64,000 nt of DNA from contig NW_024704743.1 in assembly GCF_018977255.1 (NCBI RefSeq), forward strand, positions 76,260,001 through 76,324,000, written 5' to 3'. Under the pieces are notes generated by a model. That model searched no databases. It saw only the letters and a program-made list of their open reading frames with translations, and was not told where the DNA came from. Positions 1 through 64,000 of this stretch are shown here, one piece after another (positions within the stretch are counted from its first letter, which is position 1; the number at the start of each line of letters is the position of its first letter). Made by a program: the position numbers and the translations under genes. The stretch is from Callorhinchus milii. Taxonomy: Eukaryota.

Positions 1-2599
1 CCATCATAGTGGACGTTGAATATTTGAGACTGGATGTAAATGTTGGCATTCATTTGTTTGGTAATTCAGGTAGTAAACACATTACCTAGTGCGGAACTGA
101 GACATACACACCTGGAAGGTCCCATGTTAAATCTCTGCCCTGTGCTGTATTAACTGATCCCAGCCTGGGGGATGGTAGGTAACTACATCTGTATCATTTG
201 CAAGCTCTGCAAATGGAAGACAAAAAAGTTATCATACATATACGAGCCTTGGTGCGATATTTGTAGGTTTTGAAGGTGTATTGTTTTTGTATTGTATTGT
301 GATGTACAGATGATTTACATATAGTATGCATGGTTTGCAAGTGATACAAATTTTAACATCAGGTTCTCTTGCAACTGATTGAACCACTATGGGGATAACA
401 TTTCTCACTGCTTATTGGGTCAAACATTTTCCCAATCCAGGCATAAGGCTACTTGGTGCTGGAGGGGAGGGGAGCAAAATAATATTTTTTTAAGAATTTC
501 TTATTGAAATTTCTTATTGTACCTGTAAAAATAAACTGAGTAATATTCAATTAACAGATGGTGTCATCTCTTTGAAAGATACTCAAAGCAATCTCCAGCA
601 TGTGCTCCACATCAATGCGGTTGAGGCCAGAGAGACCCAATCACCCTACATCTAAATCATCCTGACAGCATCGCAGTGTAAATCTGAACAATGACCAAAG
701 CCACAGTGATAGAACATTTACAGCACATGTAGGATAGCTGGCATTATTGGGGTTTGATGTGGGACTGCTCCATCCAGTCTTAATGTCGAGGTTAATTAGC
801 TGGGGCTGTCATTTGGATGGAGATGTCAAGTAGCAGAACTGACAGTCTCACTTTATGAACATTGACCCCTAACAATGCCAAACTTACCAACACAAAGAAA
901 GAGAAATACAGTTTTTAATGGAGTCACTTTAGCAACACATTGTTACATTTAAAGATTTTTGTATATGTAGGAGAGGAGGACCTCTGCCTTCCCCTCCACT
1001 CTCAAGTCCTCCTGACATGAAAGGCACTATATAAATGTAAATGTAGCTTTAGATAACTGACTTGTGCAATACCAGCTTTTCACTAAACAGCCCATTAATC
1101 GTCCATCGAATGGTGCAATTCACTGGCCAGAGCTCCAAAGCTGTGGGCCAAGCTTCACAGATGTCACCACTGAGAATGACATTGAGGATGTAAAGGGAGG
1201 GGAAGGTCACTTTTTCCACATCCAGGACACATTCAATGTAATAACATCTTAAAGCACTGTCATGACAGCATGCAAGTATTTGTTTCATTGTCAATTTTCT
1301 CCATGCTTGAAACCATTTCCCCCTTTCCCTAGAGTAGCTTCTTCACGTGCCTTTGGGTACCTACTATGGAATAGTAAGCATTGAAAGGCTTTTTTGACTG
1401 TAGGGGTATCTCAATCAAGCTGGGATTGACTATCTCAAAGTGTCCACACATGCCCACAAGGGCATTGACAGGAATCAGAAGTTAGGATACTGGCTGGCTT
1501 CCCCTCCGTGACCCTGCCCAGTTACAACATCCCCACCGCAGACCCATCTGCAATCAACTAATTGCAGAATCTAGGGTATCAAACCTGCGACATTCCCTAC
1601 CTGTATGCCTCGGCTGCTCACTAAATACGTTTATTGAGTCTTTGGAGGAAGCGATACATACAAGCTTAAACATATTCCAGCAACATAACGTTCCCAGGTC
1701 TTCAAAAATTAGAAAATAATAATACATTTGGTTTAGCATCTTTCATGTTGGGGGGATGTCACAAATTGCACAGGATATAATATATAGAGGGAATATGTGT
1801 TTTATGTGAAAACGCAGCAATCAAATTGCCTATCCTTTGACTTTATGAACTCCTGTGAAATCCTTAATTGTTGTTATCCTCCAGAGACATTTTTCCTCTT
1901 CAAAATGCAACAGTAGAATGTCACTGTAGTCCTCAGAGAATTCTTTTGTCAATTGCTGAGTAATGACTATACATAATAGTTTCAAAATAGTTATAATAGT
2001 CAACACTTTGGGGAATAAGAAAGAGTGTAGGTCCAGAAAGTCCATCTGGTCCAGGAAGTTGGCAGCTGAAATTGAAGGGCAGGTCCCAACATTTTCAGAG
2101 CGGAACTGTAAACAGAGCTTGATCTGGAAAATGTGCTAAATAGCCACCATGCTGTAACTTGTTAATGATATCATTGACTTCAAACTCTGCTTCATTTGTT
2201 TGGTGAAGCCAAGGAGTTACTGTCCAACAATTGAGCAGCTCACGATTCACCAAGCTGCTTTCATGTTCTGTCTGACTTTATCGGTATAAAACCAGAGATT
2301 ATGTGAGTTTGACAAATATACAGAAACTGAAGGGGAAAATTGCATCTGTGTCTAGATTTTCATCTGTTTATGTTGCATTTTTAGACCATCCAGAATTTGG
2401 TAAATTGATGAATTCATTCTTATCTTTGGTTCTTAAAGTTGGTTTTCTGCAGGTCTTACAGAAATTAAGGCTGTATTTAAGAATTTGCTGAATTCTGGAT
2501 GTTCTGAAAACCTGCAGAAATAGAGTAAATCTAGATCTGGATGGAATTTTGTCCTATACTATGTTTGTCACTGATTTCAATTTTCTGTCACTTCCTTCT

Positions 2600-2905
2600 A
2601 TATAATAATAATCCTTGCAATTGATATGGTGCCTTATCACGTTGTTGAGACGTCTCAAAATGCCTCACAGAATATGTTGTAAAGTGGATCGAGTGAAACC
2701 CGGCAGCCAATTGAGCACGGCAGTGTCCCACAAACAGTCGTGGATTGAATGACCAAATTAAGCGATTCGCCAATCGACTAACAACTGGGTTCCTACTTAC
2801 TGCTAGGTAAACAGAGGCGTGCAGATTAAGAAAATTTGCCTAATGTTTCTCCCCGCCCAGGAATCTAACCTGGTCCTCTCGCTTGCGAGACAAGTGGTCC
2901 AACCC
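2600..2905 (-). mobile_element. tRNA-derived SINE (older subfamily with extra internal segment)
   Basis: tRNA-like head at ~2905-2850. The internal segment aacaactgggttcctacttac is shared with the copy at 11402, and the L2-type 3' tail is present. Confidence 0.75.
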
Positions 2906-5159
2906 ACTACGCTCCCTCCACTTAGTGCTTCATGTCCCCCACCTCACCCGCCCGCCCCACTACTGGCAGGTGGGCCTTCAGCCACTCTGCCCTCACCCTC
3001 TGGAACTCCATTCTGCAGTCCCTCTGCCTCGTACCCTCCCTTGCCTCCGTCAAGACCCTCCTCTTCGACTGTGCCTTCAATCACCCTTCTTCTTCCCCAC
3101 CCCCCCGCCCTCCACCCTCCCCGATCCTGATCCCCTGCTCGGGTCCGAAACACTGATTGTCCAGTGCCTTGAGATCTCCTCCCGATGTGAAAGGTGCTAT
3201 ACAAATGCAATTTTGTTGTTGTTGTATACTACGGGACTCCAAGGGTTATGACACATTGTATGCAGCTGACAGCAGAATCAGAGGTCCTGTACTATAAAGG
3301 GATTTTCTCTCACTTATCCACATTTTGCATTGGAAGCAGCCAAGATATTTACAGCATAATGGGGATAATAATCCTTTAAAAAAATGATAAATTGGTCACT
3401 CAATGCACGACTGTTTGTGGGACACTGCTGTGCGCAATTGGCTGCTGCGTTTCGCCTGGAAATTTACAGTCAATTCACTTTACAGTATATTTTGTGAAGT
3501 GCTTTGAGATACCTAGAAGACGTGAAAAATGCTATATCAAATGCAAGGATTACTATTTATTATTATAAGCCATGTGACGATATAAGACAGCGTTTTATTA
3601 TCAGGAGTTCACTGCATACTAAATCCATTTGAACTGTGTCTCATAGAATCATCGAGATTAAAACTGCAGTGTATCTAGAAACAACAACAACAAGATTACA
3701 TTTGTATAGCGCCTTTCACGTTGGGTGGATATCCCAAGGCGCTGGACAGTGTACAGCATTTCAGACCCGAGCTGGGGTCAGGGGGAAGAGGCGCGGGGAG
3801 GGGTGACCAATGGCATGGTCGAAGGGTTTTGAGGTGGGACTTGAAGGAGGCTAAGGAGGGGCGAGGCGGAGTGATTGGGGGATGGATTTTCAGAGGTTGG
3901 GGGCAGAGTGGCTGAAGGCTCTCCCGCCAATGGTGGGGAGGATGGGTCGGGGGACGTGGAGCAGGCTGGAGCCGGATGAGCGGAGGGAGCGGGCAGTTTG
4001 GTAGGGGGTTAGGAGGTCAGAGAGATAGGAATCAGCATTTGGATAGGTTTTTGTGTGGGTTGACTGGCAGAACAATCTTCTCTTATTCTATTCTTTCTTA
4101 TATCCTTAAAATATCACTAAATTCAGAAATAATCTTTCTGGACTTGTACCTTCTTGTTCTGCCACATGGTGGCACCCATAATCCATGACAGGTTACAATT
4201 ATCAACAACTTCAACTACTTGAGGGAAAATGCACTTTTTTAAGAAAACGTCTCCCCTCTAGATTTTCGTTTCTTCTCTACAAGGGACTGAGTTACACTGA
4301 AGCACTTACAATGGGTTCAGTAGCTGAGATAACAGCAGTTTATTATTATTATTGTTACCTGTCATAATACATTCTTTATGTGCTGTTGACGTTCTGTAAT
4401 TTAAATCAGCATGGTCTAACTTTTTGGCTGGCGAGGGCTAGATCCCCTATTTCAGAAAGGTTCGCCGGTTGCATAAGTAATATTTTTCTGTTTCACTTCC
4501 AGAAACATAACAGTTACATATCACCTTTTTCACATCAGAATGACGTCTCAAAGCACTTGAGACTGCTGGCTGGGCACCCAAGCTGGGGGTGGGAATGGAG
4601 AGATGTAGGATTGTGGAAGGGAAAAGATGACTGAAAGCCACGTCAAAGAGTTCAGTCTTGATGTGCCTTAAAAGAGGAAGGAGGTAGTGAGGCGGAGGGA
4701 TTCCCGGAATGCAGCTCCAGAGAATTGGGCAAAAGGGCGATGGTGGGACAAATGGGTTGGGGGGACATGAACGAAGCCAAGCTGGTGTTTGCTGAGCAAA
4801 GGGAACGACTGGGTCAGGAGGTCAGAGGTAGGATGGGGTGGGGGGGGGAGGGGAATGATGGACGTAAAGGCCTGAGATCTTCCTCATCGACCATGTTTAC
4901 GTTCACCTCCTCCCTTCCCCTGCCTTGGCGCCAGGCTCCATCAGTGTTAAGCAGTCTGAGGTGCTACCCTGCATGAAGGGAGCTATATAAATTAAAGTTC
5001 TTGTCGTTGTTTGCAATATTTCCATTGAGAATTCAACAACTACTAGTGTGTGCTTGGACTTTCAAACATTGACTCTGACATAGAGATCAAGTAGAAGTCA
5101 GAAGTTGTGAAACTGAAGAAGTCACATATTGCTATTTTTAAAACCACAGCACTTTATAT

Positions 5160-5260
5160 TTGAAACAAAAACAGAAGTCACTGGGAACACTCAGCAGGTC
5201 AGGCAAAGTGAGAAAGGAAAGTGAGTCAACGTTTCGGGTTCACGATCCTTCATCAGAACT
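5160..5260 (-). mobile_element. Penelope-type short repeat with minimal hammerhead-like core
   Basis: Minus strand AGTT-CTGATGA-AGGATCGTGAACCC-GAAA-CGTT-GACT followed by the family tail cctgacctgctgagtgttcccag. Confidence 0.65.
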
Positions 5261-6559
5261 GGGGCATGTTGGGAGGGAGAGGTTTTTAAGGGCCATTGGT
5301 GGCGGGCCTTCAGCTCTCTGCCCCCACCCTCTGGAACTCCATTCCACAGTCCCTCCGACTCGCCCCCTCCCTTGCCTACTTCAAGACCCGTATCAAGATC
5401 CTCCTCTTCAACCGTGCCTTCGGTCACCCTCCTACCCCTCCCCTCCCCACACTCCACCCCTCCTAATCCCAACCAGCAGTTCGGGTGCGGATCCCAGAAT
5501 GTCCAGTGCCTTGGGACTCCTTCCTGATGTGAAAGGCACTATACAAATGTAATTTGTTGTTGTTGTCTGTGGAATTGTGTTGAATGCAAAATGATTGCCA
5601 TGTTTATTTGCAAAAACAGTTACCTCACTTGGGATTTCTTACTGTAAAGCACTGTGAGATATTTCGACCTGGTAAAATTCTATAAACCCCAAGTTACTTC
5701 TACAGGAGAAAGGAAGTAATGTGCATTCTTATGCTTTATTATGTAAAAATGCCTCAAAATGGTTCACTGGTTATGACTGTGAAATGTGGTGATTGTTTTT
5801 GTAGGCATCCCTAATCTAAAAACATTGCAACAACTATCCATAATTTGCATATATAGTATATTATACATATATGCATAGTCGGATGCAAAAAATTTTATTT
5901 GAACTTTTTATAAAACTTTTTAAAAAAATTAAAAAATATATTTTTCCCCTCCCAGATACAAGACTAAATTTATCTTTAGATAAAGATAGAAAAACGTGAA
6001 TTGTCTATCAGATGTTAATGAAAAAAGGAAGTGAAACCCTGCTTTAAAAATAACTACAGTACTGATACAACTAAGTGGAAGAAGTTGCAAGTTAAAATTG
6101 TTCTTACCAGAAGTGCACAATAATGTATAACAAAATTACCCAAATTAATCATTAACTGCAGAAAAGGTAAAGCAACAACTTGTATGTATATAGCATGTAA
6201 ACGTACAAAAATGAACAATCAAAGAGATTGTTTAGATTTTTTTAAGACAAAAGGAGAAGTAGCCAAGCTCCCAGGCCTATCCTCTGGAAGAGTTCCAGGC
6301 GATGGGCACGGGAGACTGAAAACTCAACCACCAGTGAAGCAAAGGGAGTGAGCAAAGAGCAGAGACGGAAGAGCAAAGGGAAGTAGCTTGATTATATGGT
6401 TGATGAGAAAATCTCTTTTGGTCAGCCAGGTTTCTGATATGTGGGAAGCCCATCACCATGTTTAAGAGTATCCAAATCAGTCTGCGAGTTCCACATATAA
6501 TTAATAATAACATATTAATAATAATCCCTACACTTGGTACAGCACATTTCACATTAGGA

Positions 6560-7110
6560 GGACATCCCAAAGCACTTCACAGGATATACTGTAGAGTACA
6601 GTGACTGTGTTTTGTGAATGAATGCAGCAGCTCAGTTGTGCACAACAATATCCCATGAACAGCCATGGAATGAATGACCAATTTTATTTGGAGATTATTG
6701 GCCAGGACACTGGGAGAAACTTCTCTTTTCAAATAGTGCAATGGGATCTTTCACATACAACTGAGCAGGCACAGACGGGGCCTTGTTTTTAACTTCTCTT
6801 CCAAAGGACGGCACCTCCAACTATGCAGCATACAAAAAAAAACACAATACTGCAGATGCTGGAAATCTGAAAATAAAAATAGTTCTGACAAAGGGTTGTA
6901 AACCTGAAACATTGACTCACCTTCCTTTCTCCATAGATGCTCCCTAACCTGCTGAGCGTTCCCAGCGACTTCTGCTTTTGGATGCAGCATAACCCCAGCA
7001 CTGCATTGGAGTGACAGCTTAGACAAAATGAGTTCCAAAATTCTGATGTGGGGCTTGAACCCAGACCCTGTGACTCAGGCAAGTGTTACCCCTGAGCCAG
7101 GCTGACACAC
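6560..7110 (-). mobile_element. Old Deu-domain-type SINE interrupted by a Penelope-type short repeat
   Basis: tRNA-like head at ~7050-7110, Deu-like core (ggacactgggaga...aatagtgcaatgggatctttc...aaggacggcacctcc) and an L2-like tail. Confidence 0.65.
6833..6981 (+). mobile_element. Penelope-type short repeat insertion with 10-bp target-site duplication
   Basis: Flanked by direct repeats ATGCAGCATA (6823-6832 and 6982-6991). Same family as 5160-5260, 45020-45147 and 49312-49421. Confidence 0.75.
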
Positions 7111-8265
7111 ATATGTAAGCCACCTACACGTGGAAATTTCCATGTCTGAAATAGAATGTGCACTCTCTCCCTGGAGGTATGCACCCTGTTTACCAAATTC
7201 TGCATTGTATTTAGTGCAGTTTGGCAACAGCCGAGGCTGGGAAACCCCAGTGTAATGGAGTATTGCAGTAGTTTAACTAGCTAGATTTGCATATATTGTC
7301 ATTGAAAAGATTGTCCCACTGCTTGTTCAGCTAGGACCACCCTTCCCATTAGAGCTTCAGCTTACAGGTATAAATAATAATCGTTGCATTTGATGTAACA
7401 CCTTTCACATTGAGAGAACAGTTCAAAGCTCGTCACACGATTCAATAAATTGCAGTGATTGTGTATTTTAGGAGCTGAATGGAAAGAATCACTATCCCAG
7501 TGTCTGGCCCTCCCAAGTCCGAGTAATGAGCCAGGCGGGTTGGTCTGCCTTCGGCAGTGCCCTGCAGTACCTTGGATCTGCCTGGCTCAGGAATCGGACT
7601 ATTGAGATCGCCACAGAAGGTTGATTCAATTCTGACATTCTATTGCCGTGCATGTCATCTTGGTGCCAGTTCAGGTCAAAGAGACCGTACTTACGTCCTC
7701 TCCAAATTTGGATAATCACTAATTTGCCTTTGACAAATAGCAGGTTTGAATTCTCACTAGGTAGATGGTAGGTACTAGGAGATCCCTAGTGAGCAGCACA
7801 GCTCACCATGAAATACATGATAATATTACCATCATCCTCCTTGCCCATAACTCAATACAAAGAGGATGTCACAAGTAGGGTGGGGTGATATGGTGGAAGA
7901 ATTTGAAGAACAGGACAGGGGGCTAAAAATTCCTTCCTCTTAGGTCATGAGATGCAACGACGACGACGACTTGCATTTATATAATAATCCTTGCATTTGA
8001 TATAGCGCCTTATCTCGTTGTAGAGACGTCTCAAAGAGCTTCACAGAATATATACTATAAAGTGGATTGACCCTGTATTTGAGGGCGGAACACGGCAGCC
8101 AATTCCGCGCAGCATATAGGACGCTTCACCTGGGGAGCATCTCCGAGCACTTTGGCATTGGCTCTTGGCAAGGATGTGGTTAATGAGTACGATGGACCCT
8201 GCGACTGGAAGTTGTCTCTGTGCTTGGGCACCTGTGAGCATCAACGCACCTTTGGCCACAACTCT

Positions 8266-8585
8266 CTGCCCTGCCCTGCCCAGCCGCCCTGCCCTGCCAC
8301 CCGACCCAGTCGCCCTGCCCAGCCCAGCCCTGCCGCCCTACCCAGCCCTGCCGCCCTGCCCAGCCCTGCCGCCCTACCCAGCCCTGCCGCCCTACCCAGC
8401 CCTGCCCAGCCCTGCCACCCTGCCCAGCCCCCTGCCCAGCCCCCTGCCCTGCCGCCCTGCCCAGCCCCCCTGCCCTGCCCAGCCGCCCTGCCCAGCCCAG
8501 CCCTGCCCCCTGCCCCCCTACCCAGCCCAGCCCCCTGCCCAGCCCAGCCCTGCCACCCTACCCTGCCCTGCCCCCCTGCCCTGCC
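8266..8585. repeat. GC-rich pentamer-based tandem repeat (CCCTG/CCCAG units, higher-order ~18-mer cccagccctgccgcccta)
   Basis: About 320 bp of CCCTG/CCCAG/CCGCC units read directly. It accounts for the P/A/L/Q-rich ORFs at 8152-8893. Confidence 0.95.
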
Positions 8586-8589
8586 AATC

Positions 8590-9130
8590 ATCCCGCCACA
8601 ACGGCCTGAGAGGGACAACCACTCCAACAGTAGGAGTGGGTGGAGCGACGGCGCTCGTGCGCAGTACTGCAGCAGGGCCGGGAGCCGTCGTGCACGTCCG
8701 CGCGGCCGCCTCCCCTGCGCGCCCCCTGCCGTCGCCCCGAGCTGAGCACGTGAACACGCCTCACAGGGTCCGCGCCTCCCACCCCCAGGCCTCCCCCGCA
8801 AATACCTTCCCCGGAGACAACAAGGCGGCGCGGGTGTGTTCCGGGTGGCGAGCGGTCCGGTCAGTCCAGTCGGTTGGGCGGCGGGCGCGGTGATTGCAGC
8901 ACCTCCATCTTAAGGCAGACGGCGCTCGGGACGGGGACGGACGGACGGACGGAGACGAGCGGCCTCAGTCGGTGGCCGAGGATCCGGAGGTAAACAAGAC
9001 AGGTGGTGCTGTGGCTCGTGCCTGAGCTCGGCTTCTGTTCCCCGTTGTTTAGGCTCGAGAGAAGAGGCGGTTTAACGGCAGGTAATACAGGTCATTTTAA
9101 ATCAAGCGCGTGACGGTGAGGCTCACACAT
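8590..9130 (+). promoter_or_regulatory. STARD3NL: CpG-island promoter of STARD3NL
   Basis: Dense unmutated CpGs in an otherwise CpG-poor window, GC-box-like GGGCGG at ~8876, CCATCTT (YY1-like) at ~8906, and a splice donor GAG|GTAAAC at 8989/8990. Confidence 0.75.
8890..8989 (+). other. STARD3NL: STARD3NL non-coding exon 1 (start approximate)
   Basis: ATG-free GC-rich segment in the CpG island ending at donor gatccggag|gtaaac. Mammalian STARD3NL also starts with a non-coding exon. Confidence 0.6.
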
Positions 9131-11401
9131 AACCCAACTCCCGGGATCAGGAGAATAACAATATTAATATTAATACTTGGATTTGATATAACGCCTTATC
9201 ACGTCGTTGAGACGTCTCGAAGCGCTTCACAGGGTATACTGTAAAGTGTGGTGACTGTGTGTTTTGTGGGCGGAAATGTGAAAGAGAAAAATCAGCAACA
9301 AATGACATTTGGTGTCCCAGCCCTCACTGCCCGGCACCGGACAGTCATGGGTTCCCACCCAGGAGCGGGGGTGGGGGGGGGGTCAGATATTTCTATGGAA
9401 AATATTTTATGGAAAATATAGTTCTTTTGTTGCTGGACAGCAACGCGGTACATTGCCATAAACCAGTTCAAACAACAACAAAGTTACATTTGTGAAGCGC
9501 CTTTCACGTCGGGAGGACGTCCCAAGGCGCTGGACAGTCGGAGTTCCTGACCCGAGCTGGGGGTCGGGGTCGGGGAGGGTGGAGGGCGGGCGGTGGTGAG
9601 GGGGGAACAGGGTGATCGGAAGCGCGGTCAAAGAAGGGGGTCTTGAGGAGGAGAAGGGTCTTGAAGGAGGCCAGGGAGGGGGTGAGGCGGAGGGACTGCA
9701 GGATGGAGGTCCAGAGGGAGGGGGCAGAGTGGCAGACGGTTCGCCCGCTATTGGTGGCCCGAGCGAAGCGGGGGACGTGAAGCAGACTGGAACCCGCTGA
9801 ATGGAGGGAGTGATCAGGATGATAGGGGGGGTTGGAAGGTCACAGAGGTGGGGGGGGGAGCAAGACCGTGGAGGGTTTTGAAGGTGAGGACCAACCCCAG
9901 GGAGATCCTGTTTATACTTTACCCTTCCTCAAAAGAGAGTATATTTAGAGATGCAACGTATTGTGTTTGAAAGTATGAAATCGAATGGACTCAGTCCCTC
10001 TGGTGTTAAGATCAACCCAAGTGAGGTTAACAGAATGATTTCCTGATCTCTTTTCAGGCTGTCTTGGTAGTCTGGTTCCTAAACCAGGTAGGTCCACAGT
10101 ACTCAAGGGTATTACAGATGATACTTAAAATCACACTTAAACCATTATGCTTTAACTTTGTGCAACATGATATAATATTCAGAATTTGTCACCTCAAATT
10201 CACAGGGTTAGATTTGTAACCGCTGTTATTTGTACACTTCATAACCTCGCTACTAACACCAGCTAAGTTTGTAAGTCTATGCGTTGTTTTCCACGACACT
10301 GTACTTGAAAATTTTAGTTGCAAACCATTACTTTTGAATTAATTGCTTATGACAATACTGAGACGATGTAACTTTACTTTTGCATTTTGCTGGTGACTGT
10401 TCATAATCCAGTTAGAATAATCCATATCCTCTGTCTAAATGGGATGGTTGTAATTAAGAAATAGGCCTTACATTTCTTTGAAAAGTCTTAAGAGTTACTC
10501 TTGTCTGGATTTTTGGAAAACCTCACAATAATAATAGCTGATCCAAAAAAAGTTATGAAAATTTAACTTGGCTCTGAATTCCCCAGGAATAATCAGCTGC
10601 TACTTGTTGTTCAGATCCTCAAGTGTAAAATATCCAATTAGGTGAGATCCTTGAGGGATGCTGGTTCCTGTGGAATCATGGCCTCATGAAGAAGCAGTTA
10701 CTGCTTTTAAAAGATGAATAAGTGGAGATGTTCGAGGGGAAAAAAACTCGAGGAGAAATATATCCACCTTTTTCCTCGGGAATTTGCCATAGTTCCCTTG
10801 AGTCTTTTGGTTATTCAACACAAAGCCTTTGTTTCTCGCTCGAATTTACTGCAATTAATTTTTTCTTTCTGTGAATTACAATTTTTCAGTGGTTTCACCT
10901 GGATATTTTACACATGACGGTCTGAACAACATGTAACAGCTGATTATTCAACCCTAGGGCATTCACAGCCAATTTAAATCTTGCTTACATTTTTATTGGA
11001 TCAGCCTGATGTCTGACATAAGCCAAAATCCATCATCATATTTAAGACTATACAATTGTTCTGAACAGGATTTGCCCTGTTCACTTTCTCTTGCTTTTTC
11101 ATATTTTTCTCGTTGTAGACATGAAGATGAGAGATATGAGTGCCAGAAGACTCTTTAGTAGTTTTTTGTACTCTTGTGTTGATTTCATAATCAAATGAAA
11201 TGCATTTCAGTGTAATTGCCTCTAACCTACATTAAATCCAACTCCAGATGAGCCTTTGCACCAATTTGATTTTTCTTGTTTTCACATGGCCATGCTTGTA
11301 GCCATTATGAGTGACTCATCCTTTGTTGTAGATTGGTACTCCATTGATGTGTACAGTCATGTTGACTGATGTGTAGTAGAGCAAACTAATAAGCTGCTTT
11401 G

Positions 11402-11773
11402 TGGAGTCCTGTAGCTCAGTGGTTTGAGCAAACTCCTCGCAAGCGAGAGACCTGGTTCGATTCCTGGGCAGGGTGAAATGTTGGGCAAGTTTTCTTACTT
11501 CACATGCCTCTGTTTATCAAGAAGTAAGTAGGAACCCAGTTGTTAGTCGATTGGCGGATCGCTTTTCCGGGGGTAATAATCCCTTTTTAAAAATAAATAA
11601 TAATTTGGTCACTCAATGCATTACTGTTTGTGGGACACTGCTGTGCACAATTGGCTGCTGCGTTCTGCCCACAAATATACAGTCACTACACTTTACAGAA
11701 TATTCTGTGAAGCGTTTTGAGACGTCTAGAAGACATGATAAGGTGTTATATCAAATGCAAGGGTTATTATTAC
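11402..11773 (+). mobile_element. tRNA-Ala-derived SINE, full length
   Basis: Head TGGAGTCCTGTAGCTCAGTGG with A/B boxes, shared body, and tail gatgtgttatatcaaatgcaa-(TTA)n-like. Confidence 0.85.
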
Positions 11774-14509
11774 TTATAGCTTATTTTGTACACCCCACAA
11801 TTCCTTCCCCTGCAATATAGGAAGTTCCAAAGGCTGATAAGAGAACTAAAATGTAGAAGGGAAAGGAAAGTACCTTTCATGAGAAAGGAAATGATTCATC
11901 AAATTGCAGAAATTACCTTCAAGCTGTGAGATGCATTCTACAGTATGCACTATACTGATAAATTATATCAGTCAGGACATTATCATTTAATGTGACTTGT
12001 ACAAAGTCCGAGTTATAGGTAAACTTGAATATAAATTTTGATTTAATCAATAATCTACATTGCACGTGGTTATTCAATGCAGCCAATAAGTGTGCATGCA
12101 ATACTTTTGTCACTGCAGCTGATAAGTTAAAATGACGTGTCAAAACCACGTTTCCTGTGATTCAAAGCGCTGTATGTACACCTGTAGGCAAGCATTAGAA
12201 TCGCGTTGAATCACAGGAAATGAAGTTCTTCTGTGCATATGGCGATGGATCAAGACTACGTTTCCATGCAGGCAGCCAGTAAGTGCGCATCCATCGATGG
12301 ATTAGGACATCATTTGTTGTGATTCAATGCAGCTTGTAACTTCATTACAAGTTAGGAGATTATTTGTTATAAAAAATGATGAGTGCAAACAAATCTAAGT
12401 GGTTTTGATAGGAAACTGAATGGCACTCGGGTGCATGTATGACTTGGTTGATTATATGATTTATACAGATAAGAATTGTGTGAGTTTTACTGTAACTGTT
12501 TTTCACTAATTTCCACTGAATGTACATGCTATACATTTTCCTTCTCTTACATATAACCTAACTCAACTGTTGACAACTTCTCTCTTTCCTCTAAAGACCA
12601 GTGGTTTGTTGATGGTTCTCCAGGGTGCTATCAGCCTCTTTTATCTCAAGTTGTGACTTTGCTGTTGACTATATCATAATAGTTTCAATAATGCTTGGTA
12701 TTGGTGCAAAGGACACAGAGTTTATTATAAAACATTTTACAGTCATAGGAACATTACCTTATCAGAAATAATTTTGTACAGTCTGATATTACTATGTAAT
12801 AATAGTGTCAAGCGGTGGGCAATGGTGATGTTTCAAAAGTTAAGCCCTTTGTCATGTTTGTGAATTCTTTCATTGTATTGTTGCAGAACCTTGATCAAAT
12901 TGAGTAAACCTATTGTTCACAACATTTACATTTAAAAAGTCGTGTTAGTTTTCTTTGTCCAGACGATCCATCCCTGAAAATGAGCTTAAACAAGAAGCTG
13001 CCACCATAACACAATACCAGAGACAAAAAATAATGTTGTTAGCACATATAATTTACAAAGCACAATGAAAAATGCTCACATTTGTGATTTCTGACCTCCA
13101 ATCTTTTTCTTCTATGTTTGCAATTGGAGAATAAATTGTGTAATAATGCAAGATGTTTTGCTCACCTATATGCAATGGATGATTTGATTATTGGGATACA
13201 ATCTGGAGATGATTCTAAATAAGAAAATTAGTGCAATGTATACTGTACTTTTGGGATTATCTGGTAGGAAAAAATCTGTATCTGATTTATAACTGAAACG
13301 ATGGGATACAGAATGCAGCCTGAGATGTGACACATGAACAAAAATGGAATTAAAACATTCAGTGTTTTTCACTAATTATTAGGTTGATTTCTTTCAGTGT
13401 TCACCTTCAGTGATTGGATCTGAAGCTCGCTCAAAAATTCTAAAATTTCTAACCATCTACCTTTGATTTTAGTTTACGTATCAATTTAGTTTACGTATTC
13501 CTTTCAAAAGCACAGAGTTCCTATATTTATATATATTATTTATATATATATATAGCAATTCCTATATTCAACATTCTGATATTGCTATAAAATAACAGTA
13601 AGTATCAAGTATGAGATGGACAATGATGATGTTTCAAAAGTTGTGAGGAAGAGGTCTAGGAGCATCAGCATTACTGGCATTTGTGGAGTGCAGTGTTTCA
13701 GGGCTGCCCCACAAGACAATGCCTTAAAATTCAGCCAAGATTTCTATTTTTTTTAAAAAAGACAGCATTTGGAATTTTTGAACTGAAGATTTAACAATAG
13801 GGATTCATTTTTTTTGATTTGGAGAACAATAGAAAAAAATTGGAGAAATGAAATGGTGTTAAACAGAGTTTGAAATGTACTTCCCTTCCCCCAACTTCCA
13901 AATATTGGTAATACCTAAACTCAGTTGAAAAGCGCTGTATGCTACCTCTTGTGTACAAACTGCCTTGAACTAGTACTTGAATGTAATTTTGCTCAATGAA
14001 GTAATGCTTTCACTGCAGTAGCCTTAAAGTTAATTTCATGTAAAAAAACTGGGATGACAAAGTTTAAAATAATGCCCAAAATAAGGTAGGATGGTTGCAG
14101 ATAACTTTTTACATAGAATTGGTGTACAATCTCATACAAAATGGGATACTGTTGAATGGAGCATGATTCATGAAAGTACAGGATTTTTTAAAACTGATTG
14201 CAAGCTGACACTTTAGCTCTCTTGTCTTTTTTAAACACCAAACCCTTTACCACAATATCACTGACATTTACAAAATTTTATTTCTGTCTCATGATTAACT
14301 ATCAAAATATCCTTTTTTTTCCTTTTAGAGGAATGTGTCTAGAAAGCTGAGTTTTCTTTGATTATCTGCTGAGTATTGTGAGATAAGTGTGATCACGTGG
14401 TTTGACTGGACATTGAGTAATAACATTCAAAGTACTGTATGTCCCATTGTTCTTTGTGTAGCCTTCAAAAAGAAATGTTTATAGGCAGAAGCAAGCCAAG
14501 AATAAAGGG

Positions 14510-16090
14510 AAGTTATTCGAAAACAACAAAATTACATTTGTATAGCGCCTTTCACGTTGGGAGGAGGTCCCAAGGCACTGGACAGTCAGTGTTTCGGACT
14601 TGAGCTGGGGTTCGGATTGGGGAGGGTGGATGACAGTGGGGGAAGGAGGGTGATGGAAAGCACAGTCGAAGAGGAGGGGCTTGAGATAGGTCTTGAAGGA
14701 GGCAAGGGAGGGGGCTAGGCGGAGGGACTGCGGGATGGAGTTCCTGAGAGTGGCTGAAGGCCCGCCCACCAATGGGGTGGGCAAGGTGGGGGACGTGAAG
14801 CAGGCCAGAGCCCGCTGAGCGGAGGGAGCGGGCGAGTTGGTAGGGGGTTAGAAGGTTGCGGAGGTAGGGCGGAACGAGGCCATGGAGGGCTATGAAGGTG
14901 AAGAGCCTGGATCTTGAATTGTATCCTGTGTGTGATGGGAAGCCAGTGGAGTCGGGTGAGGATGGGGGTATTAGGGTCACGGAACCTGATGTGAGAGAGG
15001 ACACGGGCTGCAGAGTTCTGGATGATCTGCAGCCTATGGAGGGAGGAGTTGGGGAGGCCGACAAGCAGGGAGTAAAAAGGATAGTTGTGGGTCAAACAAG
15101 ATGCCAAGCTTCCGGACTGGCTTAGTAAAGTGGAGTGTGCATCCTTGGATGGTGACTCTATCAGTGCCTGAGGTGTGGAGGGGCTGACGGGAGCCAATCA
15201 GGAGGGCCTTGGTCTTGTTGACATTCAACTGAAGAAAGTTAGCTCTCATCCAGGACTTGATGTCTGACAGATATTCTGTCAGGACAGCAATGGTCCTGGA
15301 GTCAAGGGTGGAGAGAGAGATACAGTTGGGTGTCATCCGTATGTGGAAGTTGACCCCAGGTCTGTGGATGATGTCACCAAGAGGGAGCATATGGATATTG
15401 GAGAGGACGGGATCAAGGAGGGGACCTCCACACAAGAAGATGTGGGGGCTAGAGGTGAAACCGATTGTGGAGATGAAGTAGAGACGGTGTAAGAGGAATG
15501 ATCTGAACCATTCAAGGACAGAACCATGAAGGTTGAGGTGAGAGGAGAGGCCGTAGATGAGGATAGAGTGGTCAGTGGTATCGAAGGCAGCAGGGAGGTC
15601 AAGGAGGCAAAGGGAGGCCTGGTCGGAGGTGCACAGAATGTCATTTATCACTTTGACCAGAAATGTTTTTGTGCTGTGGGCGGCATGGAAACCCGATTGG
15701 AGGGGTTCATGAATGGAGTGGCAGGAGAGGAAGGAGCGAATCTGGGAAGTGATGACTCATTTCAGGACCGAGGAAAGGGAGGTTGGAGATGGGCCGGTAG
15801 TTTGAGAGCAGGAATGGGTCCAGGGAGGGTTTTTTAAGGATAAGGAGTGATGGTAGCCATTTTTAAACGGTTGGGAACGGTGTGGACAGGGAGAGGTTTA
15901 TGATGTCTGTGAGTAGAGGGGCAATGAGGTGCAGCTGGGAGGTAAGGAGATTGGTAGGATGGGGTCGAGGGAGAGGTGGTCAGTTTCATGCAGGTTATAG
16001 TGGTGGTGGGAGAGGAATGGGAGACAGGTTCGAAGCTGTGGTTGGAGGGATGGATAGGGGCTGTGCTGGCTCTTTTAAAATAGCTATTCA
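14510..16090 (-). mobile_element. L2-clade LINE, 5'-truncated and degenerate
   Basis: Broken RT frames (LCLLDLPAAFDTTDH, IKSWMRANFLQLNVNKT, RLHWLPITHRIQFK) and the L2 3' tail at ~14520. Confidence 0.9.
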
Positions 16091-17870
16091 AATCAAATAG
16101 TAGATGGAAGGTCAGAGGCAGCTGAGTGGATATTCAGCCTTATACTCTTTCTGATATTGTCGGGTTGCACATGCAATGTAACAACATTCCTTTATTCAGT
16201 GTCTACTCTAGACTTGATATTCTAATGCAACGCTGAGGTGTGCTGAATTGTTGGATGAGATATCAAACTGAGGTCCCATTTGCTTACTCAGATGGATGTT
16301 AGAGATCCCATGGCACAGTTTGAAAAGCAGTTTCTCCCAATATCCTGGTCAATGATCCCCCAGATGAAATTGGTCATTCACTTCATATTTGTGTATATAT
16401 TGGCTGCTGCATTCACCTACAAAAATACAGATACTTCATTCTACAGTAAATTCTGTTAACAACAACTTGCACTTATATAACGCCCTCCATACAGGGTAGA
16501 ATCTCAGAGCGCTTAACAATGGTGGAACCTAGTTCCTAGCCAGGGCGGGGGGTGGTGGGAGGTGGAGGAAAAAGGAAGGAAAGAAAGGCTTTCAGGCAAG
16601 ACTTGAAAAAGGGGAGAGAGGGGGCAAGGCGGAGGGATTGAGGGAGAGTGTTAAGCGCTCTACAGCGAAGTTTACAATTTGCCCTGGGATATTTCAGCAA
16701 CATGATACATTATTATATCAAATATTCTATATTACATTATTGCTGTTTGTATTTGAAGCACAGCATGGACTTATTGTAGAAAAGTTCATATAGGGTATTT
16801 TCTAAATGTAGTCCATCAATGTCTAAAGTTGCTACGGGCAGAATAACTGCCAATACTTATCTTTATTATATAGGTACAGAGTTCAGTTTGGATAGTTACA
16901 AATAATCTTCCTCTTGGCTTGGACCTGTAAATCAATCTTCCTCTGACTTCTCGTCACAGTACCATAAAGGTTAGAGTAACTAAGAGTAACTAATTTCCTT
17001 CCACCCTGAGCTTGCCTGTACGCCTTTTTCGAGGCTGTACATGGAATAATAGGAGGTTATTTGAAAGTAACTTTGCCTATAATCCGTTTGTAGCTCCAGT
17101 TGGCGAGCAGTTTGTTTGATTCCAACATTGTTTTGCTTTATATATGGTATAATTAATGCAACCTTTTTCACCAGTGCCAGCATAATACTTTATTGTTCTT
17201 TGACTTGCAGCAGAAATGTAATTTTTTTAAAAATGATTACATTTCAACAAACAACAAATTACATTTGTAGAGCGCCTTTCACATCAGGAGGACATCCTAA
17301 GGCGCTGGAAATTTCATGGCCTCTGCTGAAACAAAATAGCTGGCTTGTACTTCCCCGTCTTCTGAAAGCATTTGATCCCTTTATTTCACTCTCTAGTGTG
17401 GTACAGTCCATTGGCATCCCCTGATACGTCCCCCGAATAGCCATTATTCATGTGAGTCTCGGCAGGTAGTGTTAACAGGCTAATTGACTATGGATATTTT
17501 TTGTTGGGGGCTGGGGGGATAGAAGAGGAGCAGAAGCTGAGCATAATTCTGTCCTCATCTGAACCTGATCTCAGTACACATACCTTCCTGCAGAAATCTG
17601 GATTGAGTTGAGAATGGGAACCCTGGAAGATTTTCCTCTTCCCCAAACCTAGGGTTACTGTGGCCAGTTGTAAATGCCCATGGTTGATCACCACAGGCTT
17701 CAAATCTGCAGCAGTTGTAACTGGGCAGCATGTAAAGACTGGCAGGAACCTGAAAAGGTATATTTCAAATAATATTGGTGTTTTTGCTGACTTTCATATT
17801 CCTCTTCTTGTCCAGAAGGTGGCTGCAGTGATGCTGAGGCTGTTGTTGAGCAGCAAGAGACCCGGGCAGA

Positions 17871-18098
17871 ATGAGCAGTGTAACATCCGTTCAGGAGAAT
17901 GTCGTTGTGGTCAATAGTTTCAGTCACAGAACGTCCTTTGGTGCAGGTCATTCAGTAAATGCAAATCAGCTGGTGACCAGGTTAGCGTCGTATGAACCCA
18001 GTGAAACACGAACTATTTCTGATGTCAGAAGGACTTTCTGCTTATTTGTTACATTTGATCTTTTATTTGTCGGCTTGCTCTGGATAATAGAATTAAAT
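17871..18098 (+). CDS. STARD3NL: STARD3NL coding exon (exon 2; acceptor at 17815/17816, ATG 17871)
   Basis: MSSVTSVQ...ISDVRRTFCLFVTFDLLFVGLLWIIELN, 228 nt, donor GTAAGT at 18099. Confidence 0.96.
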
Positions 18099-21000
18099 GT
18101 AAGTATTAAATTTACGTATCAATTTTAAATATTCTACAGATTATATGTTTTATGAAGTAGAGACTTAAAATAGAATGTAAAATTTCCCCCAAATATGTAC
18201 GTTACCTGTTCAATTAACTTGATTATTAAAATGATCATCTAATTTAACTTGAAACTAAATTGTTCAAACTATAGTCAAATGTTTAGATTGAGCTAACCTC
18301 TGGCACTTTTTTTGCTTTTCAGGTGGAAGGAAACATTAAATCCAGGTTAAAAGATGAAGTTCTCCATTATAACTTTAAACATTCTTACTTTGACATATTT
18401 GTAAGTCTAGTAGTTTTCCTTAGTATCCTGAAATATTGTTTGTGCTTAATATGACATTCTGATCACTGTTCAAGTTTTAAACTTCAATGTGCTTTATTTA
18501 TTTTCACAGTTACTGGCGGTTTTTCGTTTTTTAGCGCTGATATTAGCATATGCCTTGTGCAAACTACGTCACTGGTGGGCAATAGCGGTAAGTGGCAACA
18601 CTGGAAAAATATTAGCGCTTGGGCCAAGTGACTTTAGATGGAGAAGACAACCAAGGCTAGTTCGTGAACAGGATTGCGTTACCCTGCGTGAGGGGCTATA
18701 TAAATGCAAGTTGTTATTAATGCATGGAGTTATAAGAGGTTGCCTAAAACTTCATAAATCTGGCGAAGTAAGATTTTATTCAAACCTCCTTTTTTTTCTA
18801 TTCTATGTCTTAAGATGTAGCCTTAAGATCCTGTGCCTTAAGATGCATTTACCTTTTGTATAGCCTTATCTATCTGCACTGCTCCCTTCATTGACCAGTG
18901 CATCCTGAGGTTTCCCTCAATACCATTTCAAATCTGTTTGAAAATTAATGTATTCTCATTCTCTATTCTTAGTACTAAAATATACTACTTCTGATTTTTG
19001 AACAGTGAACTACTGTTATCTAGTAGCCTAACAATGTCCCACAGGCGTTCACAATCCTTGGATAAACTGCTTTGATGAGTCATTGCAACCCTGTTTCAAT
19101 CCTTTCAAGAGAGGGACTGAATTGATCTCTGCAGGGATTCGCTGTGTCAAATGAAGCCCCAAATTATCCTTTCTAACCACTAATCTGCATGATAATCTTG
19201 TACGGCTATAAGTGACATTTAGCTTTTCCAATTTTAGATTACAACCGCCGTGACCAGTGGCTTTCTAATTGCAAAAGTAATTTTTTCAAAGGTATGTATT
19301 GCTTCTAGAACTAAAATCTGTGTGAAAGTATCAATTTCTGTCATTTGCTTTCTTAAAGTCTTTAGACTGCCTACTAAATCCTATTTATCCTATTGATCTA
19401 GCTTCTGAACCAAGGTAGTGCCTTTGCCTATTTGCTGCCAGTCATATCCTTCATACTAGCCTGGATAGAGACCTGGTTCCTCGATTTCAAGGTTTGCCAC
19501 AAGAGGCAGAGAATGAAAACAGTAAGTAAACTAACAAATTCCTTGTGCAGATGTAGGAGGAAGGATTAAAGAATTTGTAGCATTGAGATATAAAGTCAAT
19601 TTTAATTGCAAATTGTTCATTGGTGTTACTAATGATGAATTTGATGTTCATCCTCCATGGAGAATCCAGCCTGTTTTTGCAGCAACTCAGCAATAATAAT
19701 AATTATCCTTGCATTTCATATAGTGCCTTATCACATCTTCGAGATGTCTCAAACCGCTTCACAGAATATACTGTAAAGTGAATTGACTTTGTATTTTGTG
19801 GTGAAATAATTGTGGCAATGCCTGCCTAATCAATGTCCTTCGGTGAGCTGTACACAATCGTTGTTGGAATTTAGTCCCTATACAGCCATCTGCTTGGAAG
19901 AGACTCCATGGGTTCCCTCCCGATTGCTTGATATGGGTTTTAAGCCTGTGTACGTGGAAAACGCCATACTCAGCCCAACATTCAAAAAAATACAGGCTGC
20001 AAGACTCACCATCTGGGAATGATACTCTTCATGGCTGAATTCCCAACATCTAGGTCAGGGTGGTCCAACCTTTTGGCCCCTGAGGGCCGGGTGCTGATTT
20101 GAGAACTGTCTGCTGGCTGCATAGCAATATTTTTGTGTTTCCCTTCCAAAAATATAATCCGTAAGAATCATGTAAAATTCCTCTGTTTTGAATTGCATAC
20201 ATGTATTACTTAATTTTACAGTATTTTAGTTAAAATGTAAACTTTAAATAGGCAATGTGAAACCTCATACAAATTTTAAGACAATAATACACTTATCAGT
20301 GAAGTACAACAACAAGATTACATTTGTTTAACGCTTTTCAAGTTGCAAGCATGCCCCAAGGCACTGGACAGTCAGTGTTTCAGACCCAAGATGGGGGTCG
20401 GGATTGGGGAGGGTGGAGGGCAGGGGGCAAGGAGGGTGATTGAAAGCATGGTCGAAGAGGAGGGTCTTGAGATGGGTTTTGAAGGAGGCAAGGGAGGGAT
20501 GGCGGGATGGAGTTCCAGAGGCTGGGGGCAAAATGGCAGAAGGCCACTAGCTTCTCTAGCCTCTCCTCATACTCAAATCACTTGTTTCTGGTACCATCCT
20601 GGTATATCTCCTTTGCACCCTCTCCAATGCCTTGAGATCCTTCCTAAAGTGTGGTGCCCACAACTGAACACAGTCTCCAGCTGAGGCCTAACCAGTGTTT
20701 TATTGCTTCATCCAGTGTAATATATTGCTTGTCTATGTTTTCTTTGAAAGAAAGCATATGATCAAATTTAAGTCAGCATTTCTTGTAGGCTGTATGATTT
20801 TTGCAGATTTTTCTTTATGATTATAAGGAATCGGGAATAAAATAATTGTCTCCACTGGATGAGCTAGCACAAATTTAGGTTCAAATAGCATGTGTGACTG
20901 CAGTGAAATGAGTCATCAAAGTCAGAATGCTGATTTGAACTTCAGTTGTATTATTCTGAGCAAATTGTTTCTATTTTGTTCTTTTGACCTTGTACAGTAC

Positions 21001-24000
21001 ATTGTTTAAACATAGATTAATACATCCCAGGAAAGTATTGAGGCTATGTAGCTTTGTTGATTGTTGTCCTCCTAACGTGAAAGGTGCTATACAAATATCA
21101 TTTTTTATTGTATTTTGTATTGTTATTGTTGTAATCTGTGATTAGTTTGGGATCTATACTGTTATTTTTATAAAACAAATCAGTTTTAACTCCTTTTGTG
21201 AAACTACTTTCTTTGGAGGGAAAGAATAGTGTAAATTGGCAATAGAAAGCACTGTGTTATTTCATCTTTCGGTATCATGTGTTAAACTGATGGAAATAGT
21301 CTAAATACCCTGAGAAAAACATACAGATCATAAAAGCAGAATTGTCAAAATCAATCAGAGGTTACATTTTTGGGGAACTTGATACAAATCAACAATAGCA
21401 AGTGCACAGGGCTTGTTACAGCGCACGTATGCTATTTTAATTGTTAAACTTGGTTAAGATAAATAGATTTATGTTCCACGTGATGAATTACATTAGCACT
21501 CTGAGGGACAGAGAATGAGTACATCCGTAGAGCATGTGTAAACTTCAACTTGATTTTGTTATTGGTGTATAAGTTTGATTTAATAGTTTTAATGCTCTAC
21601 AGTTAAGCACAGTAGCTCCTTTGAAGTATGGAATGCAATATTACATAGTCTTGTAATGTATTAACAAATACAACTTTTATTATAAGTGATTAAGTTCATT
21701 TGGAATTGATAAAAGTGCATTAATAATAATAAGCACAATAATAATATTCTCTGGACATCACTGTACCCCTCCATGCTCTCCAACTACCATCCCATTTTTA
21801 ATCTGCCCTTCCACTCCAAGGTGCTGGAATGAGTTGGAGTCTCCCAGCTTTGCTTCTTTCTTTCCACCACTTTCTGTACAAGATATTTACTGTCCAGTGC
21901 AGTGACGTTTAGTGGGAAAATGTGCATTTTATGCTTGCACGTTTCTACAAATTGCCATGTAGTGTCGCTGAATTGCCATGTAGTGTCGCTGAATTGCCAT
22001 GTAGTGTCGCTGAATTGCCATGTAGTGTCGTTGCATTGCCGTGCAGTATCTCTTCGTTTTGAATAGTATAATGAAATCTTCAACATCCACAGTCAAGACT
22101 TGTGTAGGTCAATTAATTTTCTCATTTCTTTCTATCCATAATATAATAATCCTTGCATTTGATATAGCGCCTTATCACATCTTCGAGGCATCTTAAAGCA
22201 CTTCACAGAATATACTTTAAAGTGAATTGACTGTATATTTTGTGGATGATCCATAGTAAATATCGTTGATAAGAAATCAACAATAAAATAGTAAAACAAC
22301 CAATCGCTCTTTACTGGCATAGTACCTGCCAGCAACTTGTCAGTACAACTCATTGTTATGTACAGGGCACGTTAAGCACAATCATGCTATTTTAATTCTT
22401 AATTTGAAAATAAACAGGTTTACATTCCAATTTATGAATTATATTATCACTCTGAGGAACAGAGAATGAATACTTCCATAGAGCACGTGTAAGCTTCAAC
22501 TTGTTTTGTTATTGCAGTATAAGTTTGATTTAATAATTTACCCTATATTATCACTGGCTGTTTGTCAATGTTGTCCTGGAATATAAACTGTGAACTGAGA
22601 TAATAGATAGATATTTGTTCAGCCTGTTATTCTAAGGCTTTTTTTTTCCTTTCTCCCCTGTTTCAGGAGTGGTTTCAATACATGCTGCATCCGAACATGC
22701 ACCACTTATCCAGCCCGGAGTCCTCTCTGATGGCCAATTTTATTCTCCTCCTGAATCTGTGTCTGGTCAGTATTCTAAGAAAGTATGGTTGGCTACATCT
22801 TTCATTTATGTGGACATAAAGTAGTACTAATTTGATTTGGTGTGCGTGTGTATATATTTTATATATATATATTATATTTATAGTAATTATTTAAATTGTA
22901 TAATGAGATCTGTGGGTGGTTATTTTACTATGTCTGTACTGAACTTTAATATTTTCAATGGTGTGCAATATAATTATGGGAAAGAAACATGCAAATAATG
23001 TGAAGCATGTACAAGAATATATTAATGTACTTTAAAGATGGTTGTGTTAGTTACTACCAAGATATTTGCTCAATAGTTAGAAGACTGTGCTAAGAGGTCC
23101 TAGACTTCGCCTCAAAGATTGAAAACATCGACATGGCTGCATCGTCCTCCCCCTTCTCCACCCACCCCACCCATGTCCCCTTCCACCCCACCTAGACCAT
23201 CCACACTGCCACAGCTCCTGCCGCTCCCCCCTCCTTACACTCTTTGTCCCCATTTCTCCCTCCTCCCTTTCAACCACCATTACCCTCATGAAGTTCACCA
23301 CCTGCTCCTTTGCCCCCTTCCCCACCCAGCTGCTGGTCACTCAACTCCCCCTCATCTTCCCCCCTGCTGGCCGACACGGTCAACCAGTCTCTCTTCTCAG
23401 GCTCTGTTCCACTCCCCCTGAAAACCGCTGTTATCACACCCCATCCCATTTCCAACCTGCCCTTCCTTGCCAAACCCCTGGAACGCATTGTTGCAGGTAA
23501 ACTTCGGTCACGTCACTCCCTTCTTGAGCCCCTGCAGTCTAGTTTTTGCCCTGCCCACAGCACAAAGACAGCGCTTATCAAAGTCACAAACAACATTCTC
23601 TCTATCTTTGACGAGAGCTCCCTCTGCCTCCTCATCCTCCTGGATCTCTCTGCCACGTTCGATACAGTTGATCACGACATCCTCCTCCACTGCCTCTCCT
23701 CCCTCATCCACCTTAGTGGGACTGCACTCGTATGGTTCAAGTCCTACATAACCAACCGCTTCCACTTCATCTTTGCAAATTATTTCTCCTCCCGCCCCCA
23801 CCCAGTCACCTCCAGGGTACGCCAGGGCTCCATCCTTGGCCCTTTTTCCTCATCTACATGCTCCCTCTTGGTGATGTCATCTGCAGGCATCAACATGTAT
23901 GTGGGTGACACACAAATGTACTTTGCCTCCTCCAGCTGCGACTCCAGGTCGTTCGATGTCCTATCAGCTTGTCTGGCAGACATCAGGGCCTGGATGAGTG

Positions 24001-27000
24001 CAAATTTCCTGCAGATGAATGTGGACAAGACGGAAGCCATACTCCTTGGCTCCCATCAACATTTTCACTCCTGCGGATCTGAACTCCTGAAGTCCTCAAC
24101 TTCCCTTGGCTCTCCCTCAGACTCACTGAAAAGTGCGTAATCTTGGCGTCCAGTTTGAGCCCCAGCTGTCTTTCCTTCCCCACACTCGGTCCCTGACCAG
24201 GACTGCCTACCTCGACCTCCGCCACATTGTCCGCCTCTGACTATACCTTACCCCAAATGTAGCTGAAACCCTCGTGCATGTGTTTGTCACCACCTGCCTG
24301 GATTACTCAAACGCACTCCCCGCCGGTCTCCCCAGCTCCACAATTCAAAAAATCCAGCTCGTTCAGATCTCAGCTGCCCACATACTTACCCAGACGTACC
24401 CCCATCTCACCAGTTCTGGCCAGGCTACACTGGCTGCCTATCACCGAAAGGATCGACTTCCAAGAACCTCACACTCCTGTTCAAATCCCTTCACTCTCAG
24501 GCACCTCCCTACCTCTCCGACCTCCTGACTCTTCAATCCATTACCCAGCGCCTCTGCTCGACTGGCACCGGCCTCCTGCTCGTCCCTCACATCCTCCACC
24601 CCACCATCAGAGGTCACGCGCTTTCAGCCACTACGCCCCAAAACTCTGGAACATTCTCCGTCGATCCCTCTGCCTTAAGCCCTCTCTCCCTTTTTTAAGT
24701 CCTGCCTTTTCGACCATAGAAAAGTACGTGACTGATATTGGCTCATTGGTATATTGTTGACTCCTAGTGCTCCAGTTCCACCTTCTGCACAGTGTAAAAT
24801 ATGAATTCATACAACAGTGGTAGTTTCTTTTACCTTTTGTTTAGCTCTGGGATGCCTATCATGATGGCTCACTTTAAGTGTGGCAGTAGTAGGTCTACTA
24901 ATTGTGCTGAGGAGGATAGGCCAGTGGTGCAGTATGTTGGTTGACATTGTGAACCTGTTACCTGGGCTTGTCCTCACATCTTTACAAAGCATTATTTATC
25001 TGACAGGCTTGGATGAGTGAATGGTGGGTGGAAAAGTTGCCAGAGTGACGTATACTCTCATGTTTTATACTGGATGGTAGTGGGACGAGCCAGTGGATAT
25101 TTTGATGTCACTGACCCTGGGCAATGCTAGTCATATATTTTTTCTTAGATCAATTAAAAGTAGTAGTTCAACTCCATTGGTGTGCAGGATGCCTTTCCTC
25201 CACCCAAGAAATTATTGTTTCACTTAGTTTAATAATTATATATTTATGGCATGAAGGAAATACAATTTAAAGAAGCACTATGGGAAGGGAGAAGAGCTTG
25301 AAAAGCTATGGTGATTTTTGTCAAAGGAATTGCATCCTGTCAGAGCTCGTCAGCATCAAAATTTATCATCTTGTCATTTGTAAATAAATGGTAATAATAA
25401 TACTTGTGTTTGTTTTCGCACCTTTCACTTTGAGAGAATGTCTCAAAGCACTTCAAAGGATTTATTGTGAAGTAGTTTCCATGCTGAGAAATTTCATTAG
25501 TCACAATCTCACTATATACACTCAATACATTAATAGTATTTTTAGTGTTTTTTATTTTGCATACAGTGTTTTTAATTGAATATAGTTTACACGCTCTGAG
25601 ACAGTAAAGACCTATAAAGTTTTAAAGACTTTATTCTTTCAAATGGTTTTCAACCAAAATGAGTTCAAAACCAGTAAACGATGGACCCTCAGTGATCCTT
25701 GTTCTCAGAAATATTGGGCTCATTCCCAAACCAGCCCCTGTCAGTTTGTTTGATCTTTGCTCATTAAGTCACGCCAACATCTGCAGAATTGATTCTTAGA
25801 ACTGTTCTAGGCGTTACTGTATTATCTTTCAGTGCAGCTGAATTAAGAGCCAATGTAGCCCTGTCCTCTGAGACTACTTTAGTGGCTTCCCAAGTTGGGT
25901 TGTGGTAGAGTACAGTTTAATTCTACTGCGTTAAAACATCATAAGACTTGCCTATTTGTGGGAAATGTGATACAATGTCTCAACTGTCAGTTCTGTGGTG
26001 ACTTCAGTTATGCAATGCACTAGGAAGAAAACAAACCCCCTCCCCCTTGTTTCCCCAGAAAATGAATCTGACATCTTGGATCACATCTTGTTGTATTGAG
26101 TTATTTTTATCCAATTATTTGGAGACTTGCATTCCAGATTGATTCTTTGCTATGTGTATGTACCTACTTTCTAGATCAATCCTTCACGCTGTACCTACGC
26201 AAGAGGCAGAACGTGATGTTTGCTCTTAAAGCAGATTTTGACTGCTGTATTTTCAAATAGATAGCAGTCCTATTTCTTTACCATTCATGTATTCTTTGAA
26301 TAAAATAGTTTTTGAAACAATAACTTGCACTCTAATAGCACTATTGACATAGGATAACAACAATTTACATTCATACAGCACTTTTCACATCAGAAAGATG
26401 TCTCAGTATTTCACACAGGGCTTTGGGGAGGGAGAGCTGAGTGTGGGGGGAATTCCCAAAAGTGCAGTTGAAAAGATGGGTCTTAATGGTGAGAGGGAGG
26501 GGTGAGGTGGGGGGAACTGTAGAATGGACTTCTAGAGAGCACATCACAGAGATTGTGAGGGAGTGGGACTGATCGCAGTGGGAGGATGAGGCAAAAACAT
26601 GAAAGTATTTGGAATGTAGAACGAGCATCTTGAGGTTGACTCGCTGGGGATTAGGAAGTGAATGGAGCCCAGTTAGGATGGAGATGATGGGCTTGTGTTC
26701 TGGATAAACTGGAGCTGTGTAGTGTTCTATGTGAACTGGAGTGTATGGAGAGTGTAGCTCGAAAGACTGATAAGGAGAGCATTGGAAAAATCAAGTCTAA
26801 ATGTAATGAAGTCATAAATGATGATTTGGGCTGCCTTAAAGATCAGGTAGGGATAGAGGCAGATAATATTGCAAAGCTGGAGGAAAGTAGACTTGGTCAA
26901 GGACTGGATGAAAGATTTAAATAAGAGCTGAGGGTTTTAAGAGGAAAACAAAGAGTTGCTTCACAAGCCATGGTTGAACATAGCTGTTTTCAAACATGTA

Positions 27001-28317
27001 AAATCTCAATAAAGATTTGAATATTCAAATATTTTATTCATTCTGGAAAGGCAACTCCACACAGCTAGCACTAGCAAAACATATTTCAGCAGAAATGCTG
27101 TGGAGCCCATTGCTTATCTGACATAATTAATGTGTCTACAAAAATAACCGAATGAGTCATCCCTTGGTCTGTATACAAGACTGTTGTTGACAGACTTAAA
27201 CTTAATCAGTGTGGTTTTATCTTATCACAGGATGAAGTATTTAAATTTATAAGCAAGTTATTTTTAAAAATACCATCTTTACATATGTTTGTGACATGAA
27301 TACTATCCACTTTTTTAAAAAAAAATGTAGTATCTAAATCTAGAAGGAAAAAAAGTTCAGAAGAAATTCACTTGCTCTCAACAGCTAATAGAGGATGAGT
27401 GTTGCCATTATGAAGTGGGAGACATTATTTTCATGTCATCTTTGGGACATTGAATAGCAAAAATTTTGGACATTCTGGAGGACCTGGTTATAATCCTCTA
27501 ATTGTTCAGGTGGCAGATATGAAAGAGGAAATTGAAACTGAATATACTTGCAATTCCATTATTTGCTGTTTTTTGTGACTTTGAAATGAACCATGTTTTG
27601 ATCAGCTAGGTGTCTGATACATGCAGAAAAAATCACCATGCTTGAGAGTTACCACGTATGTTTACCATCTACACATAGAAATTTCACAGCATCTGGAACG
27701 GAATGAAAACTCTTTCTAGAGCATTCCCTGCTTACTTCATTCTGGAGAGTATAGGCATGGGCTGCTGAAGTCTGAGGATCAGGTGGGGAAACAATATGTT
27801 ATTAAAAAAAGACCACGGCAGCTTAGTATAAATAAGGGGTGAATATTGTGATTGTTTTTCGCAGATTAGATTACTTTTTATGACTTGCATGTGAACCATT
27901 TTTTTTTTTTAGTCAGCCTAAGTCCTGCAGATTTGCTAGTCTGTCATCAGCAGTGCTCTGAAGTACTGTGGACTGGTCTGGTTCAGGAACTTGACCACTG
28001 AGACCACCACAGAGGGTTGACTCGATTGCTGCATTCCATATCATCTTGAAGCCAGCTCATCTCCAGGGAGACCCAGTTTATCTCCAAGGAGGAAAGTCAC
28101 TTGTTGTTTATTCGATCTACAGTGGTTGAACCATGGTTCATGTGAAACATGTGATAGCACAAACTACTTTTATAAATTTCAGCAATAATTTATTATAGTT
28201 ATTTGTTGGACGTGAATGGTTATCAGGAAGTTGACCTTTAAATTGTGTATTTTTAATCTTCTAGCTTCTGATGAAGAAGATAACAAAGACGACGCTGAGA
28301 AGCCAACACTTCAATAG
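17871..28317 (+). CDS. STARD3NL: STARD3 N-terminal-like protein (MENTHO), MENTAL domain only; 7 coding exons; 236 aa if the exon-6 indel is corrected
   Basis: Spliced translation contains ISDVRRTFCLFVTFDLLF, SYFDIF-LLAVFRF, LRHWWAIA, LPVISFILAWIETWFLDFKV and LSDGQFYSPPES, then stops without a START domain. All introns are GT-AG and exon sizes resemble the recalled human gene. Confidence 0.97.
18323..18400 (+). CDS. STARD3NL: STARD3NL exon 3
   Basis: ttttcag|VEGNIKSRLKDEVLHYNFKHSYFDIF|gtaagt, 78 nt. Confidence 0.96.
18510..18587 (+). CDS. STARD3NL: STARD3NL exon 4
   Basis: ttcacag|LLAVFRFLALILAYALCKLRHWWAIA|gtaagt, 78 nt. Confidence 0.97.
19238..19291 (+). CDS. STARD3NL: STARD3NL exon 5
   Basis: ttttag|ITTAVTSGFLIAKVIFSK|gtatgt, 54 nt. 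Confidence 0.95.
19402..19521 (+). CDS. STARD3NL: STARD3NL exon 6 (120 nt as written; 1-nt deletion at ~19492-19494)
   Basis: ctag|LLNQGSAFAYLLPVISFILAWIETWFLDFKV, after which the conserved LPQEAENEN is in a shifted frame. Donor a|gtaagt at 19522. Confidence 0.93.
21950..22033. repeat. 21-bp minisatellite, 4 copies (AATTGCCATGTAGTGTCGCTG)
   Basis: Direct head-to-tail copies with no spacers; the last copy has one mismatch. Confidence 0.97.
22667..22765 (+). CDS. STARD3NL: STARD3NL exon 7 (contains the FFAT-like QFYSPPE motif)
   Basis: tttcag|ga-VVSIHAASEHAPLIQPGVLSDGQFYSPPESVS-g|gtcagt, 99 nt. Confidence 0.96.
23100..24710 (+). mobile_element. L2-clade LINE RT fragment (STARD3NL intron 7)
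   Basis: ORF 23310-24140 with ISNLPFLAKPLERIVA, LILLDLSATFDTVDH, VRQGSILGP and WMSANFLQMNVDKT. Confidence 0.93.
28265..28317 (+). CDS. STARD3NL: STARD3NL exon 8 (last coding exon)
   Basis: ttctag|ct-SDEEDNKDDAEKPTLQ*|gtgggg. The acidic tail resembles human SEEAEEKQDSEKPLLEL. Confidence 0.9.
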
Positions 28318-30146
28318 GTGGGGAAAAAACACATTATTAAAAAAAAAATACCACGGCAGCTTAGTATAAATAAGGGGTAAAAACTGTAATGGTTCTTGAC
28401 AGATTAGATACAATATCAAATTTGTTAACATCACAGTTTCCGGTTGATGACTAAATGCTCACTATGGGTGTGAAAGATCTTTCTTCTCCCACTGACTGTC
28501 CAAAAGATGGTTAGAGAAATTTCACATTGTCATTAATGTTGCTGACCACAGCGGTTTAGTGCTGCTTCACAGAACATTGGCTTGACTCACACTGGAGTCG
28601 GCCTTAAGCAGACAATTGGGTTCATTTTTTAATCTGTTGAGAAACATTGCATTTGCACCCAAAGGTTCTTTTGCGTGTCTCTGTGATCAGTTTAAGTGGA
28701 AATGCTGCAGTTTTATGTTGTGATAAGATGATGACATACTTTTAAGATGAAAGAAAATTCTGCTGAAAAATTTGTCTGGCGACATATCTAAATATTACAT
28801 CTGTATTTCAAAATGTTAGCTAAATATAGTATTTCCCTAATTCTCAGCCTTTGCTCCCACCACCTATCAAACAATATTCCCTAGCCATAAAGATGGATAA
28901 AAGGTTTGTTTCTCAATCTCTGCAAGTGGCACTTAGAGTACATAGAATTACATAGAATGTTACAGTAAAGAAAAACGGCCATCCAGCCCAACTTGTCTAC
29001 GCCATTGGTGTTTATGCTCCACATAAATAAGCCTCCATTCCTAATCCTCTCTGATATTCTATTCCCTTTCACTCATATGTGCATCAAGCTTCCTCTTAAA
29101 CTTGTTGATGCTTTCTGTTTCAATCACAACTTCAAGCACGAGTTCCATATCTGTGCCCCCTTTGCATAAAGTTCCTCCTAAAATAGATTTTAGATCTGTT
29201 ATTAGCTATCTTGTATTTATGTCCCCTTATTTTGGACTTGTTGTCAAATGAACGTGTAACGAAAGTGGATTTCTCTACCATTTCCCTTTCCTCCTTATGG
29301 ATTACAAAAAGCATGTTTCAAAGCAAAGTGTTCACAAAACATTTCTGTAATTTTAGGAAGAAATTCCTTTATATACATTTAATAACTTGAAAAGGCTGCT
29401 GCTAATCGGTTGCTACTATTAATTAGTGAACATAATGATTCTTGCTAGGGTGGTTTGTATTAGGTAGAATTTTGTGCTGGGGCTTTTAACTGTCTTTGTT
29501 TATGCCAATACCTTCATTAATTTAAAGCGTATGGTGGTTAGGCAAAATTCGAATTGCATAGAAAGTCGCATAAATGTAACTGAGCATAACGTTTGTATTC
29601 TGCTTTGTGAGATGTTCAAAACTGCTTTTATTTCCTGTTGTGGTACAAAGCAGCAAGCTTCACTCTATCGTATGATCTTGTGCTTTAGCACAACCTCAGC
29701 GGCTGATTTTTTTTTCATTTTGTATTAAATTGCAAGTTTATCCAAAGATGTTGGTTTTAATTCAGGGCACATCATAGCAATTCTTGCACTGATTTTCATT
29801 TTGCTCCTTTTGAAAACAATGGATATTGAATTTAACTTCCACAATAAAATATGCAGTAGAGATGCCAAAGAGGAATCCAGATAATTATAATGAGTAATCT
29901 GCAGCATTTCACCAAGTGCTTGTTTGAGAAGTTCAGTGTTTAGAATGAAACACAGACTGAGATCGGATTCTATTTTGCACTAAGTGGTAAGACATAAATT
30001 AAATAGTGAGAAGGCACTGCTCGGCACTCATTAGTCCATTGGTTTGTTTTTTGTTTCAGTGTGAGTTAACACTGTATATTTCAATTGTGACTTAAACTCC
30101 CTTTTTTCTTTCCTTTTTCCCCCCAACCTTCCAATTATTTCAACAG

Positions 30147-31390
30147 AGTGTCTGGACCGTGGATTCAGTCGATTTAAAAGGGATAATGTAACCTGTTCTG
30201 AGACCAAAGGGCACTTTACTCTGACATGAAAATTTCTGATGAAGAAAATGATGTGAAAAGCAATAGGACACCCTTGGTTTGCTTTCAGTACTGGACTCCT
30301 TTTCCACCTGGTTGGAAATTGCTTTTCTCTGCCTTACATTATGTTTGAAAGCTATCCATTATCTTGCCTTCACTGAAATAACTTTGCAGTATTGATTTTA
30401 GTAATGATTTGCTCTGCAGCATTTTAGAATGGCAGATGATAGGCTCAAATGGAATTCATCATTCTACTGAAATCATGTTTGAAGAATTACTGCCAGGTCC
30501 AACTTGGAAAAATGGGATCATGTTATCCTAACCAACTGAGATTTTGGCAATATCCACTTTCCATATGCATTATATTGCACAAAGAGTTTAGATTTTTTTT
30601 ATTGGCTTTTCATTATTTTAAATGGAATATTTCAAATGCAGTAATTTATAAATTGCGATGGGTTTCACTGAAATGTTGAGGACTTAGTGATACTTATGCC
30701 TTATTTGTAAAGGTAAGAGTTTGAGAAGGTCGGAGGAAGAGACTTGAAGGGTAAATGGCAGTGCCAAAGATGAAGTTTGTCTAATATAGAGGTATCCGTT
30801 GCATTGCAAAATCAACTGACAAATACATTTTAGCCTTGAGGACTGCTGTAAATCATGTCTTGTGGTTAGGTTTCTGCAACACAAAATAACTGAAACTTGC
30901 ATTAATAGCTTTTTAATCATTTTTCTTGTATTTAGTTTACAATAATAATACTTTCATTTGATATATTGCCTTATCGCGTTGTTGAGATGTCTCAACGCAC
31001 TCCACAGAATATATTGTAAAGTGGATTAAATATTTTGTGGGCAAAAATAGTTTCAGATTTACTTTAGATCATAGCCAAAATCTACCTGTGTTTGAAATAC
31101 AATTGTCATAAAAAGAATCAAGTCACTAAAGATTTCCTGAATATTAAATTAAATCCTATCCCTAATGTTAGATTCTAGTGATCTAAAGAATAGATTAGTA
31201 AATCCGAGCTCAAGTGTGCAGACCTCATTGATTTAATTCTCATTTTAATTTAAGTTATATTTTTGTTGGTACATGTCTTTTGCATTACAGGAACCTTTGC
31301 ATATAATAACCTGTTTGTCAGAATAGTGAAGAAATTTTAAACTTAACTAAATTCATTTCAAAAAATAAAATGTAAGATTTTTTTAAAAAA
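30147..31390 (+). other. STARD3NL: STARD3NL 3'-UTR terminal exon (end approximate)
   Basis: Strong pyrimidine tract plus CAG acceptor at 30144-30146. AATAAA at 31364-31369 is followed by U/GU-rich sequence; a second AATAAA is at 31676. Confidence 0.6.
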
Positions 31391-34115
31391 CTATTTTTTA
31401 TTAATTGTATTGTGCGTGACATTCTGTTTTGTTCCTGTCCTTATGACTTAGGTTTGCTGATTTTCATTGAGTTGATTTATATTTGTTATAGTTGATTTAT
31501 TGTTGATCACCATTTCAGTTATGAGGTTTATTATTTTTGTTTCTTGACCAGACAGTTAAGTTCACTATAAATCTGAATAATAATGCTGTATTTTTTTTAA
31601 ACTAACTAATGTGTTCTGATTTTTTAAAAATGAATCTGCCTTCCCTCCCCACACCACCCCCTGCCCCCCACCCCCAATAAAAGCTTTATGTTCTGGAACT
31701 ATGTGTGGGCCATAAATGGGTAACTAGAATACGGATAATAGAATTTAACACTTGTCCTGCTTTAAATGTTATAATTGCATAAAATATAGTGGATAAATTG
31801 CAGTTCCGTATGGGGTTTTAGAGCCCCAGTGCTGGTTAGCCATCCTGCCGTCACATTTTATTCTTTTAAAAATATCATCTTAATCATAATGGATTCACAA
31901 TTGGATAATACAAAGTCCAACCCCTGAAATATTTAAAAATATTGCACCCACACCACAAAGTATGTGACAAATAAGTACTGAAAATTTTTACATTATAACT
32001 AATATACTGCAACCGTATAATGGGCACAGGGCACACAGCAGTGTCAGCTATATTTTTATTAAAAATTAGTGTTTGAATAAAATAAAATGCATGCTGCCTG
32101 AAATCTACATGAAAAAAAACTGATCCCGAGAATTACAAAAAGCAGCTGAATAATGTATGCTACTTGTAGTAGGGATAGTAGAAATGAATAGATGGCTGAT
32201 TTCTATTGCTCCTTTAGATTAACTGTTATTCTAGGGTTTTTTTTAGACACTCCATTTCCTTGAGTTACAACTGTTTTTCCATTGTAGCAAGATGCCACTG
32301 AGTTAATCCCAAGGAAGACTTATCTCCCTTTTTAAAAGTGAAATCGGTTGTAGGAGAAATCTGATAATTCCTAAGATTTAAGAATCATTAGATGTAGTCT
32401 CTGTGACGGGACAACATTTTGAAGAGCCCTTGGTACTTGGTAGTTTCAAGCGAAACTGATGAACAACAAACAATCTTGTGTTTTGTGTCAAGTCCTTCAC
32501 CTTCTAGTGAATTGGAACCCGCTGACAAGTGACCCAATGTAACTTGATCAGTTGCTGCAGGGGAATGTTTTTGATTATATATCAAATAATAAAGTCCTCG
32601 CATTTGATTTGACTCTTAATTTAGGATAAACAATTACCAGAATTTCATAAAGTGTGTTGTTGCTAAATGGAGAAGTAGTTTGTAATGTTTCTATGTTACC
32701 GCGAGAGGGTGTTATTTATTACATTCTGCCTAAACTGTTCTCATGGTGCCAAAATTATGCTAAAGCACAGATAAGATTGGTTCCATTTGCTGGAACATGT
32801 ACGGAAATTATCGTAGCAGAATGTGTTTACATTTCAAAAATTCACTGATGTGGAGGCTGATCAATTTGGATGTATGTTTGATTAGACTTGAGTGAGTATA
32901 TTTCATTCTATAGGGTTTTTTTTGTTTGCAGGATTTTGGCATAAAAAAACATTTCCTTATACTATGCTGAAATTTGACTCACTTGAAAATTCGGAGCCCA
33001 TGTAACTACAGCGATTAGGTGCCGATAGTCTGCTGCAGGATTTTTAAAAAATCTTGATTCCATTCCAGTGGCAAAATGCAACAATACAAACTGGATTTCT
33101 CCCAAAGCAGTAGTGAATAATTTAACCAGGAGCAGTTAGGAGCAACAACAAATTACATTTGTAGAAGCGCCTTTTCCGTGTGGAGGAAATCCTAAGTAGC
33201 AGTTTAGGAATGTAATTAAATCTAGCCTGGAAAACACTTACAACCCAGCTTTCCTCGGCAGTTCTCTGGGCTTCCCTCCAGAACACTCAAGCTCTGAGAT
33301 GTCAGTGGAATTGGCATTTTGTTTGTTTAAATCCCTGGTAACTGAGAAATAGGTTTGCATTCTGGTAATTTGAAACAATATTACTGAGTAACTTGATGTG
33401 ATTCTTTGTTCTGAAGATTATTTCTAAATTCTTTGTTGCTGATGTAATATATTTTGTAATATTTGCTGGGACTGAAATCTGAAAATACAAAATCATTGCA
33501 AACAAATGACATTAAGCATGAATGCATGGACTATAATGTATAAAATGATATGACCCAAGGTTCAGTGTAATCATTGAATAAATTCTTAATTTGCATACCC
33601 AAGTTTTGATGTCTTTATATTCTGTAATTAATGTAATATACAGTAAGCTTGTGCTAGAGTTTTTAAAAATGGAGAATATCACTTGTTTGTGGACCGCCTA
33701 GCTGAATATCATGTTGGCCTTCTAAACGTAAGAGTAATGGAGATGCAGATGGTGCTAAAACCTGTGGAAATCTGGTGGGTGCAATAAATTAGCCCTCCCT
33801 TCTTTGTAATTTACTTAATCCCAGTGTTTTCATAATTAATTTGCACAATAAAACTATGGCTCCTCTACTTGGTAGGTACAAGCATCGAATGGCAAAAGCG
33901 TCCTTTAGCAAACCATTAATACGAACCGAGCAATAGTTGTTCTGGAACATGAAGCATGTTATTTCCAATGTGGCACTCTGCAATTTTACATTGAATTTCT
34001 ATGTTCCATAACTGAATTTAAAATTGATTTTAATTTGCAAAATAAGGCTCTTTACTGATGAATTTGAAAGTTTCTCCCTGTTAACTTTAACAGCATCTCA
34101 CTTGTCCCTGCATTT

Positions 34116-34370
34116 TAATAATAATCCGAGCATTTGATATCGCACCTCATCATGTCTTCGAGATGTCTCAAAGCGCTTTGCAGAATATACCCTAAAGGGA
34201 ATTGACTGATATTTTGTGACGGAATGCGGCAGCCAATTACGCACAGCAGTGTCCCTCAAACAGTCGTAGTTTGAAAATGACCAATTTATTATTGTTTTGT
34301 TTTTTGGAGGGATTATTATTAGGCGTGTGGAGTAAGGAAACTTGCCCAAGATTTTGCCCTGTCTGGAATT
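34116..34370 (-). mobile_element. tRNA-Ala-derived SINE, head truncated
   Basis: Reverse complement of the body and tail of the 34555 copy. Confidence 0.85.
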
Positions 34371-34554
34371 TATTGTTTTATATAATAGACCTTGGCATTT
34401 ATCAAAGCACTTTGGTGTATTTGTACACAAAAGCAGGGCACTGCAATGTCCCATAAACTGCCAAAAAAGATTTTTTTTTTGCGGGGAGTGGGGGTTGTTT
34501 GTCAGAATACTGAGAGAAACTAACCTTCGCTTTTATCAAATCTGTAATAAAATG

Positions 34555-34866
34555 TGGAGTCCTGTAGCTCAGTGGTTAGAGCACTCGCTTTGCAAGTGAG
34601 AGACCTGAGTTCAATTCCAGACAGGGCGAAACCTTGGGCAAGTTTCCTTACTCCACACAGAGCCTAATAATAATCCCTCCAAAGCCAAAAACAATAATAA
34701 ATTGGTCATTTTCAATCTACGACTGTTTGTGGGACATTGCTGTCCGCAATTGGCTGCCGCATTCGCCCACAAATAGTCAATTCACTTTACAGTGTGTTCT
34801 GTGAAGCGCTTTGGGACGTCCTCCCGACGTGAAAAGCGCTATATCAAATGCAAGGATTATTATTAT
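34555..34866 (+). mobile_element. tRNA-Ala-derived SINE, full length, young
   Basis: Head with TGC anticodon loop (ctcgcttTGCaagtgag), L2-type tail and (TTA)n end. Confidence 0.92.
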
Positions 34867-35609
34867 ATTATAAAATTACCCATAAACTTCTCATAAGAAA
34901 TTCATGAAATGTTTTTAGACTTTCAGGGTAAGATTATTTAGTAACACTCAATGTGTGGTGGGACCAGGGGCAGACTGATTATTCGGGAAATCAGGAAATT
35001 TCCTGAGCATCCTCTGTTAACGCTCTGGGACACTACTCTGCATGAGGGGTGTAATATAAATGCAAGTTGTTGTTGTGAAAGCTTCTCGAGCTCCCCAAAG
35101 AAAATGACTCGTGAATTTTTTTTAAAATACATAGGACTGCTCCCACCTCCCTGAATCTACCTACAGAGTGAGTAGTTGGAGAGTGAAAGATGCCCTCAGC
35201 ATCAGCCATGTCATCACCGGATCCCCAGGAATTAATTGACATATGCTTACCCTTTGCAAAGCTGCACACCAGCCTTATTAGCACTTACGTACAAGCGCAA
35301 CCGGGGGCTGTTGTGCCTGGTGCAGGCATAGACCCTGCTACTTTCTTGTGCAGGCCACTGCACCTTGACTAGGCACATGGTGCTGAGCTTTGAGGAGAGG
35401 AAATCACCACCGCCATCATGATGCTGGTGAATGGCTGCCAGCAGCCCTCACCCCGAACCCGTGGGGCCGCGGTGGATCCAGGGTTTGGAAGGTCCTGATA
35501 TGGAAGGACCTTTGTATATTTTCATGTTCTTTTGGCGCTGGCCCACCCCTTTATTTCCATGAAAATCCCGAGTCCTTTCCGGCAGCCAGTCCACCATTGG
35601 GTGAGACCA

Positions 35610-35920
35610 GCAGTTTGTACAAAATGTGAATCACTTCCCACAGAACTGTTGCTTCAGTTACGCATCACAAGATTTTGTTTGCTCTCTTTACTTGTGTAAT
35701 TTATTTTTCTTCCCCAGGCCCATCACTTTACATGTGTCCACATCAAATGACATTTGCCACCAATCAGCCCAATTATCCAAATCTCTCCATATTTGGGCCA
35801 GCTGTTCCATTTTATTTGCATTTCCCTCCAATTTGATATCATCAGCAAGCTTAGATAGTTTGGTTTCTGTGAACACTCCCAAAACATTTTTTGATATTTC
35901 TGTAAATATCATCCTGCTAA
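35610..35920 (-). mobile_element. CR1-clade LINE RT fragment
   Basis: SKLADDIKLEG...DLDNWADWWQMSFDVDTCKVMGLG matches the CR1 RT C-terminal pattern. Confidence 0.85.
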
Positions 35921-37229
35921 TTATATTCTTCCATACTGATGCAGCTAAAAATATTATTTTGTTTCCTATGATTCAGAAAATGTCTAATTCACTATAGGTA
36001 CATGTGAAAAATCCCACAATATACTTTGAAAAGAGAAGGGATGTTCTCTGGTGTCCTGGGTAACAAATTTCCAGATGATTTGGTCATTTACTTTGGGTTG
36101 TTTGTTGCACCTTCCTGTACACAAATGAGGGGCACACTTGCCCACAATATCATAGTTACTACACTTGAAAGCATTTTTAAGATATAGACCATATATCAAA
36201 TGTAAGGAATATTGTTAAAAAGAACTCCAAAAGCAATTTTATAATTTTCTTGATTCTACATTATTGCCACTTTTTGGATCCTCTCCAATGTTAGATGGAC
36301 ATGCAACAATAAAATGCAATATGCAAATATACAAATTTTTACCATAATAATAGCAGTCTCTTTTAAGTTACTTATGTTTGTATTTAACAAATCACAAGTT
36401 TATGAGTATATCAACAATAACATCAACAAATTCCATATATACACATCCAAATTATGTTTGCCTTAATTCTGAATCTCTTCTTGATTTTTTTTTATTACAC
36501 AACTTGTTTATACTTTATTGTGTATGTGTAGGACTGATGTACTTAACTGGTGATCAAATGAATGAGCTCCATTAGAGAAGATTATAATGCTCTTAATCTC
36601 ACAATTGTATTTTCCAATATCATTGTATTTATTTGTCCCTAATATTTTTATGGATAGGTGAACAGAATTTATTGTTAGAATTCACTCTGGACAGTGAATG
36701 GTGGCACCTAAAAAATCATTTATACTTTGTTTAGATGTCTACACTGCTCATAAACAGGAACTCCACACCAGTAGCACAATAATCGGGACCAGTACTTTAA
36801 GAGTTAACATGTTCACTTGCTCTGGTTACAGCTTAAAAGCTATTGATTTTAAATGTTGATTAAATAGTGAGCTAACCTTATTTCCTGTTTTGTGAACTGC
36901 AGGACGTTATGTCAAACTGATAATATTTTGTTCTCTCTCAGAGCAGGTTAAAACATAAAATAAATCCGTTATTGAATATAGTGATATAATTCAACAATTT
37001 AAGAGTTTTCTACAACAATGTTATCGTATAAACCACTACAGCTCATTAGGGAGACATGTGAAAGAACAAACTGCAACTTGACTGACTGTTAAGCGAGGCG
37101 CACTTGGGGTTCTCGTGGTTTAACAGTAATTTAACATCTGTGATCCCAAGAACAGAAAATAAGCACGATTAACCACAATTTTCCGTGACGACTGAGTGCT
37201 GAAATAAAAAAAACCTCTTCAACTGCTTC

Positions 37230-37520
37230 TTTAGACTCAGTAAATAGAGGGTATAGATTAATAAAATTGCCAAAAGAGCAAAGGGAGAAGTTGGGAGAAT
37301 TGTCTTTATGCAGAGGATTTCTGGGTCGTGGTATGCTCTTCTCGGAATGATGGTTGAGGCAGAATCTATATTTGCTTTAAACTGAGAATAAAGTAAATAT
37401 CTGCAAAAAATGCAAAAAGAGTATGAGGAAAGGGCAGGAGAAAGGAACCAAAGGGGCAGCTCTTCAGAGAGCGAGTACAGGCTCTGGGCTGAGTGATCTG
37501 CTTTTCTGTTGCCAATTTCT
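37230..37520 (+). mobile_element. CR1-like 3' end fragment
   Basis: Degenerate end of ORF2 and 3' UTR typical of CR1 (...gaggcagaatctata...ctctgggctgagtgatctgct). Confidence 0.6.
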
Positions 37521-40500
37521 ATGGTTCTAAAACTGCTGCATAAATAAACACATATACAAAGGTAAGGGCGTAAAACCAATTTATTAAGATTTTATAATAA
37601 ATGTAATGTATTCCATTCAGCGTTATAAACAGAAACACAATAGGCAATAATAATAATAATCGTTGTATTTGATATAGCGCTTTTCACGTCTTCTCGAAGT
37701 CTTAAAGTGCTTCACAGAATATACTGTAAAGTGAATTGACCGCATATTTGTGGGTCAAACGTGGCAGCCAATTGCGCACAGCAGTGTCCCACAGACAGTC
37801 ATGGATTGAAGTGACCAATTTAATATTTTTTTGAAGGAGTATTATAAAGATAGACTGTGCGTTCAAACACAATTTATTATAACAGTTCATTTAAAGGAAT
37901 GCTGGGGCTATTCATATGAACCATTGAGCTGAGCTAAGAGTTTTTAATCTTTTTGATTTGGGGGGAAGTTTTTTTTAAAATGACTCGTGGTTTGATCTGT
38001 ACATTACAATATTGGTACTTCACCCCAAGTTATTAAAGTTGCAACATTTTCCACATAAAGACAGATGGTCAGACTCCAGAGTGATAGTTTAAAAGGATGA
38101 GGCTGTTGTTAAGAATGTACATGTGCATGCAAACCTCCTGAACCCAAATAAAAACACACAGAAAAGTAAAATCATCTCATTATTAAAACTACAATAACAG
38201 AAGTCATTTATTATTACTTAATTATTTATTTTAGGATCAGAAATAAAGGGTTGGGGGGTTGGTCGTGGAGAAGTACTATTCGCTTATCAGCCAAAGCTGT
38301 GTTTTTATGTCCCACTGTAAGGGTGAGACATCGGCTAAAATTTGATAAAATTCTAGAGAATTATATGCAAAAAGTGAGGTAAGTAGTTTTGATGCATGCT
38401 AACTGGGTTAACTCTCGTTAGTTGCAGCATTTTGCTTCGGAACAAATCATTTTTAGTAACTTTTAAAAAAAATTCAAGGATGTCGCTTAAAAGCTTAAAT
38501 TCCGAAATAAAAGCAATAATTTGGAGGAGATTATGAATCAAGCAAAATTTACGTTCTCCTCACCACCCCCTGTCCCAAATAAACCAAAGTATACAAAGGT
38601 AAGGTAGTAAAACCATTTCGTTAGGATAGCTTGTCTATATTATATTCCATTCAAGGTTTATAAACAGAAACGCAAAAGACAAGGATATAAAGATAGGCAA
38701 GGCAGTGCGTTCAAGCACATGATGGAATATAATTTGCATCCTTGGAGGAGCAGGAATTGAGACACAAACAGGCAACACAAAACGGCGAGTGTGGTGACCC
38801 CTGTCTCTTTGGGGCAGCAGTCTTGCACCGTACATACAGTGCAGACAGACTGGATCCACAATTGAAATCGCACAGTAAAGTCCCATTCCACTTCATTAGA
38901 GGGCACTTTGTCCCAAGTCAATAACCTCAGCAAATATTAAAATTAACTTCTCTTAAAAATCTTCAAATTAGAAAATGCGATGCCCAGACAAATGGAAATA
39001 AACACGAATAGTTTGCAAACATGCTGTATATCAAACGTTTAGTTTCTGAAACCAGTTATAACAAAAGATCATTGACTGAAGGAAAACACCTTTTTTTATT
39101 TAGGCTAAATTTAGATGTAAATTTAATAATGAAGATGCCTTGTGGTATGGTTAGTATATCTTAAGATGCAGTTAGTACGAAAGAGCGCACTTTATTCATA
39201 GAATAAAATGGAGCTTAGCATCTGGTGGAGTTTAATCTGTGTTTAAATATTTATTATGGATTTTGTGAGCAGGTGTATCCCTGGGAGGGGAAGAAGTGAG
39301 GGTATTTACTCCATTCCAGACAGATGGAAACTTCCATGCTTATGTGGAACTATCAGTCATGTGATTTGGAGGTGTTTAAGACTGTGGATGGGGTTGAAAG
39401 TGAAGCAGACACCTGGGTGACCAAAAAAAACGAACAAATACGAATATAATTCAGGCAGAAACTAGTGGTACTCGATTTGTAACTTATAATGTCCGTTTAC
39501 TAAATTAGTTTTTCCCTTCCTTCCTCGTAACGTCTAAAAGAAAATGCCCATTTTCTCGTTTTAAAGAGGAAATACAAAACGTAATAATTAATGGTGAAAC
39601 TTCCCAACTGAGCAAATCTAAATGCAAGATTTTTAAAATCCTTTTTTTAAAAAAAATCTAAAGGCCAGAATGATAGCACTTTTTAAAAGAAATCACATTT
39701 ATTTTTCTCTATCTCTGCAGCAGAATTTTAAAGCATTCTGCCCATGGTGGACCTCAGTGTGAAAGGGCAACCGAGAGAGTGGGCCAGGATCTGAAATAAA
39801 TGCATGAAATAAATAAAATAAAAAATTTGGTCATTCAATCCACAACTGTTCGTGGGACCCTGCTGTGCACAATTGGCTGCTGTGTTTCGCCCACAAATAT
39901 AGTCAATTCGCTTTACAATAAAATTCTGTGAAATACTTTGAGACGTCTCAAAGACCTGATGAGGCGCTATTATTATTATATTATTAGTGCAAGGATTATT
40001 ATTATTAAATTCCGCACTTACAACACGTCTCGCCAGCAGGTTGTGCGTGGTGGATCAGAGATTGTTGCTGTTGCATGTTAAGTTGCGCACAAACATCGAG
40101 ACCAGAGAGTAGAAATAAAATGGTGTATTCTGTGAATGTTTGATGATTATGTTTTCACGTTATGAGCGGTAATTGCATTTTATTGTAAGTCCCACTCGTG
40201 GTATGTGTGCGATCTGAACTACAACACTGGTAATTCAGTTTAGGGCGAACCACACAGTGTATAGATTATTTATAAACAAGAGTAAACTCAAGCCATTTAT
40301 TTTGCTTCACTCTCAGTTAAACATGAATGTTTTTTTCAGTCGATTTGCATGTGGACAGATTCACCTTATGGGAGAAACCCTCAGTGGGATCGTAATGTTC
40401 GCGGGGGAAAAAAAACAATCAATAAGGGGGACACTGAAAGTTCAAACAGATCTGTCGGACATTTGTTAAACAGTGAAATGAACTAACATGAATCAAATGC

Positions 40501-43018
40501 AATCGAAATAATATGTGTATTGAAAACATGCACCACAAAATTACATGATGTTAAAGATGCAAGGGAATGTCCACGGAGATTATACACACCAGAAGACATT
40601 AAAATAGATCTGAAACAAATCCGTGTATTTTATCCACAATAGCCTCTTCTGTCTCCAGCCTGCTCATAGCTGCAATGCTGTATAATTCATGGTGAGAAGA
40701 TTGTAACCTTCTTCGATCAATTTTTAAATACCGTTTATCGCTAAAAAAAATTCTATTTGATAGACTTTCACGTTATGGGACATCTCAAAGCATTTCACGG
40801 GATTTACTGTAAAGTCCAGTAACTATATTTCATAGGCCAATGTAACAGTCAATTTGCACACAATAATGCCCGACAAACAGCCATGAAGAGAATGAACAAT
40901 TATATCTGGTGAATTGTTGGCCAGAACACCAGGAGAAACTTCCTTCACTTGATGAATAGTGCCATGGGATCTTCAAGGTGCACCTGAATAGGCAGACAGA
41001 CCTTGGTTTAAAATCTCATTGCAAGGACTGTTTCATTGATACATGTCTGATACTTAAAAACTCCTGCTCCCTGTATTCACTCTCTCCTCTTTGTTTTGTC
41101 ATAAAAAAGAAATAGTATCAAAGGAGTTTAAATAAAATGCTGCTTCTGTGGAATGAATTAGCTCTTCAGTTAATGGTGCTAAATTCTAAATTAGTGTACT
41201 GATCACTAACTGATCAACATTAGTGTAATTTTAATGTGTTGAATATGTAAAATGACATCTTACAAATAATTCCTAAAGTTTACAATCATGTGTGAATATT
41301 TTTCATGCTACCTTTATTACCCATTTTATTATTTATTTTTGAAATGATTAGCTATGTCGATCAACTCATTGGTAGTCATTGTCACAAATCAGTCTCCTAA
41401 CTATGAGATGGAAACTCATGTTACTTTTAAACAGAGTCTATGTTTACGTTTCGCCCACAGTTATTTACAGTATATTCTGTGATATATATATACATATTCG
41501 AAGACATGATAAGGCACTGTATCAAGTGCAAGAATTATTATATTATTATACTTTACCACTATAATTCCTTTAGTTGTGTGGTGCTCTGTTGATATTTCAG
41601 AGGTGCTTCCTCTTCTGTTGCAATCTTTTTTGTTTAGTCAGCCAGGTGTCTGACAAATCCAAAAAGATATGACAGTTCTTAAAGTATCCTATCCAAACTG
41701 AGAGTTCCCAATGTGTACGCCACCTACATATGGAAGTTTCCCTGAATGTGAAATGGAATGTGAAGTCTCTTCCTGGAAAGACGCCCCCTCACCGCTTACC
41801 TATTTACAGAGAGTAACAGGTGCAGGTTTCTGAAAACCAAGTTTTGGGAACCCAAGAGTGTATGTTGGGGTACTGCTGGAGTTTAATCACCTGCCATTGA
41901 GGACGGTCCAGCAAACTTTCCACAGCTTGTCTAACTGGCACTAGCATACCCACCAGAGCTTTGGTTTGCAAGGTTAACTGTTGCAGTTCCACCACTGCTA
42001 AGTTCTCTGAGACACTGTCCTGCATGGAGGGTGCTATATAAGTACAAGTTGTTGTGCTTGTTAACAATAGTTCAGTGGAAAGAATCCCTGCTTCCAGTGA
42101 AAAATCTAAATTTTCACATTTGTGTTGTTGAATAAAATAATAATTAATCCTTGCATTTAATATAGTGCCTTATCACGTCTTCGAGACATCTCAAAGAGAT
42201 TCACAGAATATACTGTAAAGTGAATTGACTGTATATTTTGTGTTTGAAATGCAGCAGCTAATTGCGCACAGCAGTGTCCTACAAACAGTTGTTTTAAATA
42301 CTTTTGGGGGTAGGATCATTATGGAAATAGGTGACAAAAAAGTTCCCTGATACGTGCTTCTCCGCACGTTGGCTTTTGTGGTATAATTAAGGGTGAATTA
42401 TACATGGTTGTAATATCTGCAAATGTCCACAATCCATGATTCTACATTATTGACCCACAGGAAAACTCCGAAACATTGCCTCAAATCAATAACAGGTTTT
42501 TAATATTAACAGTCTGACATACAGCAACTTTAAAAGCAGAAAATGGCAAACAAGAATAAAATATCAAATAGTTTGTGAAAGACAGAATACAGTTGAACGC
42601 ACACATATTATTAATTAACTTAAAACTGATGCAAATGAAAATATATCTCAATTCACAACAATATTAACAAAATGTATTCCATTATGCTTGAATCAATTCA
42701 GCTTTAAATTTTAATTTGCTGTCCAACATAATCATTTCAAAATATATTTCAGTAAACATTAACTTATCCGTTTGTATACTCATAAGCAAGTAATAGTAAG
42801 CGTTGCAAAACCATTTGGAATAGCAGTGTATGAATAGGTCTAAAGAATAGAAATATAAGTTTTCTATTAAAATTAAACCAAAATATTACATTCAGTAGAA
42901 ATGTATTAAAAATATAGGACTTCTTGATACATCAAAAACAGGTTAAATGTCACATTGCAATCAGCAAACTGCATTATGGACAGTAATAAGTAAGATATTT
43001 TCTGTATATGTAAGACAT

Positions 43019-43155
43019 TTAAAGTGGCTTTTGCTGCTCCTTGTACTCCATTCTGTAAAAGATGAAGCCAACAATGCCACAATACACCACGCTTTTCATC
43101 AGCAGTAGGGTGTAAGTGAAGGTGGTCAGTTGGAATGAGTTTATAGTTAGGTCGT
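43019..43155 (-). CDS. TRGC: TRGC exon 3 (transmembrane + cytoplasmic)
   Basis: tttcatcag|ac gac cta...cca ctt taa, with the intramembrane Lys of MKSVVY. Confidence 0.95.
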
Positions 43156-45667
43156 CTGATGAAACAAAAAAGAAGTCTCTTCAACACACTTTGAATTGCA
43201 CTTTAACACACTGCATAAGGAATTCAAAAATAATTTGTGCAGAAATGTTTCAAGGAAGTTACAAGTTAGAGGTAGGGTTAATCTAATGACAACATTTGCA
43301 TTATGACAATCTAATGAAACAAGGTTCAAACAAGATGATCATGAGACATAGACTGGAAAAAAAAATGGAAGATTTCCTGGACATTTGAGCAATTGTATTT
43401 AAACCCTATGTGTTTTTAAATTGCCATCTTTTTGCGGTTTTGAATTTGAAATGTTTATAGATGAGTCTGATGAAACTTCTGAGCTCTTACCAATGTTTCA
43501 ACACAACAACTTGCACTTATATAGCGTCTCAGAGCACTTAACAGTGGCGGAGCCTGACTTTAAGCTGGGGGTGGCGGGAGGGGGGGTGCAGCATGGGGGA
43601 TGGCTGTAATCACGATTGAAGGGGAAAGTTTCCAGGTGGGACTTAAAAAAGGGAAGAGAGGGGATAGATTGAAGGAGAGTGTTCCAGAGTTTCGGGACAT
43701 AGTGGCTGAAAGTGCGACCTCCGATGGTGGGGCGGAGGGTGCCAGGAACGAGTAGGAGGCTGGTGCCAGTCGAGTGGAGGTGCTGGGTGGTGGATTGGGA
43801 AGTGAGGAGGTTATAGAGTGAAGGGATTTGAATACGGGTGTGAGGTTCTTGGAAGTCGATCGGTTCGGTGATGGGGATCCAGTGTAGCCTGGCCAGAACT
43901 GGTGAGATGGGGGTACGGAGTTTGGTCTGGGTAAGTATGTGGCAGCTGAGTTCTGAACGAGCTGGATTTTTTGAATAGTAGAGCTGGGGAGACCGGCGAG
44001 GAGTGAGTTTGAGTAATCCAGGCAGGTGGTGACAATTGCATGCATGAGGGTTTAAGCTGCATTTGGGGGTAAGGTATGATTGCTGATCGGGACCCAGTAG
44101 AAACCAACAAGTTTCAAAACCTTTTTCTTTGTTTTTGACCCTTGAAAAATCTTGCATTTGATATAACATTAAAATCTGTCAAAGTGCTTCATAGGTAATT
44201 ACTGTCAAGTGTAGTGTATTTAGAGGGAAGTTATGAGGAAGATCAATACCTTTGTCTTCATTCCGTGTCCCATTACAGCTTTTAGACTTTGCATTAGTTG
44301 AGGGTTCACTTTCTGTTTTCGAATGAATAAGGGAATCAATTACAACAATAACCATAACAAGAACATAAATTAAAATCAGTTAAATCCGATCGTTTCTCAA
44401 ACCAATAAGGGGATAACTGATCCTTCTTTGAACACCCCTGTTCTATTTTATCAAGTCAAACAAAAAATAGAAATAGGACATACAAAATCTTATAGTCATA
44501 CAAAAACAGCTGGGCTTGAAATTTACAAGCCAACAATTGGTGATGTTACGTTTTGTTTATTTCGCTTGGATTTTTAAAACAAATGAATGCAGTTAAAAAA
44601 AAGTCCATACATTGCCACAACATGATTTTACTACCTGACCAGGAGTTAACTTTTCAATTAGTTTTCAATGATACAAATCGTGGCAATAAACCTAAAGGAG
44701 CGCTTTGTGTTTTGTTTTGCAGCAATTGCTGAGTTTCCTGGCTGTTTTGCTCATAATTAACTAATCCATTTTTAAAAAATATAGGTATTAAAAAAGGTGT
44801 TAAAAATACAGGTATTTGATGTCATTGCTTCTATTGCTTTTTTTAAACTAAATTGCGTTTCCTCATTACAAAATCAACACTGTATTATGAAGAACTGGCC
44901 TTAAATGAAATGCATTTCGTTAACTTCATATCAGAAAAGGAAGAGCACAGTGACAAATTCAGTGCTGGATATCTGGTTTAAAAAATCTCAAGTAAATTAT
45001 TCGTAAACCTGGGACAATATATTGTTTTGACGAAAGGTCATCGCCCTGAAACTTCAGCTCACTTTCCTCTCTCTGTAGATGCTGCCTGACCTGCTGAGTG
45101 CTCCCAGCGACTTCTGTTTTTATTTCAGATTTCCAGCCTCTGCAGCACGTTACCTTTTGTTTACAATATATATATTCCAATTTATATTAAACACTAGTTA
45201 AATAATAGCTATTTGTAATGAAGCTCTGTGCGTTAAGTGAAACATATCGACCTGAACACAGCGATCAATAGTTCTGATGTCAAAATACAGTGCAGGTTTC
45301 CCCTGACAAAAGGCAATACAAGTTACAAACGCAATAGAAACACGAACAGTACCTTTGGGAGATGTCTTCTTCCCGTTGGCGTGGACTTCTATGTTATCTT
45401 TTGAAGATTCATGTTGCACCCCGCATATGACTTTAGAATTTTTCCACTGAAGTTGTGTGACATTAAAACGGCTAATCACATAAGATGTTTCACCATTCTC
45501 CTTCTCAACGGGATCTGTTTCCCATTTACTCTGCTCGCCATCGGGTTTCCAGTAAACTTTGATAACATCGGGGTAAAAGCCAGTGATCAGGCAGACGAGC
45601 AGAAATTCAGTGTCGCTCTTGTCATTCTCGCGGAAAACTTGTATTTTAGGCGTTTCTGGTGACCTGT
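43019..45667 (-). CDS. TRGC: T-cell receptor gamma constant region, 3 exons (45667-45353, 44312-44250, 43155-43019)
   Basis: Ig-C1 exon with [18 protein letters not shown] and VICGVQHE. Connecting-peptide exon [20 protein letters not shown] has the interchain Cys. TM/cytoplasmic exon [36 protein letters not shown] has the gamma-type LLKSVVY motif. All junctions are phase 1 and GT-AG. The STARD3NL adjacency matches TRG synteny. Confidence 0.95.
43500..44100 (-). mobile_element. L2-clade LINE 3' fragment (TRGC intron 2)
   Basis: [31 protein letters not shown] and [10 protein letters not shown], plus the L2 tail. Confidence 0.88.
44250..44312 (-). CDS. TRGC: TRGC exon 2 (connecting peptide)
   Basis: 63 nt, aaacag|aa agt gaa...gac aaa g|gtattg, containing Cys and an NGT sequon. 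Confidence 0.88.
45020..45147 (+). mobile_element. Penelope-type short repeat (TRGC intron 1)
   Basis: ttgacgaaaggtcatcgccctgaaac...gatgctgcctgacctgctgag...cagatttccagc. Confidence 0.65.
45353..45667 (-). CDS. TRGC: TRGC exon 1 (Ig C1-set domain)
   Basis: 315 nt, acceptor ttttttag|ac agg tca and donor aaag|gtactg. Confidence 0.96.
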
Positions 45668-46291
45668 CTAAAAAGATTTTTTTTTTTTTAAAATGGATCA
45701 GAGCTCCAGATCTTGACATTTATGATCACAGTAAATGATTATTGACGAGCGTTAAACTTTGGTTCATGTCTCCTGTTTCTCTATCGGGAAGTGTTTTTTT
45801 TTGTGTGTGTGTATTCTATTTTTTCCTTTTTTTGGGGGGGATTTCAGCCAAGTTTTCAAATCGTACTTTAAATTTAAAATCACGAGGGGTTATTGACCCC
45901 TATTTGCTGGAGGTCAGAGAAAGCTCTGAAGTTAATGAACTGGTTTAATAGGGTGTCAGATCCACGTTGAACATTGCACAGTGGAAAAGTTTAATAATGT
46001 TTTGGTTCACCAAATTATAGGAGATGTGTTCTCTCCCTATACATGTGCTTTCACATTACTGACCTAATACCAACCTTCATTCCCACATAAGGCGTTCTCC
46101 CAGGTAGACATTGCGGAGATGGGTCGCTTGAGTAGTTATTTTAAGTCAATTACAAAGTTAGAGTTGTAGTTTTCTCCTAAGTGGGGCGATCCACTTTGTC
46201 AGCATTTTTTTTCTTTGCTCACGACATTTTAATAACGAGAATGTTGACCCACTCACCATATCTCCCCATCGTTTAGCGCAGATGGGTACAG

Positions 46292-46613
46292 TAATAATAA
46301 ATAATAATCCTTGCATTTGATATAGCGCTTTTCACGTCTTCAAGACGTCTCAAAGCACTTCACAGAATATACTGTAAAGTGAATTGACTGTATATTTGTG
46401 GGCGAACGCGACAGCCAATTGCGCACAGCAGTGACCCACAAACAGTCGTAGATTGAAAATGACCAATTTATTATTGTTTTTGGTTTTGGAGGGATTATTA
46501 TTAGGTTCTGTGTGGAGTAAGGAAACTTGCCCAAGGTTTTGCCCTGTCTGGGATTGAACTCAGGTCTCTCGCTTGCAAAGCGAGTACTCTAACCACTGAG
46601 CTACAGGACTCCA
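46292..46613 (-). mobile_element. tRNA-Ala-derived SINE, full length, young (J-C intron)
   Basis: Near-identical reverse complement of the copies at 47066 and 54167. Confidence 0.92.
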
Positions 46614-46881
46614 CCGAGCGAGAATACTTTAGTGTTTTACCCCACGAATCGCCGGGATCAGCGCGGTCTCTGGCCACGACACTGACCGGGTGAGCTCAAG
46701 CCCGGGTTCAGAGCCAAACACGTTTCTGTCCTTACAAGTGACTACAAGCACCGTATTGTACAAGTGACAAGACCCTCACCACAACTACTCGCGGGGAGGG
46801 TTTGAAATACATACACATCTCCCTTTACTGTCAACAAATTATATATGTATTATAGTCAACATCGCCTGCTGCAGAACTCAC

Positions 46882-46960
46882 CAGTAACTAGAAGTCTGGT
46901 CCCAGCACCGAAGATCTTTCTGTCGGATACTGCGCAGTGTTAAAGCGCCGCACAAGAACC
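46882..46960 (-). other. TRGJ: J-gamma segment (C-proximal; VSDRKIFGAGTRLLVT) + 12-RSS with defective heptamer
   Basis: Coding 46882-46932, donor GTGAGT. RSS read outward: CGCAGTG-12-ACAAGAACC (CAC changed to CGC). Confidence 0.88.
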
Positions 46961-47065
46961 CGCGCACCTGCCCTACACCCCGAGCTCACTGCAGCCTCAC
47001 ACAGAGCTGCGCTTCCAAGTTCAATTCCCATTCCCGTTGGAAAACGGGAGAAGTAACCCTTACTG

Positions 47066-47390
47066 TGGAGTCCTGTAGCTCAGTGGTTAGAGCACTCGCT
47101 TTGCAAGTGAGAGACCTGTGTTCAATTCCAGACAGAGGGCGAAACCTTGGGCAAGTTTCCTTACTTCACACAGAGCCTAATAATAGTCCCTCCAAAACCA
47201 AAAACAATAATAAATTGGTCATTTTCAATCTACGACTGTTTGTGGGACATTGCTGTGCGCAATTGGCTGCCGCGTTCGCCCACAAATATACAGTCAATTC
47301 ACTTTACAGTGTGTTCTGTGAAGCGCTTTGGGACGTCCTCCCGACGTGAAAAGCGCTGTATCAAATGCAAGGATTATTATTATTATTATG
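47066..47390 (+). mobile_element. tRNA-Ala-derived SINE, full length, young (inside the J array)
   Basis: Same head, body and tail as above, ending in (TTA)n. Confidence 0.92.
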
Positions 47391-47454
47391 ATTACTGTTA
47401 CTGTAATGCGATCGCTATTTTCTTCGTTACTCGGTCGCAAACGGACTCACTCAC

Positions 47455-47528
47455 CAGTAACCACCAGTTTTGTCCCGGTTCCGAAAGTGTAATATCCCCC
47501 CACAGTGCTAAAGGGACGCGCAGTAACT
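47455..47528 (-). other. TRGJ: J-gamma segment (GGYYTFGTGTKLVVT) + 12-RSS
   Basis: Coding 47455-47500, donor GTGAGT, RSS CACAGTG-12-GCAGTAACT. Confidence 0.93.
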
Positions 47529-47604
47529 ATTTCTACACATTCCTCTACAAAACTAACTAAACACTCCTCTACATTTTTGTCAAAAGCTCCGATCTGAGAC
47601 TTAC

Positions 47605-47679
47605 CTGTTACAGTCAACTTTGTCCCAGCGCCCAAGACTTTAGTTGTTGACCACAGCGCTACAGTACTGTACAGTAACT
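47605..47679 (-). other. TRGJ: J-gamma segment with non-canonical LGAG motif (STTKVLGAGTKLTVT) + 12-RSS
   Basis: Coding 47605-47651, donor GTAAGT, RSS CACAGCG-12-ACAGTAACT. Confidence 0.85.
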
Positions 47680-47866
47680 CGGTAAATAAACCAGGATCGC
47701 GGCTGCCTGACTGCAGACCAGAGCTGTGACTGCTGCTGTAGGTCAGTCAGTCGGTCAGTCAGTCCCTTGAGCTATTATGGGATCTTCAGACAATATAGAT
47801 GTGACCCCCAATAACAGCGAACACTGGATATTTCTCATCTTACTGCATTACTGAATAGAAACCTCC

Positions 47867-47913
47867 CAGTAACAAGGAGTTTAGTTCCTGTGCCAATAAT
47901 CTTCGATCATAGC
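47867..47913 (-). pseudogene. J-gamma pseudosegment (L*SKIIGTGTKLLVT)
   Basis: In-frame TGA, Phe replaced by Ile, donor GGAGGT instead of GT, heptamer decayed to TACAGTA. Confidence 0.75.
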
Positions 47914-48092
47914 TACAGTACAGCGCAACAGCTATAAACCTGCACCGCCCCGGTGATCTATGTCTCTACCTATGGCTTTCCAGATGTTTCAAGTTTTCTA
48001 CACTAAATATTGTGCAAGAACTAATACAGCCTTCCCCCTCTCTAGAGCATTCCCAAGGATATATGTACAAAGGCTTTCACAACGCATCTTTT

Positions 48093-48151
48093 TCGCAACA
48101 AGGAATTTAGATCCGGCGCCAACTATATTCCGGTCATTATAATACAACAAC
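48093..48151 (-). pseudogene. Degenerate J relic (NDRNIVGAGSKFLVA)
   Basis: xGxG-x-K-x-L-V spacing retained and CACAGCA adjacent at 48152, but no donor site. Confidence 0.45.
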
Positions 48152-48403
48152 CACAGCAAAATTGCATTTGTAAAGCAAATGTATCCTCGACACAGAATAA
48201 TAATCAATGTCTCACGCATGGTGCCATGCAGGGCGCTATAATAATTATAAAGCCACAGCGATGAATTGACTGTCTGTCTTCCACGTCTGTTAATATTTTG
48301 CTACACTACATACGGTGCAAATCGACGATAAGAACTATAACTGTCCCCTCTATAACAGCGTACACATATGCAACATCCACACTCACGCCGTGTATTCATT
48401 TAC

Positions 48404-48476
48404 CTGTAACGATGAGCTTAGTTCCAGTGCCGAACACTTTGTAACCTGCACAGTGTTAAGGCGCAGTACAATAACT
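48404..48476 (-). other. TRGJ: J-gamma segment (GYKVFGTGTKLIVT) + 12-RSS
   Basis: Coding 48404-48448, donor GTAAAT, RSS CACAGTG-12-ACAATAACT. Confidence 0.93.
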
Positions 48477-48625
48477 ATAGTGTTACAGCGCTGGAGCGAT
48501 TGGCTGATCAACAGGTCTTTTAATATTTTCCTACACCAAATACTGGGCCATCGCTGATAAGAGCTGCCCCCACGAATACTCTCAGATAGCAGCAGAGTAG
48601 ATCCTCGCAATTTACCTTTCCTTAC

Positions 48626-48709
48626 CTGTAACAAGGAGTTTAGTCCCAGTGCCGAATACCATCCTTCTGCCTCCAGCTGTACACCGTGTTACAGCGCAAT
48701 ACATTAAGT
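48626..48709 (-). other. TRGJ: J-gamma segment (TAGGRRMVFGTGTKLLVT) + 12-RSS
   Basis: Coding 48626-48681, donor GTAAGG, RSS CACCGTG-12-ACATTAAGT. Confidence 0.9.
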
Positions 48710-48867
48710 ATGGGAGACAGGACCCTGTCGCCACTGAATGTTCTCAGGCTGTTTGGACACTTTGGACACCAAACCATGTGTTGTGCCATCACTAATAATA
48801 ACTAATCCCCTAAAAACATGCACACAATATGTAACGGTGTTAACACATAACACAGTGACTCTCTTAC

Positions 48868-48952
48868 CGGTGACAATGAGTTTAGTTCCAGTGCCAAATA
48901 TCTTCCGCGAGTAACCAGTGGAAGCACAGTGTTACAGTGCCATACAATAAAT
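48868..48952 (-). other. TRGJ: J-gamma segment (STGYSRKIFGTGTKLIVT) + 12-RSS
   Basis: Coding 48868-48924, donor GTAAGA, RSS CACAGTG-12-ACAATAAAT. Confidence 0.93.
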
Positions 48953-49098
48953 ATGGAAGATACGACCCAGTAACTGCTGAATGATCTCCAGACCTTTTGA
49001 TATTTTCCCAAACCACATGCCGTGTCATCACTAACACGAACTAATGACTGCCCCACAATAACCTCCCGGCACATTGTACCTGCACCACAGAGACTTAC

Positions 49099-49187
49099 CG
49101 GTGACAAGGAGTTCAGTTCCAGTGCCGAATATTTGCTTTCCATAATATCCAGAGGAGTCCACGGTGTTACAGTGCAATACATTAACT
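49099..49187 (-). other. TRGJ: J-gamma segment (DSSGYYGKQIFGTGTELLVT) + 12-RSS
   Basis: Coding 49099-49159, donor GTAAGT, RSS CACGGTG-12-ACATTAACT. Confidence 0.91.
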
Positions 49188-49311
49188 AAAGGAAAGACAC
49201 TATTCTCTGCGGATCTTTCAATATTTTCTAACACCACACGATATGCCATCACTAGTAACTGCTATGACCCCTTCCTCGCTCTTTCCTTCTCAAATATTCC
49301 CGCATTGATAA

Positions 49312-49421
49312 TCTAACGAAGGGTTGATTCACTTCCCTTTCTCCATAGATGCTGCCTGACCTGCTGAGTGTTCCCAGCGACTTCTGTTTTTGTTTCAGAT
49401 TTCCAGCATCTGCAGTATTTT
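49312..49421 (+). mobile_element. Penelope-type short repeat inside the J array
   Basis: gatgctgcctgacctgctgagtgttcccagcgacttctg...cagatttccagcatctgcag; the core is partly deleted. Confidence 0.7.
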
Positions 49422-49442
49422 ACGTTTCATTGATATTCTTAC

Positions 49443-49534
49443 CTGTTACAAGCAGTTTAGTCCCAGTGCCGAATATTTTCTTATCAGCATATCCATATTC
49501 GTTTAGCACAGTGTTACAATGTCAGACTAAAACC
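49443..49534 (-). other. TRGJ: J-gamma segment (LNEYGYADKKIFGTGTKLLVT) + 12-RSS
   Basis: Coding 49443-49506, donor GTAAGA, RSS CACAGTG-12-ACTAAAACC. Confidence 0.93.
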
Positions 49535-49817
49535 TCATAGCTCACACATTGCTAAGATGTTCCAGCACCAACAACAGGTCACAGCTCAATACCTCTGCAC
49601 TCCAACCCTCAGTTTGGATGTTGTAGTCAAGCGGAACCTGTATAATCTCCCCTGAAACTACCATAATTTCACAAGAGAGTTACAGATCCGCCTTCAACAA
49701 GCCTGAACTCTCGGTGTTATAGTGTCACTGCTGTCTTAGAAATCCACCAATATCGGATTAACGAACCAACAAAAAGGTAGTCAGTCGTAAAGTAAAGTGT
49801 ACTGTATAGAAGCTTAC

Positions 49818-49892
49818 CTGTAACTATCAGTTTAGTTCCTCCGCCGAACACCTTACCAGACGCCCACAGTGGTACAATGCTATACAATAAAT
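49818..49892 (-). other. TRGJ: J-gamma segment (ASGKVFGGGTKLIVT) + 12-RSS
   Basis: Coding 49818-49864, donor GTAAGC, RSS CACAGTG-12-ACAATAAAT. Confidence 0.93.
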
Positions 49893-49926
49893 GCACGGCA
49901 AGCAGCACCCCTGACCCAGCACTCAC

Positions 49927-49975
49927 CAGTAACACCAGGTTTAGTTCCAGTGTCACCGATCTTCCATGAATTCAA
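49927..49975 (-). pseudogene. J-gamma pseudosegment (SWKIGDTGTKPGVT)
   Basis: Donor GTGAGT is intact but FGxG has decayed and no recognisable RSS is present. Confidence 0.6.
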
Positions 49976-50274
49976 CCTGGAGACTCATTACTTACAGTAA
50001 CAAAGCAGTACGTGCTGCTAACTCGGTGACATTCCCATTCAGTACCTATCCCCCACACCCCACTCCCACCTTATTCAGCTCCTCACCTCACCCCCATCCC
50101 AACCACAGTTAGGGACCCAGGCAGTTAATTACACAAAGCCCTTTGAGATATCTCCATGAGGTGAAGTACATGGAAACTGTTATTGCGGTCCACGCCAAAT
50201 GCAGATAACCATTTAAAATAAGCTCACAGAAATCCGCAAGTAACGGGAAAGTTGTCCAATAGCCGCAGCCTTAC

Positions 50275-50359
50275 CTGTTACAATGAGTTTAGTTCCAGTG
50301 CCGAAATACTTGATCCATGCACCCGAGGTATCACAGTGTTATATCACCTCACAAGAACT
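50275..50359 (-). other. TRGJ: J-gamma segment (TSGAWIKYFGTGTKLIVT) + 12-RSS
   Basis: Coding 50275-50331, donor GTAAGG, RSS CACAGTG-12-ACAAGAACT. The W-I-K-x-F pattern resembles mammalian J-gamma segments. Confidence 0.94.
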
Positions 50360-50499
50360 AACCACAATCCAGTGATGCCACTAACACAGCAGCTTACTTT
50401 CCTTACAGACCTCACTGAGAGCTTGGAAGGGTAAACTCCAACAATTGGCAGTTGGCAATTGCCTGAACCAAAGCATCATCATTTGCACAGCAAACTCCC

Positions 50500-50540
50500 C
50501 TGTAACGATGAGCTTAATTCCAAACTTTGCACTTTTTCAA
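50500..50540 (-). pseudogene. J-gamma relic (AKFGIKLIVT)
   Basis: FG followed by a short deletion then KLIVT. The donor has mutated to GGGAGT. Confidence 0.55.
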
Positions 50541-50823
50541 CCAAACGTCAAAAGTAACTGGTGTTCATAGCTACCTGTATTATCAACCTTGTTTTTAATC
50601 TAATTTTCCAGCTCTTTCCCCATATCCCTTAATATTTTTAATATTTAAATTGTTCAACTGCTCATCCAAATATTTAATTGGCCGGGAATCCAACCCCAAC
50701 CAACGGGAAAGGCAACGTTACACCTTACATTCATGAACCAGGATCTTCCTAGTTATGGGTTGCTAAACACGCCACACTTACACGTAAACACATGAACATT
50801 GTTCCTCAAACCAAATAGCTTAC

Positions 50824-50909
50824 CTGTAACAATAAGTTTAGTTCCAGGACCGAATATCTTTCTCCATACACCTCCAGTTACCACAATATTACATCACCAT
50901 ACAATAACT
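50824..50909 (-). other. TRGJ: J-gamma segment (V-proximal; VTGGVWRKIFGPGTKLIVT) + 12-RSS
   Basis: Coding 50824-50881, donor GTAAGC, RSS CACAATA-12-ACAATAACT. Confidence 0.9.
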
Positions 50910-52554
50910 ATACCTTCTGCCTTTAAACTTGTCAAGAGTCTCACTCCATCACAATATCACGATGATCTACTCAATACCTTTATTCCCATTGCAAACTTTA
51001 CAGCAATTGTAACTGCACAAAAGCCCAAAATTGGAAAGTCGTTTCTGATGGGAGAGAAGTGACTGGTTTTTGCAGGGTCCGGTCCATGCCCTCCCCCCAC
51101 TGTAGACAAATTTACTTGGCACCACATTACTTTCAAATATAGGATTGATTAACGTTTGAACAGACAAATCACTTATCCCTTATACGATATACAGAATCAA
51201 AATCATATTACCAGATTCAACTCTGGGCAGCAGCAACAGGTCCTGGAACTCCTGCAATCCACCACTACACCCACTGGAGAAAGCCCTCTTTCCTTACAGA
51301 CCTCACTACTCCTCCCCTTCCCTTTAGTGGTCACTTTCTTACTGGATGTAAATTCCCTCACTCCTGTACATATACATAGATACAGTAGAATCAATATTGA
51401 TTCCACTGGGAAGTGCGCTGACCCTTTACACAACTCCAACTATCTCAAAGTTATATATTTTATGTGTTTCTTACTTCGCCTCCCCTTGTCACAGAGATAG
51501 CCCCACCTTTCACAGGCTGCTAGCGATCTTTTTGCAGGCTCTTTTAGCATGGGAAAATAACTGATAAGGAGAAAGATATGCACAGCTAATTGGGAGGATT
51601 CCTTTCCTGTTTCTTAGTCTCGAGCTAATCAGATTTCCAAGAGTGCGCTTCTCTCTCTCGGATGCTCACATCTTAATTCCTAGATGGGAGGATAACAATG
51701 GACCCAGGTACCAAGCGAGGGAAAGTTATAAGAACCGGGCCTCAGCCGGGGTCAAGCCAATATATCCTTAACTTTGCTAACACTAATTTGCACATGTACC
51801 CTCTCAGGGGCCCTAAGTTAGTCATTTAAAAACACACACCCTTGTCTTTGCCCTAATAGCTAAGGAATGCTATACTAAACAGATTATATGTGTTTGGTTA
51901 TATTTTAAAAGTATACTAATCAAAAAACTTAAAAACAGTAAGCATCACAAATATAATCTTACACCACCCCAAAGTTTGACACTTTATTTGTACATAGAGA
52001 AGGTTTCTATGTAACCTATAAAAACAAAGCATTATTTTGGTTGGAATTTAAAAAAATAAATTATTATGAATATATTATTATTAATAATAATCATCATTGG
52101 ATTTGATGTAGTGCCTTATTGCTTCATCAAGACACCTCAAAGTGCTTCACAGGATATATTGTAAAGTGGTGTGCCTGTGGGAGAACCAGGCAGCCAATTT
52201 GAGCAGTGTCCCACAAATAGTCATGGAGTAAGTGATCAATTTTATTTGAAGATTGTTGGCTAGAACATGCGATAAACCCCTTACTCCTTTTAACTAGTGC
52301 CATGGGATATTGAATGACCATCTGGAAAGCCGACTTTAACTTTTTTTCTGAAAATATATAGTTATTTATAAATATAATATTTAGTATAACAGAAATCCAA
52401 AACAAACACATCTTTTGTTACAATTTTTTTCCCCTTTTCTCCTGATACAAAAAACATTCAGTTGTTTACGGTGCATTCCTTCTCCACACATAGGTTGTGC
52501 ACACGTTTTTTGTGACGTTCCCTTTAACACAGTCGGGAGTCGCCCCTGTGTACA

Positions 52555-53390
52555 CCACATCCATGTGTGCTGCCCAAACATCTGTAGGACAGTCACAGTC
52601 AACGGGTACGAGACTGAGCCATTCCCCACAAGTCTGGAGTGAGACAGGGTTATCTCCTATCCCCCACCCTGTTTGTCTGCTGCATCAAACCCTTTCCACA
52701 GGCCATCAAGAGGAACGAGAGCATCAGAGGTGTCACCATCCCTGGTAGCCACAGCACATAAGCCAAGGCCTCCCTGTATATGGATGATGTCACCGACTTT
52801 TGCACAGACCAAAAATCGGTCTTGAGTCTTCTAGGCATTTGCAACCGGTTTGAACAAGCCTCAGTAGCCAAGGTCAACTGCCAGAAAAGCGAGGTAATGT
52901 ATTTTGGAGACTGGAAAGAGCGCAGCCTCATACCTTTTGCGGTGAAGCCAGACTGCATCAAAGTCCTCGGCATCAGGTGCGAGGCTGCTGGGACTTGCCA
53001 AAAAAGAACAGACCTGATCGGGAGGTACCTTGCTGCAAAGACCCTGGACCACCTCTTCCTGGAGAGTTGTTTCGCAAAGGAGGTTTGGAAAAAGATGGAA
53101 TGGATTCTCTTGCAGTTTGTCCCTGGGGATCCACTGTCATGGCACTCGGTGCTGTATGGCCTCTTCCCGGGCACTCAAAGCACAACCCACAGCGAGTGTG
53201 CCTAGAGGATCATATACTCGGTAAAGGAGGCACTTTGGCACTCCCGAAACCAGGTGTTCTTCTGGCAGAACGAGGGGATGGTGAGAGCCTGTCTCAGGCT
53301 TGCGCACACTAGGATCAGGGATTATATACTGAGGGACAAGCTGAAGTTTGGCTCAATCACGGCAAAGGCCAGATGGGCCTGACCCCTGCA
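52555..53390 (+). mobile_element. Tx1/L1-clade LINE fragment with internal deletion
   Basis: SGVRQG..LSP.LFV, KASLYMDDVTDF, KVNCQKSEVM and IKVLGI joined directly to the zinc-binding TLDHLFLESCFAKEVW region. Confidence 0.85.
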
Positions 53391-54166
53391 CAACCCACTC
53401 ATGGTGCACCTACCGGGTAGCCCATGAGCATACCCAAAATTGACTGAAGTAAGGGTACAGAAGGACGCTTGAGATGTAACCAAAGAGGGTCCCGAAAATG
53501 TATATATGGTAAACATGTGCGAGTATGGTGCACATTAGGGCACGTTCTGAAGGCGGAAGGCACGCTTTATCAGGCTGGACAGGCAACTTTAACAGGCAGG
53601 ACAGCCAGGTTTAATGCCTCGGTTTGTTGTTCTTTTGAGATTCACTCTCCTCAGTCATCCTTGTTGGATACTTCTTTAAGAGTAAATGGACGATTAACAA
53701 AGGGCCAATAAGAAAAAGGGTAGAAAGGACAAAACGACACTAGGAGTGGGACAAAATGTGCAGCTACTAACACACCTTTGTAATCTGTCCCAAAGAAAAC
53801 TCAACTTTCAAAAGATCTTGAGGAATGTGTTGCTAGCAGCTTTTTAAGTAAAGATGCAAAAGACAAAAGGAAATGTTTTATATCTTAAAAATACAGTACA
53901 GTAGTAATTGATTATTTATTCTATTATTGCTGATAGTAGACTATGTACTTCTGAATTTTTATCACCATTTTTACACAGCATTTAAGTAATGTATTCACTG
54001 TTGAATGTAACGAGGTGCTTCTTCCTAATTTATAATTTTGCAAAAAAAGAATAATTTTAAATACAATTTCAAGGTGTGAGCTGATTCTCTTCATCTATAA
54101 CATTTCATGTGGGAAATAACTTCTCTTTCATTTAAAAGAAAATTATTTCTATACTTAGGAATACAT

Positions 54167-54487
54167 TGGAGTCCTGTAGCTCAGTGGTTAGAGCACTCGC
54201 TTTGCAAGTGAGAGACCTGAGTTCAGTTCCAGGCAGGGCGAAACTTTGGGCAAGTTTCCTTACTCCACACGCCTAATAATAATCCCTCCAAAACCCAAAA
54301 ACAATAATAAATTGGTCATTTTCAATCTACGACTGTTTGTGGGACATTGCTGTGCGCAATTGGCTGCCGCGTTCGCCCACAAATATACAGTCAATTCACT
54401 TTACAGTGTGTTCTGTGAAGCGCTTTGGGACGTCCTCCCGACGTGAAAAGCGCTATATCAAATGCAAGGATTATTATTATTATTATT
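54167..54487 (+). mobile_element. tRNA-Ala-derived SINE, full length, young
   Basis: Same head, body and tail as above. Confidence 0.92.
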
Positions 54488-54498
54488 GATTTGGATTG

Positions 54499-55900
54499 AG
54501 TATATTACATGGTGTCAGAAATGGACTGACTTTGGACTGAATTGGACTAGGAGATTGGAAGCCGAGTTAAAGAAACAAAATGCAGACTGGAACAATAGAA
54601 TGCGAGACCATGGAAAGTTACGTGCAAATACCAAGGCCATTGAAGTTAACTGGCAACCTGAAGCATAATTGGAACTGGTTTGAATAGAATTTCACAAAAT
54701 TTGCTTTAGCCACCAAAATGCTGCAGCTACCAAGAAAACAGCAAGCTGTTATTTTTCTAAATGTAGCGAGAGAAGATGCCAGAGAATACTTTGAGACCAT
54801 AGAAAGGGATATAGACATGTCTTTAGATGATATAATGAATATAATGAGAGAAAGGTGTTATGGACAGAACAATATAACCATTGACAGATTTAACTGTCAC
54901 TCAGCAAAACATGCAATTATGGAGCTCTGAGGGACAAGATGATAAAAGATCAAATTGTGATAGGGATTAAAGACAACAGAATAAAGGGCAAACATCTGAT
55001 CACATATAGTCACCTCTCCCCCATCATTTTTTTCTACACTTGATTGTTCTTCGGGTTACTGGCAAGTTAAGCTGACAAAAAGCAGTGTGTACTTAAATTA
55101 CATAGACAATATATTAATATCTGGAAGGACTAGGAAAGAGCATGATGAACGTCTAGCAAAATTACTACATGCTTAGATGAGAATGTAAAATTAAATAGAG
55201 AAAAGTGCAAAATAGGCAAAGCGGAGGTCAATTATCTAGGACATATAGTAACACAGAAAAGATTAAAAACGGATCCAAAAAATGTTGAAGCAATATCAAA
55301 GATGCCAGCATCTCATGATAACAGAGGGGTTAATGGGACTAATGGGAATGGTAAACTGGATTATCTCAAATGTGACAGAAATCATGGGACTAATAAGGGA
55401 ATTGGTAGAGGCAGATAGGGAATTTATTTTGGGGAAAGAACAGCAGAAGGCATTTAGTAAAATAAAAGAAGCTATTACAAAAGCCCTGGATTAACATTTA
55501 TGATATAAATGATACAATAAGATAGAAGTAGATGTAAGCAAAATAGAATTTGCGGTGTTCTTAATACAAGCGGGCATTGTCGAAAACAGAATAAAACTAT
55601 GCACAAACAGAAAAAGATTGTTAACAGTACTTTTTGGGAGTGAGAGATTTAAACAATATGTGTTTTGGAAAAAGATAACTGTTGAGAATAATCATAAGGA
55701 GCAATTTTAAAAAAGGCCTCAATGAAATGCCTCTGAGATTGGAAAGAATGTGTATAATATAGAATATTGACTTACAACAAGCTTGTCCTTCAGCAATGTG
55801 GGCTGCTGTTAGTGATAAGAAAATAGGATTTTCATTAAACAGTTCACAACATTGACTATATTCAAGTTCTACATAATTTTTAAAAACAATAAGAAATGCC
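54499..55900 (+). mobile_element. Gypsy/Ty3 LTR retrotransposon internal remnant
   Basis: PBS-like CA|TGGTGTCAGAA at 54499, a gag-like stretch, and RT pieces YIDNILISG and KCKIG..EVNYLGHIV...TDPKNV, all with many stops. Confidence 0.75.
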
Positions 55901-56062
55901 AAACTCAGAGACCTTCCCACTTGGGTATTTATGTTGGGCTGATTGAAGTTCCTTATCAGTCCTGTCTTCTTCTCACTAACATGTTAATGATCGGAATTGC
56001 ATCGGTCAGCAGACCATGTGTGAACGTACCACAAGTAGCCTCCAAGATTGTGTAGAACTATT

Positions 56063-56382
56063 TAATAAATAATAATAATAATCCTTGCATTTGATATAGT
56101 GCTTTTCACGTCTTCTCAACGTCTCAAAGCGATTCACAGAATAGACTGTAAAGTGAATTGACCGTATATTTGTGGGCGAAACGCGGCAGCCAATTGCCCA
56201 CAGCAGTGTCCCACAAACAGTCGTGGATCGAAAATGACCAATTTATTATTGCATTGTTTTGAAGGGATTATTATTAGGCGTGTGGAGTAAAAAAACTTGC
56301 CCAAGTTTCGCCCTGCCTGGAATTGAACTTAGGTGTCTCGCTTGCAAGGCGAGTGCTCTAACCACTGAGCTACAGAACTCCA
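56063..56382 (-). mobile_element. tRNA-Ala-derived SINE, full length; a truncated head of a second copy follows at 56405-56437 (+)
   Basis: Reverse complement of the family consensus seen in this window. Confidence 0.9.
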
Positions 56383-58325
56383 CAACCCAATGATGACCAA
56401 TTTGTGGAGTCCTGTAGCTCAGTGGTTAGAGCACTCGGTCAAGTGGGGCTCTGGATCCACTGAAATTGAAGGGAACTTAAAAATTCTGATCCAGCAGCTG
56501 ACTGCTGCATTTCAGGTCTTAGGTAATAATAGCTGATGTAAAACAGCCAAGGTTTTAAATCAAAACTGTACAGCATTTATTTTAGAGCATATATTATTTG
56601 TGAGCAGCACTAGCTCTGGATAATTCATATCTAATACTTCCACTACTTTTGCGTCTGAACGAAGCATTTGCTTTCAGCGCCTTGGGATGTCCTCCCAATG
56701 TGAAAAGGCTGTATACACATGTAATTTTGTTGTTGTTGTTTTAAATATGAAACATTTACACTTACTTTATCCACTCAGACTGCCAACGTTAGGCAGGACT
56801 TGGAGTGGGTCAAACAGTTTTGGCTCCAAAATGCCAAGTTTCAAAGTTAGGTGGATAGGTGCTTGCTTTAGGCAAATATAAGTACTGCCAAAGATTGCAT
56901 TTCTCACAACAATATTCATGTCAAGTGATTTTGTTAAATCAATGGCATTTCTTACCTAACCATCGGGGAAACAACTTGCTTTCTGTGTTATGGGGAAATG
57001 GTGTCCTGTCATTTAGTCAAATCTGTTACCTTTCATGCGTTAGCCTAGCTTTTCAGGTGTCTCAAAGCCCTAGTCTGCTTTTGTTTCACGTGTTTGTTAG
57101 GGTTTACATAGCTGATGACATGCTAACTAAAATAAAGTTGGCATTAGTTTTTCGGAATGGGAATTTTCTTCAGTTTGAAACAGACCTGGTGAGGTTTCAA
57201 GATATGGTCGATCTGATAAACAAAGATTTAGTTTCCACAACACCACCCACTTAACAGACTTCAGTGTCTCCCCAATTCACTGGTGATGTTTTAAACTGGC
57301 CAAACGGATCAAACCTATCCCAGTTCCATTAATCCTGGACACAGTATCACCACACAATGTAACTTCCAAACCCCAGATCTGCAGAATCATACCAATGCCA
57401 ATCTCAGACTATCTCAGACCAAGGTACAGTTACTGTAGTTTCAATACCGATAGGATTACATGACAGGTTTTGGGAGGGGAGTAAGATAACCTTGGCACAC
57501 TTATATAAAGGATGATAATTCAATTACAATATTATCACATTGGCTGTACAAAGTATGATCAGATAGCTGAGCATCAAACTTGGAATTTGTAAAGCGTTAG
57601 GTTGTATGCCTTGTGGCTCTCTTAGCTTCACATTCAGTAAAATGTGTAAAATGTTTGCTGCGAAGTGGAGGTAAGCATGATCTCTTTGGGGGTCACTAGC
57701 TCTGAGTAGGTATGCCATGGTGAACCCACTGCATTGTTTATTATTTACCAATTTATCTGTCTTAATGGTGAGACTTGGAGGAATAGAGGTATAGAGCTCT
57801 AAAGAACCAAATCATAATGAACAGTGTAGTCCTAGTTGGACATGGATTGTGAAACTTAACAGGTTTTGGTTCATCACAATTTTATAGTTCAAAATGAATT
57901 AAGTAAAATGTATGAAGGCAAATCAAAAGTTATGAATTTGATTGTCATGGGAATTTTGTGTTCTGATTCTTGCCTTAATGGCTCAAGAAGCAAGCTTTTG
58001 ATGACAAAGGCAAGTATTTACAGGGAACAGAGAAAGGGTTCAAGAGTGTGAACTCTGCAGCAGGTCTGCAGACCAAAGTGTATTATCAAATAGTCCACAG
58101 ATTGAAAAGGAAACACAATAAGCAATGTTATAGAATTAAGATTATAGGTGGATATCTGTAAATTGGACAGGTGGGAAAATGATGCTGGACAAAGGTGGCT
58201 TGCCACAACACTGACAGAACCTAGGACCAGGGAACACTGAGCAACATAACAATAATAATAACAATAATAATGGTTCTGAAGCTGAAAAATAGGGTTTATG
58301 GCAGCTTCCAGGAAATACCAATGGT

Positions 58326-58770
58326 GTGGTTTGGGATCTGAAAAAAGGAACTTTTATTACTGTGGTATCATAATATGCATAGTAATATGTGTCTGTCATT
58401 AATTTAACTTTATTGATTCTAAGGATGTAAGTATTATTGGTCTTTATGTTTTGGCACTAATTTATGGAGCAAGTGCATTGTCTTCCTCATTATCATTACT
58501 GAGACAAGTACTGCATTTGTTTCATGTAGTTTTATTTGTGTTGGATATAAATATTCCCTGTCTTTCCCTTCCAAATCACATACTGTCAAACCTCAGCGGC
58601 CTGGGCTAAAGTGGCCTTTATATAAGAGTGGCCTATGAGTTAGGCGGTGTGTGTAGAATTTCTAAATGTATAAAAAAATACAGTGCATATATGAACCCAT
58701 AAATTAAACTATTTTTAAGTAAACATTACATCTAATTGCAAATAATAATTAAGTTACAATTACAAGTCAT
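58326..58770 (-). pseudogene. Decayed V-gamma gene (leader relic, V-exon relic, degenerate 23-RSS)
   Basis: Minus-strand pieces LTHRPLL...PGR*GLTVCDLEGKD.GNIYI...YILRINKVKLMTDTYYYAYYDT, then CACAGTA (58364-58358), 23 nt and CCAAACCAC. Stops and frameshifts are present and the second Cys has become Tyr. Confidence 0.65.
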
Positions 58771-59605
58771 GACTGTTTCCTGAAGAAGTCCATTATCATT
58801 TTCTAGTGGATGCATGCTATATTCTAACTGTTTCTCATAAAGCTTGGCTTCTTGAAAGGGTGTCGGTACAATGGCACAAGGTATAAAATGACTAAAAGAG
58901 TTGCCATTGGTTGCATTAGACAGGTTTATTATGCAAAATCTGTCCAGGCTGTTCCAGAGTGGTTGTTAACAGGGGGTGGCTGCTGCATGGAGATGGTTGC
59001 TTGAACAGGACCACTGTCAATCTGACAGACTTCCTATTGGACATCAAGTCCTGGTTGAGTCTTAACTTTTTCCAACATTGACAAAACCAAGGCTATCCTA
59101 CTCAGCTCCTCCAGTGTCTCGTCATTTCAGGAATTAACCCTATTGACGTCCCAATTCTTCATTCAGACTTACAGAGCTTATGCAGAATCTTGGCATTTTG
59201 TTCAACTGTCAACTCTCCTTCAAGCCTTCCATTTAGGCTGTGACCAACTCCATGTTCTTCCATTTTCACAGCATTGACTGCCTCCATCACTTTCTTCATG
59301 GCCTAGTCTTGCTCTCACTTTCAACATTTTAAGTACAAAGTAATTTGTTTCACAATTTAATTTATTACACCAAGTTACAAATACTACTAAGGCCACAAAC
59401 ACCAAAAATATGCATTTCTAAAACCCATGGTACATAAAACATTTATTCATTCTGTTGCATATAACGCTCAAAAATAGCTGAATTGTGAAAATAAAGAGGT
59501 TCCTATTTAAGTTCTAGGCAGATTGTTAAACAGATAAAAATCTCAAATTGTTGCCAATGTGTTTTTCTGTGTTAACAGCTTGAGGAGTGCAAAGACAAAG
59601 CTGAT

Positions 59606-60088
59606 GGTTTTTGTATGGGTTTCCTGTAGTTTTCTGTCATTGTGAAGACCATAAAGCACAGTAATAGACCCCAGTATCAGCCTCCCTGGTGTCTAGTATT
59701 ATAAGATTGCAGGATTTGGTTTGTTCAACTTTTTCGACAAAGAATCTGGCTTTAAAAGCAGAATCAATCTCCTTCTTTTGTTGATTCTGAAAATAGAGTA
59801 TCCACTGGAGCTTTTTATCTGCAGATTTACGATACCAGTGAACAAAATCAGTATTTAAAGTTTTGCTGTCAATAATACAGGGAATCTGCACAGTTTTGTT
59901 CAGTTTACTGGTCAATGATAATCGAGGCTGACTCAAGGCAACAGATCCATCTGAAAGAGAAACACACATAATATTATTTTAAAATACAAAATAATAATAA
60001 GAAAATAAAATGATTAACAGGAAAAAATGATCTTAAAACACTAACATAAAAAAGAGGCGATCAAAATTACGGCAAAATAAATCTTCAT
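59606..60088 (-). CDS. TRGV: T-cell receptor gamma variable gene (J-proximal intact V): leader 60088-60046, V exon 59950-59645, 23-RSS 59644-59606
   Basis: Leader MKIYFAVILIASFL|gttagt. V exon GSVALSQPRLS...IPC...FVHWYRK...DTGVYYCALWS. RSS CACAATG-23-ACAAAAACC. Confidence 0.95.
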
Positions 60089-61127
60089 GTTTCTGTGTGG
60101 AACGCTGAATTGATTCGGCTTTGGAAGAAAGTGTTCCTGTGCTGATGAAATATAATCATGCAGGAAATGATGTGGATCTGTTTCAGCCAATGTTAAATCT
60201 ACATATGGCTTAATGAGTGCAGTTCACTTTAACTGGACATAAAAGTTCATGTGGTCGCTCAATGTGATCAGATGTGGAAGTTCAGTGGAGCTTGAGGACA
60301 CTTTATGTAATAAACCAAAATCCATGGTAGTGAACACTAATAATCTTTCATAGTTCATTCATCAAAAACAAATGATACATCCCCTTGTATTATTTTTTCA
60401 GTTATCAGGTTTTGTTGTCTGGATAATTCTATGTAAGGCAACTTTTGTGTATAGTCTGGCTCCTAAACACAAATTGCTACTCTGACCTCCTGTGTAAGAT
60501 TGACAAACAATACATTATGTTGCACAAAATAGCAATCATACAAATTATTATGTTGCCAGTTTATGTGTTTAAAATGCCCGATTTTCTTAATAAGGATGTT
60601 CCCATGGTTTAGCGTGACCAACCTGAGATTAACATTTGCACGACTGGGATTCCTTATTAGTAACACATTTTAGACTATTAAAAACGCAAATTCAGGCATA
60701 ATCTGTATTTTTTTAGAAAAGACATGTTAACTAATGAGCTTCAGTTGCTATTGGTGCAATAATGCTGAACTTTAACTGAACTGGAATGGAATAGAAAATG
60801 GCAGATACGATGTAAATAACACTTCAAAGACCTTACTTGGGACGTCCTCCCGACGTGAAAGGCGCTATACAAATGTAATTTTGTTGTTGTTGTTATGGTT
60901 ATTTGCCTGCTTTATATAATATGTGTGAAAACCCTTATATACTATGTTGATAGAATTTAAGCTTCAAGCAAGTGTTTTTTTTTAAAAAAAGAAAATTTAC
61001 AGCACATATTCAATTTTTTGAAGTGTAGAATTGGGGGCTAGGAGAGCAAGCATTTGGTTTGAATGTTTCCCCTGCTCGGAATTAGGAGAGTGCGGTGTCT
61101 GTGTGATAAAGGGAAACATCTGGCCAG

Positions 61128-61594
61128 GGTTTTTGTTAAGCGTATGTGTGGTTCTTCAGCACTGTGGAATCCCAGTAGGCGCAGTAATAGGTGGCAGAAT
61201 CGACCTCTAAGACGTTGTTAATAACAAGGACCTGCTGGTTACTGCTGGGCGCCTCTGTTGAGAACCTGCCAGGGGTCTCCTCGTCCAGCTGAGCTTTGGA
61301 GTTAGCCCGATAAAGTATCCGTGTTATCGGTTTGTTGGGTTTAGACTGGTACCAGTGAACAGTCTCTGAGCTCTTGATATCGCATTTCATTCTGATCGTT
61401 CTCCCCGCAGGTTTAGTAAACGATCTTGGGTACTGATTCACTTTCTGAGCAAAACTTCCATCTGTAAACAGAACAAACGAGAGTGAAAGCAAAACGTTGT
61501 GGTTTCCCACTGTGAAGAGACGACCGGCAAGTAAATCTTTCAGGCACTTACGGAGCAAAACTATCGTCACGAACAGACTGTAAAGTAGGAACAT
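61128..61594 (-). CDS. TRGV: T-cell receptor gamma variable gene: leader 61594-61552, V exon 61461-61167, 23-RSS 61166-61128
   Basis: Leader MFLLYSLFVTIVLL|gtaagt. V exon GSFAQKVNQYP...MKC...VHWYQSK...DSATYYCAYWD. Perfect RSS CACAGTG-23-ACAAAAACC. Confidence 0.96.
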
Positions 61595-64000
61595 TATGCG
61601 GAGCTCGGTGCTGCCTTGGATTAACGAGGTGAATCTTCCCATCCGCTGGATCAGATCTTCATCAACTGGAAAGGAAATGACTCGCAGATCTGTAACCAAT
61701 CCATGTTAAGAAGGTCCCATGTCCCGCCTCTGTAAAATGGTGGGCGTGGTTGCCCTCTTCAATTGATTGCTTAGAGCTTTTTATAAGGTATATAAGGTCC
61801 ATTTATTTCTGAATAAAGTCTTCATAATTATTTCATTCTATGTTCGCTACTCGAATAACTGGCCTGTTGAAATTGAGTAAAGCAAACATGGGAGTGTGCC
61901 TTGGTGTACTGCTGGTTACTCTCCAAGCCTTGGCTCTTACCAATCTGCTCCTAATACTTTCTGGAATTAGGCAACTCCAGGGAGAGAGTGCGCATTTCAT
62001 TCCAACAATCTTTCTCTGGGATTTCCATGTGTTGGTGGTAAGCGTAGAATTCTCAGGTTGGTTTGGATACTTTTAAGCATGGTGTTGGGTTTCTGCATGT
62101 GTCAGACACCCAGCTGACCCAAAAAAGGCAAACTTTCCTGTACCAAGAAATCTGTAGTTTAATAATAATGAAAAGCTACTCAGTTATTACATCCCTTATT
62201 ATCTCCTTGTTGATGTAAATTAAATTTTTAGTTTAATATATTACAATATTTATCTTATTCTTAGTTTTTGTGTTTATTTTCCGGTCAACCGGATGGTCTA
62301 ACACATGTGGAAACTCATCGCCATGTGTCTGGTTTAGTTTCCACATCTTCACAAATCTCTTGAGTGAAAAAAAGGTTGCAGTTTTCATTTTCTTACTTCT
62401 GATTTTAAGGTTCTGTCCTATCTAACCTGTCAGTTCCTTTCATTATTTTAAATCCCTCAATTTTATTGGTAGCAATATTTCTAAAGGAGGAGGAAAAGGG
62501 GAAATCCATTGAAGAGAGGATGATGGAAATTAAAAGTTTGCTTTAGCCCAGGAAAATGAATACAGGCTTTAACTATGTGCATCTGTCAAGATTGCCAGTG
62601 CCTAAGGTGATACTGATTGAATGTCTCAGTAGGGAGGTGACTGACACAGTGCTCTGCAAGGCTGAAAGATTCAACCAGACGGGCCAATAATCCCCCCAAA
62701 TAAAATTTATCATTCATTTCAGGGCTGCTTGTGGTCATTGCTGTACACAAATTGGCTGCCATGTTGCCTACAAAATGCACATTCACTTTTTCTGGACTGT
62801 TAACCCGGCAGTAAACAGGCCAAATGCTGTTGACAAACGACATCAAATTGCATTTATAAAGTGTCCTTCACACAGGATAGCATCTCAGAGGGCTTTACAA
62901 TGGCTGAGCTGGGAAGAAAGGGGCGGTGACCGTAGGCACAGTCGAAGAGTAAATTCTGTAGCTCAGATCTCAAGATGGGCAAAGAGGGAGTGAGGCGGAG
63001 TGATTGAGGCATGGAGTTCTAGAGGTTCGGGGTGAAGTGGCTGAAAGCATGGCTGCTGATGGTGTAGGGGTCTAAGGATGTGCAGAAGGGTGGAGCTAAC
63101 TGACCAAAGGGGGTAGAGGAGAGTGGTGTGAACATGTTGGGTAGGGAGATGCCTGAGCGTGAAGAGATTTGTAGGTGTGAGTAAGGATCTTGAAATTGAC
63201 TAATTCAATGCCATATAGTTCTGAAGAGTTCTGAAGAGGTACTTGACACTTGAATGGTTTCCTGAATATATGGGCACAACAAACATGACATTTCATATCA
63301 GTCTCGAATGATCACATCAAAATTGTTTAGATATTTTACATTTTGTCTCTAATATTTCAAAACTTAAAAAAAAGTTAATAACTACGTCCAATTTGCCCAT
63401 TGGTGAGTGAACTTTCAACCGTTTTGAACCCACTCTCCAGAACTCTATCCCTCCCTCTCTGAGTTCCTCTGCTTTGCCCCCCTCCCACCTTCAACCCCCA
63501 CCCTCACTTGGCTCCCACTCCCAGCTCAGGTGCCCATCCAGCGCTGTCAATGTGCTTTGGGATGTCCTCCCAACGTGAAAGGCACTACATAAATATAAAC
63601 TATTATTGTATTGTATCAAGACCTATCTTTTCAACCTTGCATTTGGCCAACAAAATAAATGTTTCTTGATTTAATATTTCTTGATTTATTGGCTACCCAG
63701 TGAAAACAAGCAGTTAAAACAGAGGATGGGATTGTTGCTTGTCTTGTAATGGCACACAATGCAGTTAAACTTTTTTTGATAGTATATGTTGTGTGTATAG
63801 GATGTGATATTTGTATCCGTAATTATTCTGGGTTTGATTTGATGCCTACAAGATATAATAATAATCCTTGCATTTGATATAGCACCTTTACGTCATCAAA
63901 ACATCTCAAAGTGCTTCACAGGATATACTGTAAAGTGGATTGACTGTGTATTTTGTGAGCAAAATGCGGCAGCCAGTGTGCACAGCAGTGTCCCACAAAC

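What the first reader, a model, noticed from the sequence alone, without database searches (positions are those of the whole stretch)
46882..50909. Expanded J-gamma array: 11 open J segments plus about 4 relics in 4 kb in front of a single C-gamma
The sequence shows 11 stop-free J segments, each with a GT donor and a 12-RSS-like signal, and about 4 decayed copies. From recalled literature, the sandbar shark TRG locus was described with three J segments and human TRG has five. If that holds, this lineage has moved much of its gamma-chain combinatorial diversity into J, an alpha-like strategy (inference).
Basis: partly seen in the sequence, partly recalled or inferred. Interest (0 to 1): 0.75.

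Follow-up and report, generated by a model that had tools for sequence, protein, structure and literature searches.

The report
Elephant shark TCR-gamma J-segment cluster
This is the joining-segment cluster of the elephant shark T-cell receptor gamma gene: 11 intact-looking J segments and 4 decayed ones ahead of one constant gene, about two to five times as many as in the six sharks and rays compared, but an ordinary kind of locus.

Summary
On the minus strand, 50909-46882 holds 11 stop-free J segments. Each has an FGxGT-type FR4 (one reads LGAGT), a phase-1 GT donor and an upstream 12-bp-spacer RSS. There are also 4 decayed copies, and nothing J-like elsewhere in the 64 kb (chance expectation 0). 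The window is the Callorhinchus milii TRG locus: two V-gamma with 23-RSS, the J cluster, one three-exon C-gamma 1.2 kb downstream, and a convergent STARD3NL-like gene, as in tetrapods. One database transcript (P0001) is a true V1-J2-C join.

Orthologous loci fetched here carry fewer J segments: manta 2, catshark 3, zebra shark 4, whale shark 4, great white 6, basking shark 6. The literature gives sandbar shark 3, zebrafish 7, opossum 7 and alligator 9. So 11 is the largest single J-C cluster I could find, but it extends a known range.

The array is old. Flanks have diverged except in a four-unit block of about 235 bp. FR4 is under purifying selection (pN/pS 0.19).

The "alpha-like strategy" reading is only partly supported. 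V number beyond the window is unknown, only one J has transcript evidence, and two J segments carry predicted defects (J9 lacks the FR4 phenylalanine; J11 has a weakened heptamer). Verdict: a real, modestly notable new member of a known kind.

The parts
50824..50909 (-). J-gamma 1 with 12-RSS (nonamer AGTTATTGT, heptamer TATTGTG); coding 50881-50824, VTGGVWRKIFGPGTKLIVT; GT donor
50275..50359 (-). J-gamma 2 with 12-RSS (AGTTCTTGT / CACTGTG); coding 50331-50275, TSGAWIKYFGTGTKLIVT; the only J with transcript evidence (P0001)
49818..49892 (-). J-gamma 3 with 12-RSS (ATTTATTGT / CACTGTG); coding 49864-49818, ASGKVFGGGTKLIVT
49443..49534 (-). J-gamma 4 with 12-RSS (GGTTTTAGT / CACTGTG); coding 49506-49443, LNEYGYADKKIFGTGTKLLVT (the longest J)
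49099..49187 (-). J-gamma 5 with 12-RSS (AGTTAATGT / CACCGTG); coding 49159-49099, DSSGYYGKQIFGTGTELLVT
48868..48952 (-). J-gamma 6 with 12-RSS (ATTTATTGT / CACTGTG); coding 48924-48868, STGYSRKIFGTGTKLIVT
48626..48709 (-). J-gamma 7 with 12-RSS (ACTTAATGT / CACGGTG); coding 48681-48626, TAGGRRMVFGTGTKLLVT
48404..48476 (-). J-gamma 8 with 12-RSS (AGTTATTGT / CACTGTG); coding 48448-48404, GYKVFGTGTKLIVT. J5-J8 form a tandem block of about 235-bp units (48400-49188)
47605..47679 (-). J-gamma 9 with 12-RSS (AGTTACTGT / CGCTGTG); coding 47651-47605, STTKVLGAGTKLTVT. Open, but Leu replaces the canonical Phe of FGXG
47455..47528 (-). J-gamma 10 with 12-RSS (AGTTACTGC / CACTGTG); coding 47500-47455, GGYYTFGTGTKLVVT
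46882..46960 (-). J-gamma 11 with 12-RSS (GGTTCTTGT / CACTGCG); coding 46932-46882, VSDRKIFGAGTRLLVT. The heptamer is altered at its second position from the coding end; bracketed by an inverted SINE pair
50494..50522 (-). J relic A: AKFG-IKLIVTG. Lacks codons within the GxGT core, donor GT changed to GG, no RSS, stop upstream
49921..49963 (-). J relic B: KIGDTGTKPGVT. FG and L replaced, GT donor kept, no heptamer, stops upstream
48097..48156 (-). J relic C: NIVGAGSKFLVAKK. No donor, F changed to V, RSS decayed
47866..47927 (-). J relic D: SKIIGTGTKLLVTGR. F changed to I, donor GG, in-frame stops, heptamer decayed
45353..45667 (-). C-gamma exon 1 (C1-set Ig domain). The acceptor ag|AC completes the codon G+AC = Asp with the last base of every J
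44250..44312 (-). C-gamma exon 2 (connecting peptide with the interchain Cys, ...KSCNGT...)
   Evidence: matches P0001
43019..43155 (-). C-gamma exon 3 (transmembrane [16 protein letters not shown] plus a short cytoplasmic tail and the stop)
59606..60088 (-). V-gamma 1: leader exon from 60088, V exon ending 59645 (YYCALWS), 23-RSS CACAATG-23-ACAAAAACC at 59644-59606
61128..61705 (-). V-gamma 2: leader plus V exon ending 61167 (YYCAYWDS), 23-RSS CACAGTG-23-ACAAAAACC at 61166-61128
46321..46614 (-). tRNA-Ala(TGC)-headed SINE copy in the J11-C intron
47065..47360 (+). tRNA-Ala(TGC)-headed SINE copy between J10 and J11, inverted relative to the 46321-46614 copy (92% identity)
17850..18860 (+). Two exons encoding the start of a MENTAL domain (STARD3NL-like gene), convergent with TRG. 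This marks the 3' border of the locus

Best explanation
[quoted passage not shown] Gene order on the minus strand is V-gamma (at least 2, each with a 23-RSS), then 11 J-gamma (each with a 12-RSS), then one three-exon C-gamma, then a convergent STARD3NL-like gene.

How it works. In developing T cells RAG would pair a V 23-RSS with one J 12-RSS and delete the DNA between them, since V and J share orientation. The chosen J supplies the C-terminal part of CDR3 (4 to 11 germline residues ahead of the Phe) and FR4. Its phase-1 GT donor is spliced to C exon 1. J segments left downstream of a first join remain available for secondary V-to-J joins.

How it arose. The array grew by old tandem duplications of J units in the holocephalan lineage. 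Most copies were kept under purifying selection and four decayed.

Shown: the anatomy, the 12/23 compatibility, the splice phase, the identity as gamma, one rearranged transcript using J2, the larger number than in six elasmobranch loci, and the selection signature.

Inferred: that most of the 11 are used, and that secondary rearrangement occurs.
For: - Anatomy: 11 full J units and 4 partial ones, and nothing else J-like in 64 kb. Chance expectation is 0.
- 12/23 rule: all J spacers are 12 bp. Both V segments carry heptamer-23-ACAAAAACC.
- Splice phase: every J ends ...ACN G|GT, and C exon 1 starts ag|AC. Transcript P0001 reads ...KLIVT-D-RSPE....
- Identity as gamma: the composite V-J-C query hits Callorhinchus proteins at 84-98% identity and nurse-shark 'T-cell receptor gamma chain' at E 1e-46. 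The profile search retrieves bird, mammal and turtle TCR-gamma chains. Pfam finds C1-set and V-set domains. The transmembrane motif [16 protein letters not shown] is shared with shark TCR-gamma. A MENTAL-domain gene lies convergent at the 3' end, as described for alligator and mammals (PMC7349638).
- Use: P0001 maps to the V1 leader, the V1 exon, J2 (exact DTSGAWIKYFGTGTKLIVT) and the C exons, with a non-germline Trp at the junction.
- Selection: among the 11 FR4 regions pS = 0.56 and pN = 0.107, ratio 0.19. Gly2, Gly4, Thr5, Leu7, Val9 and Thr10 are invariant although each uses 2-4 different codons.
- Age and mode: only 48400-49188 (J5-J8) keeps unit-length similarity (66-69% over about 340 bp). 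Other J segments share only the RSS plus J.
- Comparison: J counts are manta 2, catshark 3, zebra shark 4, whale shark 4, great white 6 and basking shark 6.
Against: - Transcript evidence exists for one J only. A dedicated J+C search found no further transcripts.
- J9 has Leu in place of the FR4 Phe. J11 has a heptamer altered at a position that is normally invariant. J1's heptamer has two mismatches. The functional count may therefore be 8-10 rather than 11.
- No other holocephalan genome could be examined, so the expansion cannot be dated or assigned to Callorhinchus rather than to all chimaeras.
- The pN/pS figure pools 55 non-independent pairs over only 10 codons.
Confidence: 0.85

Rival explanations
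1. The array is mostly an unused leftover. Only a few J segments (for example J2 and J4) are recombined and expressed. The rest are open reading frames that have not yet decayed, so the effective J-gamma repertoire is no larger than in sharks.
For: Only J2 is seen in a transcript, and no others were recoverable. J9 (Leu for Phe) and J11 (CACTGCG heptamer) have predicted defects. Four copies have already decayed, so turnover does occur in this array.
Against: Synonymous divergence between copies is near saturation (pS 0.56), yet FR4 residues, GT donors, 12-bp spacers and the heptamer GTG ends are kept in 10-11 copies. The four true relics show what neglect looks like: lost donors, lost Phe/Gly, stops and no RSS. 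Intergenic DNA has diverged beyond recognition around most J segments, so the intact copies have survived a long time.
Confidence: 0.12
2. The cluster is composite. J9-J11 are the remnant of a second ancestral J-C (or V-J-C) cassette whose C gene was lost, fused to the J1-J8 cluster. It would then not be one cluster grown by local duplication.
For: J9-J11 are set apart by an 800-bp gap holding two relics. They use different FR4 codons (GGG ACA AAR, and gtgag donors in J10 and J11) and sit on long branches. Salmon and mammals show that cassette duplication happens at TRG (PMC7349638).
Against: There is no trace of a second C exon anywhere in the window (tblastn). The J tree over 85 columns is too weak to define groups: only 3 of 29 inner branches are well supported.
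Confidence: 0.08
3. The count is inflated by an assembly artefact, that is, falsely duplicated tandem units.
For: Tandem arrays are prone to mis-assembly in general.
Against: No two J units are near-identical. The best pairwise matches are 92-95% over only 24-38 bp, and flanks are unique. Every J encodes a different CDR3 part. The window has no N.
Confidence: 0.02

Closest known systems
Chinese alligator TRG locus (18 TRGV, nine TRGJ, one TRGC, AMPH/STARD3NL borders; PMC7349638)
   Same: Translocon layout with many J segments in one cluster ahead of a single three-exon C. STARD3NL lies inverted at the 3' end.
   Different: It has 9 J segments against 11 open plus 4 relics here. It has many V segments (18), whereas only 2 are visible in this window and the total is unknown. 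The two lineages are very distant, so the expansions are independent.
Zebrafish TRG (7 TRGV, 7 TRGJ, 1 TRGC; PMC10322711) and opossum TRG (9 V, 7 J, 1 C; PMC7349638)
   Same: A single J-C cluster with a multi-J array at sub-kilobase to kilobase spacing.
   Different: Fewer J segments.
Sandbar shark TRG (5 V, 3 J, 1 C; Chen et al. 2009 as summarised in PMC7349638), and the elasmobranch loci scanned here
   Same: Same gene, same V-J-C translocon, same 12-RSS on J, and shared J types such as TSGxWxKxF and YAD(K/V)K(V/I)F.
   Different: Elasmobranchs have 2-6 J segments in a conserved A-B-C-D order, with an A-B duplication in lamniform sharks. The elephant shark has 11, most of them not assignable to those four groups.
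TRA J array (up to about 100 J depending on species; PMC5931798)
   Same: A VJ-type locus in which unused downstream J segments could in principle allow successive rearrangements.
   Different: A far smaller scale: 11 J in 4 kb. By my recollection of the human locus, TRA holds about 61 J across about 70 kb. No evidence here for secondary rearrangement, a TEA-like promoter or an embedded delta locus.

Membership tests
TCR-gamma joining (TRGJ) gene segments | FR4 motif F-G-X-G followed by T-K/R-L-x-V-T in an open frame | tested here: met
   10 of 11 have FGxGT and J9 has LGAGT. All are stop-free from heptamer to donor.
TCR-gamma joining (TRGJ) gene segments | Upstream RSS with a 12-bp spacer, complementary to a 23-RSS on V-gamma | tested here: met
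   All 11 have nonamer-12-heptamer. V1 and V2 have heptamer-23-ACAAAAACC. The J11 heptamer CACTGCG and the J1 heptamer TATTGTG are sub-consensus.
TCR-gamma joining (TRGJ) gene segments | Splice donor in phase 1, compatible with the acceptor of C exon 1 | tested here: met
   G|GT(A/G)AG in all 11. The acceptor is ag|AC AGG. The junction is read as T-D-R in transcript P0001.
TCR-gamma joining (TRGJ) gene segments | Located between V-gamma and a C gene that is TCR-gamma by homology, in the same orientation | tested here: met
   V at 59.6 and 61.2 kb, J at 50.9-46.9 kb, C at 45.7-43.0 kb, all on the minus strand. C matches nurse-shark TCR-gamma and tetrapod TCR-gamma chains.
TCR-gamma joining (TRGJ) gene segments | Conserved synteny: STARD3NL in inverted orientation at the 3' border of TRG | tested here: met
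   MENTAL-domain exons lie on the plus strand at 17.9-18.9 kb. The literature description is in PMC7349638. STARD3NL versus STARD3 was not discriminated.
TCR-gamma joining (TRGJ) gene segments | Found joined to V-gamma in rearranged transcripts | tested here: inconclusive
   Met for J2 only (P0001). No transcripts were recoverable for the other ten. The Ensembl models that use J4 read through the germline V RSS, so they are not rearranged.
TRA-like J array (the 'alpha-like strategy') | Dozens of J segments spread over tens of kilobases | tested here: not met
   11 J in 4.0 kb, mean spacing 394 bp.
TRA-like J array (the 'alpha-like strategy') | J number dominates combinatorial diversity (J well above V), and successive V-J rearrangements occur | not testable with these tools
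   Only 2 V lie in the window, which ends at 64000. The total V count and any secondary rearrangement need the rest of the locus and thymocyte DNA or RNA.

The most novel reading that the evidence does not exclude
Holocephalans diversify gamma chains mainly through J. A small V-gamma set is combined with about 10 functional J segments that carry germline CDR3 stretches of very different length (4-11 residues). The compact array also permits repeated V-to-J replacement (receptor editing) at TRG. In addition, several of these J types (WIKYF, YADxK, YYK) are pan-gnathostome and about 450 million years old, which would imply that J-encoded CDR3-gamma residues contact conserved ligands.
Probability: 0.18. 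Interest if true: 0.55.

Novelty: new member of a known kind. Interest (0 to 1): 0.3.

Why it matters
TRG loci are usually described as having few J segments. Published single J-C clusters range from 3 (sandbar shark, chicken) to 9 (alligator). A cluster of 11 open J segments in a chimaera, the sister group of sharks and rays, shows three things. J number at TRG is evolutionarily labile even among cartilaginous fishes. The sandbar-shark '3 J' is not the ancestral chondrichthyan state by default. And J-encoded CDR3-gamma length classes can be multiplied by local duplication. It also provides annotated coordinates for repertoire work in a species often used as the slow-evolving reference gnathostome. 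It does not change how V(D)J recombination or gamma-delta T cells are understood.

Tried and rejected
- Tandem Repeats Finder on 46-52 kb found no J-period array. The copies are too diverged, so self-blastn and nhmmer were needed.
- A third database search with J + C exon 1, meant to recover partial transcripts using other J segments, returned only one Ensembl model without a J. J usage could therefore not be tested beyond J2.
- The Ensembl/UniProt Callorhinchus models P0002, P0004 and P0009 seem to show J4 use. P0004 reads through the germline V2 RSS (…YWDSTVLKNHTY-KIFG…), so these were rejected as germline-spliced predictions, not rearrangements.
- The supplement of the elephant-shark genome paper (PMC3964593, Supplementary Note XI), which may already describe this locus, is not held. 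Chen et al. 2009 (PMC2689029) is not held either. Their content was taken second-hand from PMC7349638.
- Exact-protein look-ups failed for Heptranchias, Heterodontus and Mustelus. No squalomorph, horn shark or second carcharhiniform locus was obtained, and no second holocephalan was available.
- The maximum-likelihood tree of 32 J units (85 columns) resolves the four elasmobranch orthogroups but not the placement of most elephant-shark J segments. I did not rely on it for orthology.
- Rejected: not gamma (C homology and synteny say otherwise), and an assembly artefact (all units are distinct).

Full report
**What is in the sequence**

All features of interest lie on the minus strand. A six-frame scan for [F/W/L]GxG[T/S] finds eleven hits between 50854 and 46912 and no J-like context elsewhere. 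For each hit I read out the 75 bases upstream and the bases downstream and then parsed them with a scanner. Every one shows four features:

- A nonamer with 5-8 of 9 matches to GGTTTTTGT.
- A spacer of exactly 12 bp.
- A heptamer with 5-7 of 7 matches to CACTGTG, abutting an open coding stretch of 45-64 nt.
- FR4 ending ...GTN ACN G, followed directly by GT(A/G)AG.

An nhmmer profile built from the eleven returns those eleven at full length (E 1e-14 to 1e-21). It also returns four partial matches, at 50522-50494, 49963-49921, 48156-48097 and 47927-47866, and nothing else above noise in 64 kb. The four partial copies have lost the donor, the Phe/Gly residues and/or the RSS, and carry stops nearby. 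A degenerate FR4+donor pattern with up to three mismatches gives 12 sites, all here and all on the minus strand, against 0.00 expected from shuffles. So the observation, 11 open plus about 4 relics in 4.0 kb, is confirmed.

Three of the 11 are sub-canonical:

- J9 has TTG (Leu) in place of the FR4 Phe.
- J11 has heptamer CACTGCG, a change at the second position from the coding end, which is normally invariant.
- J1 has heptamer TATTGTG.

**What locus this is**

C-gamma lies 1.2 kb downstream of J11.

- Exon 1 is a C1-set Ig exon at 45667-45353 with acceptor ag|AC.
- Exon 2 is a 63-nt connecting-peptide exon at 44312-44250.
- Exon 3 is a transmembrane/cytoplasmic exon at 43155-43019.

Two V exons lie upstream and end YYCALWS (59645) and YYCAYWDS (61167). 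Each is followed by a heptamer, a 23-bp spacer and a perfect ACAAAAACC nonamer. The 12/23 rule is therefore met for direct, deletional V-to-J joining.

A composite V-J-C query hits Callorhinchus milii proteins at 84-98% identity. It also hits 'T-cell receptor gamma chain [Ginglymostoma cirratum]' and gamma chains of birds, mammals and frogs. A profile search widens this to hundreds of TCR-gamma chains. The transmembrane motif [16 protein letters not shown] is shared with shark gamma chains.

MENTAL-domain exons on the plus strand at 17.9-18.9 kb place a STARD3NL-like gene convergent with TRG. The same 3' border, in the same inverted orientation, is described for alligator and mammals (PMC7349638). 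Only one C-gamma exon set is in the window.

**Evidence of use**

P0001 (308 aa) maps to the V1 leader (60088-60047), the V1 exon, J2 and the C exons. Its junction reads YYCALWS-W-DTSGAWIKYFGTGTKLIVT-DRSPE. That is the full germline J2 plus a non-germline Trp, so it is a true rearrangement.

The Ensembl models that appear to use J4 read through the germline V RSS and are prediction artefacts. A search aimed at J-C fragments found no further transcripts. Use of the other ten J segments is therefore inferred, not shown.

**Indirect evidence that the copies are maintained**

- Across the eleven FR4 regions, pooled pairwise pS is 0.56 and pN is 0.107, a ratio of 0.19. Gly2, Gly4, Thr5, Leu7, Val9 and Thr10 are invariant although each is written with two to four different codons. 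The pairs are not independent and the region is only 10 codons, so this is supportive rather than decisive.
- Self-comparison shows that only J5-J8 (48400-49188) keep similarity over whole units of about 235 bp (66-69% identity). All other J segments share only the 40-95 bp of RSS plus J.
- The array is therefore old. Conserved RSS, frames and donors within otherwise unrecognisable flanks, contrasted with four clearly decayed copies, argue that most copies have been under selection.

**Comparison with other cartilaginous fishes**

NCBI gene models for TCR-gamma (mostly misnamed 'immunoglobulin light chain-like') gave me the orthologous loci with their introns and 10-kb flanks. The same scanner and the nhmmer profile were applied to each.

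| Species | J-gamma count |
|---|---|
| Manta (Mobula birostris) | 2 |
| Catshark (Scyliorhinus canicula) | 3 |
| Zebra shark (Stegostoma tigrinum) | 4 |
| Whale shark (Rhincodon typus) | 4 |
| Great white (Carcharodon carcharias) | 6 |
| Basking shark (Cetorhinus maximus) | 6 |
| Elephant shark (this window) | 11 open + 4 relics |

Assembly gaps (N) in two of these loci lie in the V regions, not in the J clusters, and were left alone.

Sharks share an ordered set of four J types: A (..YAD(K/V)KVF), B (TSGSWRKIF..GSGTRLIVS), C (SGKKLF) and D (..QF). Catshark lacks D, and lamniforms have duplicated the A-B pair.

In the literature the sandbar shark has 3 TRGJ, chicken 3, duck 5, human 5 with two C genes, opossum 7 and alligator 9 (PMC7349638). 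Zebrafish has 7 (PMC10322711). A text search for TRGJ8 to TRGJ12 found no larger single cluster. Eleven is thus the largest J array ahead of one TRGC that I could document, and two to five times the elasmobranch numbers.

It remains a quantitative extension. Giorgetti et al. already note that V and J numbers at TRG are usually much lower than at TRA and 'not consistent across species'.

The literature recollection is right and the expansion relative to sharks is real. The claim that this lineage has shifted gamma diversity into J, 'alpha-like', is not established, for four reasons:

- The window ends 2.3 kb beyond V2, so the V count is unknown.
- Only one J is seen expressed.
- Two J segments have predicted defects.
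- The scale is not alpha-like: 11 J at a mean spacing of 394 bp, against TRA arrays with up to about 100 J depending on species (PMC5931798).

What can fairly be said is that the array offers germline CDR3 contributions from 4 residues (GYKV-F) to 11 (LNEYGYADKKI-F). It also leaves downstream J segments available for secondary joins after a first rearrangement. Both points are inference.

**Rivals**

- Mostly unused open frames. This is possible for a minority of the J segments but fits poorly with the selection signature.
- A composite origin for J9-J11 from a lost cassette. This is suggested only by their distinct codon usage and an 800-bp gap with two relics; there is no C remnant.
- An assembly artefact. 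This is excluded in practice, because no two units are alike beyond short stretches.

**Novelty and score**

This is a correctly read, real feature in a public genome. Its kind, a TRGJ cluster, is textbook; its size is at the top of the known range. The 2014 genome paper's supplement may already list it, and I could not read that supplement. I rate it a new member of a known kind, with interest of about 0.3.

**Seen in passing**

The most interesting side observation is that several J types seem conserved across jawed vertebrates. Elephant-shark J2 shares AWIKYFGTGTKLIV with bird gamma chains, and close variants occur in turtle, platypus, frog, a teleost, hare and horn shark.

Noticed in passing
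window 50331-50275 (J2), 49506-49443 (J4), 48448-48404 (J8); proteins P0011, P0012, P0014, P0023, P0028, P0041, P0050, P0067, P0079: J-gamma 'types' look conserved across jawed vertebrates, including CDR3-encoding residues. J2 (TSGAWIKYFGTGTKLIVT) shares AWIKYFGTGTKLIV with birds and has close variants in turtle, platypus, frog, a teleost, hare and horn shark. J4 (YADKKIF) resembles shark YADVKVF and bird DADVKIF. J8 and J5 (GYKVF, GYYGKQIF) resemble bird GYYYKVF. From memory, human TRGJP1/JP2 and TRGJ1/J2 fall in the first and third types.
   Followed up: partly
window 46321-46614 (-) and 47065-47360 (+); also 34554-34843, 54167-54457, 56095-56383: A SINE of about 296 bp with a tRNA-Ala(TGC)-like head has five full copies and about 15 fragments in the window. 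Two copies, 92% identical and inverted, bracket J11, the J with the weakened heptamer.
   Followed up: partly
L001 49184-51339, L002 42650-44779, L005 41155-42364, L006 84536-85749, L003 13801-14313: Sharks share an ordered four-type J-gamma set (A-B-C-D). The great white and basking shark carry a duplicated A-B pair, nearly identical within each species and shared by both, so it is a lamniform duplication. The catshark lacks type D.
   Followed up: partly
window 17850-18125 and 18450-18860 (+): Exons encoding the start of a MENTAL domain (STARD3NL-like) lie convergent with TRG. The TRG-STARD3NL synteny and orientation known from alligator and mammals therefore extends to a chimaera.
   Followed up: partly
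P0001 versus window 59972-59646 and 45667-45353: The rearranged transcript differs from the germline by K to Q in V1 FR3, T to M near the start of C exon 1, and an extra Lys in C exon 1 (VEKEKNGE against VEKENGE). These could be allelic variants or, for the V change, somatic hypermutation as reported for shark gamma chains.
   Followed up: no
window 15037-15756 (-), 23292-24137 (+): Reverse-transcriptase (RVT_1) ORF fragments of LINE-type retroelements lie between STARD3NL and TRGC.
   Followed up: no
window 8000-10000: A GC-rich island (61% GC against about 40% elsewhere) carries long proline/alanine-rich low-complexity ORFs on both strands. It may be a CpG island or first exon of a neighbouring gene.
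   Followed up: no
window 49864-49818 (J3): J3's 5' coding part contains an internal GGTAAG, a consensus splice-donor look-alike 16 nt upstream of the Phe codon. It could compete with the true donor if it is retained after joining.
   Followed up: no
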